Positions 1 to 64,000 of a DNA stretch of 64,000 nt are shown here, one piece after another. The position numbers and the translations under genes were made by a program. Source of the stretch: Acetatifactor sp. (GTDB lineage: Bacteria; Bacillota; Clostridia; Lachnospirales; Lachnospiraceae); assembly GCA_045544275.1 (NCBI GenBank), contig JAZPYS010000084.1, forward strand, positions 1,471 to 65,470, read 5' to 3'. How positions within the stretch are numbered: the stretch's first letter is position 1; the number at the start of each line of letters is the position of its first letter. The notes below the pieces were generated by a model. That model saw only the letters and a program-made list of their open reading frames with translations, was not told the origin of the DNA and searched no databases.

Positions 1-40
1 TGAAAACACCATTGTAAAATGAGATTGGTAAAAGTGTAAA

Positions 41-79
41 AAAAAGAGTCGGAAATTTTTGAAAATCCGGCTCTTTTTT
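41..79. terminator. Bidirectional intrinsic terminator of the gene upstream of the window
   Basis: AAAAAAGAG-T-CGGA ... TCCG-G-CTCTTTTTT hairpin with A/T tracts on both sides. Confidence 0.7.
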
Positions 80-169
80 GTGTATATTTTTTGGAGAATA
101 TGTGTTATACTTTGTTCAATATAGGTAAAAGTATATGTTTTTTTAGTAATTATTCGGAGGAGAAGAAAA

Positions 170-1675
170 ATGGCGTATTATTTTAGTGAACCGTCACACA
201 CATTTAGTGAGTACTTGTTAGTACCAGGATACTCAGATAGCAGATGTCAACCACAGAATGTAAGTTTGAAAACTCCCTTAGTAAAATTCAAGAAGGGTGA
301 AGAACCTGCCTTATCTTTAAATATACCACTTGTTTCCGCAATCATGCAGTCCGTATCAAACGATACCATGGCAATCGCTCTGGCAAAGGAAGGCGGCGTT
401 TCCTTTATTTATGGTTCTCAGCCAATCGAAAAGCAGGCTGAAATGGTTAGAAAGGTAAAGAATTACAAAGCAGGTTTTGTTACCAGTGATTCTAACCTTG
501 TACCGGAAAATACTTTGGCGGATGTGCTTGCATTAAAGGAGAGAACCGGTCATGACACCATGGCTGTAACTGAAGATGGTTCTGCAAACGGTAAGCTGTT
601 AGGTATCGTAACGGCGAGAGATTATCGTGTTTCCCGTATGTCTCAGGATACTAAAGTGGCAGAGTTTATGACTCCATTTGAGAAGCTTGTTACCGCTAAG
701 GTAGGTGTTTCTTTAAAAGAAGCTAACGATATCATTTGGGATCACAAGCTCAATTCGTTGCCTGTTATTGATGAAGAAGGTAAATTGGATTCTTTCGTAT
801 TTAGAAAGGATTATGAATCTAAAAAGAACAATGTAAATGAACTCCTTGACAGTTCTAAGAGATATGTGGTTGGTGCCGGTATCAATACCAGAGACTATGC
901 AGAACGTGTACCTGCACTGGTAGAGGCTGGTGTTGATGTATTGTGTATTGACTCCAGTGAAGGCTTCAGTGAATGGCAGAAGCTTACCATTGAATGGATC
1001 AGAAAGAACTATGGTGATACCGTTAAGGTAGGTGCCGGCAATGTTGTAGACAGAGACGGCTTCAGATTCCTTGCAGAATGCGGCGCAGACTTTGTGAAGG
1101 TAGGTATCGGTGGCGGTTCTATCTGTATTACCCGTGAGACCAAGGGTATCGGCCGTGGACAGGCTACTGCAACCATCGATGTGGCGAAGGCAAGAGATGA
1201 GTATTTTGAAGAGACCGGTATTTATGTACCGATCTGTAGTGACGGTGGTATTGTTCATGATTATCATATGACTTTAGCTTTGGCTATGGGTAGTGATTTC
1301 ATCATGTTGGGAAGATATTTCTCAAGATTTGATGAATCTCCGACTAATAAAGTGATGATCAATGGTCAGTATATGAAAGAATATTGGGGTGAAGGCAGTG
1401 CCCGTGCAAGAAACTGGCAGCGTTATGACCTTGGCGGAGATGCAAAGCTTCATTTTGAAGAAGGTGTTGATTCTTACGTACCTTACGCAGGTTCCCTGAA
1501 GGATAACGTAGGATTATCTCTTGCAAAGGTAAAATCTACCATGTGTAACTGTGGTGCATTATCCATTCCTGAACTTCAGGAGAAGGCTAAGATCACGTTG
1601 GTGTCTTCTGTAAGTATTGTGGAAGGCGGTGCTCACGACGTAGTATTGAAAGAGAATACAGCTTCCCGCAATTAG
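170..1675 (+). CDS. guaB: IMP dehydrogenase with CBS subdomain
   Basis: Catalytic loop [34 protein letters not shown] motifs; CBS pair in the middle; GGAG RBS. Confidence 0.93.
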
Positions 1676-1695
1676 TTATCAGTAAATTAAGTATG

Positions 1696-1731
1696 AAGAG
1701 TCTTCTGCGGTATATTCAGAAGACTCTTTTT
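1696..1731 (+). terminator. Intrinsic terminator after guaB
   Basis: Perfect 12-bp stem AAGAGTCTTCTG/CAGAAGACTCTT followed by a T run. Confidence 0.85.
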
Positions 1732-1750
1732 ATATGAAAGGAATGAACAT

Positions 1751-2239
1751 ATGAGAGCAGCGATTATTATGGGATCTACCAGCGACCTGCCAAAGATGGA
1801 GCCGGCAGTTGGTATTTTAAAAGAATATGGTGTAACTGTAGATGTAAGATGCCTTTCCGCACATCGTGCACATGCAGGACTGTCTGCATTTTTAGAAGAG
1901 GCAAATAAAAATGGAACAGAAGTGATCATTGCAGCAGCAGGTATGGCAGCAGCACTTCCGGGGGTAGTGGCCTCCCAGACTGTGCTTCCGGTTATCGGTG
2001 TACCTCTTTCCGGTTCTGTGCTGGATGGTATGGATGCACTCATGTCTATCGTACAGATGCCGCCCGGAATTCCGGTAGCAACTGTGGCGATCAATGGTGG
2101 CAAGAATGCGGCACATTTAGCATTACAGATTATGGCAGTGTCCCGTCCCGAACTTCGGGAAAAACTGTTGGCAGCAAGAGTAAAAATGGAAGAAGACGCA
2201 ATGAAGGCCAACGCAGAAGTCATTGCGAAATTTCAGTAA
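1751..2239 (+). CDS. purE: N5-CAIR mutase (PurE)
   Basis: IIMGSTSD, SAHR, AGMAAALPG, PVIGVP, QMPPGIPVATV motifs. Confidence 0.96.
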   Translation: MRAAIIMGSTSDLPKMEPAVGILKEYGVTVDVRCLSAHRAHAGLSAFLEEANKNGTEVIIAAAGMAAALPGVVASQTVLPVIGVPLSGSVLDGMDALMSIVQMPPGIPVATVAINGGKNAAHLALQIMAVSRPELREKLLAARVKMEEDAMKANAEVIAKFQ

Positions 2240-2286
2240 TGCCTTATAGAAGACGTGTTTATGTAAATCAGGAGGAAAGATAAACT

Positions 2287-3693
2287 ATGGGCGGATTTTT
2301 TGGAGTGGCTTCTAAAAATGACTGTGTATTTGATCTGTTCTTTGGAACAGACTATCATTCACATTTGGGTACCAGAAGAGGTGGTATGGCAGTGTATGGA
2401 GAGAAAGGCTTTGAACGTGCCATCCATAATATTGAAAACTCACCATTCAGAACCAAATTTGACAAGGATGTACAGGAGATGGAAGGCAATCTGGGTATCG
2501 GATGTATTTCTGATTATGAACCGCAGCCTTTGCTGATCCGTTCTCATCATGGTACATATGCCATTGTAACTGTTGGTAAGATTTGCAATATGAGACAGTT
2601 AGAAAAGGATATTTTCGAGCATGGCAAGCCCCATTTTCAGGAGATGAGTACAGGAGAGATCAATGCCACAGAATTGGTGGCGGCATTGATTAACCAGAAA
2701 GACAATCTGATCGAAGGTATCATACATGCGCAGGAAGTTATCGAAGGATCCATGTCGATTCTACTGCTGACCCCGAAGGGAATCTATGCGGCAAGAGACC
2801 GCATGGGCAGGACGCCTTTGGCAATCGGTAAAAAAGAAGATGGTTTCTGCGTAAGTTTTGAAAGCTTTGCTTATTTAAATTTAGGCTATGAAGACTATAA
2901 AGAATTAGGGCCGGGAGAAATAGTGGTGATAACCCCGGAGAATGTACATACACTTTGCCAGCCTGGTAAGGATATGAAGATATGTACCTTTTTGTGGGTA
3001 TATTATGGATATTCACCCAGTGCCTATGAGGGTGTCAGCGTAGAGAAGATGCGTTATAATAATGGTATGAAGATGGCTCAGAGGGATGATGTAAAGGCAG
3101 ATATCGTTGCAGGTGTGCCGGATTCCGGTATTGCTCATGCGATCGGTTATGCAAATGAGTCAGGGATTCCTTATTCCAGACCATTTATCAAGTATACTCC
3201 TACCTGGCCCAGATCATTCATGCCTACCATGCAGAGTAAGCGTAAGATGATCGCAAAGATGAAGCTGATACCGGTGCATGATCTGATCAAGGATAAGAGT
3301 ATGATCCTGATCGACGACTCCATTGTAAGAGGTACCCAGCTTCGTGAGACAACCGAATTTTTGTATCAGAGCGGTGCGAAGGAGGTTCATATCAGACCGG
3401 CATGTCCGCCGATTATGTATGGATGTAAGTATCTGAACTTTTCCAGATCCAATTCGGATATGGATCTGATTGCCAGAAGAATGATTGCTAAATTAGAAGG
3501 GGAGAATGTATCTGAAGAGGTACTTGCTGAATATGCTGATCCTGACAGTGAGAGATATGCAATCATGGTAGAAGAGATCCGCAAGGAAATGAAGTTTTCT
3601 TCCTTAAAGTTCAATCGACTGGATGATATGTTGGACGCTGTGGGGATCGATCATTGTAAACTCTGTACATACTGTTGGAACGGTAAGGAATAG
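2287..3693 (+). CDS. purF: Amidophosphoribosyltransferase family protein (variant lacking Cys1)
   Basis: PRTase motif IDDSIVRGT, GVPDSG, ARDRMGRTPL, C-terminal Fe-S cysteines (CTYCWNG); N-terminus reads MGGFFG. Confidence 0.88.
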   Translation: MGGFFGVASKNDCVFDLFFGTDYHSHLGTRRGGMAVYGEKGFERAIHNIENSPFRTKFDKDVQEMEGNLGIGCISDYEPQPLLIRSHHGTYAIVTVGKICNMRQLEKDIFEHGKPHFQEMSTGEINATELVAALINQKDNLIEGIIHAQEVIEGSMSILLLTPKGIYAARDRMGRTPLAIGKKEDGFCVSFESFAYLNLGYEDYKELGPGEIVVITPENVHTLCQPGKDMKICTFLWVYYGYSPSAYEGVSVEKMRYNNGMKMAQRDDVKADIVAGVPDSGIAHAIGYANESGIPYSRPFIKYTPTWPRSFMPTMQSKRKMIAKMKLIPVHDLIKDKSMILIDDSIVRGTQLRETTEFLYQSGAKEVHIRPACPPIMYGCKYLNFSRSNSDMDLIARRMIAKLEGENVSEEVLAEYADPDSERYAIMVEEIRKEMKFSSLKFNRLDDMLDAVGIDHCKLCTYCWNGKE

Positions 3694-3695
3694 AA

Positions 3696-4355
3696 ATGAC
3701 GCTATCATTTATAATGATTATGGATATCATAGGAACCATTGCATTTGCTATTTCCGGTGCAATGGTGGCAATTCATAAACAGATGGATATCTTTGGTGTA
3801 AATATTTTGGCGATTACGACAGCTACCGGTGGTGGTGTGATCAGAGATTTGATCATCGGGCAGAATCCGCCGGTCATGTTCAGCAATCCTACGTATGTGT
3901 TTGTTGCGATAGTGACTGCCAATGTGGTCTTTTTAGTGGTGTATTTCAGCCGGAAATACTCTAAAAAGGAAGAGCATATGCTGGCGTTTTATGAGATCGT
4001 GTTGTTTTGGTGTGATACGCTTGGCCTGGCAGCGTTTTCGGTAGATGGTGTGAATGCAGGTGTGAGTGCCGGTTATGAAAGGAATTTATTTTTACTCGTA
4101 TTTTTAGGGGTGGTTACCGGTGTAGGCGGCGGTGTAATCAGGGACATGATGGCAAATGAAATGCCTTATATATTTGTAAAACACATCTATGCTTCTGCCT
4201 CTTTGATAGGAGCACTACTGGCGGCAGTTCTGTGGTCCACTGCAGGACAAAATGGTTCCATGTTGTGTGGGTTTGTAGTTGTACTTGTAATCAGGGCTTT
4301 AGCGAGACATTATAAGTGGAATTTGCCGAAGCTGCCTGACAGGATGGAGGAGTAA
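3696..4355 (+). CDS. Trimeric intracellular cation channel / YadS (UPF0126) membrane protein
   Basis: Duplicated GGGVIRD motif, GTIAFAISGA and DTLGLAAF segments, ~7 hydrophobic helices. Confidence 0.85.
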   Translation: MTLSFIMIMDIIGTIAFAISGAMVAIHKQMDIFGVNILAITTATGGGVIRDLIIGQNPPVMFSNPTYVFVAIVTANVVFLVVYFSRKYSKKEEHMLAFYEIVLFWCDTLGLAAFSVDGVNAGVSAGYERNLFLLVFLGVVTGVGGGVIRDMMANEMPYIFVKHIYASASLIGALLAAVLWSTAGQNGSMLCGFVVVLVIRALARHYKWNLPKLPDRMEE

Positions 4356-4357
4356 TT

Positions 4358-4978
4358 ATGCGTGGCTATATATGCAGTATGACTGCATACAGGCAAAATA
4401 GCCGAAATATAAAACTGCGTATGGCGGTTCCCGCAGATGCAGAAACGCTATTGGATATCTATGCACCATATGTAATGGAAACTGCGGTTTCATTTGAGTA
4501 TGATGTGCCAACGGTCGATGAATTTCGAAAAAGAATTGAAACAATATTGAAAAAATATCCTTATTTAGTGGCAGAAGTGGATGGTGAAGTCTGTGGGTAT
4601 GCCTATGCTTCCAGGTTTCATGTCAGAGCAGCGTGTGAGTGGTGCGCAGAGTCATCTATATATGTGAAGAAAGGATATGCCGGAATTGGAATCGGACGCA
4701 GGCTCTATGAAGCGTTGGAAGAGATATTGAAAAGGCAGCATATCATCAATCTGAATGCCTGTATTGCAGTAACGGACGAAGCAGATGCATATTTAGATGA
4801 TAACAGCAGAGAGTTTCATGAACATATGGGATATCGGTATGTGGGAACTTTTCAACAGTGTGGATATAAATTCGGCAAATGGTACAATTTGATTTGGATG
4901 GAGAAAGTGTTGGGGGAGCATCCGGCGGTGCCGGAGAAGATATTGACCTGGCAGGAAGCCTGTAAAACAGATGTATAG
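4358..4978 (+). CDS. GNAT N-acetyltransferase, phosphinothricin acetyltransferase-like
   Basis: IYAPYV..TAVSFE, GYAYA, ESSIYV, GxGxG acetyl-CoA loop, GYKFGKW. Confidence 0.85.
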   Translation: MRGYICSMTAYRQNSRNIKLRMAVPADAETLLDIYAPYVMETAVSFEYDVPTVDEFRKRIETILKKYPYLVAEVDGEVCGYAYASRFHVRAACEWCAESSIYVKKGYAGIGIGRRLYEALEEILKRQHIINLNACIAVTDEADAYLDDNSREFHEHMGYRYVGTFQQCGYKFGKWYNLIWMEKVLGEHPAVPEKILTWQEACKTDV

Positions 4979-5006
4979 AGTTGAGATGAGCAGGAGTGAT
5001 AATAGA

Positions 5007-5477
5007 ATGATAGGTTTAATCGTAGCATATTCTAAAAATCGGGTGATTGGTAAGGATGGACAGATTCCATGGAGGATCAAGGGAGAGCAGAAGCGCTTTC
5101 GTGAGTTGACCACCGGGAATGTAGTGATCATGGGCAGACGCTCTTATGAGGAAATCGGACGTCCCTTGCCAAACCGTTATACCATCGTAGTATCCAATAC
5201 ACAGAAATTTGAAGCAGAGAATTGTACAACAGTGGGTTCTTTAAGAGAAGCTTTGGAAGTTGCGGATAAGAGTAAGAATATTTATATCTCAGGCGGAGCA
5301 GGCCTTTATAAGGAGGCTATCAACCTTGTGGATAAAATGTTCATTACAGAGATAGATGCAATCGTAGAAGGGGATACTTACTTCCCGGAATTTGATGCGG
5401 ATGATTTTATTCGAGAGATAGATGAGCATATAGATGGAGACATGCCTTATGATTATGTGACATATACACGTAAATAA
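5007..5477 (+). CDS. folA: Dihydrofolate reductase
   Basis: LIVA..NRVIG.DGQIPW, VIMGRRSY, RPLPNR, GGAGLY, GDTYFP; start moved to ATG 5007 behind AGGAG. Confidence 0.95.
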   Translation: MIGLIVAYSKNRVIGKDGQIPWRIKGEQKRFRELTTGNVVIMGRRSYEEIGRPLPNRYTIVVSNTQKFEAENCTTVGSLREALEVADKSKNIYISGGAGLYKEAINLVDKMFITEIDAIVEGDTYFPEFDADDFIREIDEHIDGDMPYDYVTYTRK

Positions 5478-5488
5478 AAAGAACAATA

Positions 5489-5536
5489 AAAATACAGCGG
5501 ATTCAGATCTTTCATAATTTGAATCCGCTGTATTTT
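5489..5536. terminator. Bidirectional terminator between folA and degV
   Basis: Perfect 17-bp inverted repeat AAAATACAGCGGATTCA/TGAATCCGCTGTATTTT between convergent genes. Confidence 0.9.
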
Positions 5537-5543
5537 GGGGATA

Positions 5544-6380
5544 TTATTTCTCCACATAAATGATTCCGAATGTACCTGTACCTAAGTGGGCACCGATGGT
5601 AGAACCAATCTGGCATCGTTCGTCTATGGTATAGCCTAAGCTTATTAATTTTTCTTCCATTTTCTCGCAGTTTTCAGTACCTACACTATAGATGCTGTAC
5701 ATGGGGAAGAGGGTATCGATCATATGATCCTGAGCATATTTGGTAATGAATTGGATTGCTTTGTTGCGCCCGATACATTTACCGATTACAGTGAGGGTGC
5801 CGTCCTGCTTTAAGGTGAGCATTGGCTTTAGATTTGCCAATTCACCGATAGTGGCACTGGCTTTACTGAGACGCCCCCCCTTGTACAGATATTCCAGGGT
5901 GTCCACACCGGCCACAACACGGATACGGGGTTTCAGTGCTTCCATCCGAGCAACAATTTCTGCAGCAGAAAGACCATTTTCCTGAAGATTCAGACCATAA
6001 TCTACTAACAGACGTATGATATGGGTGGCTGCAAGAGAATCAATAATATGGACATTTTCATAGTCAACCATTGTTTTGGCTAAATGAGCACTCTGGCAGG
6101 TGCCGCTCAAAGCAGAGGAAAGCAGAACGCAGATCAGTTCATCTCCATTTTCCTTGGCTTCTAAAAATTTTTCTAAAAAGGCCTGAGGAGATGGCTGTGA
6201 GGTCTGAGGGAAATTGTTGCTGCTTAAGAGCAATTCATAAAATTGGCTTCGTTCTAATTCCTGCACATCTAAATAGGTGGCATTATCTAAAGTTATCGCA
6301 ATTGGAACAAGAGATAAATTCTTTTCTTTTATTTCTTCCAGCGTATAATCGGAAGAAGAGTCTACTAAAAATCTGATCAT
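5544..6380 (-). CDS. DegV/FakB family fatty-acid-binding protein
   Basis: VDSSSD, TSQPSP, LSSALSGT, LYKGGRLS, NLKP, IGAHLG motifs. Confidence 0.93.
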   Translation of the reverse strand: MIRFLVDSSSDYTLEEIKEKNLSLVPIAITLDNATYLDVQELERSQFYELLLSSNNFPQTSQPSPQAFLEKFLEAKENGDELICVLLSSALSGTCQSAHLAKTMVDYENVHIIDSLAATHIIRLLVDYGLNLQENGLSAAEIVARMEALKPRIRVVAGVDTLEYLYKGGRLSKASATIGELANLKPMLTLKQDGTLTVIGKCIGRNKAIQFITKYAQDHMIDTLFPMYSIYSVGTENCEKMEEKLISLGYTIDERCQIGSTIGAHLGTGTFGIIYVEK

Positions 6381-6412
6381 AGTAAAAGATTTCCTTTCCT
6401 GGGTGTATTGTG

Positions 6413-6877
6413 CTAATACAAAATTCCATCGGCAATATCAGCTATTTTGTTGAAAAGAGAGATTGTCTGGGCTGTTTCCTGGGGCTCCAGTTTACTTATA
6501 ATGTGGTCGATTAATGACAAAATATCCTCGTGCTGCTTTTCATATTGGTCAGCATGTTCCATATTGAAGGTGAGCTGTACTTGACGTTTGTCAGCAGCAG
6601 AACGATGTCGTAAAATCATTCCTTTTTCTTCCAGTTGATTCAAGGTGCGATTCATCTGGGATTTGAGCATTTTTGTGATTTGGCAAAGCTCTGTAGCAGT
6701 CAGGATTTTTCCTGCTTTGGAATGGGAGTAAAGTATTCCGCAGACAAGAGATTCATTGTATGACATCTCGGACACGATTCTGGAGTTAATGACAGACGTG
6801 GAGAGTCTCAGCCAGGCCTTCAACAGTGCTTCGTTTTCCGGGAGTGTATTGATCTGTGTTTCAGTTATCTGCGACAT
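6413..6877 (-). CDS. MarR family transcriptional regulator
   Basis: wHTH with KSQMNRTLNQLEEKG and DKRQ wing motif; 154 aa. Confidence 0.85.
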   Translation of the reverse strand: MSQITETQINTLPENEALLKAWLRLSTSVINSRIVSEMSYNESLVCGILYSHSKAGKILTATELCQITKMLKSQMNRTLNQLEEKGMILRHRSAADKRQVQLTFNMEHADQYEKQHEDILSLIDHIISKLEPQETAQTISLFNKIADIADGILY

Positions 6878-6906
6878 GGTAGTACTCCTTTCTCGAAAAA
6901 AAGTTC

Positions 6907-6958
6907 ACAATGTAAACAATTCACATTGTATACTACCACATTAGGTGGTGATTGTCAA
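6907..6958 (-). promoter_or_regulatory. Sigma-A promoter of marR-degV with adjacent palindromic operator
   Basis: Minus strand TTGACA-N17-TAGTAT; inverted repeat ACAATGT-N9-ACATTGT (6907-6929) just downstream of the -10. Confidence 0.65.
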
Positions 6959-6962
6959 TAAT

Positions 6963-7001
6963 AAAAAGAAGGGAAGTTTTCCGTTCGGAAGACTTCCCTT
7001 T
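6963..7001 (-). terminator. Intrinsic terminator downstream of the 128-aa gene
   Basis: AAGGGAAGTTTTCC-gttc-GGAAGACTTCCCTT hairpin with T run on the minus strand. Confidence 0.8.
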
Positions 7002-7031
7002 CAATAAATAGACTTTACACATTGTTCTTAT

Positions 7032-7418
7032 TTAGGAAATTTTTTGAAGCTTTTGACTGTGCTCAGTCACAACAGTCTTCAGGATAGTAACATCCTCTTG
7101 TATGGCTTCGATTTGTGTGACACCGCTTTTGTAGCGGTTGTAGGTAGATGTATAACAACTTTCGATATTCTGCAGACGTGGAATGAGCTGAGTTTCAAGT
7201 TGAAGCTCCAGCCTTCGTGTGCGTGTGTCTAAGGTGTCAATTTTGTCTTCCAGAGAGATCACCTTGGTTTCCAGAGAAGCCATTCTGTTCTCCAGAGAGA
7301 TCACTTTGGTTTCCAGAGAAGCTACTCTGTCCTTCAATTCAGAAATATCTTCTTTGATAGGTTGTAGTTTTTTGTCAAATAAATTGGATAAAGCTAATAG
7401 TAATTCATTATCTGTCAT
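7032..7418 (-). CDS. Small coiled-coil hypothetical protein with internal 14-aa repeat
   Basis: 128 aa, heptad pattern (SLETKVISLE twice); minus-strand promoter TTTACA-N17-TAAAAT upstream and terminator downstream. Confidence 0.8.
   Translation of the reverse strand: MTDNELLLALSNLFDKKLQPIKEDISELKDRVASLETKVISLENRMASLETKVISLEDKIDTLDTRTRRLELQLETQLIPRLQNIESCYTSTYNRYKSGVTQIEAIQEDVTILKTVVTEHSQKLQKIS
7249..7332. repeat. 42-bp tandem repeat x2 inside the coiled-coil gene
   Basis: tccagagagatcac(c/t)ttggtttccagagaagc.a.tctgt.c at 7249-7290 and 7291-7332. Confidence 0.9.
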
Positions 7419-7632
7419 GTATGATACCTCGCTAGTAAATAAATTTTATCATAGTTATAAAAGTGTGTAAAGTCTATTTAATTGCAAAATTCAAATTCTC
7501 AATAAGCAAATTCTAATAAGGAACTGTCACAGAAAAACAGAACATAAAGAAAATGGATATAGAATTTTTAGAAGGTCTGCGGCAGAGATCCTGCCGCAGC
7601 TTTTAGAATATTAAAAAAATTATGTCATAAAA

Positions 7633-8910
7633 TTACTTGCAAGCTTCCAGTGCCTGTGCAAGGTCATTAATGATATCATTTACATTTTCGATACCAACAG
7701 ACAAACGAACCAGATCAGGGCTTACGCCGGCAGCCATCAGTTCAGCGTCATTCATCTGGCGATGGGTAGCAGAAGCAGGATGAAGTACACAGGTATGAGC
7801 ATCTGCAACGTGAGTAGCGATCATAGCGATCTTTAAGCCGGCCATAAATTTCTCGGCTGCTTTGCGTCCGCCCTTTACGCCGAAGGAAACTACGCCGCAG
7901 GTACCGTTTGGCATATATTTCTGAGCAAGCTCATAGTATTTGTTTCCGGGAAGTCCGGGATAATTTACCCATTCCACGCATTCATGTGCCTGCAAAAATT
8001 CTGCAACCTTCTGAGCATTCTCGCAGTGGCGAGGCATACGAACATGAAGAGATTCAATACCCAAGTTCAGCAGATACGCGTTCATAGGAGCCTGGATAGA
8101 ACCCAGATCTCTCATAAGCTGAGCGGTTGCTTTGGTAATAAAAGCACCTTCCAGACCGAACTTCTCAGCGTAAGTTACACCGTGATAAGAATCATCGGGA
8201 GTGGTCAGTCCCGGGAACTTGTCTGCGTGTGCGAACCAGTCGAATTTACCGCTGTCAACGATACAGCCGCCTACGGTAGCATCGTGACCATCCAAATACT
8301 TTGTCGTAGAGTGTGTAACGATGTCAGCACCCCACTCAATGGGACGACAGTTGATGGGGGTTGCAAAAGTATTGTCAACGATCAAGGGAACACCATGAGC
8401 GTGAGCGGCTTTGGCAAATCTTTCGATGTCAAATACGATCAATGCAGGGTTCGCAATGGTCTCGCCGAATACTGCCTTGGTGTTGGGCTGGAATGCTGCT
8501 TCTAATTCTTCATCGGAGCAGTCGGGGTCAACAAATGTAAATTCGATGCCCATGCGTTTCATAGTCACTGCAAACAGGTTGTATGTACCGCCGTAAATGG
8601 TAGAAGAAGATACTACGTGATCTCCGGCACTGCAAATGTTAAATACGGAATAAAAGCTTGCAGCCTGTCCGGATGAGGTGAGCATTGCTGCGCTGCCGCC
8701 TTCCAATGCACAGATCTTTGCTGCAACATAGTCGTTAGTAGGATTCTGAAGTCTGGTGTAGAAATAGCCGCTTGCTTCAAGATCGAAGAGCTTGCCCATT
8801 TCCTCACTGGAATCATATTTAAAAGTTGTACTTTGAACAATAGGAATCATGCGGGATTCACCGTTTTTCGGTACATATCCGGCCTGAATACATTTCGTTT
8901 CTCTTTCCAT
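7633..8910 (-). CDS. metY: O-acetylhomoserine aminocarboxypropyltransferase / cysteine synthase family
   Basis: YTRLQNPT, SSGQAA, ETIANP, DNTFATP, PLP lysine in HSTTKYLDGH, HPASATHRQ, RLSVGIE. Confidence 0.9.
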   Translation of the reverse strand: MERETKCIQAGYVPKNGESRMIPIVQSTTFKYDSSEEMGKLFDLEASGYFYTRLQNPTNDYVAAKICALEGGSAAMLTSSGQAASFYSVFNICSAGDHVVSSSTIYGGTYNLFAVTMKRMGIEFTFVDPDCSDEELEAAFQPNTKAVFGETIANPALIVFDIERFAKAAHAHGVPLIVDNTFATPINCRPIEWGADIVTHSTTKYLDGHDATVGGCIVDSGKFDWFAHADKFPGLTTPDDSYHGVTYAEKFGLEGAFITKATAQLMRDLGSIQAPMNAYLLNLGIESLHVRMPRHCENAQKVAEFLQAHECVEWVNYPGLPGNKYYELAQKYMPNGTCGVVSFGVKGGRKAAEKFMAGLKIAMIATHVADAHTCVLHPASATHRQMNDAELMAAGVSPDLVRLSVGIENVNDIINDLAQALEACK

Positions 8911-8996
8911 AATGTGTCTCCTTTATGTGTGTATTATATTCCAAACCCGTGATGTCGCACTTACTGTCTGCGTCGCAGACGGTTTGCATACTTCAT

Positions 8997-9024
8997 ATTT
9001 TACCATATCTGAGCAATTCTTCAA
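8997..9024 (-). promoter_or_regulatory. Putative metY promoter
   Basis: Minus strand TTGAAG-N16-TAAAAT with TG extended -10. Confidence 0.55.
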
Positions 9025-9083
9025 CTGTTTTATTTGGAGAAAAAACTCTCTTTTCTGAATTGTGTGTTTGATATATAAACACA

Positions 9084-9112
9084 TTGACAAAAACGGACAT
9101 TTACGGTCTAAT
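9084..9112 (+). promoter_or_regulatory. Putative sigma-A promoter at the head of the 52-bp array
   Basis: TTGACA(9084)-N17-TCTAAT(9107). Confidence 0.55.
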
Positions 9113-9367
9113 TTTATATTTCTACAAATTAAGCCGAACTTATTTTTCAGGTTTACGGTCATATTTATATGTTTTTATCATTTAGCCGTACTATTTTAGG
9201 CATATTTTACGGTTGCTTTCTAACCATGTATCATTTAAATCTAATAAGCAATTATATTTACGGTTTAAATAGACAAAAATCAAAATGAACCGTAATTCTT
9301 ATACATTATTACGGTTGAATCAAACACAAGACCAATATTAACCGTAATCATTCGTTTTATATACAGC
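9101..9367. repeat. Degenerate ~52-bp periodic array of TTACGGT/ACCGTAA heptamers
   Basis: TTACGGT at 9101, 9153, 9207, 9258, 9309; ACCGTAA at 9289, 9341; GCCGAAC 9133 and GCCGTAC 9185. Confidence 0.8.
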
Positions 9368-9480
9368 CTATATTGAAGAAAAGGTAATACCAACCTATTA
9401 GAAACACAATTTCGAAAAGGGAGAAAAATAATGTTTGGGGGATTGTTTTTTAGAAGAGGTGTGGTATGATACGAGTGTGA

Positions 9481-10197
9481 CTGCGTTTTTTTGATATAAG
9501 GCAGGAACCATTTTGTATCCACGGTGTATTTTGGGAAAATGGGATGTTTCGCAGGATACCGGAAGCGGTAGCCCAGAGTGTGAACGAAGGGGTTTATGGT
9601 CTGCACAGCAACGGAGCCGGAGGCAGAGTGCGATTTGTAACGGATAGCCCTTATGTGGCGATTAAAACAGAGTATATACCGGGGAAAATGCCTCACTTTG
9701 CATTCAGTGGAAGTGCCGGCTTTGATATGTATGTCAAGAACGGGGGCGAAAATCGGTATATGGGAACCTTTATGCCTCCCCTTGATGTAAAAGACGGGTA
9801 TGAAAGTGTGATTGATTTTACTGAGGGTGGAGAGAGAGATTACCATTAACCTGCCCTTATACAGTTCTGTGAAAAAGCTCTATATCGGTCTGAAGGAAGG
9901 CTGTATGCTGAAGGATGCACCGGAATATCGTATAAAAAAGCCGGTGGTATATTATGGTTCCTCTATTACCCAGGGAGGATGTGCGTCCAAGCCGGGAAGC
10001 AGTTATGAAAGTATACTGTTCCGAAGATTTGAGAAGCCAAAGAAGCAGGGGATGAGAATGTGTACTTTATCAGCGGCAGGAAGTTGATGGAGTTGGTGGG
10101 TGACAATGGAACGGTGGATAATTGTCATCCTACGGACAGTGGTTTCTTCAGTATGGCATGTGCTGTTGCAGAGGTGTTTGAAGAGATTGGGGTGTAA
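9481..10197 (+). pseudogene. SGNH/GDSL hydrolase (GxDLY N-terminal domain type) pseudogene
   Basis: Three pieces: SAGFDMY domain (frame 1), YYGSSITQG block I after a frameshift at (GA)5 9830-9839, then C-terminal AGDENVYF...DNCHPTDSG..GV* in frame 1 from 10033; middle of the SGNH domain missing; in-frame TGA at 9478. Confidence 0.85.
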
Positions 10198-10277
10198 AGA
10201 ATAAATTTCAGAAGAAGTTTTTGGTGACCAGGCAGTTATGATAAGTAACGGCCTGTTTCTTTGTAATCACAATAGAC

Positions 10278-10306
10278 TTGACAGTGCGGGTTACATAGGC
10301 TATATT
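10278..10306 (+). promoter_or_regulatory. Near-consensus sigma-A promoter
   Basis: TTGACA-N17-TATATT. Confidence 0.55.
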
Positions 10307-10415
10307 ATAAATGTCTATAAAAATCTTATTTCTAATTTAAAATCTGATGGCTTTTCTGCTTAATATTTCAGAGATAATTTGATTTATAAGAAGGGGACTT
10401 AATAACTTATATGAC

Positions 10416-10444
10416 TTTACACTTTTGCAAAAATTCCCTATAAT
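10416..10444 (+). promoter_or_regulatory. Sigma-A promoter of the small ORF
   Basis: TTTACA-N17-TATAAT. Confidence 0.7.
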
Positions 10445-10480
10445 ATATGCATGGCTTATATAGAAAGGGGAAATGAAAGG

Positions 10481-10663
10481 ATGAATGAAGATTTGAATTT
10501 TGAAGAATTAAAACAGTTCAACATTGACTATTATATTAATCTTATAAGAATTAAAAGACATCAAAAAGAGGTGAATCCGGAACTTGAATTTCAGTTAAAA
10601 ACTCAAAGAAATAAACTCAGTACAATGGGTGTGAATACGAAGGATTTTGAATATGAAGAGTAA
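10481..10663 (+). CDS. Small hypothetical protein (60 aa; ORF could start at 10451)
   Basis: Own promoter, purine-rich RBS AAAGGGG, helical sequence NPELEFQLKTQRNKLSTMGVN, terminator downstream. Confidence 0.7.
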   Translation: MNEDLNFEELKQFNIDYYINLIRIKRHQKEVNPELEFQLKTQRNKLSTMGVNTKDFEYEE

Positions 10664-10724
10664 ATTGTAGCTTATAATTTAAAGGTGTAAACTCATAGAA
10701 AATTTAAGAAGTTCAGTAGACGAA

Positions 10725-10767
10725 AAAACATCAGATGATAACCTGTAGGGGAATCACCTGATGTTTT
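10725..10767. terminator. Bidirectional terminator between the small ORF and the activase gene
   Basis: AAAACATCAG ... CTGATGTTTT inverted repeat between convergent genes. Confidence 0.75.
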
Positions 10768-10778
10768 GTATTATATAT

Positions 10779-13700
10779 TTACTCCAAATTCTTTCCCGCC
10801 GTAGAAAGCATCAGCTTGATGCGGTTCAGCTGATTTACCTCACTTGCCCCGGGATCATAATCAATCGCTACGATATTGGACTCAGGGTAAGCCTTGCGGA
10901 GAGCCTTTACCACACCTTTGCCCACAATATGGTTAGGCAGACAGCCGAAGGGCTGTGTGCATACGATGTTGGGAACCCCGTCATGGATCAGTTCCACCAT
11001 TTCGCCGGTCAGGAACCATCCTTCACCGGTCTGGTTGCCGATGGACACGATGGGCTCTGCAAATTCTACTAACTTGTAGATGGACTCCGGCGGCGTAAAG
11101 TGTTTACTTTTCCGGAAAGCCTTCACGGCACTGCCACGTACAACCTTTTCGATTGTCCAAATGCCCAATTTGCTGAGCATGGAGGCTTTCTTTCCGGTGC
11201 CGAAATGTTCTGCTTTGTAAATCTGGTTGTAGAAGCAGTAAAGCATAAAACCGATCAGATCAGGTACTACAGCTTCGGCACCTTCAGCTTCCAATAGTTC
11301 AACCAGATGATTGTTTCCGGCAGGGGAGAATTTAACTAAGATCTCACCTACTACACCAACCCGGGGCTTTTTGATATCCTTCACCGGAATCATATCAAAG
11401 TCTTCAATGATCTTTCTGCAGAGGGAAGGGAACTGCAGTACATTTATATGCTTTGCGGATATAAATTCCTGAGCTTCCTTCAGCCATTTTGCGTGGATGG
11501 CATTGACACTGCCGGGCACTTCTTCGTAAGGACGCATGCGGTAGACACAGCGCATGAAAATGTCACCGATCATGGCACCTAAAGCCGCCCGAAGCAGCAG
11601 ATCTGCACTCAGCTTGAAGCCGGGGTTGGTTTCGATGCCGCCCATATTCAGGGAAATAACCGGAATGTGAGCCATGCCGGCTTTTTCCAGTGCACGACGG
11701 ATAAAGCCGATGTAGTTGGTGGCACGACAGCCGCCACCTGTCTGGGTAATGATGATGGCGATTTTGTTTAAGTCATATTTGCCGGAAAGCAGTGCTTCCA
11801 TAATCTGTCCCACTACTAAAAGAGAAGGATAACAGGCGTCATTATTTACATATTTCAGTCCCACATCCACAGAATGCTTGTTGTCGTTTTGCAGCACCTC
11901 AAAATGGTAACCGCAGGCATTGAAGGCAGGTTCTAAAATGTCAAAATGGATGGGCGACATCTGAGGGCAGAGGATGGTGTATTTTTTGCGCATTTCTTCC
12001 GTAAATTGTACCTTTGTGATGGCGCTTGACTGAATTTTGCGCTGTTTCGCTTTCTTTTCTTTTACCCGAAGGGCGGACAGCAGGGAGCGGATGCGGATGC
12101 GGGCTGCTCCTAAATTGTTGACTTCGTCGATTTTTAAACAGGTATATATCTTATCAGATCCTGTCAGGATATCACCTACCTGATCGGTGGTAACGGCATC
12201 CAGACCACAGCCGAAGGAATTCAATTGGATCAGGTCCAAATTATCCACGGTTTTTACATAGCTTGCGGCAGCATACAGTCTGGAATGGTACATCCATTGG
12301 TCGGAGACCATAAGCGGTCTTTCCGGTGCGGCCAGGTGGGAAATGGAATCTTCCGTCAGCACCGCAATATCATAAGAAGTAATCAACTCCGGAATACCGT
12401 GGTTGATCTCGGGATCTATATGGTAAGGGCGGCCTGCCAGTACAATGCCCCTTTTGCCGGTTTCTTTCAGGTAACGGAGGGTTTCTTCTCCTTTCAACTG
12501 CATGTCTTTGCGGGCAGATGCCTGTTCGGCCCATGCCTTCTGTACAGCCTGACGCACTTCATTTCCGGGAATCTCAGTGAATTCTTTCAACAGAGCATCC
12601 GTAATTGTATCCACATCCCGAAAGGACATGAAAGGATTGCGGAAAATGATCTGTCCACTGCTTATTTCTTCCATATTGTTCTTGATATTTTCAGAATATG
12701 AAGTCACGATAGGACAATTATAATGGTTGTTGGCATCTTCAAATTCGTTACGTTCGTAGAACAATGCCGGATAGAAGATGAATTTCACACCATTGTTGAT
12801 GAGCCATTTTACGTGACCATGTACCAGCTTGGCCGGATAACATTCGGACTCGCTGGGAATGGATTCAATGCCCAGTTCGTAAATTTTCCGGTTGGAGTTG
12901 GGAGAGACTACCACCCGATATCCTAATTCCGTGAAGAAGGTATGCCAGAATGGATAGTTTTCATACATGTTTAGGACTCTGGGAATACCTACAACACCTC
13001 TTGTTGCACTTTCTTCTGCCAGGGATTCATAACCGAAAATACGATTCAGCTTATATTCAAAAAGGTTCGGTACATTGTTTGCATTCTTTTTGCCGCCGAG
13101 GCCCTTTTCGCATCGGTTGCCGGATATGTACTGTCTGCCATCGGAAAAACGGTTGATGGTCAGGCGGCAGTTATTGGTGCAGCCACGACATTTTGCCATG
13201 CTGGTCTTGTATTTGAAATTGCAGACGTCTTCATAGGAAAGCATGGTGGATGGCTTGCCCTCAAAACGATCTCTGGCGATCAGCGCAGCACCGAAAGCTC
13301 CCATAATGCCTGCGATATCCGGACGGATAGCTTCACAGCCGGCGATCTTTTCAAAGCTTCGAAGAACCGCATCGTTGTAGAAGGTACCGCCCTGAACCAC
13401 TATCTGACGTCCCAGTTCAGAAGCATCTGACACCTTAATGACTTTAAAGAGTGCATTTTTAATAACGGAGTAAGCCAGTCCGGCAGAAATGTCTGCAACA
13501 GAGGCGCCTTCCTTCTGGGCCTGCTTTACTTTGGAATTCATGAATACAGTACAACGGGTACCCAGGTCGATAGGGTGTTTGGCAAAAAGTGCCTCTTTGG
13601 CAAAGTCCTGCACACTGTAGTTTAAGGATTTGGCAAAAGTTTCGATGAAGGAACCACAGCCGGAAGAGCAGGCTTCGTTTAGCTGTACACTGTCCACGGT

Positions 13701-15029
13701 ATGCTTTTTGATCTTGATACATTTCATGTCCTGGCCGCCGATGTCCAGGATGCAGTCTACCTCAGGGTTGAAAAATTCTGCTGCATAATAATGAGCAACA
13801 GTCTCTACTTCTCCATCATCCAGCATAAATGCAGCCTTCATCAGTGCCTCTCCATAACCGGTGGAGCAGGAGCGGACAATTTTCACATCTGCAGGCAGAT
13901 TTTCGTAGATTTCCTTGATGGATCGGATGGCGGTCTGCAGCGGACTGCCGTCGTTGTTACTGTAGAAGGAATAAAGCAGGGAGCCGTCCTCACCTACCAG
14001 TGCAATTTTGGTGGTGGTGGAACCGGCATCGATACCTAAATAGGCATTGCCCTTGTATGTGGACAAAGGTTTTTTTACTACCTGATGGGCCATATGACGC
14101 TTTACGAAAGCATCATATGCAGCTTCAGAATCAAAAAGCGGTTCCATACGTTCCACTTCGAATTCTAATTTAAAATCTGCAGTTAATTTTGCCAGGAGAT
14201 CCTCTAATGAAATGACTGCTTCATTTTTGGCACTCATTGCAGAACCGATGGCTGCAAACAGGTGTGGATAAGCCGGGGAGATGACATGTTCAGGGTCCAG
14301 TTTCAGTGTCCGTATAAAGGCTGCTTTTAATTCAGATAAAAAGTGCAGAGGGCCGCCTAAAAATGCTACATGGCCACGGATTGGCTTACCGCAGGCAAGT
14401 CCGCTGATGGTTTGGTTTACCACTGCCTGAAAAATGGAAGCGGACAAATCCTCCTTGGTTGCACCGTCATTGATCAGGGGCTGGATGTCTGTTTTGGCAA
14501 AAACACCGCAACGTGCAGCGATGCTGTATAAAGAAGAATACTTTTTGGCATACTCATTTAATCCGCAGGCATCTGTCTGAAGCAAAGATGCCATCTGATC
14601 GATAAAAGAACCGGTACCGCCGGCACAAATACCGTTCATTCGTTGTTCTACGCTGCCATTCTCGAAATAAATGATCTTGGCATCCTCCCCGCCCAGTTCG
14701 ATGGCAACGTCAGTTTCAGGTGCCATTTCTTTTAAGGAAACAGCAACAGCGATCACTTCCTGGGTAAAAGGAACTTGCAGGTGGTTTGCAAGGGCCAGCC
14801 CACCGGAACCGGTGATCATAGGGGACAGGGTCACATTGCCCAAAGCATCCTTGGCTCTGTTGAGTAAAGCGGCAAGAGTCTCTTTGATATTGGCAAAATG
14901 CCTTTCATAGTCTGAAAAAAGGATTGTTTGTACGTCGTCTAAAATTGCAATTTTGACTGTTGTGGAACCGATGTCGATACCCAGAGAGTATTGCGGTTTA
15001 CAAGCAGCTTTATGATTCTCTATATTCAT
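10779..15029 (-). CDS. Large 2-hydroxyacyl-CoA dehydratase activase-related protein (two BadF/BadG/BcrA/BcrD ATPase domains plus DUF2229-type domains)
   Basis: GIDIGSTT and [14 protein letters not shown] and CSSGCG, C-terminal PFGCLPNH; start set at ATG 15029 behind GGAGG. Confidence 0.88.
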
Positions 15030-15310
15030 GTGTAAAACCTCCATGCACATCGCCATAAAAAGCATTAGGTGCTTAGCGAAAAAAGCATAACTGATATAGA
15101 TTATGTATATAAATAAAAAACAATACATGAAATTATACGACTTTATATATTTAAAATCAAATCAAATAAAAAATCTTAGCTGTAAATTTACCGCAAAAAA
15201 AATATTAAATTATTATGAAAGTCATGAAAAAATTTTTGCTTTATTTACTTATGCGGTACAAAATGGTAAAATAATTGGGCAATACTAAATTATATTACGC
15301 TGGAGGCTTT

Positions 15311-16186
15311 ATGAGTTGGTTTGAGAAAAAATTTGGAAAATATGCGATTTCGAATATTTCGTTGATGTTGATCCTTTGCTATGGGGTGGGATATGTGCTG
15401 CAGCTGGTCAGTCCGGCATTTTTGAATTTTCTGACACTGGATCCCTACGCAATCCTCCATGGACAGATTTGGCGATTGTTCACCTGGATATTGGTTCCGC
15501 CGGATTCTCTGGATATTTTCACATTATTAATGTTGTATTTTTACTATTCGGTGGGAACATCCCTGGAAAGATATTGGGGCACATACCAGTACAATGTTTA
15601 TCTGCTGCGAGGCATGGTTTTAACAGTGCTGACAAGTTTTCTGGTTATGGGTGCAAGCTATCTTTTCTATGGTGAAATGCTGGCCACACCGGAGGTGGCA
15701 GAGGCTGTTTTTGCCATGTGCAGCTCCCTGTTCAGCACATATTATATCAATATGTCCATTCTGCTGGCGTTTGCTGCAACCTTTCCGGATGTACAGGTGC
15801 TGCTGATGTTCGTGATCCCGGTAAAAATGAAATGGCTGGGTGTTGTTTATGGTGTGATGTTGATACTCCAGCTTGTAAGTGGGACCGGTTTCCCTATGGG
15901 AGATTTGTTCTACAGATCTGCCATTGTGGTGTCATTGCTTAATTTTGCTATATTCTTCCTGATGAGCAAGAACAAGATCCACATGACACCAAAGCAGATG
16001 AAGCGCAGACAGCAGTTCAAACAGGAAGTAAAGCGCAATACTCGCATTACCCAGCATAAATGTGCCATCTGCGGACGCACAGATGAGGATGATGAGACAT
16101 TAGAGTTTAGATTCTGCTCTAAATGTGAGGGGAATTATGAATATTGCCAGTATCATCTGTTTACCCATGAACATGTGAAAAAATAG
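15311..16186 (+). CDS. Rhomboid/Derlin-like membrane protein with C-terminal Cys/His zinc finger
   Basis: GQIWRLFT (WR motif), multiple TM helices, C-terminal CAIC...CSKC...YCQYH...H.H; no GxSG seen. Confidence 0.7.
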   Translation: MSWFEKKFGKYAISNISLMLILCYGVGYVLQLVSPAFLNFLTLDPYAILHGQIWRLFTWILVPPDSLDIFTLLMLYFYYSVGTSLERYWGTYQYNVYLLRGMVLTVLTSFLVMGASYLFYGEMLATPEVAEAVFAMCSSLFSTYYINMSILLAFAATFPDVQVLLMFVIPVKMKWLGVVYGVMLILQLVSGTGFPMGDLFYRSAIVVSLLNFAIFFLMSKNKIHMTPKQMKRRQQFKQEVKRNTRITQHKCAICGRTDEDDETLEFRFCSKCEGNYEYCQYHLFTHEHVKK

Positions 16187-16243
16187 TGTAACGGTTGGAT
16201 TGGAAAATATTACTATATTTATGAAGGGGAAAGTGTAGGATAC

Positions 16244-16984
16244 ATGAATAAAGAACTTTTATTTGCCAAAACTCTGGAAAGAGTAAAGGAAATTGCCAAG
16301 GATCAGGGAAATTGTATCAGCGAAGAGCAGGTGCAGAAGGAGTTTGAGGTGCTGGGGCTGAACAATGATCAGCTGCAGATGGTCTATGATTATCTGATAA
16401 AGCACAAGATCGGTATCGGCCAGCCAGTGAACATAGACGATTATCTTTCGGATGAGGAAAAGGATTATCTGCAGACCTATTTAGATGAGATTGCCGGTCT
16501 GCCCCAGGTAAGCGAAGGAGAGAAGGAAGCTATTACCCTTTCTGCCATGGCGGGAGATCCGGATGCACAGGGGAGACTTACGGAAATCTATCTGCCGGAT
16601 GTGATTGAGATTGCGAAGCTCTACACAGGACAAGGTGTGCTGTTGGAGGACTTGATCGGAGAAGGCAATGTAGCAGTGGCCATCGGTGTGACTATGCTGG
16701 GATGTTTGGAAAATGCATCTGAAGCGCAGGGGATGCTGGGCAAGATGATCATGGATGCTATGGAGAATTATATTGAAGAAACTGCATCTAATGAGAAAGC
16801 CGACCAGAAGATCGTGGACAAGGTCAATAAGGTGTTGGATGTAGCGAAGGAATTGTCCGATGAACTGAAGCGCAAGGTGACGGTAGAAGAATTGATGCAG
16901 GAAACCGGCATGTCCCGAAGCAAGATCATGGAAGCCATCCGTTTCAGCGGAAATAATATAGAGTACATTGAGGTGGAAGAGTAA
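16244..16984 (+). CDS. Degenerate sigma-70-like protein (regions 1.1, 2.1-2.2, 3; no region 4)
   Basis: GDPDAQGRL, IAKLYTGQGVLLEDLIGEGN and ELKRKVTVEELMQETG align by eye with SigA regions 1.2/2.2/3. Confidence 0.7.
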   Translation: MNKELLFAKTLERVKEIAKDQGNCISEEQVQKEFEVLGLNNDQLQMVYDYLIKHKIGIGQPVNIDDYLSDEEKDYLQTYLDEIAGLPQVSEGEKEAITLSAMAGDPDAQGRLTEIYLPDVIEIAKLYTGQGVLLEDLIGEGNVAVAIGVTMLGCLENASEAQGMLGKMIMDAMENYIEETASNEKADQKIVDKVNKVLDVAKELSDELKRKVTVEELMQETGMSRSKIMEAIRFSGNNIEYIEVEE

Positions 16985-16987
16985 CAT

Positions 16988-17413
16988 ATGATGAAGCAGG
17001 TTTATGAAGATTATAAATATGTCATGATGGACACTAGCTATTTGTATATCGGTTCGAAGTACAGTTACGGGGAGCTGATGGAGCTGGATACGGTGCCTTT
17101 TAAATTCATGACAGTGATTGAACGGTATATTTTGCCGGATATGGGATCAGATACTTCGGTAGAAGGACACTTGTATTATATGAAGGCTGAAGATTTTACT
17201 TGTAGGACATTGCTGCAGCTGAAAGCAAAGGTCAAGATCAATCGCCTGACCGTCAAAAAGAGTCTGTTCGGTAAACAGGAAAGAGTTTATAAGACAGAAG
17301 TGTTGCCGCTGCAGGATTTTGTGAAGATGACGCCGGATGAAAAGGAACGGGAAGGCATTTTCATTCAGGAGTTGATAATCAGCAAGATGGGACTGATGAC
17401 ATTTATTGTGTAA
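16988..17413 (+). CDS. Hypothetical protein
   Basis: 141-aa ORF tightly packed in the operon (3 bp after the previous stop). Confidence 0.7.
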   Translation: MMKQVYEDYKYVMMDTSYLYIGSKYSYGELMELDTVPFKFMTVIERYILPDMGSDTSVEGHLYYMKAEDFTCRTLLQLKAKVKINRLTVKKSLFGKQERVYKTEVLPLQDFVKMTPDEKEREGIFIQELIISKMGLMTFIV

Positions 17414-17439
17414 ATAGACAGACAGGAACGTTTAAGGAG

Positions 17440-20367
17440 ATGACGAACATGAGAATAGAAGACTTAGCAGCATATCAGGTGCTGGAAAAAAGAGAGATTG
17501 CAGATTTAAATTCAACCGGCTTCTTGCTGAAGCATAAAAAATCAGGCGCAAGAATTGCCCTGATTTCCAATGATGACGAGAACAAAGTATTTTACATCGG
17601 TTTCAGGACCACTCCTGCAGATTCCACCGGTGTTGCCCATATTCTTGAGCATTCTGTGCTTTGTGGTTCACGGGAATTTCCTATCAAGGATCCTTTTGTG
17701 GAGTTGGTAAAGGGGTCACTGAACACATTTTTGAATGCTATGACTTATCCGGACAAGACTGTATATCCGGTGGCAAGCTGCAACGACAAGGATTTTCAGA
17801 ATCTGATGCATGTTTATCTGGATGCGGTATTTTATCCAAATATCTATAAAAATGAAAAGATCTTCCGTCAGGAAGGCTGGCATTATGAAATGGAGAATCT
17901 GGATGATGAACTGAAGATCAATGGTGTTGTTTACAATGAAATGAAGGGAGCATTTTCTTCCGCAGATGATGTGATGATGCGTGAGATGATGAACTCTCTG
18001 TATCCGGACACTACTTACGGTTTTGAATCCGGCGGGGATCCGGATTGTATTCCGGACCTGACCTATGAAGACTTTATGAATTTCCACAGTAGATATTATC
18101 ATCCCTCCAATTCCTATATTTACCTGTATGGTAATATGGACATGGCAGAAAAGTTACAGTTTATCGACGAAAAGTATCTTTCCAATTTTGAGGCGATTCA
18201 GGTGGACAGCCGGATTCAGACACAGCAGCCGTTTGAAGCAGTTAACCGTGTGGTAAAGGAGTACCCCATCAGCGACAATGAAAAGGAAGAAGAGACGGCA
18301 TACTTGAGTTTGAATATGGCAGTGGGCGATAGTCTGGACAAGGAGTTGTATGTGGGCTTCCAGATCGTTGATTACGCCCTGTGTACCGCACCGGGTGCAC
18401 CGCTAAAGCAGGCGCTTCTGGACAAAAATATCGGCAGGGATGTATACAGTACTTATGACAATGGCATCAAGCAGCCATCCTTTAGTATTGTAGCGAAGGA
18501 TACTAGCATGGATAAAGAAGAAGCCTTCTTAACAACGATCCAGGATGTTCTGACCGATATCTGCCAAAATGGTTTTGACCACAAGGCACTGCTGGCAGGT
18601 ATTAATTATTATGAATTCAAATACAGAGAAGCAGACTTTGGCTCTGCACCCAAGGGGTTGATGTATGGTCTGCAGATTTTGGACAGTTGGCTGTATGATG
18701 ATACCAAGCCTTTTGTGCATATTGAGGCAAATGAGACTTTTAAGAAGCTCCGTGAAAAGGTGGAAGAAGGATATTTTGAGGAACTGGTAAGAAGATATCT
18801 GCTTGGAAATACCCATAAGTCCATCGTTATTCTAAAGCCTAAGAAAGGTCTGACAGAAGAAAGAGACAACGCATTAAAAGTAAAGCTGGCAGAAAAAAGA
18901 GCTTCCATGACGGCAGAAGAACTGGAAAAAATCGTGACAGATACGAAAGAACTGCAGGCATATCAGGAGTCTGAAGACAGCAAAGAAGATCTGGAGAAGA
19001 TTCCGCTTCTGTCAAGAGAAGACATTGGCAGAGATGCCCGGAAACTTATTTATGAGGAAAGAAGGTTCGGAGATATTCCGGTGCTCTATCATCCGATTTT
19101 TACCAACGGTATCGGATATTTGCGCATGATATTTAAGGTACAGGATATCCCACAGGAGCTGTTCCAGTATGTTGGTATCCTGAAAGGTGTGTTGGGACTG
19201 CTGAATACAAAGAATTATCAATATGGAGATCTTTTCAATGAGGTCAATATCATGACTGGTGGTATGTCAGTTGTGAACAATGCCTATGCTAACGTAGACG
19301 ATTTGAATCAGTATCAGCTGACTATGGAAGTAAAGACTAAGGTGCTTTATCAGAATATTGGCAAGGCAACCCGACTGATGCAGGAAATTCTGATGACATC
19401 CGACTTTGCAGATACCAAGCGACTGAGTGAGATTATTGCAGAGGGCAAGTCCAGAATGCAGGGACAGATGATATCAGCAGGGCATAATGTGGCAGTAAAC
19501 AGAGCGTTGTCCTACGGAAGTGCGTCGGGAGAAGTCAGCGAACTCATTTCCGGCATTCCGTTCTATCGCTTCAGCACAGAGTTGATCGAGAATTTTGAAG
19601 GGAAGAAGGAGGAGTTGGTAACTGCACTGCAGACATTGGCAAAGATGATCTTCCGCAAAGAAAATCTGATGGTAGATTTTATCGGAACCGAGGAAGGTCT
19701 TGGGAAGGTGGAAACTGCGACAGCAGACTTTGCTGCCGGCTTATATGATTGTCCTGTAGAAAAAGGAACTTTAAATCTGGAAATCAGCAGGAAAAATGAG
19801 GCATTCATGACCTCGGGTCAGGTACAGTATGTGTGTCGTGCCGGCAATTTCCGCAGAGCCGGGCTGCCGTATACAGGTGCTCTGCGTATGTTGAAAGTTA
19901 TGATGGGCTATGATTATCTGTGGAACAATATCCGAGTGAAGGGTGGTGCTTACGGTTGTATGTGCAATTTCGGCAAGTCCGGTGAAAGTTATTTTGTATC
20001 TTACAGAGATCCGAATCTGACGAAAACCATCGATGTCTATGAGAAGGCAGCAGATACCATCGCAGCATTTGATGCGGATGAAAGAACCTTGACCCAATAC
20101 CTGATCGGTGCCATCAGTGATCTGGACAACCCCATGAATCCTTCGGCAGCAGGTTTGTTCTCATTGAGTGCATATATGACCGGGTTGACCCAGGAAATGC
20201 TGCAGAAAGAAAGAGACGAGCTGATTGCGGCTACTGCAGAGGATATCAGAGGATTGGCAGAGTATATCCGCGCATTTATGAGTGAAGACTTCCTTTGCGT
20301 TGTAGGAAATGCAGAGAAGATCAAGGAAGTGAAGGAGATTTTCGGGAAGGTAGAGAATTTGGTATAG
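17440..20367 (+). CDS. M16C (presequence protease / insulinase family) zinc peptidase
   Basis: HILEH inverted zinc motif, TFLNAMTYPDKTVYP, GVVYNEMKG, IRVKGGAYG, SYRDPN. Confidence 0.93.
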   Translation: MTNMRIEDLAAYQVLEKREIADLNSTGFLLKHKKSGARIALISNDDENKVFYIGFRTTPADSTGVAHILEHSVLCGSREFPIKDPFVELVKGSLNTFLNAMTYPDKTVYPVASCNDKDFQNLMHVYLDAVFYPNIYKNEKIFRQEGWHYEMENLDDELKINGVVYNEMKGAFSSADDVMMREMMNSLYPDTTYGFESGGDPDCIPDLTYEDFMNFHSRYYHPSNSYIYLYGNMDMAEKLQFIDEKYLSNFEAIQVDSRIQTQQPFEAVNRVVKEYPISDNEKEEETAYLSLNMAVGDSLDKELYVGFQIVDYALCTAPGAPLKQALLDKNIGRDVYSTYDNGIKQPSFSIVAKDTSMDKEEAFLTTIQDVLTDICQNGFDHKALLAGINYYEFKYREADFGSAPKGLMYGLQILDSWLYDDTKPFVHIEANETFKKLREKVEEGYFEELVRRYLLGNTHKSIVILKPKKGLTEERDNALKVKLAEKRASMTAEELEKIVTDTKELQAYQESEDSKEDLEKIPLLSREDIGRDARKLIYEERRFGDIPVLYHPIFTNGIGYLRMIFKVQDIPQELFQYVGILKGVLGLLNTKNYQYGDLFNEVNIMTGGMSVVNNAYANVDDLNQYQLTMEVKTKVLYQNIGKATRLMQEILMTSDFADTKRLSEIIAEGKSRMQGQMISAGHNVAVNRALSYGSASGEVSELISGIPFYRFSTELIENFEGKKEELVTALQTLAKMIFRKENLMVDFIGTEEGLGKVETATADFAAGLYDCPVEKGTLNLEISRKNEAFMTSGQVQYVCRAGNFRRAGLPYTGALRMLKVMMGYDYLWNNIRVKGGAYGCMCNFGKSGESYFVSYRDPNLTKTIDVYEKAADTIAAFDADERTLTQYLIGAISDLDNPMNPSAAGLFSLSAYMTGLTQEMLQKERDELIAATAEDIRGLAEYIRAFMSEDFLCVVGNAEKIKEVKEIFGKVENLV

Positions 20368-20397
20368 TAAACACGTAATTACGAAGGGAGGAGCAGT

Positions 20398-21402
20398 ATG
20401 AGAAGCAAGAAATTAACTGTGTGGTTGATGGCGTTGTCAATGATGCTTGTATTGTCCGGTTGTGGAAGCAATATGGCCAAAAGTGATATGGCTATGACAG
20501 AATCCATGAGTGCGCAAAGTGCACCTCAGATTGAGGCCGGTGCAGAAATCTTCTATGACAATGTCATGTATGAGGAAAAAGCCAACGAAGAACCTGCAGT
20601 GGAAGCGGAGAAGGTGAATGAATCTGCGGCTGCAATGCAGGAGAGGAAACTGATCAAGACAGTGGACATGAATGTGGAGACCAAAGAGTTCGATGCTGCC
20701 ATGGCAGCTGTGGAGGAAAAGGTTACTGAACTGGGCGGTTATATTGAGAATATGGAGACCTACAACGGCAGCAGTTATTCCGGCTACCGCTCCTCACGGA
20801 ATGTGAACATGACCGTTCGCATTCCAAGACAGCATCTGGAGACATTTTTAGATACTGTGGCAGGTATCAGTAATGTAGTCAGACGCAGTGAAAGTGTGGA
20901 GGATGTAACCCTTACATATGTGGATTTGGAAAGCCATAAAAAAGTGCTTCAGGCAGAGCAGGAAACCCTTATCGAACTAATGAAGAAAGCGGAAGCTATC
21001 GAGGATATCATCACCATTGAAAGCAGACTTTCTGAGGTCAGATACCAGATTGAGAGCATGGAATCTCAACTGCGGACTTTCGACAACAAGGTAAATTATA
21101 GTACGGTGTACCTTTATGTGGAAGAAGTGAAGGAACTGACTCCTATCGTAGAAGAAACTGTGTTGGAGCGTATCGGAAACGGCTTTATAGACAGTGTAGA
21201 GGAAATCCGTGATGGTTTGACTGAGTTTGCAGTCTGGTTCGTAGTGAATATCCCCTATTTCATCCTGTGGATCCTTGTGCTTATCGTAGTGATCCTGGTT
21301 TGCAAGGTATTTATAAAGGTGCTGCAGGGGAGGAATGACCGGTGGAAAGATAAGGAGATCAGCCGGGGAAAGCGTGAAGAGGAAGAAAAAAACAGGAAAT
21401 AA
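20398..21402 (+). CDS. DUF4349-type lipoprotein with C-terminal TM helix
   Basis: Lipobox LSGC, RKLIKT, TVRIP, EDVT..YVD, RL.EVRYQIE, VNYSTVYL. Confidence 0.8.
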   Translation: MRSKKLTVWLMALSMMLVLSGCGSNMAKSDMAMTESMSAQSAPQIEAGAEIFYDNVMYEEKANEEPAVEAEKVNESAAAMQERKLIKTVDMNVETKEFDAAMAAVEEKVTELGGYIENMETYNGSSYSGYRSSRNVNMTVRIPRQHLETFLDTVAGISNVVRRSESVEDVTLTYVDLESHKKVLQAEQETLIELMKKAEAIEDIITIESRLSEVRYQIESMESQLRTFDNKVNYSTVYLYVEEVKELTPIVEETVLERIGNGFIDSVEEIRDGLTEFAVWFVVNIPYFILWILVLIVVILVCKVFIKVLQGRNDRWKDKEISRGKREEEEKNRK

Positions 21403-21498
21403 TCCCCAGTTAAATTTCCGCATACTCACAGGGGAAAATGCTCAACCTAATGTCAGACATACTTTAGTATGTGACAGATGAAGAAAGCGAGGAGTATG

Positions 21499-21750
21499 CG
21501 GATGAAAGAAAAAGAACCCTGGGACAGATTTTGGGGAAGCGGGCGGATTGATGATTATCTGCTTTATGCGGGAAGTGCGGAGACGCCGGATATTGGTGTG
21601 CCGGAGATGGTAGCCATGAACAATGCAGCAGAAATGTCCGGTATCGGCGGAGTAGATACCTTCGGAATCAATCTCCTGCCTGCCATTGCACTGCAGCAGG
21701 AGATGAATGCAGATGCAGCTGTGCGGGATGAAGAGGATTTCCCAAGATAG
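21499..21750 (+). CDS. YqzL-like small protein
   Basis: WDRFWGSGRIDDYLLY resembles the YqzL motif; position upstream of era-recO. Confidence 0.55.
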   Translation, partial: RMKEKEPWDRFWGSGRIDDYLLYAGSAETPDIGVPEMVAMNNAAEMSGIGGVDTFGINLLPAIALQQEMNADAAVRDEEDFPR

Positions 21751-21756
21751 TGGAAT

Positions 21757-21800
21757 AAACGATAGATATTTGCCGAAACGGTGAGTAGCTATCGTTTTTT
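21757..21800 (+). terminator. Intrinsic terminator
   Basis: AAACGATAG ... CTATCGTTT plus T run. Confidence 0.65.
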
Positions 21801-21877
21801 AGTGTTTTTTGACAAAAGCCTTAGGGTATGTTAAACTATAAAAAATAAAACTAATGGATATAAAGAAGAGGAACAAC

Positions 21878-22786
21878 ATGAACGAAAATTCATCCTATAA
21901 AGCTGGTTTTGCGACCTTGATCGGACGACCAAATGTGGGCAAGTCAACATTAATGAATAAATTGATCGGACAGAAGATTGCTATCACCAGCAATAAACCC
22001 CAGACTACCAGAAATCGTATTCAGACGGTGTATACTTCTGAAGAGGGACAAATTGTATTTCTGGATACTCCGGGAATTCACAAGGCAAAGAATAAGCTGG
22101 GCAATTATATGGTGGGTATAGCGGAACGCACATTGTCAGAGGTAGATGTAATCCTCTGGTTAGTGGAACCCACCAACTACATCGGTGCCGGTGAACAGCA
22201 CATACTCTCGCAGTTGAAAAAGACGAAGACACCGGTGATTCTGGTCATCAACAAAGTGGATAAGGTGAAGAAGGAAGAGATTTTAGAGTATATTGATACT
22301 TATCGCAAAGAGTTGGAGTTTGCGGAGATCGTACCGGTTTCGGCATTGAAGGGTGATAATTGTGAGACATTGATCAAATGCATCATGAAGTATCTGCCTT
22401 ATGGACCAGCATTTTATGATGAGGATACGATTACTGATCAGCCTATGCGGCAGATTGTAGCTGAGTTGATTCGGGAAAAAGCACTGAGATGTCTGGACGA
22501 GGAGATTCCTCATGGTGTGGCAGTCAGTATTGACAGTATGAAGTATCGTAAGAATATCTGTGATATTGATGCTACCATTGTATGTGAGAGGGATTCTCAC
22601 AAGGGCATCATTATTGGTCGGGGCGGCAGTATGCTAAAGAAAATTGGATCTACAGCCAGACCGGATATTGAGGATTTGTTGGAGATGCAGGTAAATCTTC
22701 AGCTTTGGGTGAAGGTCAAGAAAGACTGGAGAGACAGTGATTTCCTTTTGAAGAACTTCGGGTATAATCCACAGGATATAAAATAA
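21878..22786 (+). CDS. era: GTPase Era
   Basis: GRPNVGKST, DTPG, NKVD, KH domain with IIIGRGG. Confidence 0.97.
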   Translation: MNENSSYKAGFATLIGRPNVGKSTLMNKLIGQKIAITSNKPQTTRNRIQTVYTSEEGQIVFLDTPGIHKAKNKLGNYMVGIAERTLSEVDVILWLVEPTNYIGAGEQHILSQLKKTKTPVILVINKVDKVKKEEILEYIDTYRKELEFAEIVPVSALKGDNCETLIKCIMKYLPYGPAFYDEDTITDQPMRQIVAELIREKALRCLDEEIPHGVAVSIDSMKYRKNICDIDATIVCERDSHKGIIIGRGGSMLKKIGSTARPDIEDLLEMQVNLQLWVKVKKDWRDSDFLLKNFGYNPQDIK

Positions 22787-23433
22787 TGCAGGATTTTATT
22801 TATGTAACGGGAATTATTTTGAAGCAGACGCCTGTGGGGGAGTATGACAGACTTATCTGCCTTCTGACCACGGATCGTGGAAAAATATCAGCTTTTGTAA
22901 AGGGATGCCGGCGCAGCGGCAACAGACTTGCTGGTGCTGCCAATCCCTTTTCTTTTGGTGTATTCAAATTGTATGAAGGGAAAAATTCTTATACCGTTGC
23001 AGAAGCGGACATTAAGAATTATTTTGAAGAGCTTCGCAAGGATTATATGGCGGCTTATTACGGCATGTATTTTGCGGAGATTGCAGATTACTATACCCGG
23101 GAGAACAATGATGAGCGGGAGATGATGAAATTACTGTACCAGTCCCTGCGGGCATTGTGTGTGGAGTCCATTCCCAATCCACTTGTCAGGTGTATTTTTG
23201 AAATCAAGAGCATTGTAGTAAATGGGGAGTTTCCGGGAGTCCCTGTGGACTGGGTGCTGGATGAGTCTACAGCTTATGCTGTGAATTTTATCCTGGAAAG
23301 TCCTATAGAAAAACTTTTTACATTTGCAGTCAGTGAGACTGTGCTGACAGAGCTGGAGCAGTTGGCTCATTATTATTGCAGCAAGGTCTTCGACCGGCAG
23401 TTCAAGAGTCTGGAAGTGTTGGAGGGAATTTGA
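22786..23433 (+). CDS. recO: DNA repair protein RecO
   Basis: GEYDRL..LLT...GKI OB-fold start; TAATG coupling to era. Confidence 0.9.
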   Translation: MQDFIYVTGIILKQTPVGEYDRLICLLTTDRGKISAFVKGCRRSGNRLAGAANPFSFGVFKLYEGKNSYTVAEADIKNYFEELRKDYMAAYYGMYFAEIADYYTRENNDEREMMKLLYQSLRALCVESIPNPLVRCIFEIKSIVVNGEFPGVPVDWVLDESTAYAVNFILESPIEKLFTFAVSETVLTELEQLAHYYCSKVFDRQFKSLEVLEGI

Positions 23434-23455
23434 ATGAAAATATAAAAACTTCATA

Positions 23456-23484
23456 TTGAAAAAACCTCCACTCTCATATATAAT
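23456..23484 (+). promoter_or_regulatory. Sigma-A promoter
   Basis: TTGAAA-N17-TATAAT; implies that the ORF-track start at 23456 is too early. Confidence 0.65.
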
Positions 23485-23524
23485 AGATAAATCATGGGTT
23501 AGTATGTTTTTTGAAAGGATTAAA

Positions 23525-24157
23525 ATGAGAAGATACGCTAAATTAATGACAACAATTTTAATACTTACGTTATTCATGATCTTAGGTCTTACCGGATGTG
23601 GTGAGAAGGAAGTGATTCCTGTGACTGAGCCTACGGTGGAGATTACGGCGGATGGAGAGATGATCGCATATCTGGTGGAAGATTTCGACAAGGAATATTA
23701 TGACCTTTCGGAATTGGATGCTATGGTAAGAGAAGAGGTTGCCGAGTATGTAAAAGAGCAGGCACTGGTAACTGAGACCGGCAAGGAAGGTCTTACAGTG
23801 GAATCTGTGTCCATGGCCGCAGACGGCAGCAAAAAGGCAGTCGTAGCATTGAAATTTGCAAATAGCGAGATCTATGGGGAGTATTTTGATGTGGAAGCTT
23901 TCTATGGTACAGTGGCAGAAGCAGAGGCAGCTGGTTATGGTCTCAGTGCAGCACTTATTAGTGTGAAAGACGGCGAGATTTTCACAGATGAACAGGCAAA
24001 AAAACACAGCAAGAAGAAGATTCTTGTAATCCAGGAGGCTGTCATCGTAAGATGCCCGAAAGAAGTTCTTTATGTGGGAACGAATGCAAGTCTTACTGAG
24101 GAAGGATTTGTAGATTGTACCCAGGGCGAAGGTTTGAATTTGATAATTATGAAATAA
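23525..24157 (+). CDS. Hypothetical lipoprotein
   Basis: Signal peptide ending in lipobox LTGC; GAAAGGA RBS before ATG 23525. Confidence 0.75.
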
Positions 24158-24191
24158 CATAAACGCCGGAAAACGGCAGAAAGAGGACATT

Positions 24192-25580
24192 ATGGAAAAA
24201 ACAATGGAAAAAATCGTAGCATTGGCGAAGGCGAGAGGATTTGTATATCCCGGTTCTGAAATCTATGGTGGTTTGGCGAATACATGGGACTATGGTAACC
24301 TGGGTGTAGAACTGAAGAACAATGTGAAAAAAGCATGGTGGCAGAAGTTTGTACAGGAAAATCCTTACAACGTAGGTGTAGACTGTGCCATCCTTATGAA
24401 CCCTCAGACATGGGTAGCCAGCGGACATCTTGGTGGTTTCTCAGACCCTTTGATGGACTGTAAGGAATGTCATGAACGTTTCCGTGCAGATAAGCTGATC
24501 GAAGATTATTGTGAAGAAAACGGCATCACTTTAGAGGAAAGTGTTGACGCATGGAGTCAGGAGCAGATGAAGGCCTTTGTGGAAGAAAAGAATATTCCAT
24601 GTCCTACCTGCGGCAAACATAATTTTACAGACATCCGTCAGTTCAACTTGATGTTCAAAACATTTCAGGGTGTAACAGAAGATGCTAAGAATACTGTATA
24701 CTTAAGACCTGAAACAGCGCAGGGTATTTTTGTTAACTTCAAGAACGTACAGAGAACTTCCCGTAAGAAGGTTCCTTTCGGTATCGCACAGATCGGTAAG
24801 TCTTTCCGTAACGAGATCACTCCCGGCAACTTTACTTTCCGTACCAGAGAGTTTGAACAGATGGAATTGGAATTCTTCTGCGAACCGGGTACAGATCTTG
24901 AATGGTTCCAGTACTGGAGAAGCTTCTGCCATAACTGGCTGCTTTCTCTTGGTATGAAAGATGAAGAATTGCGTCTGCGTGACCACAGCCCTGAAGAACT
25001 CAGCTTCTACAGCAAGGCTACTACCGATTTCGAATTCTTATTCCCATTCGGTTGGGGTGAGCTTTGGGGTATCGCTGACAGAACTGATTATGACCTGACA
25101 CAGCATCAGAATGTTTCCGGCGAGGATATGTCATATTTTGATGATGAGAAGAAACAGAAGTATGTTCCTTATGTAGTAGAGCCTTCATTGGGAGCTGACC
25201 GTGTGGTTCTGGCATTCCTTTGTGCTGCTTATGATGAAGAAGAGCTGGAAGGCGGCGATATGCGTACCGTGCTTCGTTTCCATCCTGCACTGGCACCTGT
25301 TAAGATCGGTGTGCTTCCTTTAAGTAAGAAGTTGAATGAAGGTGCTGAAAAGGTCTATGCACAGCTCTGCAAGAAATATAATTGTGAATTTGATGACAGA
25401 GGCAATATCGGTAAGAGATATCGTCGTCAGGACGAAATCGGTACTCCTTTCTGTGTAACTTATGACTTTGAATCTGAGAATGATGGTTGTGTAACTGTTC
25501 GTTTCCGTGATTCTATGGAACAGGAAAGAGTGGCAATTGCTGATCTGGATGCTTATTTCGCTGACAAGTTTGTATTTTAG
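24192..25580 (+). CDS. glyQS: Glycine--tRNA ligase (homodimeric type)
   Basis: [43 protein letters not shown]. Confidence 0.97.
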
Positions 25581-25652
25581 TTCAGCCATGCAAAAAATTA
25601 GTGTAAGACACTCGTGTGAGTGTCTTGCACTCTTATATTAGGAGGAAAAACC

Positions 25653-28307
25653 ATGAAAGCATATGGTGTAAACGAATTGCGTAGAATGTACCTTGAGTTC
25701 TTTGAAAGCAAAGAACATCTGAGAATGAACAGTTTCTCACTGGTACCTCATAATGATAATTCTTTGTTGATTATTAACTCCGGTATGGCTCCTTTGAAGC
25801 CTTACTTCACCGGACAGGAAATTCCCCCTCGTCGCAGAGTGACTACATGCCAGAAGTGTGTAAGAACCGGTGATATTGAAAATGTAGGTAAAACAGCAAG
25901 ACATCTTACTTTCTTTGAAATGCTGGGTAACTTCTCTTTTGGAGATTATTTTAAGCACGAAGCGATTGCCTGGAGCTGGGAGTTTTTAACGCAGGTGATC
26001 GGTATGGAGCCGGAACGTCTGTATCCATCTATCTATTGCGAAGATGATGAAGCTTTTGATATTTGGGTAAATGAAATTGGTGTGGCACCGGAAAAGATTA
26101 CCCGTTTCTACCGGGATGAGAATGGTAAGTGTGACAACTTCTGGGAACACGGTGCAGGTCCCTGCGGTCCTTGTTCAGAAATTTATTATGACAGAGGCGA
26201 GAAGTACGGGTGCGGTAATCCAGATTGTAAGGTGGGCTGTGAATGTGATCGTTTCATGGAAGTATGGAACAATGTATTTACCCAGTTCGAAAGCGATGGT
26301 GCAGGTAATTATACAGAGCTTGTTCAGAAGAACATCGATACCGGTATGGGTCTGGAACGTCTGGCAGCAGTGGTGCAGGATGTAACCAGTGTATTTGATA
26401 TTGATACCATGAAGGCAATACGTGACCGTATCTGCGAGATTGCAGGCGTAACCTATCAGACTGATGAAGCAAAGGATGTTTCTATTCGTCTGATTACAGA
26501 TCATATCCGTTCTTCAACCTTTATGATCAGTGATGGCATCATGCCTTCCAATGAAGGTCGTGGTTATGTGCTCAGAAGATTGATCCGTCGTGCTGCAAGA
26601 CATGGCAGATTACTGGGCATTGACGGCAAGTTCCTTGCAAACTTGTCTCAGACAGTTATCGCAGAATGCAAGGACGGTTACCCGGAACTGGAAGATAAGA
26701 AGGCATTTATCCTGAATGTTCTCACTCAGGAAGAGGATAAATTTGACAAGACTATCGATCAGGGCTTATCCATTTTGGGTGAAATGGAAGAAGCTATGGC
26801 AGCGAAGGGAGTTACTGAGCTGTCCGGCGAAGATGCATTTAAGCTGTACGATACTTACGGATTCCCTACAGATCTGACAGAAGAGATTCTTGCAGAAAAA
26901 GGATTTACCATTGATCATGCCGGTTTTGCAGTATGTATGCAGGAACAGAAGGAAAAGGCTCGTAAGGCAAGAAAAGTAACCAACTATATGGGTGCTGATG
27001 TTACTGTATACGAGTCTATTGATCCAAGTATTACAACTGAATTTGTAGGTTATGACAGACTGGTACACGATTCCAAAGTGACTGTGTTGACAACGGAAAC
27101 AGAGTTAGTGGAAGCTCTGACTGATGGACAAGTTGGTACTGTGATCGTGGAGGAAACTTGCTTTTATGCTACCATGGGTGGCCAGTGTGGTGATATCGGT
27201 GTGATTGAGACAGCAGACGGCAGCTTCGAAGTGAAAGATACTGTGAAGCTTTTGGGCGGCAAGGTTGGACATATTGGTGTCGTTACTAAGGGTATGATTA
27301 AAGTCGGTGACGTGGCTACTTTGAAAGTGGATGTGTCCAGAAGAACAGATACCTGCAAGAACCATTCAGCAACTCACCTGCTCCAGAAAGCACTCCGTGA
27401 AGTACTGGGCACACATGTGGAACAGGCTGGTTCCTATGTGGATGGCGAAAGACTTCGTTTTGACTTCTCTCACTTTGCTGCAATGACTGCAGAAGAATTG
27501 AAGAAAGTGGAAGAAATCGTTAACAGCAAGATTGAAGAGAATATGAGCGTTGTTACCAAAGTGATGACCATCGAAGAAGCGAAGAAGACCGGTGCTATGG
27601 CACTGTTCGGAGAGAAGTATGGTGAAACTGTTCGTGTGGTACAGATGGGGGATTTCTCTACTGAACTTTGCGGCGGTACTCATGTGTCAAATACCGGTGT
27701 GATCAATGCGTTTAAGATTCTTTCCGAAAATGGTGTTGCTGCCGGTGTCAGAAGAATCGAAGCACTGACAGGTAAGGGTGTATTTAACTATTACAAGGAT
27801 ATGGAAGCGCGTGTGGAAGCAGCTGCTAAGGCACTGAAGACAACACCTGCAAACCTTGTGGAACGCTGCGAACATGTGATGGCTGAGATGAAGGCTCTTG
27901 CATCAGAGAACGAGTCCTTAAAGAGCAAGGCTGCTAAGGATGCACTTGGTGATGTAATGAATCAGGTGGTAGAAGTGAAGGGTGTGAAGCTTTTGGCTGC
28001 AAGTGTAGATGGCGTAGATATGAACGGACTTCGAGATCTGGGAGACCAGTTGAAGGAAAAACTTGGCGAAGGTGTTGTGGTTCTGCTCTCTAATATGGAC
28101 GGCAAGGTAAATATCATTGCTATGGCTACAGATGCTGCTTTGAAGGCAGGTGCTCATGCAGGCAATTTGATCAAAGGCATCGCTGCATTGGTTGGCGGCG
28201 GTGGCGGCGGTCGTCCTAACATGGCACAGGCTGGCGGCAAGAATCCGGCTGGCATATCGGCTGCAATTGCAGAAGCTGCTAAGGTGCTGGAAGGACAGAT
28301 AAAGTAA
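25653..28307 (+). CDS. alaS: Alanine--tRNA ligase
   Basis: NSGMAP, FFEMLGNFSFGDYFK, DTGMGLER, HSATHLL, ELCGGTH, GGGGRP. Confidence 0.98.
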   Translation: MKAYGVNELRRMYLEFFESKEHLRMNSFSLVPHNDNSLLIINSGMAPLKPYFTGQEIPPRRRVTTCQKCVRTGDIENVGKTARHLTFFEMLGNFSFGDYFKHEAIAWSWEFLTQVIGMEPERLYPSIYCEDDEAFDIWVNEIGVAPEKITRFYRDENGKCDNFWEHGAGPCGPCSEIYYDRGEKYGCGNPDCKVGCECDRFMEVWNNVFTQFESDGAGNYTELVQKNIDTGMGLERLAAVVQDVTSVFDIDTMKAIRDRICEIAGVTYQTDEAKDVSIRLITDHIRSSTFMISDGIMPSNEGRGYVLRRLIRRAARHGRLLGIDGKFLANLSQTVIAECKDGYPELEDKKAFILNVLTQEEDKFDKTIDQGLSILGEMEEAMAAKGVTELSGEDAFKLYDTYGFPTDLTEEILAEKGFTIDHAGFAVCMQEQKEKARKARKVTNYMGADVTVYESIDPSITTEFVGYDRLVHDSKVTVLTTETELVEALTDGQVGTVIVEETCFYATMGGQCGDIGVIETADGSFEVKDTVKLLGGKVGHIGVVTKGMIKVGDVATLKVDVSRRTDTCKNHSATHLLQKALREVLGTHVEQAGSYVDGERLRFDFSHFAAMTAEELKKVEEIVNSKIEENMSVVTKVMTIEEAKKTGAMALFGEKYGETVRVVQMGDFSTELCGGTHVSNTGVINAFKILSENGVAAGVRRIEALTGKGVFNYYKDMEARVEAAAKALKTTPANLVERCEHVMAEMKALASENESLKSKAAKDALGDVMNQVVEVKGVKLLAASVDGVDMNGLRDLGDQLKEKLGEGVVVLLSNMDGKVNIIAMATDAALKAGAHAGNLIKGIAALVGGGGGGRPNMAQAGGKNPAGISAAIAEAAKVLEGQIK

Positions 28308-28343
28308 TTACTGCAATATTACACTAATTTTCCAAAAAAATAG

Positions 28344-28371
28344 TTGACGAGAGAAAAAAATGTGATATAAT
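28344..28371 (+). promoter_or_regulatory. rpsU promoter
   Basis: TTGACG-N16-TATAAT with TG extended -10. Confidence 0.75.
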
Positions 28372-28463
28372 ATCAGATGTGTATCAGGCGGTAAGCTTGA
28401 AAACATATAATAACCCATATCAGTCGAGATACGAGAAAGGGACTGAAGGGAGGTCGGGTGTAA

Positions 28464-28640
28464 ATGTCAAACGTAATCGTAAAAGAAAACGAAACTTTAG
28501 ATAGTGCTTTACGTCGTTTTAAGAGAAGTTGCGCAAAAGCTGGTATTCAGCAGGAAATTCGTAAGAGAGAACATTACGAAAAGCCAAGCGTAAGACGTAA
28601 GAAAAAATCTGAAGCAGCTAGAAAACGTAAATATAACTAA
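28464..28640 (+). CDS. rpsU: 30S ribosomal protein S21 (not in ORF track, 58 aa)
   Basis: [58 protein letters not shown]; GGGAGG RBS. Confidence 0.97.
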
Positions 28641-28665
28641 TTTTTCGAATTTAGTGAATGTGCGA

Positions 28666-28698
28666 AAAGCTCTTGGTCCATGGACTGAGAGCTTTCTT
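28666..28698 (+). terminator. Terminator after rpsU
   Basis: AAAGCTCTTGGTC-catg-GACTGAGAGCTTT hairpin. Confidence 0.75.
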
Positions 28699-28749
28699 AC
28701 GTTGTATGAATAAATTTGTCTTCATCTCCATATTTATAGTCATAAGGAT

Positions 28750-29961
28750 ATGAATTGGGGGAATATTATGTTCAAGAGATTGCAGAGAGTGATTGGTCTC
28801 CTTCTCATGACCATATTGCTGTGTACAGAATGGGGCAGCATGTATGCATTTGCAGAAGAAACGGTGCAGGTATCGGCACCGGCAGCTATTTTGCTGGAAG
28901 CATCCACCGGTCAGGTGATTTATGAAAAGAATGCTGATGAGAGGAGAAGTCCGGCCAGTATTACTAAGATAATGACCATGCTTCTTACAATGGAAGCGTT
29001 GGCAGAGGGGGAGATTTCTTTGGAAGACGAGATTGTGACCAGTGAGTATGCAAGTTCTATGGGCGGCAGTCAGGTATATTTGGCAGCTGGGGAAATACAG
29101 ACATTGGATACGTTGTTGAAGTGTATTGCAGTAGCATCCGGTAATGATGCATCGGTGGCAGTTGCAGAGCATATTTCCGGAACAGAAGAAGCGTTTGTTG
29201 CACTGATGAATAAGAGAGCTGAACAGCTCGGTATGCAGAATACCCATTTTATGGATTGTTGTGGTTTGAGTGATTCGGATGAGCATTATACATCTGCCCG
29301 GGATGTGGCAGTTATGAGCCGGGAATTGATTAATCATTTTCCGGAAATACATAAATATACTATGATCTGGATGGAGGATATTACCCATGTTACAAGGCAG
29401 GGCAGTTCAATTTTTACCTTGTCCAGTACCAATAAACTCCTGAAGTGGTATCCCTATACAACGGGCCTTAAAACGGGTTCTACTTCCAAAGCAAAGTACT
29501 GTATTTCAGCCACCGCATCAAAGGATGATTTAAATATGATCGCAGTAGTCATGGGGGCAGAGGATCCCAAAAAGCGATTTCAGGACGCCCAGACATTGCT
29601 GGCTTATGGGTTTGGTGTCAGTGATATTTATATAGATGAGAATAAGGATGTGCTGCCTCCGTATGATGTAGAAGGCGGTATTTCAGATACAGTACAATTG
29701 GTATATGAGAAGGAGTTCCGATATCTGGATGTGACCGGGAAAAGACTGGAGAATGTGGAGAAGTCAATTCATATAGAGGAACCCCTGCAGGCACCGCTTT
29801 CAGAAGGTCAGATTGTGGGAATGGCTGTCTATACCCTGGATGGCCGGGAGATTGGCTCTGTGGATATTCTATGTGCAGAAGACGTAGAGGAAGCGAAGTA
29901 TCCGGATTATCTTTTCAAAGCTTTTCAGCATTTTCTTTTAGGAGAAAGTGTGATACAATAA
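28750..29961 (+). CDS. dacF: D-alanyl-D-alanine carboxypeptidase (peptidase S11, DacF-like)
   Basis: SITK, SGN, KTG motifs, signal peptide, HEKASSMGGSQ-like EYASSMGGSQ segment. Confidence 0.85.
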   Translation: MNWGNIMFKRLQRVIGLLLMTILLCTEWGSMYAFAEETVQVSAPAAILLEASTGQVIYEKNADERRSPASITKIMTMLLTMEALAEGEISLEDEIVTSEYASSMGGSQVYLAAGEIQTLDTLLKCIAVASGNDASVAVAEHISGTEEAFVALMNKRAEQLGMQNTHFMDCCGLSDSDEHYTSARDVAVMSRELINHFPEIHKYTMIWMEDITHVTRQGSSIFTLSSTNKLLKWYPYTTGLKTGSTSKAKYCISATASKDDLNMIAVVMGAEDPKKRFQDAQTLLAYGFGVSDIYIDENKDVLPPYDVEGGISDTVQLVYEKEFRYLDVTGKRLENVEKSIHIEEPLQAPLSEGQIVGMAVYTLDGREIGSVDILCAEDVEEAKYPDYLFKAFQHFLLGESVIQ

Positions 29962-29995
29962 GCAATAGTGGTTTAGGACCCTTCGGAGGAATAAA

Positions 29996-30856
29996 ATGGT
30001 CTGGAATGTGATATTGACCTGTATAGTTGCCATTGCTTTGATTCTGTTATGGTTCTGTATTTATGACAGCAATCGATTTGTGGTGGTACACTATCAGATA
30101 AAGAACAATAAAATTAAAAAAAGATTCAGGGCAGTGGTTTTGGCTGATCTGCATAATAGACAGTACGGTAAGGATAACAGGCTGTTGCTGGCTGAAATTG
30201 AGCAATGTAGGCCGGATGGTATTTGGATCGCCGGGGATATTCCTACGGCGGTACCGGGAAAGAAACTGGATACAGCAATACGCTTTATAGAAGAACTTGC
30301 GGCGAGATATCCGATTTTTTATGGAAACGGGAATCATGAGCAGAGAATGAAGTTATATCCGGAAAAGTATGGGGATATGGCATTGAAGTATGCGGAAGGG
30401 CTTGAACAAGCAGGTGTGACTCCGTTGGTGAATGCCAGAAGAAGAATTGCGGAATCCAATATTACCGTCTGTGGTGTGGAAATCGGAAGAGAATATTATA
30501 AAAGATTTAAGACGCCGGATATGGATGCGGAATATCTGAATGAATTGCTGGGAAAAGCAGGACAGGAGGACTTTATTGTTCTTCTAGCTCATAATCCGGA
30601 TTATTTTAAGACTTATGCAGAGTGGGGAGCTGATCTGGTGCTTTCTGGGCATGTGCATGGGGGGATGGTTAGAATTCCGGGATGGAAAGGTATCGTATCT
30701 CCACGTGTAAGGTTGTTTCCCAAGTATGACGGCGGTATATTTACAACAGGAAACAGTACCATGATCTTGAGCAGAGGGCTGGGGATGCACACCATACCCA
30801 TCAGGCTGTTCAATCCGGCAGAGATTGTGGTAGTGGATCTGGAAGGAGAAATGTGA
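29996..30856 (+). CDS. Metallophosphoesterase (YkuE-like)
   Basis: DLH, GD, GNHE, HNP, GHVHGG motifs; N-terminal TM anchor. Confidence 0.9.
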   Translation: MVWNVILTCIVAIALILLWFCIYDSNRFVVVHYQIKNNKIKKRFRAVVLADLHNRQYGKDNRLLLAEIEQCRPDGIWIAGDIPTAVPGKKLDTAIRFIEELAARYPIFYGNGNHEQRMKLYPEKYGDMALKYAEGLEQAGVTPLVNARRRIAESNITVCGVEIGREYYKRFKTPDMDAEYLNELLGKAGQEDFIVLLAHNPDYFKTYAEWGADLVLSGHVHGGMVRIPGWKGIVSPRVRLFPKYDGGIFTTGNSTMILSRGLGMHTIPIRLFNPAEIVVVDLEGEM

Positions 30857-31617
30857 TGGCAATACAGGTTAAGCTGGAAGCATTTGAGGGGCCTTTGGAC
30901 CTGCTTCTGCATTTGATCGATAAAAATAAAATAGATATATATGATATACCAATTGTGGAAATCACGGAACAATATCTGGATTATATCAGACAGATGGAAA
31001 CGGAAGATATGAACGTCATGAGTGAATTTTTGCTGATGGCGGCAACGCTTCTGGATATTAAGTGTCAGATGCTTCTTCCGAAGGAAATAGATGAGAATGG
31101 TGAGGAGGAGGACCCTAGGGCAGAATTGGTGCAGAAATTGTTGGAGTACAAGATGTATAAATATATGTCTTTTGAGCTTAGGGATAAGCATTCTAATGCC
31201 CAGAAATTCTTTTACAGGGATCAAAATCTTCCGGAAGAGGTGGTCGGATACAGACCGCCCCTGAATTATGAAGAATTGTTGGGAGACATGACCTTGAACA
31301 AGCTTCATGATGTTTTTAAATCTGTGGTAAGAAAGCAGGAAGACAAGATAGACCCTATTCGAAGCACTTATGGAAATATCGAAAAGGATGAAGTCGATAT
31401 GGACGAAAGGATGCTTTATGTGGAAAATTATTTAAAATGTCACAAGCATTTTAGTTTTAGGGAATTGTTGGAAAGACAGACGGGCAAGCTGAATGTGATT
31501 GTTACATTTTTAGTGATGTTGGAATTGATGAAGGTAGGCAAGATCACAATATATCAGGAAGAGATTTTTGATGATATTATCATCGAATCTCAAGTATTTG
31601 AGGGAGAATACAAGTGA
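30856..31617 (+). CDS. scpA: Segregation and condensation protein A
   Basis: FEGPLDLLLHLI, DIPI..IT.QYL, DPR.ELV..LLEY. Confidence 0.95.
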   Translation: MAIQVKLEAFEGPLDLLLHLIDKNKIDIYDIPIVEITEQYLDYIRQMETEDMNVMSEFLLMAATLLDIKCQMLLPKEIDENGEEEDPRAELVQKLLEYKMYKYMSFELRDKHSNAQKFFYRDQNLPEEVVGYRPPLNYEELLGDMTLNKLHDVFKSVVRKQEDKIDPIRSTYGNIEKDEVDMDERMLYVENYLKCHKHFSFRELLERQTGKLNVIVTFLVMLELMKVGKITIYQEEIFDDIIIESQVFEGEYK

Positions 31618-32189
31618 TGGAATGGACGAAAGCAAAGGCAGTCATTGAATCTGTACTGTTTGCCATGGGTGAGACTGTGGAAATCAGTAAATTAGCAGAA
31701 CTGATTGAGGAAGACGTAAGGACTACAAAGAAAATATTGGCAGAGATGGCAGAAGAGTATGTGGCAGAGGACAGAGGAATCGAGCTGGCACAGTTTGAAA
31801 CTTCCGTGCAGCTTTGCACCAAGGCGGAATATTATGAATATTTGATCAAGCTTGCCAAATCTCCGAGAAAGATGGTGTTGTCTGATGCAGTGCTGGAGAC
31901 CTTGTCCATCGTTGCATATAAGCAGCCGGTTACCCGTCTGGAGATTGAAAAGGTCAGAGGAGTGAGCTGTGATTTTGCCATAAATAAATTGCTGGAATAT
32001 GATCTGATCACGGAGCTGGGACGTCTGGATGCACCGGGCCGACCGATTCTGTTCGGGACCACAGAACAGTTCCTGCGCAGCTTTGGAGTGAAGAGTCTGG
32101 AAGAGCTTCCGGAAATGAGTACTGTGCAGTTGGAAGAATTTAAGGCACAGGCGGAGGCGGAAGTGCAGCAGCTGAAGCTGGATATATAG
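31614..32189 (+). CDS. scpB: Segregation and condensation protein B
   Basis: LETLSIVAYKQPVTR, GRPILFGTT..FL..FG. Confidence 0.95.
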   Translation: MMEWTKAKAVIESVLFAMGETVEISKLAELIEEDVRTTKKILAEMAEEYVAEDRGIELAQFETSVQLCTKAEYYEYLIKLAKSPRKMVLSDAVLETLSIVAYKQPVTRLEIEKVRGVSCDFAINKLLEYDLITELGRLDAPGRPILFGTTEQFLRSFGVKSLEELPEMSTVQLEEFKAQAEAEVQQLKLDI

Positions 32190-32276
32190 TATGCAGGCTG
32201 CGGCAGTGCCTCGTGCTGTAGATGCAGGGCTGTAGCTGAGAATTCACTGATGTGGGGAGCTGGAGTCGCTGGTAGT

Positions 32277-32470
32277 GGTTTTAGGCATCAGAACCTTTCG
32301 GATAAGTGTGATGCCTAAAGCCGATGAAAAAATTTGGGAAACATGCGATTTGGGTTTACATAAATTTGTTATTTTCTATAGAGAGACACAGGCCTTAAAG
32401 AAGCATTTTTATGCAAGTTGTCCCGGTGTTTTAGGCATGGGAAGATGAGAAGGCATTACCATGCCTAAAG
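32277..32470. repeat. Two GTG(G)TTTTAGGCAT-N22-ATGCCTAAAG palindromic elements
   Basis: Perfect 11-bp stems at 32280-32319 and 32430-32469, 150 bp apart. Confidence 0.8.
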
Positions 32471-32536
32471 TAGTATAAACATCAGGAATGAAATTTTCCG
32501 GTGTGAATATATATGTAAAAAAGTCCGGAATAAATC

Positions 32537-33895
32537 ATGAAGAAAATAAAAAGTAAATTAGTATGGGCATTTTTACTGATGATATGGGCATTTCTGGTGG
32601 TGATCGGGCATGCAGATGCGGAAGAAATGGACGAAACGCAGTTGTACGCGCAGGCGGCAGTTCTGATGGATGCAGATTCAGGAAGGGTGCTGTACGGCAA
32701 AAATGAAGATGAGGTGCTTGCCATGGCCAGCACCACCAAGATCATGACCTGTATCATTGCATTAGAAAATGCACAACCGGAGGAAATGGTGGATATCTCT
32801 TCCTATGCAGCCGGTATGCCGGCGGTGAAGCTTGGTGTACGAAAAGGAGAGCAGTATCAGCTGCAGGACCTGCTGTATTCACTGATGTTAGAGTCCCACA
32901 ATGATGTGGCAGTTGCCATTGCGGAGCATGTGGGAAAACAGCTTATTTTGGATGAACCGAAAAAGTGGAGTGTATCCGAAGAAATGTTGAGCAAATGTGC
33001 AGCAGATTATACTGCCGAAGAAAGTAAACAGGCTGTTGCCGCCTTTGCGGAGCTGATGAATCAAAAGGCAAAAGAGTTGGGCTGCGAAAATACCTGGTTC
33101 ATCACCCCCAATGGTCTGGATGCGGAGGAAGCGGTGCAGACAGAGGGCGGAGAGACTCAGGAGAAGTTTCATTCCACAACAGCGAAGGAGTTGGCCTTGA
33201 TCATGTCTTACTGTGTGCTGGATTCCCCGAAATCGGATGTATTTTTAGAAATTACACAGACACCTACCCATACATTTTCCAGTGAAAACGGCAGGTCCTT
33301 TGCCTGCTATAATCACAATGCGTTTTTAAATATGATGCCGGATACCATCAGTGGTAAGACCGGTTTTACCAACCGTGCCGGATATTGTTATGTGGGAGCA
33401 CTGGAAAACGACGGCAGGACATTTATTGTAGCACTGCTTGCCTGTGGCTGGCCTAACAATAAGAACTATAAATGGTCAGATACTCGGAAACTGATGGAAT
33501 ATGGTATGGATAATTATTATTACAGAAGTTTTTTGGATGAAGGAACAGTATTTGACAGGAAATGGCTGGAACCCGTAAAGGTGATAAATGGACAGACGGA
33601 CGTGCTTGGAGAGCAGGCATATATACAATTGAAAGTAGCGGAACCGGATGCCGATGATTGCGAAGAAATGTCCGGGCTTCTCATGAAAGCGGGCGAAGAA
33701 ATTGTGGTGGAATATTCTCAGAAGGATATTCTGACTGCACCTGTGGAAGCTGACACACCGGTGGGAGAGGTACGATACATAGTGGATGATATCATATATC
33801 GTACAGAGGAAATTGTAACAGCAGGGTGTGTAGAGGCAATCGACTGGCAGTGGTGTCTGGAACAGATTTTTGGTCGATATTTCAGATATGACTAA
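32537..33895 (+). CDS. D-alanyl-D-alanine carboxypeptidase (peptidase S11, DacB-like)
   Basis: STTK, SHN, KTG motifs, TPNGLD, signal peptide. Confidence 0.88.
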   Translation: MKKIKSKLVWAFLLMIWAFLVVIGHADAEEMDETQLYAQAAVLMDADSGRVLYGKNEDEVLAMASTTKIMTCIIALENAQPEEMVDISSYAAGMPAVKLGVRKGEQYQLQDLLYSLMLESHNDVAVAIAEHVGKQLILDEPKKWSVSEEMLSKCAADYTAEESKQAVAAFAELMNQKAKELGCENTWFITPNGLDAEEAVQTEGGETQEKFHSTTAKELALIMSYCVLDSPKSDVFLEITQTPTHTFSSENGRSFACYNHNAFLNMMPDTISGKTGFTNRAGYCYVGALENDGRTFIVALLACGWPNNKNYKWSDTRKLMEYGMDNYYYRSFLDEGTVFDRKWLEPVKVINGQTDVLGEQAYIQLKVAEPDADDCEEMSGLLMKAGEEIVVEYSQKDILTAPVEADTPVGEVRYIVDDIIYRTEEIVTAGCVEAIDWQWCLEQIFGRYFRYD

Positions 33896-34062
33896 GATGA
33901 AACAAAAATATTGTAGAAATATTTCAAAAAATAAATTTTCAGCTTTGCTTGTTGACAATTTTGTGCTATACTATTGAGGACAATGAAAATGGGGGTCTAT
34001 GGGATGATAGGCCTCTTATGAACCTTTGTTAGTACATATTTATTATAAATGGAGGGCTGAAA

Positions 34063-35493
34063 ATGAGTACTACTTCAAAAGCGAGTCAAAGAATCGAAGC
34101 TTTACTCGATGCAAACAGTTTCGTTGAAATCGGCGCACTTGTGACTGCAAGAGCAACTGATTTTGATTTGAAACAAACCGAAACTCCTTCAGACGGTGTT
34201 ATCACCGGTTACGGAGTGATCGACAACAACCTTGTGTATGTATACAGCCAGGACGCTTCCGTATTAAACGGTTCCGTAGGTGAAATGCATGCTAAGAAAA
34301 TTGCTAAGCTGTATGACCTTGCAATGAAAACAGGAGCTCCGGTAATCGGACTGATTGATTCGGCAGGTCTTAGATTACAGGAAGCAACAGATGCATTAAA
34401 TGCATTTGGAGAAATTTATATGAAGCAGACATTAGCTTCCGGCGTGATTCCTCAGATTACTGCAATCTTTGGTACTTGCGGCGGTGGACTTGGTCTGTTC
34501 CCTACCCTTACTGACTTCACTTTCATGGAAGAAAAGAATGCAAAACTGTTCGTAAATGCTCCTAATGCATTAGACGGCAACACTGTAGCAAAGTGTGATT
34601 CTGCATCTGCTAAATTCCAGTCAGAAGAAAGCGGTATCGTAGATGTTGTTGCTGACGAAGCAGGTATCCTTGCTCAGATCAGAGAATTGGTAGGTTTTCT
34701 TCCTGCTAACTGTGAAGATGAAGGCAGTTTTGATGAATGCACAGATGATCTGAACAGAGTAAATCCTGAAATTGCTAATTGTGTAGGTGATACATCTATT
34801 GCTTTGTCCATCCTTGCAGATGACAACAGATTTTTCGAAGTAAAAGCAAACTATGCAAAGAGCATGGTAACCGGATTTATCAGATTAAACGGTACAACCG
34901 TTGGCTGTGTAGCTAATCGTACAGAAGTTGTTGATGAAGAAGGTAAAGTTGCTGAAAAGTTTGACGCAGTTCTCACGAAGAAGGGCTGTGACAAGGCAGC
35001 AGATTTTGTTAACTTCTGTGACGCATTCGGTATTCCTGTACTGACTCTGACAAACGTTAAGGGTTATGAAGCTACCATGTGCTCAGAAAAAGGCATCGCA
35101 AAGGCAGCAGCTAAGCTTACATATGCGTTCGCTAACGCTACCGTTCCTAAGGTAAATGTAGTGATCGGTAAGGCTTACGGTACTGCTTATACAGTAATGA
35201 ACTCTAAGGCAATCGGTGCTGACATTACCATGGCATGGCCTACCGCTGAGATCGGAACCATGGATGCGAAATTAGCAGCTAAGATTATGTATGATGGCAA
35301 GGGCGCTGAAATGATTAATGAAAAGGCAGCAGAATATGCAGCTCTTCAGACAAGCGTAGTAAGCGCAGCTAAGAGAGGTTATGTAGATCAGGTTGTGGAT
35401 GCAGCTGATACCAGAAAATATGTTATCGGTGCATTTGAAATGTTGTTCACTAAAAGTGAAGACAGACCTGTTAAAAAACACGGAACCGTATAA
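34063..35493 (+). CDS. Acyl-CoA carboxyltransferase (methylmalonyl-CoA decarboxylase alpha-like)
   Basis: DGVITGYG, VYSQD.SVLNGSVG, FCDAFGIP, C-terminal KKHG; first gene of a Na+-decarboxylase operon. Confidence 0.85.
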   Translation: MSTTSKASQRIEALLDANSFVEIGALVTARATDFDLKQTETPSDGVITGYGVIDNNLVYVYSQDASVLNGSVGEMHAKKIAKLYDLAMKTGAPVIGLIDSAGLRLQEATDALNAFGEIYMKQTLASGVIPQITAIFGTCGGGLGLFPTLTDFTFMEEKNAKLFVNAPNALDGNTVAKCDSASAKFQSEESGIVDVVADEAGILAQIRELVGFLPANCEDEGSFDECTDDLNRVNPEIANCVGDTSIALSILADDNRFFEVKANYAKSMVTGFIRLNGTTVGCVANRTEVVDEEGKVAEKFDAVLTKKGCDKAADFVNFCDAFGIPVLTLTNVKGYEATMCSEKGIAKAAAKLTYAFANATVPKVNVVIGKAYGTAYTVMNSKAIGADITMAWPTAEIGTMDAKLAAKIMYDGKGAEMINEKAAEYAALQTSVVSAAKRGYVDQVVDAADTRKYVIGAFEMLFTKSEDRPVKKHGTV

Positions 35494-35513
35494 AAGAAAG
35501 GGTGATTATTAAA

Positions 35514-36302
35514 ATGAAGAAATTTTTAGCTTTAATTTGTATGATTACCTGTATCTTTGGATTGACAGCATGCGGAAGCGAAGAAGCATTGAACGAGTAT
35601 GAACAGCAGAAGGTTGAATATGCCAAGCAGATGGCTGCCCAAGCTGTAGTTCCTTTCCTTGCAGAAGCAAATATGGATGATTTCAGCGTATATACAGCAG
35701 AAGAAGTGGCATATGTTGTAGGTCAGTCTTACAGCTTAAATGTTGATGGCAATGCCGTTATCAGTGCAATTACTTCTTTTGATACTGCTATTGAAAACAT
35801 CGGTGCAATCACCGGCATCGGTGAAGCCAGTGCTGTGATCGACGATAAAACCATTATCGTAACTATACCTGTAACAGGTGAAACTAAGAATGCAAATGCA
35901 GAAGTGATCTTCTCCAATGATATGTTCATGGTATTGAAGTCAGCTGCATTAAACGAAGAATCAAGCTTTGGCGATTCTATGAAGAAAGCTGGTCTGAACA
36001 CTTTGATCGGTATGGGTGTTGTATTCGCTGTATTGATTTTGATCAGCTTTATTATTTCCCTGTTTGGTTATATTCCTAAGATTCAGGCGGCATTTAGTAA
36101 GAAGAAAGCCAGCACACCTGCACCAAAGGCAGCACCTGCACCAGCTGCAGCGCCTGCTCCTATGGTGGAAGAAGTGGTTGACTATTCAGATGATTTAGAA
36201 CTGGTTGCTGTTATTGCAGCTGCGATTGCTGCATACGAAGGCGAAACCTCTACTGACGGTTTTGTTGTAAGAAGCATCCGTAAAGTAAATAAAAGAAGAT
36301 AA
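35514..36302 (+). CDS. OadG/delta-family subunit with an N-terminal lipoprotein domain
   Basis: Lipobox LTAC, TM GMGVVFAVLILI, Ala/Pro linker, ELVAVIAAAIAAY. Confidence 0.8.
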   Translation: MKKFLALICMITCIFGLTACGSEEALNEYEQQKVEYAKQMAAQAVVPFLAEANMDDFSVYTAEEVAYVVGQSYSLNVDGNAVISAITSFDTAIENIGAITGIGEASAVIDDKTIIVTIPVTGETKNANAEVIFSNDMFMVLKSAALNEESSFGDSMKKAGLNTLIGMGVVFAVLILISFIISLFGYIPKIQAAFSKKKASTPAPKAAPAPAAAPAPMVEEVVDYSDDLELVAVIAAAIAAYEGETSTDGFVVRSIRKVNKRR

Positions 36303-36319
36303 GTATGGAGGATATAAAA

Positions 36320-36712
36320 ATGAAAAATTATACCATTACCGTTAACGGCAACGTATATGATGTAGTAGTAGAAGAAGGCGCATCTACCGGTGCTCCTGTA
36401 GCAAGACCTGCAGCTCCTGCACCTAAGGCAGCACCTGCAGCAGCACCCAAGGCAGCTCCTGCACCAGCAGCAGCACCTAAAGCAGCTGGTGCAGCTGGTT
36501 CTGTAAAGGTAGAAGCAGGTGCAGCTGGTAAGATTTTTAAGATCGAAGCAAATGTTGGACAGGCTGTTAAGGCTGGCGATCCTGTAGTGATCCTTGAAGC
36601 TATGAAGATGGAAATCCCTGTAGTAGCTCCTCAGGATGGTACTGTAGCAAGCATCGACGTAGCTGTTGGTGATTCTGTTGAAGCAGGTGCTGTACTTGCA
36701 ACTTTGAACTAA
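36320..36712 (+). CDS. Biotin carboxyl carrier protein
   Basis: EAMKM biotinylation motif, Ala/Pro linker, YTITVNGNVYDV N-terminus. Confidence 0.95.
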   Translation: MKNYTITVNGNVYDVVVEEGASTGAPVARPAAPAPKAAPAAAPKAAPAPAAAPKAAGAAGSVKVEAGAAGKIFKIEANVGQAVKAGDPVVILEAMKMEIPVVAPQDGTVASIDVAVGDSVEAGAVLATLN

Positions 36713-36755
36713 TACGAATTTTTCGTGTCAATCGATAACAACAGGAGGTCAACAA

Positions 36756-37907
36756 ATGGATTACATAACTAATACGCTTAGTAACCTTCTCCATCAGACA
36801 GCGTTTTTAAACCTGACCTGGGGAAACTTCATTATGATTGCGGTTGCGTGCGTTTTCCTTTATTTAGCTATTGCTAAAGGGTTTGAGCCTCTGCTTTTAA
36901 CCCCGATAGCATTCGGTATGCTGCTGGTTAACATCTATCCGGACATCATGCTCCATGCAGAAGATGCATCCAATGGTGTGGGCGGTTTACTGTATTATTT
37001 CTATCTCTTGGATGAATGGGCAATCTTACCTTCCCTGATCTTCATGGGTGTAGGTGCACAGACTGACTTCGGTCCTTTGATTGCAAATCCTAAGAGTTTC
37101 CTGCTGGGTGCAGCAGCGCAGTTTGGTATTTATGCAGCTTACTTTGGAGCAATCTTCCTTGGCTTCAACGATCAGGCAGCAGCAGCGATTTCCATCATCG
37201 GTGGTGCAGACGGTCCGACCTCTATCTTCCTTGCAAGTAAATTAGGTCAGACTGCATTACTGGGACCGATTGCAGTGGCAGCATATTCTTATATGTCACT
37301 GGTTCCGATCATCCAGCCGCCTATTATGAAGCTTTTAACAACGGAAGAAGAAAGAAAAATCAAAATGGGCATGCTTCGTCCTGTATCCAAATTGGAGAAG
37401 ATTCTCTTCCCTATCGTTGTTACCATCGTGGTATGTATGATCCTTCCAAGTACTGCTCCGCTGGTTGGTATGCTCATGCTTGGTAACCTGTTCAAAGAAT
37501 CTGGTGTGGTAAGACAGTTAACCGATACTGCTTCTAACGCAATGATGTACATCGTAGTTATCTTACTTGGTACTTCAGTAGGTGCTACTACAAGTGCAGA
37601 AGCATTCCTGAACATGACTACTATTAAGATTGTAGTTCTTGGTCTGATCGCATTTGCATTCGGTACTGCAGCAGGTGTTGTATTCGGTAAGATCATGTGC
37701 AAGTTCTCCGGCGGCAAGATCAACCCGCTGATCGGTTCGGCAGGTGTATCTGCGGTTCCTATGGCAGCACGTGTATCCCAGAAGGTTGGTGCAGAATATG
37801 ATCCTACCAACTTCCTTCTCATGCATGCAATGGGCCCTAACGTAGCAGGTGTTATCGGTACTGCAGTAGCTGCAGGTACCTTTATGGCTATATTTGGAGT
37901 ATTTTAA
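36756..37907 (+). CDS. oadB: Na+-transporting decarboxylase beta subunit
   Basis: FEPLLL.PI.FG, IIGGADGPT, AYSYMSLVP, AMGPNVAGVIG. Confidence 0.95.
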   Translation: MDYITNTLSNLLHQTAFLNLTWGNFIMIAVACVFLYLAIAKGFEPLLLTPIAFGMLLVNIYPDIMLHAEDASNGVGGLLYYFYLLDEWAILPSLIFMGVGAQTDFGPLIANPKSFLLGAAAQFGIYAAYFGAIFLGFNDQAAAAISIIGGADGPTSIFLASKLGQTALLGPIAVAAYSYMSLVPIIQPPIMKLLTTEEERKIKMGMLRPVSKLEKILFPIVVTIVVCMILPSTAPLVGMLMLGNLFKESGVVRQLTDTASNAMMYIVVILLGTSVGATTSAEAFLNMTTIKIVVLGLIAFAFGTAAGVVFGKIMCKFSGGKINPLIGSAGVSAVPMAARVSQKVGAEYDPTNFLLMHAMGPNVAGVIGTAVAAGTFMAIFGVF

Positions 37908-37933
37908 ATAATAATTTTGGAGGAAATTCGTAA

Positions 37934-39361
37934 ATGTCAGAACAAGTTAAAAAACCGATTAAAATTACGGAAACCATTTTACGTGATGCTCATCAGTCTC
38001 TGATTGCTACCAGAATGCCTACCGATCTGATGCTTCCTATCCTGGAAAAAATGGATAAGGTTGGATATCATTCAGTAGAGTGCTGGGGCGGTGCTACATT
38101 CGATGCATCTCTTCGTTTCTTAAAGGAAGATCCATGGGATAGATTAAGAAAGATCCGTGATGGTTTCAAAAATACAAAATTACAGATGTTATTCCGTGGT
38201 CAGAACATTTTGGGTTACAGACCATATGCAGATGACGTAGTAGAATACTTCGTACAGAAGTCTATTTCTAACGGTATCGATATCATCCGTATTTTCGACT
38301 GTTTAAATGACCTTCGTAACTTGCAGGCAACAGTAGATGCTACCAACAAGTTCAAGGCACAGGAAGGTAGAGGTCATGCACAGATCGCTCTTTCTTATAC
38401 ATTAGGTGATGCTTATACCCTTGAGTACTGGGCAGATATGGCTAAGAAGATCGAGGAAATGGGTGCAGACTCTATCTGTATCAAGGATATGGCTGGTTTG
38501 TTAGTTCCTTACAAGGCAACTGAATTAGTTACTGCTATGAAGAGCCAGACCAAGCTTCCTATCCAGTTACATACTCACTACACCTCAGGTGTTGCAAGTA
38601 TGACCTACCTTAAGGCTGTAGAAGCAGGTGTTGACGTAATCGATACTGCTATGTCTCCTTTCGCATTAGGTACCTCACAGCCTGCAACAGAAGTTATGGT
38701 TGAAACCTTCCGTGGTACTGAATATGATACCGGATTCGATCAGAACTTACTGGCAGAAATCGCTGATTACTTCAGACCTTACAGAGATGAAGCTCTTGCA
38801 AGCGGTCTCTTAAATCCTAAGGTAATGGGTGTTGATATCAAGACCTTATTATATCAGGTACCGGGCGGTATGCTTTCTAACATGGTTAGCCAGTTGAAAG
38901 AACAGAACGCAGAAGATAAGTACTATGATGTATTAAATGAAATTCCAAGAGTTCGTAAAGATCTTGGTGAACCACCTCTGGTTACTCCTTCATCCCAGAT
39001 CGTTGGTACTCAGGCTGTATTTAACGTACTTATGGGTGAAAGATACAAGATGGCTACTAAGGAAACCAAGGCAGTTCTTCGTGGTGAATACGGTCAGACC
39101 GTTAAGCCTATGAGCCAGGAAGTTATCGACAAAGTTATTCCTGGTGAAGAAAGAATCACCTGCCGTTACGCAGACCTGATTCCTAACGAATTAGAGAAGC
39201 TTGAAAGCGAAATGGCTGAGTGGAAGCAGCAGGATGAAGACGTATTGTCTTACGCTTTATTCCCTCAGGTTGCTAAGGACTTCTTCAAGTATCGTCAGGC
39301 TCAGCAGGAAAAGGTTGATATGACCGAAGCTGATACCAAGAATGGTGCATACCCGGTGTAA
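37934..39361 (+). CDS. oadA: Oxaloacetate decarboxylase alpha / pyruvate carboxyltransferase domain protein
   Basis: RDAHQSL, WGGATFD, IKDMAG, HTH, PGGM.SN, PLVTPSSQIVG. Confidence 0.9.
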   Translation: MSEQVKKPIKITETILRDAHQSLIATRMPTDLMLPILEKMDKVGYHSVECWGGATFDASLRFLKEDPWDRLRKIRDGFKNTKLQMLFRGQNILGYRPYADDVVEYFVQKSISNGIDIIRIFDCLNDLRNLQATVDATNKFKAQEGRGHAQIALSYTLGDAYTLEYWADMAKKIEEMGADSICIKDMAGLLVPYKATELVTAMKSQTKLPIQLHTHYTSGVASMTYLKAVEAGVDVIDTAMSPFALGTSQPATEVMVETFRGTEYDTGFDQNLLAEIADYFRPYRDEALASGLLNPKVMGVDIKTLLYQVPGGMLSNMVSQLKEQNAEDKYYDVLNEIPRVRKDLGEPPLVTPSSQIVGTQAVFNVLMGERYKMATKETKAVLRGEYGQTVKPMSQEVIDKVIPGEERITCRYADLIPNELEKLESEMAEWKQQDEDVLSYALFPQVAKDFFKYRQAQQEKVDMTEADTKNGAYPV

Positions 39362-39376
39362 GCCACAAGCCATGCA

Positions 39377-39443
39377 CATGAATAAATAAAAGGAAGCCGA
39401 AAGAGCATTTATGTTCTTTTCGGCTTCCTTTTATTTATTCATG
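39377..39443. terminator. Long bidirectional terminator ending the decarboxylase operon
   Basis: ~32-bp near-perfect inverted repeat CATGAATAAATAAAAGGAAGCCGAA.../...TTCGGCTTCCTTTTATTTATTCATG. Confidence 0.9.
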
Positions 39444-39560
39444 TATATGGCGTCGGCACGAGCCCCACGAAGCTTTGCTTCGCAAGAGGTGCATGGTTTG
39501 TGGCGTATGCAAGGTGCATGCTTGTGGTGCGTGGTGTTGGCTTAAGAATTAGTCATGGAA

Positions 39561-39715
39561 GGGTCTATGCAAAAAAATATTGTTGCCAGACCCCAAAATG
39601 AAGCATATATAGTCATTTATTAGTTGTTTCAGGGTCTCTATAAATAAAATATTATTGTAGACCCCGGAAAATGGTTGCTGCGGGGTCTGAGTAAGTTTTT
39701 TTTACCTATAGGCCC
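39561..39715. repeat. Three GGGTCT-N21-AG(A/G)CCC palindromic units
   Basis: Units at 39561-39593, 39632-39664, 39683-39715, each with a 21-nt spacer. Confidence 0.8.
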
Positions 39716-39887
39716 TGATAATTAAATAAATTGATACTGGTTCACTTTAAAAATAAAATGATATAGTCCATCAACTATAAGCATATAAAAACATCCAATA
39801 AGAAAAAAGGTATCTTCACTTGACGATGTTCTATCAGAAGTTTAAAGTAATAAAGAAGTCTACAAATAGAAGCAGGAGGTTGATCAA

Positions 39888-40002
39888 ATGAAGACAACTG
39901 ACAGGAAATAGTATTGATTTCATCGGATTTAGGGATCTGGATGAGGCTGTTACGGATGAGGAATATGAGATTGCGAAGGTAGCTGTGAAGATGGTTTTAT
40001 AG
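39888..40002 (+). pseudogene. Frameshifted micro-ORF or gene remnant with promoter, RBS and terminator
   Basis: TTGACG-N17-TAAAGT (39820-39848), AGGAGG, ATG then stop after 7 codons; a second frame stays open to TAG at 40000. Confidence 0.4.
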
Positions 40003-40016
40003 AAATGAATGAAAGT

Positions 40017-40046
40017 AATCGCTGATTTTTATCAGCGGTTATTTTT
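40017..40046 (+). terminator. Intrinsic terminator
   Basis: AATCGCTGAT-tttt-ATCAGCGGTT plus ATTTTT. Confidence 0.75.
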
Positions 40047-40149
40047 GTGCACTTTTTTAGAGAATCGACACACTTTTTTGGATTGAGGTTTTTGAGTGGA
40101 AATGTAAAAATATATATGTGTTAGAGAGAAATATCAAGGAGGATGCTCC

Positions 40150-42057
40150 ATGAAATATCCTGTAAATTGTAAAAATATAATTGACGTAACAAAACCACCC
40201 TATCACGTAGACAATACCGGAAAAGTAGATTGTACGGAAAGTTTATGTCAGATATTTGATGATATCCTGATCCGAGAAGTGAAAGGGGTGGAAGAAATCA
40301 AAAAGAAGCTGTTAAGAATGGGAAAGGTACCGGCCTACATCGGTTTCGAGTCCCGTATTACGGATGAATTAAATGTAATATTCCCGGAATATGTTCCTTC
40401 ATCGAAGATCATTTATTTTCCGGCAGGTATCTATTGGGTAAGTGATACGATTAGCTACCGTTTGAAAAATCTACAGAATATCTTCTTATCAAAGCCCTTT
40501 TCAGAGCTTTGCCGAGGGATACATATCCTTGGAGAGAGCAAGGACAGTGTGGTAATTCGTTTGGCGGATCATGCCCGGGGCTTTGAGAAGGAAGCAAAAA
40601 AGCCGGTAATAAGCTTCAATAATGCACCTAACTGTTGCCTTGAGGAGAAAACAAATGTGGCACAGATGAATACCATTGAAGATTTGACTATTGACTGTGG
40701 CAGTGGAAATCCGGGAGCAGTGGGTATTCGATTCAGTGCCAGCAACAGCGGAAGGATCGAGAATGTTACCTTGCGTGCACAGGAAGGATATTGCGGCATC
40801 CATATGGCCTATGGAGCAGAGGGAAGCTTTGTAAACATTAAAGCAGATGGCTTTGATTACGGAGTAGATACTTTTGTTAGTTCATTGTGCGTATTTGAGG
40901 ATATGCAGTTGGCAGGTAATAGACGAAGTGCTATAAAATTGGGAGATGGAAAAGTTTTATTTCACAGAATAAAAAGTGAACCACTTCCACTGTTTGAGTT
41001 TTACGATGGTCCTCTGGGAAAAGGCAAAGGAGCATATTACTGTAGTGATTGTGATAGTGTACCTACAGAGGATGCGAAAGGCAATAAAGTATATGTGGCA
41101 GAGGAAGGAGTGGACACCACAGGCAGATTGGAAATTCCTTGGAATCCAAGAAGCAAAAATCCTTTGGACTATGTCTGCGTGGACGATTTCGGGGCTGTTG
41201 GAGATGGCTTAACAGATTCGACCGCAGCTATTCAGGCGGCATTTGACAGCGGAAAGCCAATCATTCTTTTTGGAGAAGGACATTATTTAGTGGATGGAGA
41301 AATCACCATACCGGCTACGGTAAAAACCATTGATTTTATGTTTTGCGATCTGTTTGCAGGGAAGAAGTTAAAATTTACCAGAGGTGGTGCATTGTTCCAT
41401 ATCAATGAGGATTCATCGGATCTGCTCTTTATGGAGAATTTGTACACATTTGAACAGTTTCATGGACATTTCCGTCTGATAAAGCATGGTGCCGTAAGGG
41501 ATCTTTGCTTGAGTGATCTGCATACTCAGACTGCCGCTATGTATTTTAATACAGTATCCGGAAGTAAGGTGTACATAGACAATTGTGCCTGTACTACAGG
41601 TTCCTACAGTCAGAATATTATCCTGGAAAAGGAAGGGGAAGATCCGGAGTATACCTATGTGATCCCCTTTGAATTCCATGGACAGTGTGTTTACGGCAGA
41701 CAGGTTAATCCGGAAAGAGCAGATGTGGAGATCCTTAATAATGGATCCACAGTTTATCTGGATGGATTTAAGGTAGAGGGGCCGGGAACGGCCATGAAGA
41801 CCATAAATGGGGGACATACGGTGATTAATGTATTTTCAGCAGGCATTGGGAATGCAGAGGCTAGCAATGCACTGATTGAGACCAAGGATGGTACGACTAT
41901 TCTGACTGGTGGGCTTATTGGTTCGTTTGAGGAAGAAACCATGTATCACATAGTTTACGAGAGCGATAAGGATGGAAAGGTTTCAAAGATAATGAGTAAG
42001 GAAGTGCCTGATCATGTGGGGCCGTATACTCTTCGACTGGGCCGTTATCAGGTATAA
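40150..42057 (+). CDS. Right-handed beta-helix glycosidase/lyase (Pectate_lyase_3 / GH55-like), no signal peptide
   Basis: DFGAVGDGLTDSTAAIQAAFD motif, degenerate first copy VDNTGKVDCTESL, IYFPAGIY, DCGSGNPGAVGI. Confidence 0.75.
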   Translation: MKYPVNCKNIIDVTKPPYHVDNTGKVDCTESLCQIFDDILIREVKGVEEIKKKLLRMGKVPAYIGFESRITDELNVIFPEYVPSSKIIYFPAGIYWVSDTISYRLKNLQNIFLSKPFSELCRGIHILGESKDSVVIRLADHARGFEKEAKKPVISFNNAPNCCLEEKTNVAQMNTIEDLTIDCGSGNPGAVGIRFSASNSGRIENVTLRAQEGYCGIHMAYGAEGSFVNIKADGFDYGVDTFVSSLCVFEDMQLAGNRRSAIKLGDGKVLFHRIKSEPLPLFEFYDGPLGKGKGAYYCSDCDSVPTEDAKGNKVYVAEEGVDTTGRLEIPWNPRSKNPLDYVCVDDFGAVGDGLTDSTAAIQAAFDSGKPIILFGEGHYLVDGEITIPATVKTIDFMFCDLFAGKKLKFTRGGALFHINEDSSDLLFMENLYTFEQFHGHFRLIKHGAVRDLCLSDLHTQTAAMYFNTVSGSKVYIDNCACTTGSYSQNIILEKEGEDPEYTYVIPFEFHGQCVYGRQVNPERADVEILNNGSTVYLDGFKVEGPGTAMKTINGGHTVINVFSAGIGNAEASNALIETKDGTTILTGGLIGSFEEETMYHIVYESDKDGKVSKIMSKEVPDHVGPYTLRLGRYQV

Positions 42058-42082
42058 ATAATAGATGTCGGAGGAATAAGTC

Positions 42083-42883
42083 ATGGATATGTATCATTAT
42101 TATGCGGATAAGACAGAAAAGCCGTTGGATAAAATTCCTGCAAACGGAGGTTTTTGCCGGATATTTCGAAAGATAGGATGTATCGGAGATAGTCTGTCTT
42201 CCGGTGAGTTTCAGATCTTTTTAGAGGACGGAACACCTGACTTTTTCGATATGTATGAGTATTCGTGGGGACAGCATATGGCCCGTATGACAGGTAGTAT
42301 CGTATACAATTTTTCCAGAGGCGGTATGACTGCAAAGGAGTATTGTGAAGAGTTTGCGGAGCATTATGGCTACTGGAACCCGGACAAGGCCTGTCAGGCA
42401 TATATCATTGCCTTGGGTTGCAACGACATAAGATTTCCGGAAGAGATAGGCTCCATTGAGGATATTGATTTTGAGAATTATCACAATAATAAACCTACCT
42501 TTGTGGGATATTATGGGAAGATTATCCAGCGGCTAAAGGAGATTCAGCCCCGGGCAAAATTTTTTTTAGTGACCATTCCCAGGGATGATGATTTGGGGAA
42601 ATATGATGTAGAAGAAAGAGTGAATGAGCTAATTGCAGAGATGGCTGAGCGGTTTGAAAACACCTATCTGATTGATCTTCATACTTATGCACCGGCTTAT
42701 GATAAAGAGTTTAGGAAAATGTTCTTCTTGGAAGGGCATATGAATCCGGCAGGATATGTGTTTACAGCAGATATGATTGCTGCATATATAGATTATATCA
42801 TCCGTAGCCGTATGGATGAATTTAAGGAGATTGGCTTTATCGGTACTCAGATCGTAAACTATCCGCAAAAGGTGCAGGATTAA
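42083..42883 (+). CDS. SGNH/GDSL hydrolase (probable acetylesterase)
   Basis: GDSLSSG (block I), RGG (II), LGCND (III), GHMNPAGY (V). Confidence 0.85.
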   Translation: MDMYHYYADKTEKPLDKIPANGGFCRIFRKIGCIGDSLSSGEFQIFLEDGTPDFFDMYEYSWGQHMARMTGSIVYNFSRGGMTAKEYCEEFAEHYGYWNPDKACQAYIIALGCNDIRFPEEIGSIEDIDFENYHNNKPTFVGYYGKIIQRLKEIQPRAKFFLVTIPRDDDLGKYDVEERVNELIAEMAERFENTYLIDLHTYAPAYDKEFRKMFFLEGHMNPAGYVFTADMIAAYIDYIIRSRMDEFKEIGFIGTQIVNYPQKVQD

Positions 42884-42898
42884 AGGAGGGTGTGGAGA

Positions 42899-43681
42899 AT
42901 GGATTATAACTATCATACCCATACCTGCAGATGCGGGCATGCAAGCGGAAGTTCGGAAGCTTACATAGAGCGAGCCATTGAATGTGACATAAAATATATG
43001 GGTTTTTCAGATCATATGCCTTATATCTGTTCTGACGGATATGAATCCGGTTTCAGAGTACCGGTTGCGGAGGCGGAGGCATATTTTCAAGAGCTGTCCG
43101 CCTTGCGGGAAAAATACCAATTACAGATCGATATTAAGATTGGTTTTGAAATGGAATATTATCCCCGTCATTTTCAGAAGATGCTAAAAAGTGCCATTTC
43201 TTTTGGAGCAGAGTATTTGATCTTGGGACAACATTTTAACAGGGAAGAACATCCGGTCGGGATTCACAATATTACAGGAACGGACGGTGTGAATGTATTA
43301 CGCGAGTATGTAGACTGCGTGGTCAGTGCAATAAAAAGCGGTGTTTTTACATATATTGCACATCCTGATATGTTTTATTTCACAGGTTCGGAGGATATGT
43401 ACCGAACGGAGATGAGAAAGATTTGCAGAGCCTCTAAAACATACGATGTACCTCTTGAGATTAATTTTTTAGGTATTCGGGAAGGAAGAATCTATCCCAA
43501 TGAAGTGTTCTGGAAAATTGCCGGAGAGGAAGGTTCCCCTGTAACCTTCGGTTTTGATGCCCATGATGTGGAGAGTGCTTTTGATAGCAGAAGCCTTAAG
43601 ATGGCAGAGGCACTTGTGAAAAAGTATGGTCTGAATTACGTAGGGAGGCCGAAGACAATCGGGTTGAGGTATTTTGTATGA
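42899..43681 (+). CDS. PHP-family phosphatase (HisJ histidinol-phosphatase-like)
   Basis: YHTHT..CGHA, SDH, GFEMEY, AHPD, GFDAH. Confidence 0.88.
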   Translation: MDYNYHTHTCRCGHASGSSEAYIERAIECDIKYMGFSDHMPYICSDGYESGFRVPVAEAEAYFQELSALREKYQLQIDIKIGFEMEYYPRHFQKMLKSAISFGAEYLILGQHFNREEHPVGIHNITGTDGVNVLREYVDCVVSAIKSGVFTYIAHPDMFYFTGSEDMYRTEMRKICRASKTYDVPLEINFLGIREGRIYPNEVFWKIAGEEGSPVTFGFDAHDVESAFDSRSLKMAEALVKKYGLNYVGRPKTIGLRYFV

Positions 43682-45270
43682 GAATAATGACAAGCAATAT
43701 CTGGGGCGATTATTTTGATAATGAAGTACAGATACGAGAGGAACAATTATTTAATGTTTATAAAAAGTATGATCCCGATATAATCGGATTTCAGGAGGTA
43801 ACCTCCGGATGGTATGAAAGCAGCCTTTTTACAAGACTCTCCGAAAACTACAAATTAATTGGCACAGAGCTTTTTGATAAATGTAATTTTGTGCCCATTG
43901 CAGTAAAAAAGAGTTTTCGATTAATTGCAAAAGGATTTGAATATTTCGAAAATACACCGGATGAGTCAAAGGCGATTACCTGGGCTGTTATGGACGATGG
44001 GCAGAATAGATTTGCTGTCTGCAACACCCACTTCTGGTGGATGCGAGGCAGCGAATCGGAGGCGGATAGGAAACTGTTGGAGCCGGTGATCGGGCAGATG
44101 ATTTATTGGAATCAAGATAAACATGATGATCTGAGAGCACAGAATGCAGCACAGTTGACTCAATTGATGAAATTTCTTCAGGAGAAATATGCCTGTCCGG
44201 TATTTGCCTTTGGCGATATGAATTCAACCATTACAGAAAGCGTCTTTGATGTTTATAAAGCTAATGGTATACAAAAACTTTTTGAAGTGGCAAAGCAGAG
44301 GGATAGGATTTGTACTACACATGGCAATCCCGTGCGTGGATCAGATGGTGTATTTCATGGAGTAAAATCTACGGATGCGTATATTAATTCTTTCAGACAA
44401 GTGCTGGGCCTGCCTGAAAGAAAAGACCAGGAAGGTTACTATACCTCAATTGATCATATGATTGGTCTGGGAGAGGGATTCAAAGTAATGCAATATCGTG
44501 TTGTGGAGGATCAGGAGGCATTGGACGCAACAGATCATTCCCCGGTGTATGCGGATATTTTTTTGACATCTTCGGAGTATGCACAAGTTAAGAAGAACAC
44601 CGTAGACGCACAAAATCAACTAAAGGAAGATGAGTTCGTACGATTTTTTAATGCAGATGAAAGAGGACCAAGAATTATGTTTGTAGGTAATTCCATCACG
44701 CTTCATGGGGTGAGACCTGAGATTGGATGGTATAACGAATGCGGAATGGCTGCATCCTCTGCAGACAAAGATTATGTTCATCTTTTGATGACAGAAACAA
44801 AGAAAAGATACAAAAATGCAGCTTTTTGTATCTGTCAGGTAGCTGCATGGGAGAGACAGTATAAAGACGGAGAGAATTTGCATTATTTATTTAAAAATGC
44901 GCAGGAATTTGATGCTGATATTATCATCATGCGTTTTATAGAAAATTGTTCTCAGGAAGATTTTGATGAGGAAATTTTTAAAAAAGAAGCAATAACCCTT
45001 TTGCAGTATTTAAACAATTCTAACTCAGCAAAAATAATATTGACAACAAGCTTCTGGCATCATCCCGGGGATGTGGCTATTGCAGACCTTGCTGAAAGAT
45101 ACAATTTTCCGATAGTTTCACTTGGCGATTTGGGTGAAAAAGATGAAATGAAAGCAATTGGATTGTTTAAACATGAAGGTGTTGCAATTCATCCGGGAGA
45201 TTTGGGAATGAAAAATATTGCAGATAGAATTTGGAGCGAATTAGAAAAAATCTTAACAACAAAAGATTAA
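43678..45270 (+). CDS. Fusion of an endonuclease/exonuclease/phosphatase (EEP) domain and an SGNH hydrolase
   Basis: MTSNI, GFQEV, NTHF, GDMNS, IDH, TDHSPV in the N-terminal half; FVGNSITLHG and IHPGDLGM in the C-terminal half. Confidence 0.8.
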   Translation: MRIMTSNIWGDYFDNEVQIREEQLFNVYKKYDPDIIGFQEVTSGWYESSLFTRLSENYKLIGTELFDKCNFVPIAVKKSFRLIAKGFEYFENTPDESKAITWAVMDDGQNRFAVCNTHFWWMRGSESEADRKLLEPVIGQMIYWNQDKHDDLRAQNAAQLTQLMKFLQEKYACPVFAFGDMNSTITESVFDVYKANGIQKLFEVAKQRDRICTTHGNPVRGSDGVFHGVKSTDAYINSFRQVLGLPERKDQEGYYTSIDHMIGLGEGFKVMQYRVVEDQEALDATDHSPVYADIFLTSSEYAQVKKNTVDAQNQLKEDEFVRFFNADERGPRIMFVGNSITLHGVRPEIGWYNECGMAASSADKDYVHLLMTETKKRYKNAAFCICQVAAWERQYKDGENLHYLFKNAQEFDADIIIMRFIENCSQEDFDEEIFKKEAITLLQYLNNSNSAKIILTTSFWHHPGDVAIADLAERYNFPIVSLGDLGEKDEMKAIGLFKHEGVAIHPGDLGMKNIADRIWSELEKILTTKD

Positions 45271-45334
45271 TTCTCCCCAACCAAAGCTGGAGAGTTTTAA
45301 TAAAAACAAATTAAAATCATGGAGGTAGGAAACG

Positions 45335-46708
45335 ATGAAGAAGAAAATGTTAGCCGTATTGCTTGCAGGAACTATGGTTGTAGCAGCACTTGCAGGATGT
45401 GGCAAAGAGGAAGCAACTAAGACTTCCGAATCTTCCAAGGTGGAAGAATCCAAAGTGGAGGAGTCCAAAACTGAGGAATCAACGATTGAAGAGTCAAAGG
45501 AAGAAGTGGTAGATTACACTGGTAAGACCCTTCGTATCGGCTGGTGGGGCGGTGATGCCAGACATGAGAGTACCATGACTATTATCGAAGAATTTGAAAA
45601 GCAGTATCCCGGATTAACTGTAGAGGTTGAATTTGCCGGATTTGGTGATTATTTTACAAGACTGAATACACAGGCGGCAGGAGGTGAGCTTCCTGACGTT
45701 ATGCAGATGTCGTATGCTAAGATTTATAATTTTGCTGAAAATGATCAGTTGCTTGACCTGACACCATATATTGCAGATGGAAGCATCGATATGACAAATG
45801 TATCTGAAAACGCTGTGAAAATGGGTGAAGTATGCGGCGGTAATTACGGTGTAGCATGTGGTATGAATGGTCTGTCACTTATGTACAATCCGGCTATACT
45901 TGAAGAGGCTGGTTGTACACTGAGCATGGAACCATCTCTCAGTGAGTTTATGGAAGTAGGCAGAACGGTATACGAAAAGACTGGTTCAAGAATTCACCTT
46001 CTGGGTGCGGAGAATGGTCAGATTTTCTACAGAAGTCTGGGTGGAGATACCTGGACAGACGGAGAGGATGTTTTAGGTTATACAGAAGAGATGCTGTTAG
46101 AATGGCTTTCTGCTAACCTGAAAGGTGTAGAAGAGGATATTCTTCGTGTTCCTAATAACATGGTAGAAGACAATAATGCAAGTGCATTGGCGACAGGAGA
46201 AATGTGGTGCATTTTAGAAACCTGTAATGCTATTACTAGCCATGAAACTGCTGCAGGAATTGAACTTGAAATTGTTTCACAACCTCATGCAGATAACGCA
46301 ACCGTAGAGTATCCTACATTCTTACAGCCTTCTATGCTTTGGAGTGTGGCTGCTGATACAGAATTGGCAGAGGTGGCAGCTGCTTTCATTGATTATTATA
46401 CAAACAATACTTATGTATATGATGTATGTGGTATGGACAGAGGGTTACCTATCAGTTCAGCGATTCATGAGTATTTGGCTCCAAGCTTGACAGAAGCAGA
46501 TAAAAAGGCTATAGCATACTTAGAGTATTTGGGTGAACACAGTACACCTATGAATATTTATGCGCCGGCAAAGAGTGCAGAGGCGGCAGCAGTTATCTTT
46601 GAATTGTATGAAAAGGTTACTTATGCAGCGGTAACACAGGAAGAACTTCCTGCATTGGTACATGAAGCATATGAAAAAGCAAATGCAATTTTAAGTTCTG
46701 CAGAATAA
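45335..46708 (+). CDS. Carbohydrate ABC transporter substrate-binding lipoprotein
   Basis: Lipobox LAGC, SKVEE repeats, WWGG..RH, AAGGELPDV, YNPAILEEAG. Confidence 0.9.
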   Translation: MKKKMLAVLLAGTMVVAALAGCGKEEATKTSESSKVEESKVEESKTEESTIEESKEEVVDYTGKTLRIGWWGGDARHESTMTIIEEFEKQYPGLTVEVEFAGFGDYFTRLNTQAAGGELPDVMQMSYAKIYNFAENDQLLDLTPYIADGSIDMTNVSENAVKMGEVCGGNYGVACGMNGLSLMYNPAILEEAGCTLSMEPSLSEFMEVGRTVYEKTGSRIHLLGAENGQIFYRSLGGDTWTDGEDVLGYTEEMLLEWLSANLKGVEEDILRVPNNMVEDNNASALATGEMWCILETCNAITSHETAAGIELEIVSQPHADNATVEYPTFLQPSMLWSVAADTELAEVAAAFIDYYTNNTYVYDVCGMDRGLPISSAIHEYLAPSLTEADKKAIAYLEYLGEHSTPMNIYAPAKSAEAAAVIFELYEKVTYAAVTQEELPALVHEAYEKANAILSSAE

Positions 46709-46714
46709 AATCAA

Positions 46715-46751
46715 AAAAAGGATGTCATGCCAATGGCATGGCATCCTTTTT
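46715..46751 (+). terminator. Stem-loop after the binding-protein gene (partial terminator or mRNA stabiliser)
   Basis: AAAAAGGATGTCATGCCA-A-TGGCATGGCATCCTTTTT. Confidence 0.75.
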
Positions 46752-46771
46752 GGGAAAGGAGTGCTTTTGAC

Positions 46772-47656
46772 ATGAAAAAGAAAAAGAGAAGAGATTTAAT
46801 CCATGGATATTTATTCATTGCACCATTTCTGATAGGATTATTTGTTTTTACCATATTTCCAATTGGCTATTCCTTATATCTTTCTTTTACAGATTATAAT
46901 GTTTTAAGTCCGGCCAAATGGATTGGTATCAAAAATTATATTAAAATGTTTACGATGGACGAAACAGTAAGGATATCTTTAAAAGTAACTTTTAATTTTG
47001 CACTGGTACAGGTTCCATTAAGGTTATCAGTGGCTCTTTTTGTGGCTGTGTTAATGGCAAAAAAGACTAAATTGACAGGTGTTTATCGTGTGGCCTTTTA
47101 TATTCCATCCTTGTTAGGTGGAACAGTGGCGGTAGCGATTACATGGAAAAAGTTGTGGGACAACCATGGTGTGATCAATGCTATTTTAGAAAGAATAGGA
47201 TTGCCAACGCATAACTGGCTCAATGATGTGCATACGGCATTATATGTATTGATTTTGTTGGGAGTGTGGCAGTTTGGCAGTACTATGTTAATTTTCCTTG
47301 CGGGATTGAATGATATTCCTTCTTCCTTAGTAGAAGCTGCAATTATCGATGGTGCTGGCCCCATAGCTTGTTTTTTCAAAGTAAAGTTGCCTATGCTGAC
47401 GCCTGTTTTGTTTTATAATTTGGTCAACTCAATAATCGGAAGTCTGCAGGCATTTAATTCCGCATATTTGATTTCTAGTGGAGCACCTATGAATTCAACT
47501 ATGTATTATGGATTGTATCAATATAAACAGGGCTTTGAATATATGAACATGGGATATGCTTCTGCGATGGCCTGGGTTATGATGTTGATCATTTTGGCAA
47601 TGACTGCATTGGTATTTAAGTCTTCATCTGCCTGGGTATATTATCAGGGTGAGTAA
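46772..47656 (+). CDS. Carbohydrate ABC transporter permease
   Basis: EAA loop LVEAAIIDGAG, MGYASAMAW. Confidence 0.92.
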   Translation: MKKKKRRDLIHGYLFIAPFLIGLFVFTIFPIGYSLYLSFTDYNVLSPAKWIGIKNYIKMFTMDETVRISLKVTFNFALVQVPLRLSVALFVAVLMAKKTKLTGVYRVAFYIPSLLGGTVAVAITWKKLWDNHGVINAILERIGLPTHNWLNDVHTALYVLILLGVWQFGSTMLIFLAGLNDIPSSLVEAAIIDGAGPIACFFKVKLPMLTPVLFYNLVNSIIGSLQAFNSAYLISSGAPMNSTMYYGLYQYKQGFEYMNMGYASAMAWVMMLIILAMTALVFKSSSAWVYYQGE

Positions 47657-47672
47657 GCAGGAGGTAAATTGA

Positions 47673-48506
47673 ATGAAAAGAACAATTAAAAGATACATTT
47701 ATCATATATGTATGATTTTGATTAGCCTTGTAATGCTTTATCCGTTGCTTTGGATGATATTTTCATCTTTTAAGCCGGAGCAGCAGATTATGTTGTCCAA
47801 GGGTTCATTAATCCCTAAGGAATGGACATTGGATCATTACATAAGAGGGTGGGGTGGTTCTAATCGGTACAGTTTTGCGGTTTTCTTTAAAAATTCTTTT
47901 TATATAGGAATTGTGAGAACTATTGGTAATACTTTGTCCTGTACATTGGCAGCATATGGTTTTTCCAGAATAAGCTTCAAATTGCGTAAGTTTTGGTTTG
48001 CTATTATGATTTCATGCATGTGTTTGCCGGGGATGGTATTGCAGATCCCTACTTACCTGATGTTCAACAAATTCGGATGGGTAGGCACATTCTTACCGTT
48101 ACTGGTTCCGGCCTTCTTTACAGAGTCTCACGGTATCTTTCTGCTAATGCAATTTATGAAGACGGTACCCAGAGAAATGGATGAAGCAGCAATGATCGAC
48201 GGTTGCGGACGTTTCAGAATGTTTTACAATATTATGCTGCCATTAATTCGTCCTTGTGTGGTAATGACAGCGGTAAATACCTTTATCGGTTCTTGGGGAG
48301 ATTTCTATAGTGCATTGATCTATCTGAACAAGCCAGATATGTATCCTGTGGCTTATGCTTTGAAATTGTTTACTGATGACTCCGGAAATGTTGTGGGACC
48401 ACCTTTGGCGATGAGTGTATTGTCTTTGGTTCCAATTATTATTTTGTTTGCATTTTTCCAGAAGCAGCTGGTAGAAGGTATCAGCACTACCGGCGTAAAA
48501 GGATAA
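47673..48506 (+). CDS. Carbohydrate ABC transporter permease
   Basis: EAA loop MDEAAMIDGC, AAYGFSR, FQKQLVEGI. Confidence 0.92.
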   Translation: MKRTIKRYIYHICMILISLVMLYPLLWMIFSSFKPEQQIMLSKGSLIPKEWTLDHYIRGWGGSNRYSFAVFFKNSFYIGIVRTIGNTLSCTLAAYGFSRISFKLRKFWFAIMISCMCLPGMVLQIPTYLMFNKFGWVGTFLPLLVPAFFTESHGIFLLMQFMKTVPREMDEAAMIDGCGRFRMFYNIMLPLIRPCVVMTAVNTFIGSWGDFYSALIYLNKPDMYPVAYALKLFTDDSGNVVGPPLAMSVLSLVPIIILFAFFQKQLVEGISTTGVKG

Positions 48507-48583
48507 AGCAGGGTGCGTTAGGAAAATTCTACAAAGAAGCTGGAATACTGACATTTGAAATTAGGTATGGTAAAATGTAAAGT

Positions 48584-50335
48584 ATGAAAAAGTTAAGGCT
48601 AAAAATACAAAATTTAAAATTATCAATAAAATTAACGTGCATGATCATTTTTACCTGCTTCGTTCTTTTAATTATGGAACTTTTGAGCAGGCAGAATGTT
48701 TATGATGCCTATGATGAACAACTGTACTTAAAGACGGCACAGGTGTGTATTTCTTATGCCAATCAATTGGAGACCGAGATTGACAAGATAGAAAATCTTT
48801 CTTTTTCGATTGTAGGAGATAAGGGAATACAGGAGAAACTGACCATTATAAAAAAGGATGCGAAGCCATATTATTTCGATGAGATGTCAGAGATAAGTGA
48901 TACTTTATATGGTTACTGCAGTGTAATGGAAAACAATGTTATTGCAGGGATTTTATCCGCAGACAGGGAGTGGATCGGAACGACGATAGAGCGTGAAAAC
49001 CTGGAAGAATATGTGGAAACCGCCTTGGAGAAAAAAGGTAAGATAACCATTTATTCGCAGAATAATAAGATGGGCATCTTTCGTGAAATACGTCAAATCA
49101 GTGGTCTTACCATGAAGCATCTGGGCATTCTTTTCATAGAGGTAAATCTACAGGAGTTGTTGCGTGATATAGAATACAGCTATGCTAAGAATAATGTGGT
49201 TCCGGATATGACTATATTTGATGGGGAAGAGTGTATTTATTCCTCTTCCAAAGAGGTGGTACAGACGCTTGTTGCAGAGAATGCAAGATTGATGGGGGAC
49301 CACTTTGTGATTTCCCACACCTCATCAAAGTTGGGATGGACATTTGTGTTAAGCATTCCTTACAGTGAGATCAACCAGTCCATTAAACAGGCAAATATGA
49401 GAGCTACCATATCCTGTGTTTTAGTTGCTGTCTTGGTTTGTATATTAAGCAGTAGTTTTGTATATTCATTGATGCCACATATTAATTATCTGATGAAGAA
49501 GTTTGAATTGTTTGGCAGCGGCATCATGCCTAAAGCAGAGGATTATCCATCCTATGAAGGACGTACGGATGAGTTTGGCCGGCTGCATAATCAGTTTGAT
49601 CGGATGTCCCAGGAGTATCAACGCCTGACTCAGGAGTCGTATGACAATATGCTTCTACTAAAGGAGGCACAGTTTCAACAGCTTCAACAGCAGATTCGAC
49701 CTCATTTTCTATTTAATACTTTATCTACAATTGTATGGACGGCATCGGAAAATGACGATGTGGAAACTGCCAAAATTGCAGACGCATTGGGGCGGATTTT
49801 AAGAAGTTCTTTCCGAAATGTGGATAAACTGGTTACCGTTCGGGAAGAAATAAAGGTAGTAAGGGACTATATGTATATTCAGAAGCTTCGCTATCAGGAA
49901 CGGTTACAGATGGAAGAGGAAATAGATGAAGAGGTTATGGAAGTAGTGATTCCTTCCTTTACGATACAGCCGATTGTTGAAAATGTGATTGTACATGTGG
50001 TAGAAAATAGCCTGGAAACTTGCAAAATCAGAATTACCGGACATGTTTTGGAGGATGAAGTACAGATTGTTGTGGAGGATAATGGTGGCAATCTGGACGA
50101 AGAGATTTTGAAAAAGCTGGAAGATGGTGAGATTTGCCCTAAGGGAAATGGGGTGGGTCTGAGTAATGTAAATAAACGAATCCAACTTGCGTTTTCCAAA
50201 GAGTATGGACTATCTGTTTCTACCCAAAGGCAATTCAGCAGAGTGACCATTCATCTTCCAAAGGATGATGTTGCAAAGGGGGGCATTGCTTTTTTATTTT
50301 CAAAGAGCAGAGAATTCCTTGAAAAAGGTTTTTAA
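48584..50335 (+). CDS. YesM-like sensor histidine kinase
   Basis: Two TM helices, HAMP (DEFGRL), QQIRPHFLFNTL H-box, QPIVEN, GVGLSNV. Confidence 0.92.
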   Translation: MKKLRLKIQNLKLSIKLTCMIIFTCFVLLIMELLSRQNVYDAYDEQLYLKTAQVCISYANQLETEIDKIENLSFSIVGDKGIQEKLTIIKKDAKPYYFDEMSEISDTLYGYCSVMENNVIAGILSADREWIGTTIERENLEEYVETALEKKGKITIYSQNNKMGIFREIRQISGLTMKHLGILFIEVNLQELLRDIEYSYAKNNVVPDMTIFDGEECIYSSSKEVVQTLVAENARLMGDHFVISHTSSKLGWTFVLSIPYSEINQSIKQANMRATISCVLVAVLVCILSSSFVYSLMPHINYLMKKFELFGSGIMPKAEDYPSYEGRTDEFGRLHNQFDRMSQEYQRLTQESYDNMLLLKEAQFQQLQQQIRPHFLFNTLSTIVWTASENDDVETAKIADALGRILRSSFRNVDKLVTVREEIKVVRDYMYIQKLRYQERLQMEEEIDEEVMEVVIPSFTIQPIVENVIVHVVENSLETCKIRITGHVLEDEVQIVVEDNGGNLDEEILKKLEDGEICPKGNGVGLSNVNKRIQLAFSKEYGLSVSTQRQFSRVTIHLPKDDVAKGGIAFLFSKSREFLEKGF

Positions 50336-50389
50336 TAAAAAACGGGGTGTCAAACTTGACACTACCAAAAAGAAATGAGGAATATTGAT

Positions 50390-51364
50390 ATGAAAAGAAA
50401 CTATTCTGTATTTATTTCTAATGTAGCATCCTGTATGGATCGCTATTGTGCTGCGTATGGCAGGGAGTTCTCTATTGAGGAGATGTTTGACCGGGTAAAA
50501 AGCATACCGCTTTTATCCGCAGTTGACATTGTGCTTACACAGGATTTTAAAAACAATCTTGATACCGTAAGAAAGTGTCTGGAAAAGACAGGTTTAAAGC
50601 TTGCTTCCGTGGCTGTAGATACATTTGCAAACCCAATCTACCAGAAAGGGAGCTTGTCTTCCGTTCATCCTGATGTTCGCAGACAGGCAATCAGTGATGC
50701 TAAATTCGCGGTTGACTTTGCAGCAGAAATGAACTGCAACATTGTAACGTTGTGGCCTGGACAGGATGGATATGATTATTTATTTCAGGCTGATTATATC
50801 AAGGAGCGCACACTCTTTTCAGACGCCTTAAAGGAAATTTGTGAATACAACCAAGATATTACCATTACATTAGAATACAAGCTGAAAGAGCCAAGAACAC
50901 ATTCCTACATAAACACGGTGGGTTCTGCCTTACTTATGTTAAATCATATCGGATGTGAAAATGCCGGAATTGCCCTTGATTATGGTCATGCTGCACTGGG
51001 GTATGAGACTCCAGCAGAAGCGGTTTCTATGTGCAAGATGTATGGAGACCGGCTGAAACATATCCACATCAACGATAACTACCGCCTTTGGGATGATGAT
51101 ATGATTGTCGGAAGTGTTCATACACTTGAATATCTGGAATTCATTTATTGGTTAAGAAGAACAGGTTACGCTGGTTACATGACGCTGGACCAGTTCCCTT
51201 ATCGTGAAGATGGTCGCGAGGCCGTAGAAGAGAGTGCCAAGTGGCTGGATGCCCTTGAGACTGTCATCGATCATGCTGATATGGAAGAGATTGGTGCGGT
51301 TATCAGCAAAAATGATGCCATCGAAGCAAGCAGACTGATGCGAAAAATATTGTTGGGAGTGTAA
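50390..51364 (+). CDS. Xylose-isomerase-family TIM barrel sugar isomerase
   Basis: LWPGQDG, EYKLKEPR, LDYGH, HIHIND...DDDM, LDQFP metal-site motifs. Confidence 0.8.
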   Translation: MKRNYSVFISNVASCMDRYCAAYGREFSIEEMFDRVKSIPLLSAVDIVLTQDFKNNLDTVRKCLEKTGLKLASVAVDTFANPIYQKGSLSSVHPDVRRQAISDAKFAVDFAAEMNCNIVTLWPGQDGYDYLFQADYIKERTLFSDALKEICEYNQDITITLEYKLKEPRTHSYINTVGSALLMLNHIGCENAGIALDYGHAALGYETPAEAVSMCKMYGDRLKHIHINDNYRLWDDDMIVGSVHTLEYLEFIYWLRRTGYAGYMTLDQFPYREDGREAVEESAKWLDALETVIDHADMEEIGAVISKNDAIEASRLMRKILLGV

Positions 51365-51409
51365 AACGGCTGATATGACATCATCATGTTATCAGGAATG
51401 GAGGATATT

Positions 51410-52135
51410 ATGGACAAATTACAAGAAAAGTACAAGGAGCAGATAGAGCAATTAGTAGAAGCGTGCCATCGTGTGGCAGAATTAAATTATGTTACATCCT
51501 CAGGTGGAAATCTATCTGTTTGTGTAGATGATAATACTATGCTCATCACGCCTACAAAGACTTTAAAAAGAAAAATGCGCTTTGAGGATATCTGTATTAT
51601 TGATTTAGACGGAAATATCTTGTTCGCACCGGAAGGTAAAAAACCTACTGGAGAATGGCCGTTTCACACAGCTATCATGAGAAAAAGAACGGATATCAAC
51701 GCAATTGTCCATGCACATCCACCAATTCTTACCGGATATGCAATTGCAAAAACAGGACAGATGGAGCTCCCTATCTTGCCTGAGCCGATTATTGAGGTTG
51801 GTCCGCTTCTAACTGTAAAATATGCGACACCATTGTCCCAGGAGCTGTCAGATAATTTTAAGGAAATGATTGACTTATCTAATGGTTTTTTGATGGAGAA
51901 TCATGGAGCTCTTTTTGTAAGCCAGAATGGAATTGAAGATGCAGTTGAACTACTTCATATGTCAGAATGCATGGCAGAATCGGCTTTTGTTGCACAGCTC
52001 CTTGGAAATATGAATCCAATTTCGCCGGAAGCTGTCAAAGGAATGGATGAAGTAATTCAGATTAGAAATCTGAATATTCCGGGAGCAAAAGGGAAGTATT
52101 CTTCTGCATTTGAATTATATCAACTGGGCAAATAA
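51410..52135 (+). CDS. Class II aldolase/adducin family (fuculose/rhamnulose-phosphate aldolase-like)
   Basis: GGNLS, PTGEWPFH, HAHP, ENHG zinc ligands. Confidence 0.85.
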   Translation: MDKLQEKYKEQIEQLVEACHRVAELNYVTSSGGNLSVCVDDNTMLITPTKTLKRKMRFEDICIIDLDGNILFAPEGKKPTGEWPFHTAIMRKRTDINAIVHAHPPILTGYAIAKTGQMELPILPEPIIEVGPLLTVKYATPLSQELSDNFKEMIDLSNGFLMENHGALFVSQNGIEDAVELLHMSECMAESAFVAQLLGNMNPISPEAVKGMDEVIQIRNLNIPGAKGKYSSAFELYQLGK

Positions 52136-52167
52136 TTATGACCGATACGAGAAAGGGGATTGAGTAC

Positions 52168-53817
52168 ATGGGAACTTTTTTACAAGGTAAGCTTACAGAT
52201 GGAATTTTGGCAGAATGTTATGAAAAAGTAATCCATACCTTAGTAGATACAATAGATACAAATGAACATGTCAGATCTTATATGGGGAAATATGATGAAA
52301 ATATATATTATTTCGCAGAACCAGAATTTTCTGGAAAATATCTCGATTTATGTTCTAAGATATATGGTAGATATAAGGATCAAAAAGCATTGGCAAATGC
52401 TACAAAAGTTGTAGAGAGCATTCTTGAAAATATGGATCAGGACGGATATATCGGATGTTATATTAAGGAGCAGGAATTTAAAGCATTTTCTGTCTGGAAT
52501 CAAATGTTCACGGTCATGGGGCTTCTCTCTTATTATAGAGTCACTGGTTATGAAGAAAGTATTAAAGCAAGTGAAAAATGTGTTTGTTATATCATGGATC
52601 ATTTTGTCGAAAAAGGAGTCGATATTTTTGATTGCCTCAATAATGGAACACAGCATAGCTGCATCTTGTTTGTACTAAGCGACTTATATCAAATAACAGG
52701 CAAGGAAAAATATAAAGATTATATGCTTTATATAATTGAAAGATTCAAGAATTCAGATCTGAATTTTTTGGAATTCAATGATATTTTTGAACTTAGAAGC
52801 CAAAAGGGAATCGAAATTTTGATTATCCTTATCGCAATCTTGAAATATGCCGAATTATTTGATGATAAAAAAGCAATTGAGAGTGTAAAAAAATACTGGC
52901 AGCAAGTCCATGATACGCAGATTCGTAATACTGGAAATGCGACCATGAATGAGGTATGGACAAAAAATGGAAATACCGCAGCAATGCTGGGCAAGGATCA
53001 AAAGCCAAATGAAACCTGCGTTGCTGTGGGGTGGATTGAAATCTCTTTATATCTGTTCAAATTGACGCGGGAAGCCAAATATTTGAATGTAATTGATAAA
53101 ACCATATATAACCATATTCTTGCTTCAATCTCTGAGAGTGGTGATGATTTTGCATATTATCAGCCAAATTACGGAAGCAAGGAAAGAGCAACGTACACAG
53201 AGCAGTACAAATGTTGCCGTTATAGAGGATTTACTTTATTCACGTATATGCCAGAGATGCTTTGCTACGAGGATGATGAGTATATAATCCCTTTGTTATA
53301 TACGAATGCTGAAATATTTTCTAATGGAGTTAAAATTGTAGAAAAGACGGGATATCCTTTTGGCAATGATTTAGAGTTTACCATTGATTCTGACAAATTG
53401 ATAAACAAAAAGTTAAAGTTAAGACTTCCTGAAGGTTATGAACTTACAGAATTTATAGTGAATGGAGCTGCCGTTCTTCCTGATGCAGAAGGCGGATATG
53501 TGGTATTCAATTTAAATGAAGGGCAGCATTATGATGTTAGATTGTGTTTTAAAGCTAAAATTATAGTTGAGAAGGGAACGATCGATCAAAAGGAAGTTGC
53601 AGCAATCAGTTATGGTCAGGTTTTACTCGCGATAAAGGACGAAAACGGGGATATTTGTATTAGCAAGGATAATATAGCTATTGAGCAATTAGATAATAGT
53701 GACTTGGCATATATCCGTTTTGGTGGCAAGGGGATAAAAAATGGAGCAAAAATCAATATCGAATTTACAGACTATGCTTCTGCAGATGGGTATAGAGTGT
53801 GGATCCCATTATTATGA
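52168..53817 (+). CDS. GH127/GH146-like glycoside hydrolase (beta-L-arabinofuranosidase clan)
   Basis: SGKYLD, DGYIG, NEVW, ETCVAVGW and CCRYRG cysteine motifs, TGYPFG; no signal peptide (ORF could start at 52138). Confidence 0.8.
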   Translation: MGTFLQGKLTDGILAECYEKVIHTLVDTIDTNEHVRSYMGKYDENIYYFAEPEFSGKYLDLCSKIYGRYKDQKALANATKVVESILENMDQDGYIGCYIKEQEFKAFSVWNQMFTVMGLLSYYRVTGYEESIKASEKCVCYIMDHFVEKGVDIFDCLNNGTQHSCILFVLSDLYQITGKEKYKDYMLYIIERFKNSDLNFLEFNDIFELRSQKGIEILIILIAILKYAELFDDKKAIESVKKYWQQVHDTQIRNTGNATMNEVWTKNGNTAAMLGKDQKPNETCVAVGWIEISLYLFKLTREAKYLNVIDKTIYNHILASISESGDDFAYYQPNYGSKERATYTEQYKCCRYRGFTLFTYMPEMLCYEDDEYIIPLLYTNAEIFSNGVKIVEKTGYPFGNDLEFTIDSDKLINKKLKLRLPEGYELTEFIVNGAAVLPDAEGGYVVFNLNEGQHYDVRLCFKAKIIVEKGTIDQKEVAAISYGQVLLAIKDENGDICISKDNIAIEQLDNSDLAYIRFGGKGIKNGAKINIEFTDYASADGYRVWIPLL

Positions 53818-53949
53818 TTTTTACTTTAGTTTCATGCAGGAAGGATAATTATTCCTGATGGGATTGGCAGATATGTAAATATGCAACTTTTCGCAAACGA
53901 AATTTAAATACAAAGAAGTTATATCTGGTGATTATGAAGTGACGATTAA

Positions 53950-54099
53950 TGGCATGGAAATTCCATTATAAATATAGTAAATGAGCGATTCCGAAAATTG
54001 TACGAAAATAGTATCTGGCAGGTTGTGTGCCACCACCTGGGAGATAAGGGAATGCGTACGATAGCTGAACGCATCTGGTCTGTTACAAAGGAGAAATAA
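53950..54099 (+). pseudogene. Collapsed SGNH hydrolase remnant
   Basis: Frame reads WHGNSII...VCHHLGDKGMRTIAERIWSVTKEK*, resembling GNSI and HPGDLGMKNIADRIW of the SGNH domain at 43678-45270; no start codon. Confidence 0.6.
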
Positions 54100-54129
54100 A
54101 GTTGATTGTTGTAGGCAGGAGATAGGATA

Positions 54130-55146
54130 ATGATTAAAGTAATGTTAGTGGATGACGAGGCAATTGGCAGGCAGGCCATACGGCGATTGGTGCCCTGGGA
54201 AGAACTGGGGCTTAGCTTGATCGGGAATTGTGCCAATGCAGTGGAAGCGTTGCATGAGATGACCGAAGAAATGCCGGATATATTAATAACAGATATCAAA
54301 ATGCCCATTATAAATGGTATTGAATTGATCGGTAAAGCGAAAGCTATGTATCCATTACTTCAATGTGTGATTATATCCGGATATGATGAGTTCCCATTGG
54401 CTCAGGCTGCCATGATGGAAGGTGTAAAGCATTACTTGTTAAAGCCTTGTATGAAAGATGATGTGGTTGAGGTTCTTAAGAAGTGTATTGAGGAAATTAG
54501 CAAATTAAAGAAAGACTCTTTGGTGCATGGAGATGCAAGAAATGCCATCTTGGATAAGCTGGTGTGGGATTTTAAGAATCTGTCACTGGAGAATGATGCA
54601 GAAGAACAGATCAGACAACTGATGCTCCACTATGGCGAAGATAAAAGTCTGCTTCGAGAGGCGGCAGTGGCATTGATTGTAAGATATTGGCCAGAGGCAC
54701 AGGGTGAGAAGGCCATGAGTCTGATGAGCAAGCTATTTAATGACCGGGAGGATATTTATGCTTATGTGGCAAAGATTCTTACGGAAAGCGAGATACTTGT
54801 CGGAGAGAAGGAGTCTTTTGTAGTCAAGGTGAAGAGCTATGTGGACAGCAATTACGGACAAAGCAATCTTTCGTTACAATATGTTGCCGATAATGTGGTA
54901 AATATGGACGCAAAGCATGTTGGCAGGAAATTTCGTCAAGAAGTAGGAGTTAAATTTAATGACTATCTTTTGAAAGTAAGAATTGAACAGGCCATTCACA
55001 TGCTGGGTTCTCCAAATAACTACAAAATGTATGAGATTGCGGAAACAGTAGGTCTTGGAAATAATGTGCAGTATTTTTATCAGCTTTTCAAACGCTATAC
55101 CGGAATGACACCCCGGGAATATAAAGAAGATGTGTTCCGACTTTGA
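54130..55146 (+). CDS. YesN-like response regulator (REC + AraC HTH)
   Basis: VDDE, ITDIKMP phospho-Asp, K in LLKP, C-terminal AraC HTH (YEIAETVG...FKRYTGMTP). Confidence 0.92.
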   Translation: MIKVMLVDDEAIGRQAIRRLVPWEELGLSLIGNCANAVEALHEMTEEMPDILITDIKMPIINGIELIGKAKAMYPLLQCVIISGYDEFPLAQAAMMEGVKHYLLKPCMKDDVVEVLKKCIEEISKLKKDSLVHGDARNAILDKLVWDFKNLSLENDAEEQIRQLMLHYGEDKSLLREAAVALIVRYWPEAQGEKAMSLMSKLFNDREDIYAYVAKILTESEILVGEKESFVVKVKSYVDSNYGQSNLSLQYVADNVVNMDAKHVGRKFRQEVGVKFNDYLLKVRIEQAIHMLGSPNNYKMYEIAETVGLGNNVQYFYQLFKRYTGMTPREYKEDVFRL

Positions 55147-55165
55147 ATAAGGGAAAGGAATTATA

Positions 55166-56308
55166 ATGAAATATACAATTTATGCAGAAAAAATGCTGCT
55201 AAATGATGAATGGCAGAAGGATGTAGTTGTGGATATTTGCGATGGCAAGATTCAAAATATAGCAGTTGGACAAAGGATGGATACAGACTATCATGTTGCA
55301 TATCTTACGCCGGGAATCATAGATAATCATATTCATGGAGGCAATTTGTTTCATATTCATGAAGCAAGCGTAGCGTCTATGGAGGAGTGGTTGGTACATT
55401 TGACAAAGGCAGGGGTGGCGGCGGTTATGTCAACGCCTTATGGAAGCTACGAGCAAATCAGACATGGACTTGCGATTACCAAAGCAGTTATGGAGCGTCA
55501 GATAGCGGGAGAGTGTGGAGGTGCACTGCTTTTAGGAGTTCATTTAGAGGGGCCTTTTTTTAATGTTTCTCGCAAAGGAGCAATCGAGGAAAACACCATA
55601 TTAAATCCGTCTGTAGCAGAGTATAATCTGTTGGTGCAGGGATATGAGGATATTGTTAAAGAGATGTCTATTGCTCCGGAGAGGGAGGGGGCAGAAGAGT
55701 TGATCCAATACCTTCGTAAACACAATGTTAAGGTACTTGCCGGCCATACTGACTGTACATATGATAAGGCTCTTCAGGCATTTTCCTGGGGAGTGGGAGC
55801 TATCTGCCATACCTTTAATGGTGCGAGACCAATCCATCATCGGGAGCCGGGGATTGTTGCGGCAGCACTCAGTACTCCCCAAATTTACTGTGAGATGATT
55901 GGTGATCTTGAGCATCTGCATCCGGGAACGATTCAGGTTATGATGCATTGTAAAGGGAATAAAAAGCTTATGTTAATTTCTGATGCTGTAAAGACAACAA
56001 ATTGCCCGGATGGCATTTATAAAAATGGATCGGAGCTGGTAGAGGTCAGAGAGGGGGTCTCCAGAGATAAGGAGATGGGATGCCTCTGCGGTGGTGGATG
56101 TTACAGCGCAAAGTCTGTAAAAAAGCTGGTAGAGATCGGTATTGATTTTAAAGATGCTGTTATGGCAGCCAGTACAAATCCAGCAAGGTGGCTTGGATTG
56201 GATTGCATGCCGGAAACAGGCAAGAGAGCATTCTTACAGGGATGGTCGGATAAATACCAGCCGGAGAATGTAATTTTGGGAGACAATATATATGAATGTA
56301 CTATATAA
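55166..56308 (+). CDS. nagA: N-acetylglucosamine-6-phosphate deacetylase family
   Basis: PGIIDNHIHG, HLEGPF, GHT, HTFNG, LISDA, NPAR. Confidence 0.85.
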   Translation: MKYTIYAEKMLLNDEWQKDVVVDICDGKIQNIAVGQRMDTDYHVAYLTPGIIDNHIHGGNLFHIHEASVASMEEWLVHLTKAGVAAVMSTPYGSYEQIRHGLAITKAVMERQIAGECGGALLLGVHLEGPFFNVSRKGAIEENTILNPSVAEYNLLVQGYEDIVKEMSIAPEREGAEELIQYLRKHNVKVLAGHTDCTYDKALQAFSWGVGAICHTFNGARPIHHREPGIVAAALSTPQIYCEMIGDLEHLHPGTIQVMMHCKGNKKLMLISDAVKTTNCPDGIYKNGSELVEVREGVSRDKEMGCLCGGGCYSAKSVKKLVEIGIDFKDAVMAASTNPARWLGLDCMPETGKRAFLQGWSDKYQPENVILGDNIYECTI

Positions 56309-57206
56309 GAGAAATTCTTTACAGAATATGTATGCAATTACTGCAATATGTATTTGGTCCACATCGGCAGCTTTGATAAAAAGTCTTTTAAACAGTATTC
56401 CGAATTTTCAGGTGTTAGCTATAAGCAGCCTATGTGCTTCTGTTTTCTTGCTGATCATAAACATGTTTAGCGGAGATATCCGAGAATTAAAAAGATGTAC
56501 ATATAAGGATTACTTTTCCATGGCTTTATTGGGATTTTTAGGACTCTTTCTGTATTATGGCTTTTATTATTATGGTTTGTCTCAACTGTCATCTCAGGAG
56601 GCTTGCATTTTAAATTACCTTTGGCCCATTATGCTGGTGTTATTTTCTTATGTGATATTGAAGGAGAAGTTAACGACAAAAAAGATTGTTGCTATGGCAT
56701 TATCTTTTTTGGGAGTTGTTGTATTAACCATGGGAAGTAAAGATGCAGTAAATGGCAACAGACTTTTGGGCATCATCAGCTGTATTTTAGGTGCTGTTTG
56801 TTATGGCATATTTTCTGTGTTGAACAAAAAGCGAAATATGAACCAAAATATAACAATGATGGTTGCCTGGTCTATGACTGCTGTATGTGCATTTGTGTCC
56901 GGATGTCTGTTTGAAAAATGGGTAACCATTCAAGGTGTACAATGGATGGGTATTGCTTGGATCGGAGTAGGGATCAATGCATTGGCTTATTTGCTTTGGG
57001 CGTTGGCTTTAAAAGACGCAGGTAATACAGCAGTGATCGCGAATTTAGCTTTTTTAACACCTTTTATTTCTATCGTGATATCAGCTGTCTTTTTGAAAGA
57101 AGAGATCGGGATACAGGCAATCGCAGCTTTGGTGTTAATTGTCAGCGGCATATTGTTACAGAATATAAAGGTAAAGGGAAAAAATAGTGTATTGCATAGG
57201 AATTGA
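56292..57206 (+). CDS. EamA/DMT family transporter
   Basis: Ten hydrophobic segments in two repeats, ILNYLWP..LKEK, FLTPF..LKEE. Confidence 0.85.
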   Translation: MNVLYKRNSLQNMYAITAICIWSTSAALIKSLLNSIPNFQVLAISSLCASVFLLIINMFSGDIRELKRCTYKDYFSMALLGFLGLFLYYGFYYYGLSQLSSQEACILNYLWPIMLVLFSYVILKEKLTTKKIVAMALSFLGVVVLTMGSKDAVNGNRLLGIISCILGAVCYGIFSVLNKKRNMNQNITMMVAWSMTAVCAFVSGCLFEKWVTIQGVQWMGIAWIGVGINALAYLLWALALKDAGNTAVIANLAFLTPFISIVISAVFLKEEIGIQAIAALVLIVSGILLQNIKVKGKNSVLHRN

Positions 57207-58122
57207 TATCGGAGGAACCACTGTGAAAGCAGGAGTGGTTTCGGAAGAAAGAAAAATTGTACATAAAGCAAATGCACCTACGGTAAGAGGAGATGTGGAT
57301 AGTTTTGTAAAAAGTATTATTGATCTACTGAATGAGCTATTGGCGGGTGCACAGCTCAAGTTACAGGATATCCATAGGATTGGAGTAGGATGCCCCGGGA
57401 TTGTTGATTCAGAGACGGGGACCGTAGTGGATGCCGATAATCTGGAATTAGTATATATACCTTTAAAGGCGCGGTTGGAGAGAGCGCTTATGATGCCGGT
57501 GACGGTCAATAATGATGCCAACTGTGCAGCATGGGGAGAGTATCTGGCTCTTTCCGATGATAGTATCAACAGTCTGGTCATGGTAACATTGGGAACAGGG
57601 ATCGGCGGAGGTATCATTCTGAACAAACGGTTATATACCGGTTGTGATGGATCTGCAGGTGAATGGGGATGCATGATTATGGAAACCAGTAGCTCGGAAG
57701 CATCATTAGGACCGAAGCAATACTGGGAGAATTATGCCTCTGCATCAGCGTTGGTAAGAGCTGCAGAGGAAGCAGCAGCAAAATGTCAGGATTCTCTGTT
57801 GAATGTGTTAATAAAGCAGAATGAAGGTAAGGCAGATGGTAAGCTGTTTTTTCAAGCGTTGGAGCAAAAAGATGAGACTGCAGTAACTGTTTTTGAAGAA
57901 TATATACATCGATTGGGTGATGGTCTTATTAATATTTTATATATTTTTCGACCGGATGTACTTGTTATTGGAGGCGGCTTAAGCCAAGCTGATTTGTTGT
58001 GGGAACCATTGAAGCAATATCTGGCTAAAAACAGTGATTGTTTTCAGAGAAACAGGCAAACCCGGATATGTAAAGCAGTACTGGGAAATGATGCAGGAAT
58101 TATTGGAGCTGCGTTTTTGTAA
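57187..58122 (+). CDS. ROK family sugar kinase (atypical)
   Basis: IDIGGT, NDANCAAWGE, TLGTGIGGG, LGNDAGIIGAA. Confidence 0.88.
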   Translation: MYCIGIDIGGTTVKAGVVSEERKIVHKANAPTVRGDVDSFVKSIIDLLNELLAGAQLKLQDIHRIGVGCPGIVDSETGTVVDADNLELVYIPLKARLERALMMPVTVNNDANCAAWGEYLALSDDSINSLVMVTLGTGIGGGIILNKRLYTGCDGSAGEWGCMIMETSSSEASLGPKQYWENYASASALVRAAEEAAAKCQDSLLNVLIKQNEGKADGKLFFQALEQKDETAVTVFEEYIHRLGDGLINILYIFRPDVLVIGGGLSQADLLWEPLKQYLAKNSDCFQRNRQTRICKAVLGNDAGIIGAAFL

Positions 58123-58175
58123 TTATGTATGTTGAAGATGATGTTTTGAAGCAGAGATGAAAGGAAGCGATAAAT

Positions 58176-59117
58176 ATGAAAATTTGTTTCATAGGAGACT
58201 GCGGACATGCATTTCAAACTTACAATGAAATGAAAATGTGTGAAGAGGCTGAGTTTGTAGGAGTTGCTCCTGCAAGTGAACATGATGATATAGAAGCGTT
58301 AAAGAAATATGAAATACCGATTTTTGATTCATATGAGAAAATGATAAAAGATGCTTTACCGGATATTGCAGTGATTTCGCCGGTGTTTGGTTTGACTGGA
58401 AGAATAATACAATATTGTGCAAAGCGGAAATTAGATATTTTTGCAGAAAAGCCAATTGCGTCAAATCTTACTGAACTAGTATCCGTTGAGAAAGCAATAA
58501 GGGAGAATAATGTACATTTCTCGGCTATGCACTTTTTGCGTTTTCACCCATCTTTTTATCATGCTCAAAAACAAGTGGATGGTGGTGCAATTGGTGAAGT
58601 GAGAATGATAACTGCTCAAAAAAGCTATAAATATGGTATTCGCCCGGAATGGTATAAAGAACGTGAATTATACACCGGGACGATTCCCTGGGTTGGAATT
58701 CATGCGATTGATTGGATTTCCTTTATTGCAAAAAAAAAGTTTAGGTCTGTAAGAGCTTTACATTGCGGTAATCCGGAAATGGTAGCCCTTTGTCAGTTTG
58801 AGTTAGAAGAAGATGTCATTGCTTCTATTAATATTGATTATATGAGACCGCAAACCGCTATGACACATGGGGATGATCGTTTGAGAGTAGTGGGGAGTAA
58901 AGGTGTAATTGAGGTGTTCAGTGATAAATATGTACTGATTAATGAAGAGGGAATACAAGAGTACCGCCCTACGGAAGCACCCAAACTGGCTTATGATTAT
59001 TTGTTAAGAAAAGAAGAAATTTCACCTGAAGAAATTTTTGAGATTACAAGGGTAGCACTTTGTACAAGGGAATCCGCAGATACCCATAAGGTTATAGAAA
59101 ATTTGACAGGCATGTAA
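58176..59117 (+). CDS. Gfo/Idh/MocA oxidoreductase
   Basis: AEKPIA, GAIGEV, WVGIHAID, VVGSKG. Confidence 0.85.
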   Translation: MKICFIGDCGHAFQTYNEMKMCEEAEFVGVAPASEHDDIEALKKYEIPIFDSYEKMIKDALPDIAVISPVFGLTGRIIQYCAKRKLDIFAEKPIASNLTELVSVEKAIRENNVHFSAMHFLRFHPSFYHAQKQVDGGAIGEVRMITAQKSYKYGIRPEWYKERELYTGTIPWVGIHAIDWISFIAKKKFRSVRALHCGNPEMVALCQFELEEDVIASINIDYMRPQTAMTHGDDRLRVVGSKGVIEVFSDKYVLINEEGIQEYRPTEAPKLAYDYLLRKEEISPEEIFEITRVALCTRESADTHKVIENLTGM

Positions 59118-59147
59118 AAATTTGCTTTTTCAGGGGATGAGGGAAAT

Positions 59148-60344
59148 ATGTTAACTGAAAAAAGTATTTTAGAATTGGCAGAAAAGAATGAAACGTATGT
59201 AAAAGAAATCTTTCGATGGCTGCATCAGCATCCGGAAGTGGCACATAAAGAACAGGGCACAAATCAATATCTACGGGAGCGGTTAGATGAATTAGGTGTT
59301 CCGTATGATATGCCAAAGGATAATATTACCATTGCAGTGATTGATAGTGGCAAAACGGGATGTACTGTGGGATTGAGATGTGATACCGATGCACTTCCCG
59401 TACAGGAAGAAACAGGATTACCATATGCTTCTGTTTATGATGGTGTGATGCATGCTTGTGGACATGATGCACATATGGCAATCGGAATGGGGACTGCAAA
59501 AATTTTAATAGAGAATATAGAACAATGGTCCGGCAAAGTGAAAATCATTTTTCAACCAGCGGAAGAAGGGGAAAATGGTTCAGATCAAGTGATTGGAACA
59601 GGATTAGTTGATGATGTGGATGTTTTTTTCGCAATTCATGTGTGGAGTCCTTATCCGAGTGGGGAGTTTCATGTATCCCCCATAACTGTCAGTGCCGCAG
59701 TAAATATGTTTACGATTCGCATTACAGGAAAAGGTGGGCATGGTGCGACTCCGGAAAAATGCGGCGATGCGATTGTGGCAGGTGCGGCGTTAGTTTCTTC
59801 TTTGCAGACAGTAGTTTCCAGAGCAATATCCCCAATGGAATCCGCAGTGCTGACAATTGGAAGCTTCCATGCCGGATCGGCAGGGAATATCATTGCACAG
59901 GAGGCTGTGCTTCAGGGCACACTACGGACATTAAATGAAGAAACGCGACAGAAAGCTTCGGAATTACTTTGCTCTTTTGCAGAACACACGGCAATGATGT
60001 ACGGATGCGAAGCAGAGGTGACGGATATACGTGTAAGTGATGCCGTTACTAATAATAAAACAGTGACGGAAATCGCTTTGAAATGTGCGAAAGAGCTGGT
60101 AGTATCGGATTTGATCAGGGAACAAAAGACAATGATGTTGGGGGATAATTTTGCCAATTATGGTTCAATTGCGCCATACTGTTATGTGCAGGTGGGAATT
60201 GCAAATAAAGAGAAGCGGACAGATTTTGCACATCATAACGGAAGATTTGCGGTAGATGAAGATGTACTGTGTCCATGTGTGGCATGGATGACAAGTTTTG
60301 CGATTGACAGTGCAAAAGAGATGGAAGCAGGATGGAGGAGATGA
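59148..60344 (+). CDS. M20D amidohydrolase (N-acyl amino acid hydrolase-like)
   Basis: LHQHPE, DTDALP, HACGHDAH, FQPAEE, GGHGA, AHHN. Confidence 0.9.
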   Translation: MLTEKSILELAEKNETYVKEIFRWLHQHPEVAHKEQGTNQYLRERLDELGVPYDMPKDNITIAVIDSGKTGCTVGLRCDTDALPVQEETGLPYASVYDGVMHACGHDAHMAIGMGTAKILIENIEQWSGKVKIIFQPAEEGENGSDQVIGTGLVDDVDVFFAIHVWSPYPSGEFHVSPITVSAAVNMFTIRITGKGGHGATPEKCGDAIVAGAALVSSLQTVVSRAISPMESAVLTIGSFHAGSAGNIIAQEAVLQGTLRTLNEETRQKASELLCSFAEHTAMMYGCEAEVTDIRVSDAVTNNKTVTEIALKCAKELVVSDLIREQKTMMLGDNFANYGSIAPYCYVQVGIANKEKRTDFAHHNGRFAVDEDVLCPCVAWMTSFAIDSAKEMEAGWRR

Positions 60345-60348
60345 TAAG

Positions 60349-61377
60349 ATGATGCAGGAAAATTGGACAGAAGAAAAGTTAAATAGCCTTTTGACAACAC
60401 CGAGTGATAATTTGGTGGAAGATATTCAAAAGATAAAAGGGGATATAATGGTGCTTGGTGCAGGTGGCAAGATGGGACCAACTCTTTGTGTACTTGCAAA
60501 AAATGCAGTCAAAAAAGCCGGAATTGAGAAGCGAATCATTGCAGTATCACGAGGAAGTGACAAAATTGCAACGAAATTGATGGTGGATAATGGCGTAGAA
60601 GTCATTGCCATGGATTTGCTTGATAGAAAGAAATTAGATGAGCTTCCTGATGTGGAAAATATTATTTACATGGCGGGCAAGAAGTTTGGCACAAATGGGA
60701 ATGAATGGCAGACATGGGCGATGAATTCCGTTGTACCGGCATTTGTTGCAGATCGTTTTCGCGGGAAAAATATTGTGGTTTTTTCATCTGGTAATATTTA
60801 TCCCATTGTCCCTATAAACAGCGGTGGATGTACGGAGACAGATAAACCTATTCCAAATGGAGAGTATGGAATGAGTACTCTGGCAAGAGAACGTATCTTT
60901 GAACATGCCTCTCATGAATATGGTACAAAAGTTCTTATGTATCGTCTGAATTTTGCGGTTGATTTACGGTATGGAGTTTTATTTGATGTGGCAAAGAATA
61001 TTTTAAATGAAGAGAAGATCCGGCTTTCAACACCATGCTTTAATTTTATTTGGCAGGGACATGCAAATGAAATTGCAATCAGAGGGTTACTTCATGCAAC
61101 TTCGCCGGCATGTGTTATGAATGTAACGGGTCCGGAAACTGTTTCTATTAAGAAAGCAGCTATTGAGCTGGGACAGTATCTGGGAAAAGAGCCAATGTTT
61201 GAAGGCGAGGAAGGTACTGATGCATATTTGAATGATGCATCCAAAGCAATGGAAATTTTTGGTTACCCGGAAGTTAGTGCAAAAACTTTGATAAAATGGC
61301 AGGCACAATATCTTTTGGATGGAGGACGTACTTTGGATAAACCCACACATTTTGAAGAACGAGGAGGAAGTTACTAA
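60349..61377 (+). CDS. NAD-dependent epimerase/dehydratase (extended SDR)
   Basis: LGAGGKMG Rossmann loop, SSGNIY, EYGMSTLARE; start moved to ATG 60349 behind GGAGG. Confidence 0.82.
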   Translation: MMQENWTEEKLNSLLTTPSDNLVEDIQKIKGDIMVLGAGGKMGPTLCVLAKNAVKKAGIEKRIIAVSRGSDKIATKLMVDNGVEVIAMDLLDRKKLDELPDVENIIYMAGKKFGTNGNEWQTWAMNSVVPAFVADRFRGKNIVVFSSGNIYPIVPINSGGCTETDKPIPNGEYGMSTLARERIFEHASHEYGTKVLMYRLNFAVDLRYGVLFDVAKNILNEEKIRLSTPCFNFIWQGHANEIAIRGLLHATSPACVMNVTGPETVSIKKAAIELGQYLGKEPMFEGEEGTDAYLNDASKAMEIFGYPEVSAKTLIKWQAQYLLDGGRTLDKPTHFEERGGSY

Positions 61378-62438
61378 TGGGTAGAAGTCAGAAAGCAATG
61401 GAGATTTTGCAGAAAGGGACAGTGATTCCGGCAACCCCGTTGGCACTTGATGAAAATAGAAAATTTGATGAAGCACAGCAGCGTATTTTAATGCGGTACT
61501 ACTTAGACTGTGGTGTGGGAGGAATAGCAACTGCTGTACATACGACTCAATTTGAGATTCGCGAACCGGAAGTAAATCTATTAGAACCCGTCTTAAAGGT
61601 GGTTTCTGAAGAAATTGAATCGTACGAAATGAAAACAGGAAAAGTCATTGTAAAAGTATCCGGTGTTTGTGGTCCAAAAGAACAAGCTGTGAAAGAAGCA
61701 AAACTTGCAAAGGCATATGGTTACGATGCAGTACTTTTAAGCCCAGGCGGATTAAATGATTTATCGGAAGATGAGCTGATAGAACGTACAGAAGCTGTTG
61801 CAAAAATTATGCCGGTTATTGGATTTTATCTGCAGACCGCAGTGGGAGGCAGAGCGTTTAGTTATAACTATTGGGAACGTTTGGCTGCGATCAATAATGT
61901 GGTTGCTATTAAATGTGCATCTTTCAATCGTTACCAGACACTTGATGTGGTACGTGCTGTAGCAATGTCTGACAGATGCGATGATATTACTCTTTACACA
62001 GGAAATGATGATAATATCGTAATAGACCTTTTAACCAAATATAAATTTGATAAAAACGGAAAGCTGGTAGAAAAATCATTTCAGGGCGGATTATTGGGGC
62101 ATTACTCAGTATGGACAAGAAAAGCTGTGGAAATTTTTGAACGTATACAGGAAGCAAAAAAGAAGGATGTGATTCCGGAAGGATTTCTTACATTAGCGGC
62201 AGAAGTTACAGATGCAAATAGTGCATTCTTTGATACTGCAAATGGTTTTGCAGGGTGTATTGCAGGGCTTCATCATGTATTAGTCGGACAAGGGTTGATG
62301 AGAAATATTTATTGTTTAAATCCACAGGAAACTTTGTCAGCAGGGCAACAAGAAGAAATTGCGAGAGTATATCGTATGTACTCACACTTAAATGATGATG
62401 ATTTTGTGAAGGAAAATTTAAAAAGCTGGAGTGAATAG
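61377..62438 (+). CDS. DapA/NanA-like (DHDPS family) class I aldolase/lyase
   Basis: VIPATPL, HTTQF, GFYLQ (Tyr), AIKCASF (Schiff-base Lys), LYTGNDD; TAATG coupling to the epimerase. Confidence 0.8.
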   Translation: MGRSQKAMEILQKGTVIPATPLALDENRKFDEAQQRILMRYYLDCGVGGIATAVHTTQFEIREPEVNLLEPVLKVVSEEIESYEMKTGKVIVKVSGVCGPKEQAVKEAKLAKAYGYDAVLLSPGGLNDLSEDELIERTEAVAKIMPVIGFYLQTAVGGRAFSYNYWERLAAINNVVAIKCASFNRYQTLDVVRAVAMSDRCDDITLYTGNDDNIVIDLLTKYKFDKNGKLVEKSFQGGLLGHYSVWTRKAVEIFERIQEAKKKDVIPEGFLTLAAEVTDANSAFFDTANGFAGCIAGLHHVLVGQGLMRNIYCLNPQETLSAGQQEEIARVYRMYSHLNDDDFVKENLKSWSE

Positions 62439-62440
62439 CA

Positions 62441-63388
62441 ATGGATAAAATTAAGATTGCGGTTGTGGGAACTGGGAGCATCGGAATAAGTCACTTGATA
62501 GCGATCGATCAGTCTGAAGTATGTGAATTGAGAGTGGTTTGTGATATTAATGAGAAGATTGCAAAGGAATTTGGAGAACAGTATAAGGTATCATATTGCA
62601 CTGATTACAAAGAAATTGCTTTAATGTCGGATGTGGATGCAGTAATCTTAAATCTACCTCATTGGCTTCATTGTGAAGTGACAGAATTTTTCTTGAATTC
62701 GGGGAAGCATGTACTTGTAGAAAAACCCATGGCCAATACAGTGGAAGAATGCGACAGAATGATAGCTGCTTCGGAAAAAAATGGAAAAAAACTAGCAGTT
62801 GGACATGTACAAAGATATTTCATGGCCAACCGCTTGGTTAAGGAGATTTGCCAATCCGGTCAGCTAGGGAAATTATGCCTTTATGAGGAATATCGTAGTG
62901 TTAACTATTTTGATGAGCGGCGACCAAAATGGTTTTTGGACAAAAAACTTTCAGGTGGCGGTATTGTTATGAATTATGGTGCACATGCATTTGACAAACT
63001 TTTTTATATCTTAGATTGTGATCCAAAAGAGATATGGGCAAATGTAGATAATATAAAAAATAGCGAGACGATAGAAGGACATGCACAGATTTTGGCAAAA
63101 TTTGAAAATGATGTCAGTGCAGCAATAACTTTTTGTGGATATGTGGGAAGTGGATATGAAGCAAGATATTATTTTACAGAAGGAACATTAAAAGTTGTTG
63201 ATGGAATGCATTTATATCAAAATGATGGAAAAGACGGGTGGAAGGAAATTCACAACATAGAAGATGGTGAATTTATGAAGAGGCAGTTAGAGGGTTTTTG
63301 TGCATTAATACGTGGCGAGAGTACAGATATTCCCACTGGTAAATATGGTAAAAAAGTAATTCAGACAATTGCACAAATTTATGATTAA
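62441..63388 (+). CDS. Gfo/Idh/MocA oxidoreductase
   Basis: VGTGSIG, PHWLH, HVLVEKPMA, SGGGIVMNYGAHAFD. Confidence 0.9.
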   Translation: MDKIKIAVVGTGSIGISHLIAIDQSEVCELRVVCDINEKIAKEFGEQYKVSYCTDYKEIALMSDVDAVILNLPHWLHCEVTEFFLNSGKHVLVEKPMANTVEECDRMIAASEKNGKKLAVGHVQRYFMANRLVKEICQSGQLGKLCLYEEYRSVNYFDERRPKWFLDKKLSGGGIVMNYGAHAFDKLFYILDCDPKEIWANVDNIKNSETIEGHAQILAKFENDVSAAITFCGYVGSGYEARYYFTEGTLKVVDGMHLYQNDGKDGWKEIHNIEDGEFMKRQLEGFCALIRGESTDIPTGKYGKKVIQTIAQIYD

Positions 63389-63541
63389 GATTTGGGGGCT
63401 GTCGCACTAAGTAATTAGTGCCCAGCTCCTTTTCTGCGAAAAACGTTTTTGGCATAAATTTTGCAGCAGAAAGTCCTATTCCACTTCATCCGCCATAGGA
63501 GAAATGAAATATAAAATGTGCCAAAATAAAAATATATCCTA

Positions 63542-63571
63542 TTGACACAAAAACAAAAGATAAGTTATAAT
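63542..63571 (+). promoter_or_regulatory. Sigma-A promoter
   Basis: TTGACA-N18-TATAAT followed by GAGGTG RBS. Confidence 0.75.
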
Positions 63572-63589
63572 ATCATTGAGGTGGTAACG

Positions 63590-64000
63590 ATGCTGGATTA
63601 TTCAAAGTATCCCGATGGCGGAAGATTCTATTCGGGGGCGGAACGAAAAAAGTCAATTATAATAAATGGAAATGCTTATCTTGTCAAATTTCAAAAAAAT
63701 TCCAGAGAAGGTCTGCGGTTTAATCATGTTTCCGAATTTTTAGGCAGCCACATATTTTCTTTGCTTGGAATGGAAGCACAGGAAACACAGCTTGGATTGT
63801 ATCATGGAGAAAATGTGGTTGTGATAAAGGATTTTCTGGGTGAGGATGAGGTGTTTGTTCCCTTTAATGGAGTTGGGGACAGTTCTCTTGAGCAAGATAA
63901 AGAAAAGTACCAATATTCTTATGAAGATATCATTAGAATGTTAAAAGAAAATGTGAAGCTGACGGATGTGGAGCAAACCATGCATCAATTCTGGGATATG
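63590..64000 (+). CDS. HipA/CtkA-like kinase, N-terminal part (cut by the window end; not in ORF track)
   Basis: Open frame MLDYSKY...YSGAERK...YLVKFQK...SEFLGSHIFSLLG...V..KDFL: Gly loop, VKF lysine, helix C Glu and hinge typical of HipA-like kinases. Confidence 0.7.
   Translation, partial: MLDYSKYPDGGRFYSGAERKKSIIINGNAYLVKFQKNSREGLRFNHVSEFLGSHIFSLLGMEAQETQLGLYHGENVVVIKDFLGEDEVFVPFNGVGDSSLEQDKEKYQYSYEDIIRMLKENVKLTDVEQTMHQFWDM

Follow-up and report, generated by a model that had tools for sequence, protein, structure and literature searches.

Organization of the locus

The window, the whole stretch of 64,000 nucleotides analysed from an Acetatifactor sp. genome, contains a run of nine co-directional genes (54130–63388) with gaps of ≤53 bp (Table 1). 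The original prediction singled out the last three as a translationally coupled trio of an epimerase, a DapA-like lyase, and an oxidoreductase. The junctions that it described are present, with the stop codon of the SDR gene (TAA, 61375–61377) sharing bases with the ATG of the lyase (TAATG, 61375–61379) and a 2-bp spacer (CA) between the lyase stop codon and the ATG of the downstream Gfo gene. It overlooked that the M20 amidohydrolase gene ends only 4 bp before the SDR start. Tight gene spacing is by itself ordinary in operons. The M20 product is the proposed N-acetylserine deacetylase, and the ROK kinase probably acts on co-released N-acetylhexosamine. Promoter and terminator scans of the window returned matches at the level of shuffled sequence (41 compared to 32 ± 6), and a perfect sigma-70 match at 63542–63571 is a property of the next gene. 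The window itself lacks a serine dehydratase gene and any recognised PL12/21/35 gene, and its xylose-isomerase-like barrel lies 9 kb upstream in a separate gene group.

Table 1. Genes of the co-directional run
Feature	Position	Strand	Characteristics
Response regulator, AraC-like C-terminal region	54130-55146	+	First in tight run; read from translation
NagA/AgaA-type N-acetylhexosamine-6-phosphate deacetylase	55166-56308	+	TIGR00221 220 bits (cut-off 225.65)
EamA-family transporter	56292-57206	+	Pfam EamA
ROK-family sugar kinase	57187-58122	+	Pfam ROK, E 5.5e-63
Second Gfo/Idh/MocA oxidoreductase	58176-59117	+	Pfam; 30 bp before M20 gene
M20 amidohydrolase, N-acyl-amino-acid hydrolase type	59148-60344	+	TIGR01891 320 bits, above cut-off; HACGH, PAEE, HH motifs
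SDR, atypical extended	60349-61377	+	342 aa; Pfam Epimerase, E 1.5e-9; GGAGG at 60334-60338
Lyase, DHDPS/NAL-superfamily class I, VH(T/S)TQF subfamily	61377-62438	+	353 aa; Pfam DHDPS, E 1.7e-9
Gfo/Idh/MocA oxidoreductase, downstream of lyase	62441-63388	+	315 aa; Pfam

Structure and conserved residues of the lyase and SDR

The lyase model (pLDDT 97.5) is a (beta/alpha)8 barrel with a helical C-terminal domain that matches human HOGA (3S5N; Z = 33.5, rmsd 2.1 Å, 290 residues aligned), NanA (3LBC, 8U8W), E. coli YagE (2V8Z), and archaeal KDG aldolases (Z = 27–33.5), compared to Z ≤15 for unrelated barrels. Active-site positions were assigned from sequence alignment and secondary structure. In common with these aldolases are the beta6 Schiff-base Lys, the beta5 Tyr, and the Thr/Ser carboxylate ligand; as in the original prediction, Lys179 (76/81) and Tyr151 (74/81) are kept and align with the NanA and DapA residues. 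Also retained are carboxylate-binding Thr/Ser56 and D211/D212, which correspond to the G-x-D-D/E acid pair that binds the sugar in NanA. The predicted HTTQF (H55-T56-T57-Q58-F59) is present, with H/T-S/T/Q/F at positions 55–59 in ~75 of 81 aligned lyases, but its register was one residue off: HMMER alignment to NanA/DapA sets V54-H-T-T-Q58 on the G-(S/T)-T-G-E loop.

Canonical NAL-type aldolases (DapA, NanA, KDG aldolase) possess a GXXG motif and a Tyr-Thr/Ser-Tyr relay (PMC9795676). The lyase instead has V54-H55-T/S56-T57-Q58, with His55 in place of the relay Thr/Ser, and the second Tyr is missing in the family (no Tyr at 124–126; L/F/M at 126). It also differs in being ~50 residues longer, in being invariably paired with the SDR, and in sharing 12–22% identity with all solved DHDPS/NAL members. 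The NanA and KdgD NCBIfam equivalog models give it 21–29 bits against cut-offs of 278–382. The lack of the GXXG motif and relay makes it less likely that the enzyme is a DapA or NanA, and leaves unaffected the idea that it works like one. Based on the retained T/S56, K179, Y151, and D211/D212, the lyase is most likely a DHDPS/NAL-superfamily aldolase cleaving a 2-keto-3-deoxy acid, in agreement with the original prediction. Two strong DHDPS-family matches occur elsewhere in the genome (contigs C8 and C130), and a role in lysine biosynthesis was rejected given the match on C8.

The SDR model (pLDDT 94.8) has a Rossmann fold (Z = 24–30 to extended SDRs) and a glycine loop of the GxxGxxG type (GAGGKMG). 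N126, S146, and Y173 are invariant (59/59), as are K41, K112, R180, and R199 in the alignment. The YGMST noted in place of YxxxK was confirmed (Y173-G-M-S-T177); position 177 is never Lys (0/59; Cys 41, Val 7, Ser 5, Thr 3, Ala 2). After beta2, Ser-Arg (S67, 55/59; R68, 58/59) occurs instead of Asp, such that both hallmarks of NAD+-dependent nucleotide-sugar epimerases/dehydratases, the YxxxK Lys and the acidic beta2 end, are lacking. The best sequence-profile match (E = 3e-9) is TerB (6D2V, 6ND7), the NADP-dependent reductase of terfestatin biosynthesis, which is also the best structural match by VIA-align (Z = 30.3, with several UDP-sugar epimerases scoring within 1 of it; 20% identity) and shares the Arg after beta2, though TerB keeps YxxxK, is biosynthetic, and acts on a quinone. 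Because the Lys is absent, Ser-Arg follows beta2, and TerB is the nearest solved relative, the SDR is probably a carbonyl reductase that uses NADP(H), rather than the epimerase/dehydratase originally proposed. Judged by their conservation (~75/81 lyases; SDR position 177 without Lys in 59/59), HTTQF and YGMST are family traits and not sequence errors. A predicted complex of the lyase and SDR scored 0.00 and was given no weight as evidence.

Conserved gene neighbourhood

A survey of 111 lyase loci from several phyla (45 after de-replication at 70%) found the SDR adjoining the lyase at 110 loci (44/45 de-replicated), an adjacency far beyond chance. The trio did not hold as a unit: relatives of the window Gfo (≥44% identity) were present at seven other loci only, all from gut Clostridia and six of them divergently transcribed, and a Gfo of any type occurred within 4.5 kb at 50/111 loci (22/45). 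The conserved unit is the SDR-lyase pair, and the window Gfo is proposed to be a lineage-specific accessory supplying an oxidative step. Many loci consist of the bare pair or the pair with a GNAT (Tistrella, Sulfitobacter), with no oxidase, M20, or other lyase nearby. GNAT never co-occurred with M20 or Sda (0/13), from which no conclusion is drawn as every GNAT locus belongs to one lyase clade. SDR-lyase (P0275, P0277, P0279) and SDR-GNAT (P0272, P0278) fusions are on record; the four looked up each derive from a single contig, may be frameshift artefacts, and serve as hints only.

The original prediction offered oxidoreductase-initiated (3-keto) glycoside cleavage as an alternative. Under such a scheme, C3 of a glycoside (e.g., GalNAc-O-serine) would be oxidised by the Gfo or the SDR, and the Schiff-base enzyme would eliminate the aglycone to yield sugar and serine. 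The solved structures most closely related to the window Gfo include DgpA, xylose-isomerase-like TIM-barrels are the commonest extra neighbour (7/101 proteins), and GalNAc-catabolic genes occur near the pair at L026, L028, L041, L053, and L160. Gfo/Idh/MocA enzymes, sometimes together with such barrels, are found near the pair, and enzymes of this family belong to the BT2158/BT2159, DgpA, and levoglucosan dehydrogenase systems, which employ neither a class I aldolase nor an extended SDR. A linked TIM-barrel or DUF1080 lyase/hydratase would be expected of a 3-keto-glycoside elimination system; at some loci a xylose-isomerase-like barrel is present. The window Gfo falls far below the cut-offs of the corresponding models (BT_2158, 50.7 against 750; BT_2159, 43.9 against 650), Gfo is absent from more than half of the loci, and the lyase retains the geometry with which the DHDPS/NAL family binds 2-oxo acids, a family of which we know of no member acting on a 3-keto pyranoside. 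This alternative found little support and is very improbable.

A serine dehydratase occurred within 6 kb at 35/111 loci, a count inflated by related Paenibacillaceae (5/45 de-replicated), and an M20 within 6 kb at 36/111 (10/45). These M20s form two clades (~25% identical) and usually directly follow sdaAA. Of the 68 Paenibacillaceae with the lyase, at least 32 carry sdaAA within ~2 kb of it; in G332, G340, and G473 this gene is an additional copy beside another in the genome. The adjoining dehydratases represent at least five types (Paenibacillus two-subunit, a second Paenibacillaceae type, clostridial two-subunit, clostridial single-chain, and Prescottella/L161 single-chain), 34–56% identical and associated with lyases that branch far apart in the tree, suggesting that they were acquired separately at least five times beside the pair. 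By score they are ordinary L-serine enzymes (for a neighbour from other genomes, TIGR00718 and TIGR00719 give 317.9 and 224.3 against cut-offs of 243.2 and 161.2), and in five of five tested genomes the adjacent gene is the sole copy, four of the five exceeding the equivalog cut-off. A specialised Sda paralogue was judged unlikely from the sole copies and ordinary scores. The source genome encodes an Fe-S serine dehydratase on contig C102.

The same neighbours could be read as an oxidative N-acetylhexosamine route, in which C1 is first oxidised by a Gfo. The resulting N-acetylhexosaminate would be deacetylated by the M20 and deaminated to KDG/KDGal by an Sda homologue, the lyase would cleave this product, and the SDR would reduce the glyceraldehyde. 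Gfo, M20, Sda, and lyase would then act in natural order, N-acetylhexosaminates are N-acyl-alpha-amino acids, and NagA, AgaS, and NanE are neighbours; N-acetylhexosamine genes (NagA, NagB, AgaS-type SIS, NanE) occur within 9 kb at 12/111 loci. The route is improbable, with the adjacent dehydratases scoring as ordinary L-serine ammonia-lyases and often being the only genomic copy, acids derived from GlcNAc and GalNAc having the D configuration at C2, and the SDR, an invariant partner, being dispensable.

Recurrent neighbours of the pair also include PL12/PL21/PL35-type lyases, such as a PL35-like lyase in a paralogous operon of the source genome (E = 1e-63), heparinase III-like genes (L140, L154, L158), and a heparinase II-like gene (L004; E = 3.5e-58). 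Uronate lyases of three families adjoin the pair at only five of ~111 loci; their characterised relatives cut glycosaminoglycans with nitrogen-free uronate. The main rival explanation, though unlikely, is a nitrogen-free keto-deoxy uronate; of the readings considered it comes closest to the original prediction. Here a polysaccharide-lyase product such as DKI or DEH would have its aldehyde reduced by the SDR, giving a 2-keto-3-deoxy-hexonate from which the lyase releases pyruvate and glyceraldehyde. The heparinase- and chondroitinase-like neighbours are consistent with such a substrate, ROK, NagA, and AgaS would consume co-released N-acetylhexosamine, the bare pair found at many loci would be sufficient, and D-2-hydroxyacid dehydrogenases occur at 6/111 loci. 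A nitrogen-free sugar acid, which the original prediction allowed, offers no explanation for the neighbouring M20 and L-serine dehydratase genes; the rival assigns them to serine from the polymer (proteoglycan linker, O-glycosyl serine, or a serine amide of uronic acid). It accounts neither for at least five serine dehydratase recruitments beside the pair nor for the link between GNAT and SDR. Bacteria already handle DKI and DEH through the known KduI/KduD and DEH-reductase routes, and threonine-degrading genes, expected for mucin-type links, were not regular neighbours in the surveyed loci. Neither were an acid-sugar dehydratase or an aldehyde dehydrogenase. Transporters near the pair are diverse (sugar ABC, Liv-type, TTT, Nramp-like, MFS, and SSS).

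Proposed pathway

The best explanation, which is quite possible though short of probable, is that the lyase splits an N-acetylamino 2-keto-3-deoxy sugar acid, set free by a polysaccharide lyase and derived probably from an N-acetylhexosaminuronate, into pyruvate and N-acetylserine, which then gives serine. From the observed folds, residues, and gene linkage we infer each reaction, cofactor, substrate, and the order of the redox steps. Speaking for this reading are the SDR-lyase adjacency, the serine dehydratase, M20, uronate lyase, and N-acetylhexosamine genes near the pair, the retained lyase residues, and the Arg that the SDR shares with TerB. Against it count the low number of dehydratase loci after de-replication, the many bare pairs, the few loci with uronate lyases, the missing serine dehydratase and PL genes of the window, and the diversity of transporters. 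The SDR and lyase would form the fixed core of a catabolic route to L-serine, with the likeliest input being the monomer freed by a polysaccharide lyase from an N-acetylhexosaminuronic-acid polymer (2-acetamido-2,4-dideoxy-5-keto-hexuronate) or, alternatively, a related 5-acylamino-4-hydroxy-2-oxo acid. That neither an acid-sugar dehydratase nor an aldehyde dehydrogenase regularly accompanies the pair is consistent with a substrate that enters in the keto-deoxy state. After uptake, and N-acetylation by a GNAT where the amine is free, one Gfo-type oxidation and one NADPH reduction by the SDR would take place on either side of the cleavage. Lys179 would form the Schiff base for a retro-aldol reaction, with His55/Tyr151 as the proton relay. 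Its products would be pyruvate and an N-acetylamino aldehyde of three carbons, either N-acetylaminomalonate semialdehyde or N-acetylserinal. The M20 would hydrolyse N-acetylserine, and the Fe-S serine dehydratase would convert serine to pyruvate and ammonia. Mycosporines, dihydroxybenzoyl-serine, iminosugars, Tris, and substituted prolines were also considered and found no support.

KdgD is a 5-dehydro-4-deoxyglucarate dehydratase that operates with uronate dehydrogenase, and the fungal route employs galacturonate reductase and the GaaC aldolase. In both, as is proposed for the pair, a redox enzyme works together with a lyase of the DHDPS fold, and the substrate is a 2-keto-3-deoxy acid that stems from a uronate. 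KdgD models give the lyase 22–29 bits compared to cut-offs of 278–374, and unlike the KdgD route the pair has no neighbouring dehydratase or semialdehyde dehydrogenase, its partners being M20 and serine dehydratase. A literature search that covered few subscription journals turned up neither a characterised member of the subfamily nor a described pathway. BT2813/BT2814 were dropped as possible members, no link to the subfamily having been established, and RB7999 of Rhodopirellula, which appears in an Atlas cluster name, had no mention in the same literature.

Distribution and implications

The lyase subfamily is large, with at least 8000 clusters at 90% identity, and its sole annotation is 'dihydrodipicolinate synthase family'. 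Among sampled genomes, carriers were 68/201 Paenibacillaceae, 7/81 at the Planctomycetota level, and 6/301 at the Bacteroidota level, with further members on plasmids of Actinomycetota and Alphaproteobacteria. The SDR-lyase pair is carried by bacteria of the gut, of soil, and of the sea. For this hitherto anonymous pair, the genes nearby narrow the candidate substrates to a few that can be tested.

N-acetylhexosaminuronic acids are common in bacterial envelope polysaccharides. A widespread and undescribed catabolism of these acids to N-acetyl-L-serine, carried out by a class I aldolase with a His relay and an NADPH reductase devoid of the lysine, is a rather doubtful but conceivable generalisation. 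If the best explanation is right, microbes would recycle the amino-uronic acids of other microbes' capsules and walls, a fate that we did not find described, and a new route would join sugar breakdown to serine by means of a Schiff-base aldolase with a His-based relay, perhaps accepting N-acylamino aldehydes.

Gene run in the window

The original prediction described a trio of translationally coupled epimerase, lyase and oxidoreductase genes, and the ORFs, the TAATG overlap, the 2-bp gap and the quoted motifs were all found in the sequence. While these ORFs and their spacing hold, the run extends beyond three genes to nine in the same direction with gaps ≤53 bp throughout, in the order regulator, NagA, EamA, ROK kinase, Gfo/Idh/MocA oxidoreductase (Gfo), M20 amidohydrolase, SDR, lyase and Gfo, with the SDR start 4 bp past the M20 stop. 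The probable edge of the catabolic island comes directly past the operon, where a perfect sigma-70 consensus stands ahead of two genes resembling a HipA-type kinase pair. An upstream island encodes a pectate-lyase-like beta-helix protein, SGNH-type domains, a sugar ABC transporter, a histidine kinase, a xylose-isomerase-like barrel, a class II aldolase and GH127; its genes are not regular neighbours of the SDR-lyase pair at other loci, so it may represent a separate pathway.

Locations of the features discussed (window positions unless a locus, L, or a contig, C, of the window's genome, G000, is named)
Feature	Location	Strand
Upstream island	40150-53817	
Nine-gene run	54130-63388	
Upstream Gfo	58176-59117	
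M20 amidohydrolase	59148-60344	+
SDR	60349-61377	+
TAATG overlap	61375-61379	
Lyase	61377-62438	+
Downstream Gfo	62441-63388	
Sigma-70 consensus	63542-63571	
HipA-type-like gene pair	63542-64000, onward G000:C84 65012-66832	
Paralogous operon (locus L174)	G000:C118 1836-19835 and C118 19903-23498	
Reversed pair	L164:8629-10727	
Tandem repeat	L043:3139-11050	
Pair with DUF993	L177:1567-6964; L178:339-6912	
Enolase-superfamily-like protein	L152:5722-6996; L161:11645-12994	
GGDEF-like/HTH regulator	L139:10883-12235	

Distribution and conserved unit

The lyase family comprises at least 8000 clusters at 90% identity (8000 of 8000 scored candidates matched); at an E-value of 1e-30 or lower it has 276 representatives, including many fragments. 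It is patchily distributed, occurring in 2/301 genomes of the window's phylum, 2/201 of its family, 68/201 Paenibacillaceae, 6/301 sampled from the Parabacteroides phylum, 7/81 of the Planctomycetota sample and 20 plasmid records. Neighbours were counted at 111 loci with adequate flanks, 45 after de-replication at 70%. The SDR accompanies the lyase in 110 of the 111 (44/45 de-replicated), whereas close relatives of the downstream Gfo occur at only seven other loci, all from gut Clostridia; the conserved unit is thus the pair with variable accessories and not the proposed trio. Some Gfo lies near the lyase in 50/111 loci. The two genes also stay together in a distant subfamily (E 2e-84), there in the opposite order with the lyase ahead of the SDR, which shows that the partnership is old. 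In Parabacteroides bouchesdurhonensis, a ~2 kb tandem repeat duplicating the SDR and a Gfo gene, with a truncated lyase, looks like an assembly artefact.

The lyase and the SDR

The predicted lyase model (pLDDT 97.5) matched HOGA (Z = 33.5) and other DHDPS/NAL superfamily members (Z = 27-33) far above unrelated barrels (Z ≤ 15), with identity to solved members reaching at most 22%. The lyase resembles the superfamily in fold and catalytic Lys/Tyr, but differs from canonical members in failing the GXXG and relay tests and every equivalog cut-off tested, scoring far below those of NanA and KdgD; stronger DHDPS-family genes occur elsewhere in the window's genome. V54-H-T-T-Q58 aligns with G-(S/T)-T-G-E of NanA and DapA, a register that keeps the carboxylate-binding Thr/Ser at 56 and places His55 at the relay Thr/Ser. 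Y151, K179 and D211/D212 are conserved, the last two corresponding to D191/E192 of NanA. The HTTQF loop and the missing Lys are family traits: ~75 of the 81 lyases aligned carry H55, T/S56, T57, Q58 and F59, and all 59 SDRs aligned lack the Lys of YxxxK. The canonical relay combines Tyr, Ser/Thr of GXXG and Tyr from the adjacent subunit (PMC9795676), while among the aligned lyases a second relay Tyr was not found and position 126 holds L/F/M. These residues suggest that the enzyme forms a Schiff base with a hydroxylated 2-oxo acid and that its proton relay has been rebuilt.

The SDR model (pLDDT 94.8) shows an extended SDR fold. TerB, an NADP-dependent reductase (20% identity), ranked first both by profile and in VIA-align, in the latter nearly tied with UDP-sugar epimerases. 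Its assignment as an epimerase is not borne out, as this atypical protein has Ser-Arg at the Asp position of NAD+-bound epimerases and lacks the catalytic Lys. Together with several invariant basic residues (K41, K112, R180, R199), this suggests a reductase that uses NADP(H) on a small anionic substrate.

Neighbouring genes

The accessory genes of the pair point to serine. Of the 111 loci, 35 have an Fe-S L-serine dehydratase within 6 kb and 36 an M20 amidohydrolase, counts inflated by related loci (5/45 and 10/45 de-replicated). These dehydratases comprise at least five types (34-56% identical), two-subunit and single-chain, spread over widely separated parts of the lyase tree, Prescottella and L161 among them. 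By score they are ordinary enzymes, and they are the sole genomic copy in 5/5 genomes tested. At least 32 of the 68 lyase-bearing Paenibacillaceae genomes carry sdaAA within ~2 kb, sometimes as an extra copy; for a one- or two-copy gene, chance would produce such proximity in well below 1% of these genomes. An operon that recurs there runs regulator, SDR, lyase, sdaAB, sdaAA, M20, short Gfo and sugar ABC. M20 neighbours form two clades, ~25% identical to each other. The window's genome carries sdaAB and sdaAA on contig C102.

Uronate lyases and N-acetylhexosamines are likewise indicated by the accessories. In the window's genome the pair is present again on contig C118 (lyase 75%, SDR 80% identical), where the operon also encodes an ABC transporter, a PL35-like lyase (1664 aa, LamG and CBM32 domains), GH78, two Gfo, an M20 from the other clade, GH42, a xylose-isomerase-like barrel and a further two Gfo. 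Another PL35-like domain (52% identical) is on contig C32. In three Paenibacillaceae the pair has a heparinase III-like gene beside it, and in L004 a heparinase II-like one; 12/111 loci, window included, have NagA, NagB, AgaS-type or NanE genes within 9 kb. In the leading alternative, less likely than the scheme proposed below, such lyases would supply nitrogen-free products (DKI or DEH) to be reduced then cleaved, the serine deriving from another part of the polymer. Acid-sugar dehydratases and aldehyde dehydrogenases are seldom found near the pair.

Elsewhere, tandem GNAT genes adjoin the pair in one lyase clade, and an SDR-GNAT fusion is on record twice. At two loci the pair adjoins DUF993, a divergent DHDPS-fold family (4DNH), with a xylose-isomerase-like barrel and either Gfo or MFS genes. 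A candidate aldarate dehydratase, which is enolase-superfamily-like and has an FGFKGG motif, flanks the pair in two unrelated genomes; its L152 copy had no match in NCBIfam or PDB.

Proposed pathway

C1-C3 of a 2-acetamido sugar form a serine skeleton, and lyase action on an N-acetylhexosaminuronate gives a 4-deoxy-5-keto acid, which amounts to that skeleton with a pyruvate unit attached. Split by a retro-aldol reaction, this acid would yield pyruvate plus an acetamido aldehyde of three carbons. An oxidation by Gfo and a reduction by the SDR, placed around this cleavage in whichever order, would lead to N-acetylserine, finished by M20 and then serine dehydratase. A reactive aldehyde would explain why reductase and aldolase are almost never apart. 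This serine-yielding scheme uses all observed parts, with every reaction postulated, and we hold it at somewhat under an even chance; hexosaminuronates specifically as the source are a more tentative proposal. Oxidative N-acetylhexosamine breakdown via hexosaminate appears improbable, a wholly different explanation slightly more so, and a 3-keto-glycoside elimination is the least probable of the routes considered.

No characterised member of the pair was found in solved structures, family libraries or literature, most subscription journals lying outside the coverage. The SDR and lyase are a real, widespread and uncharacterised pair of known enzyme kinds, and their pathway is probably new. Of 40 Paenibacillaceae loci, 26 have a 450-aa GGDEF-like/HTH regulator (L139 and relatives) alongside the pair; its ligand would reveal the substrate of the pair.
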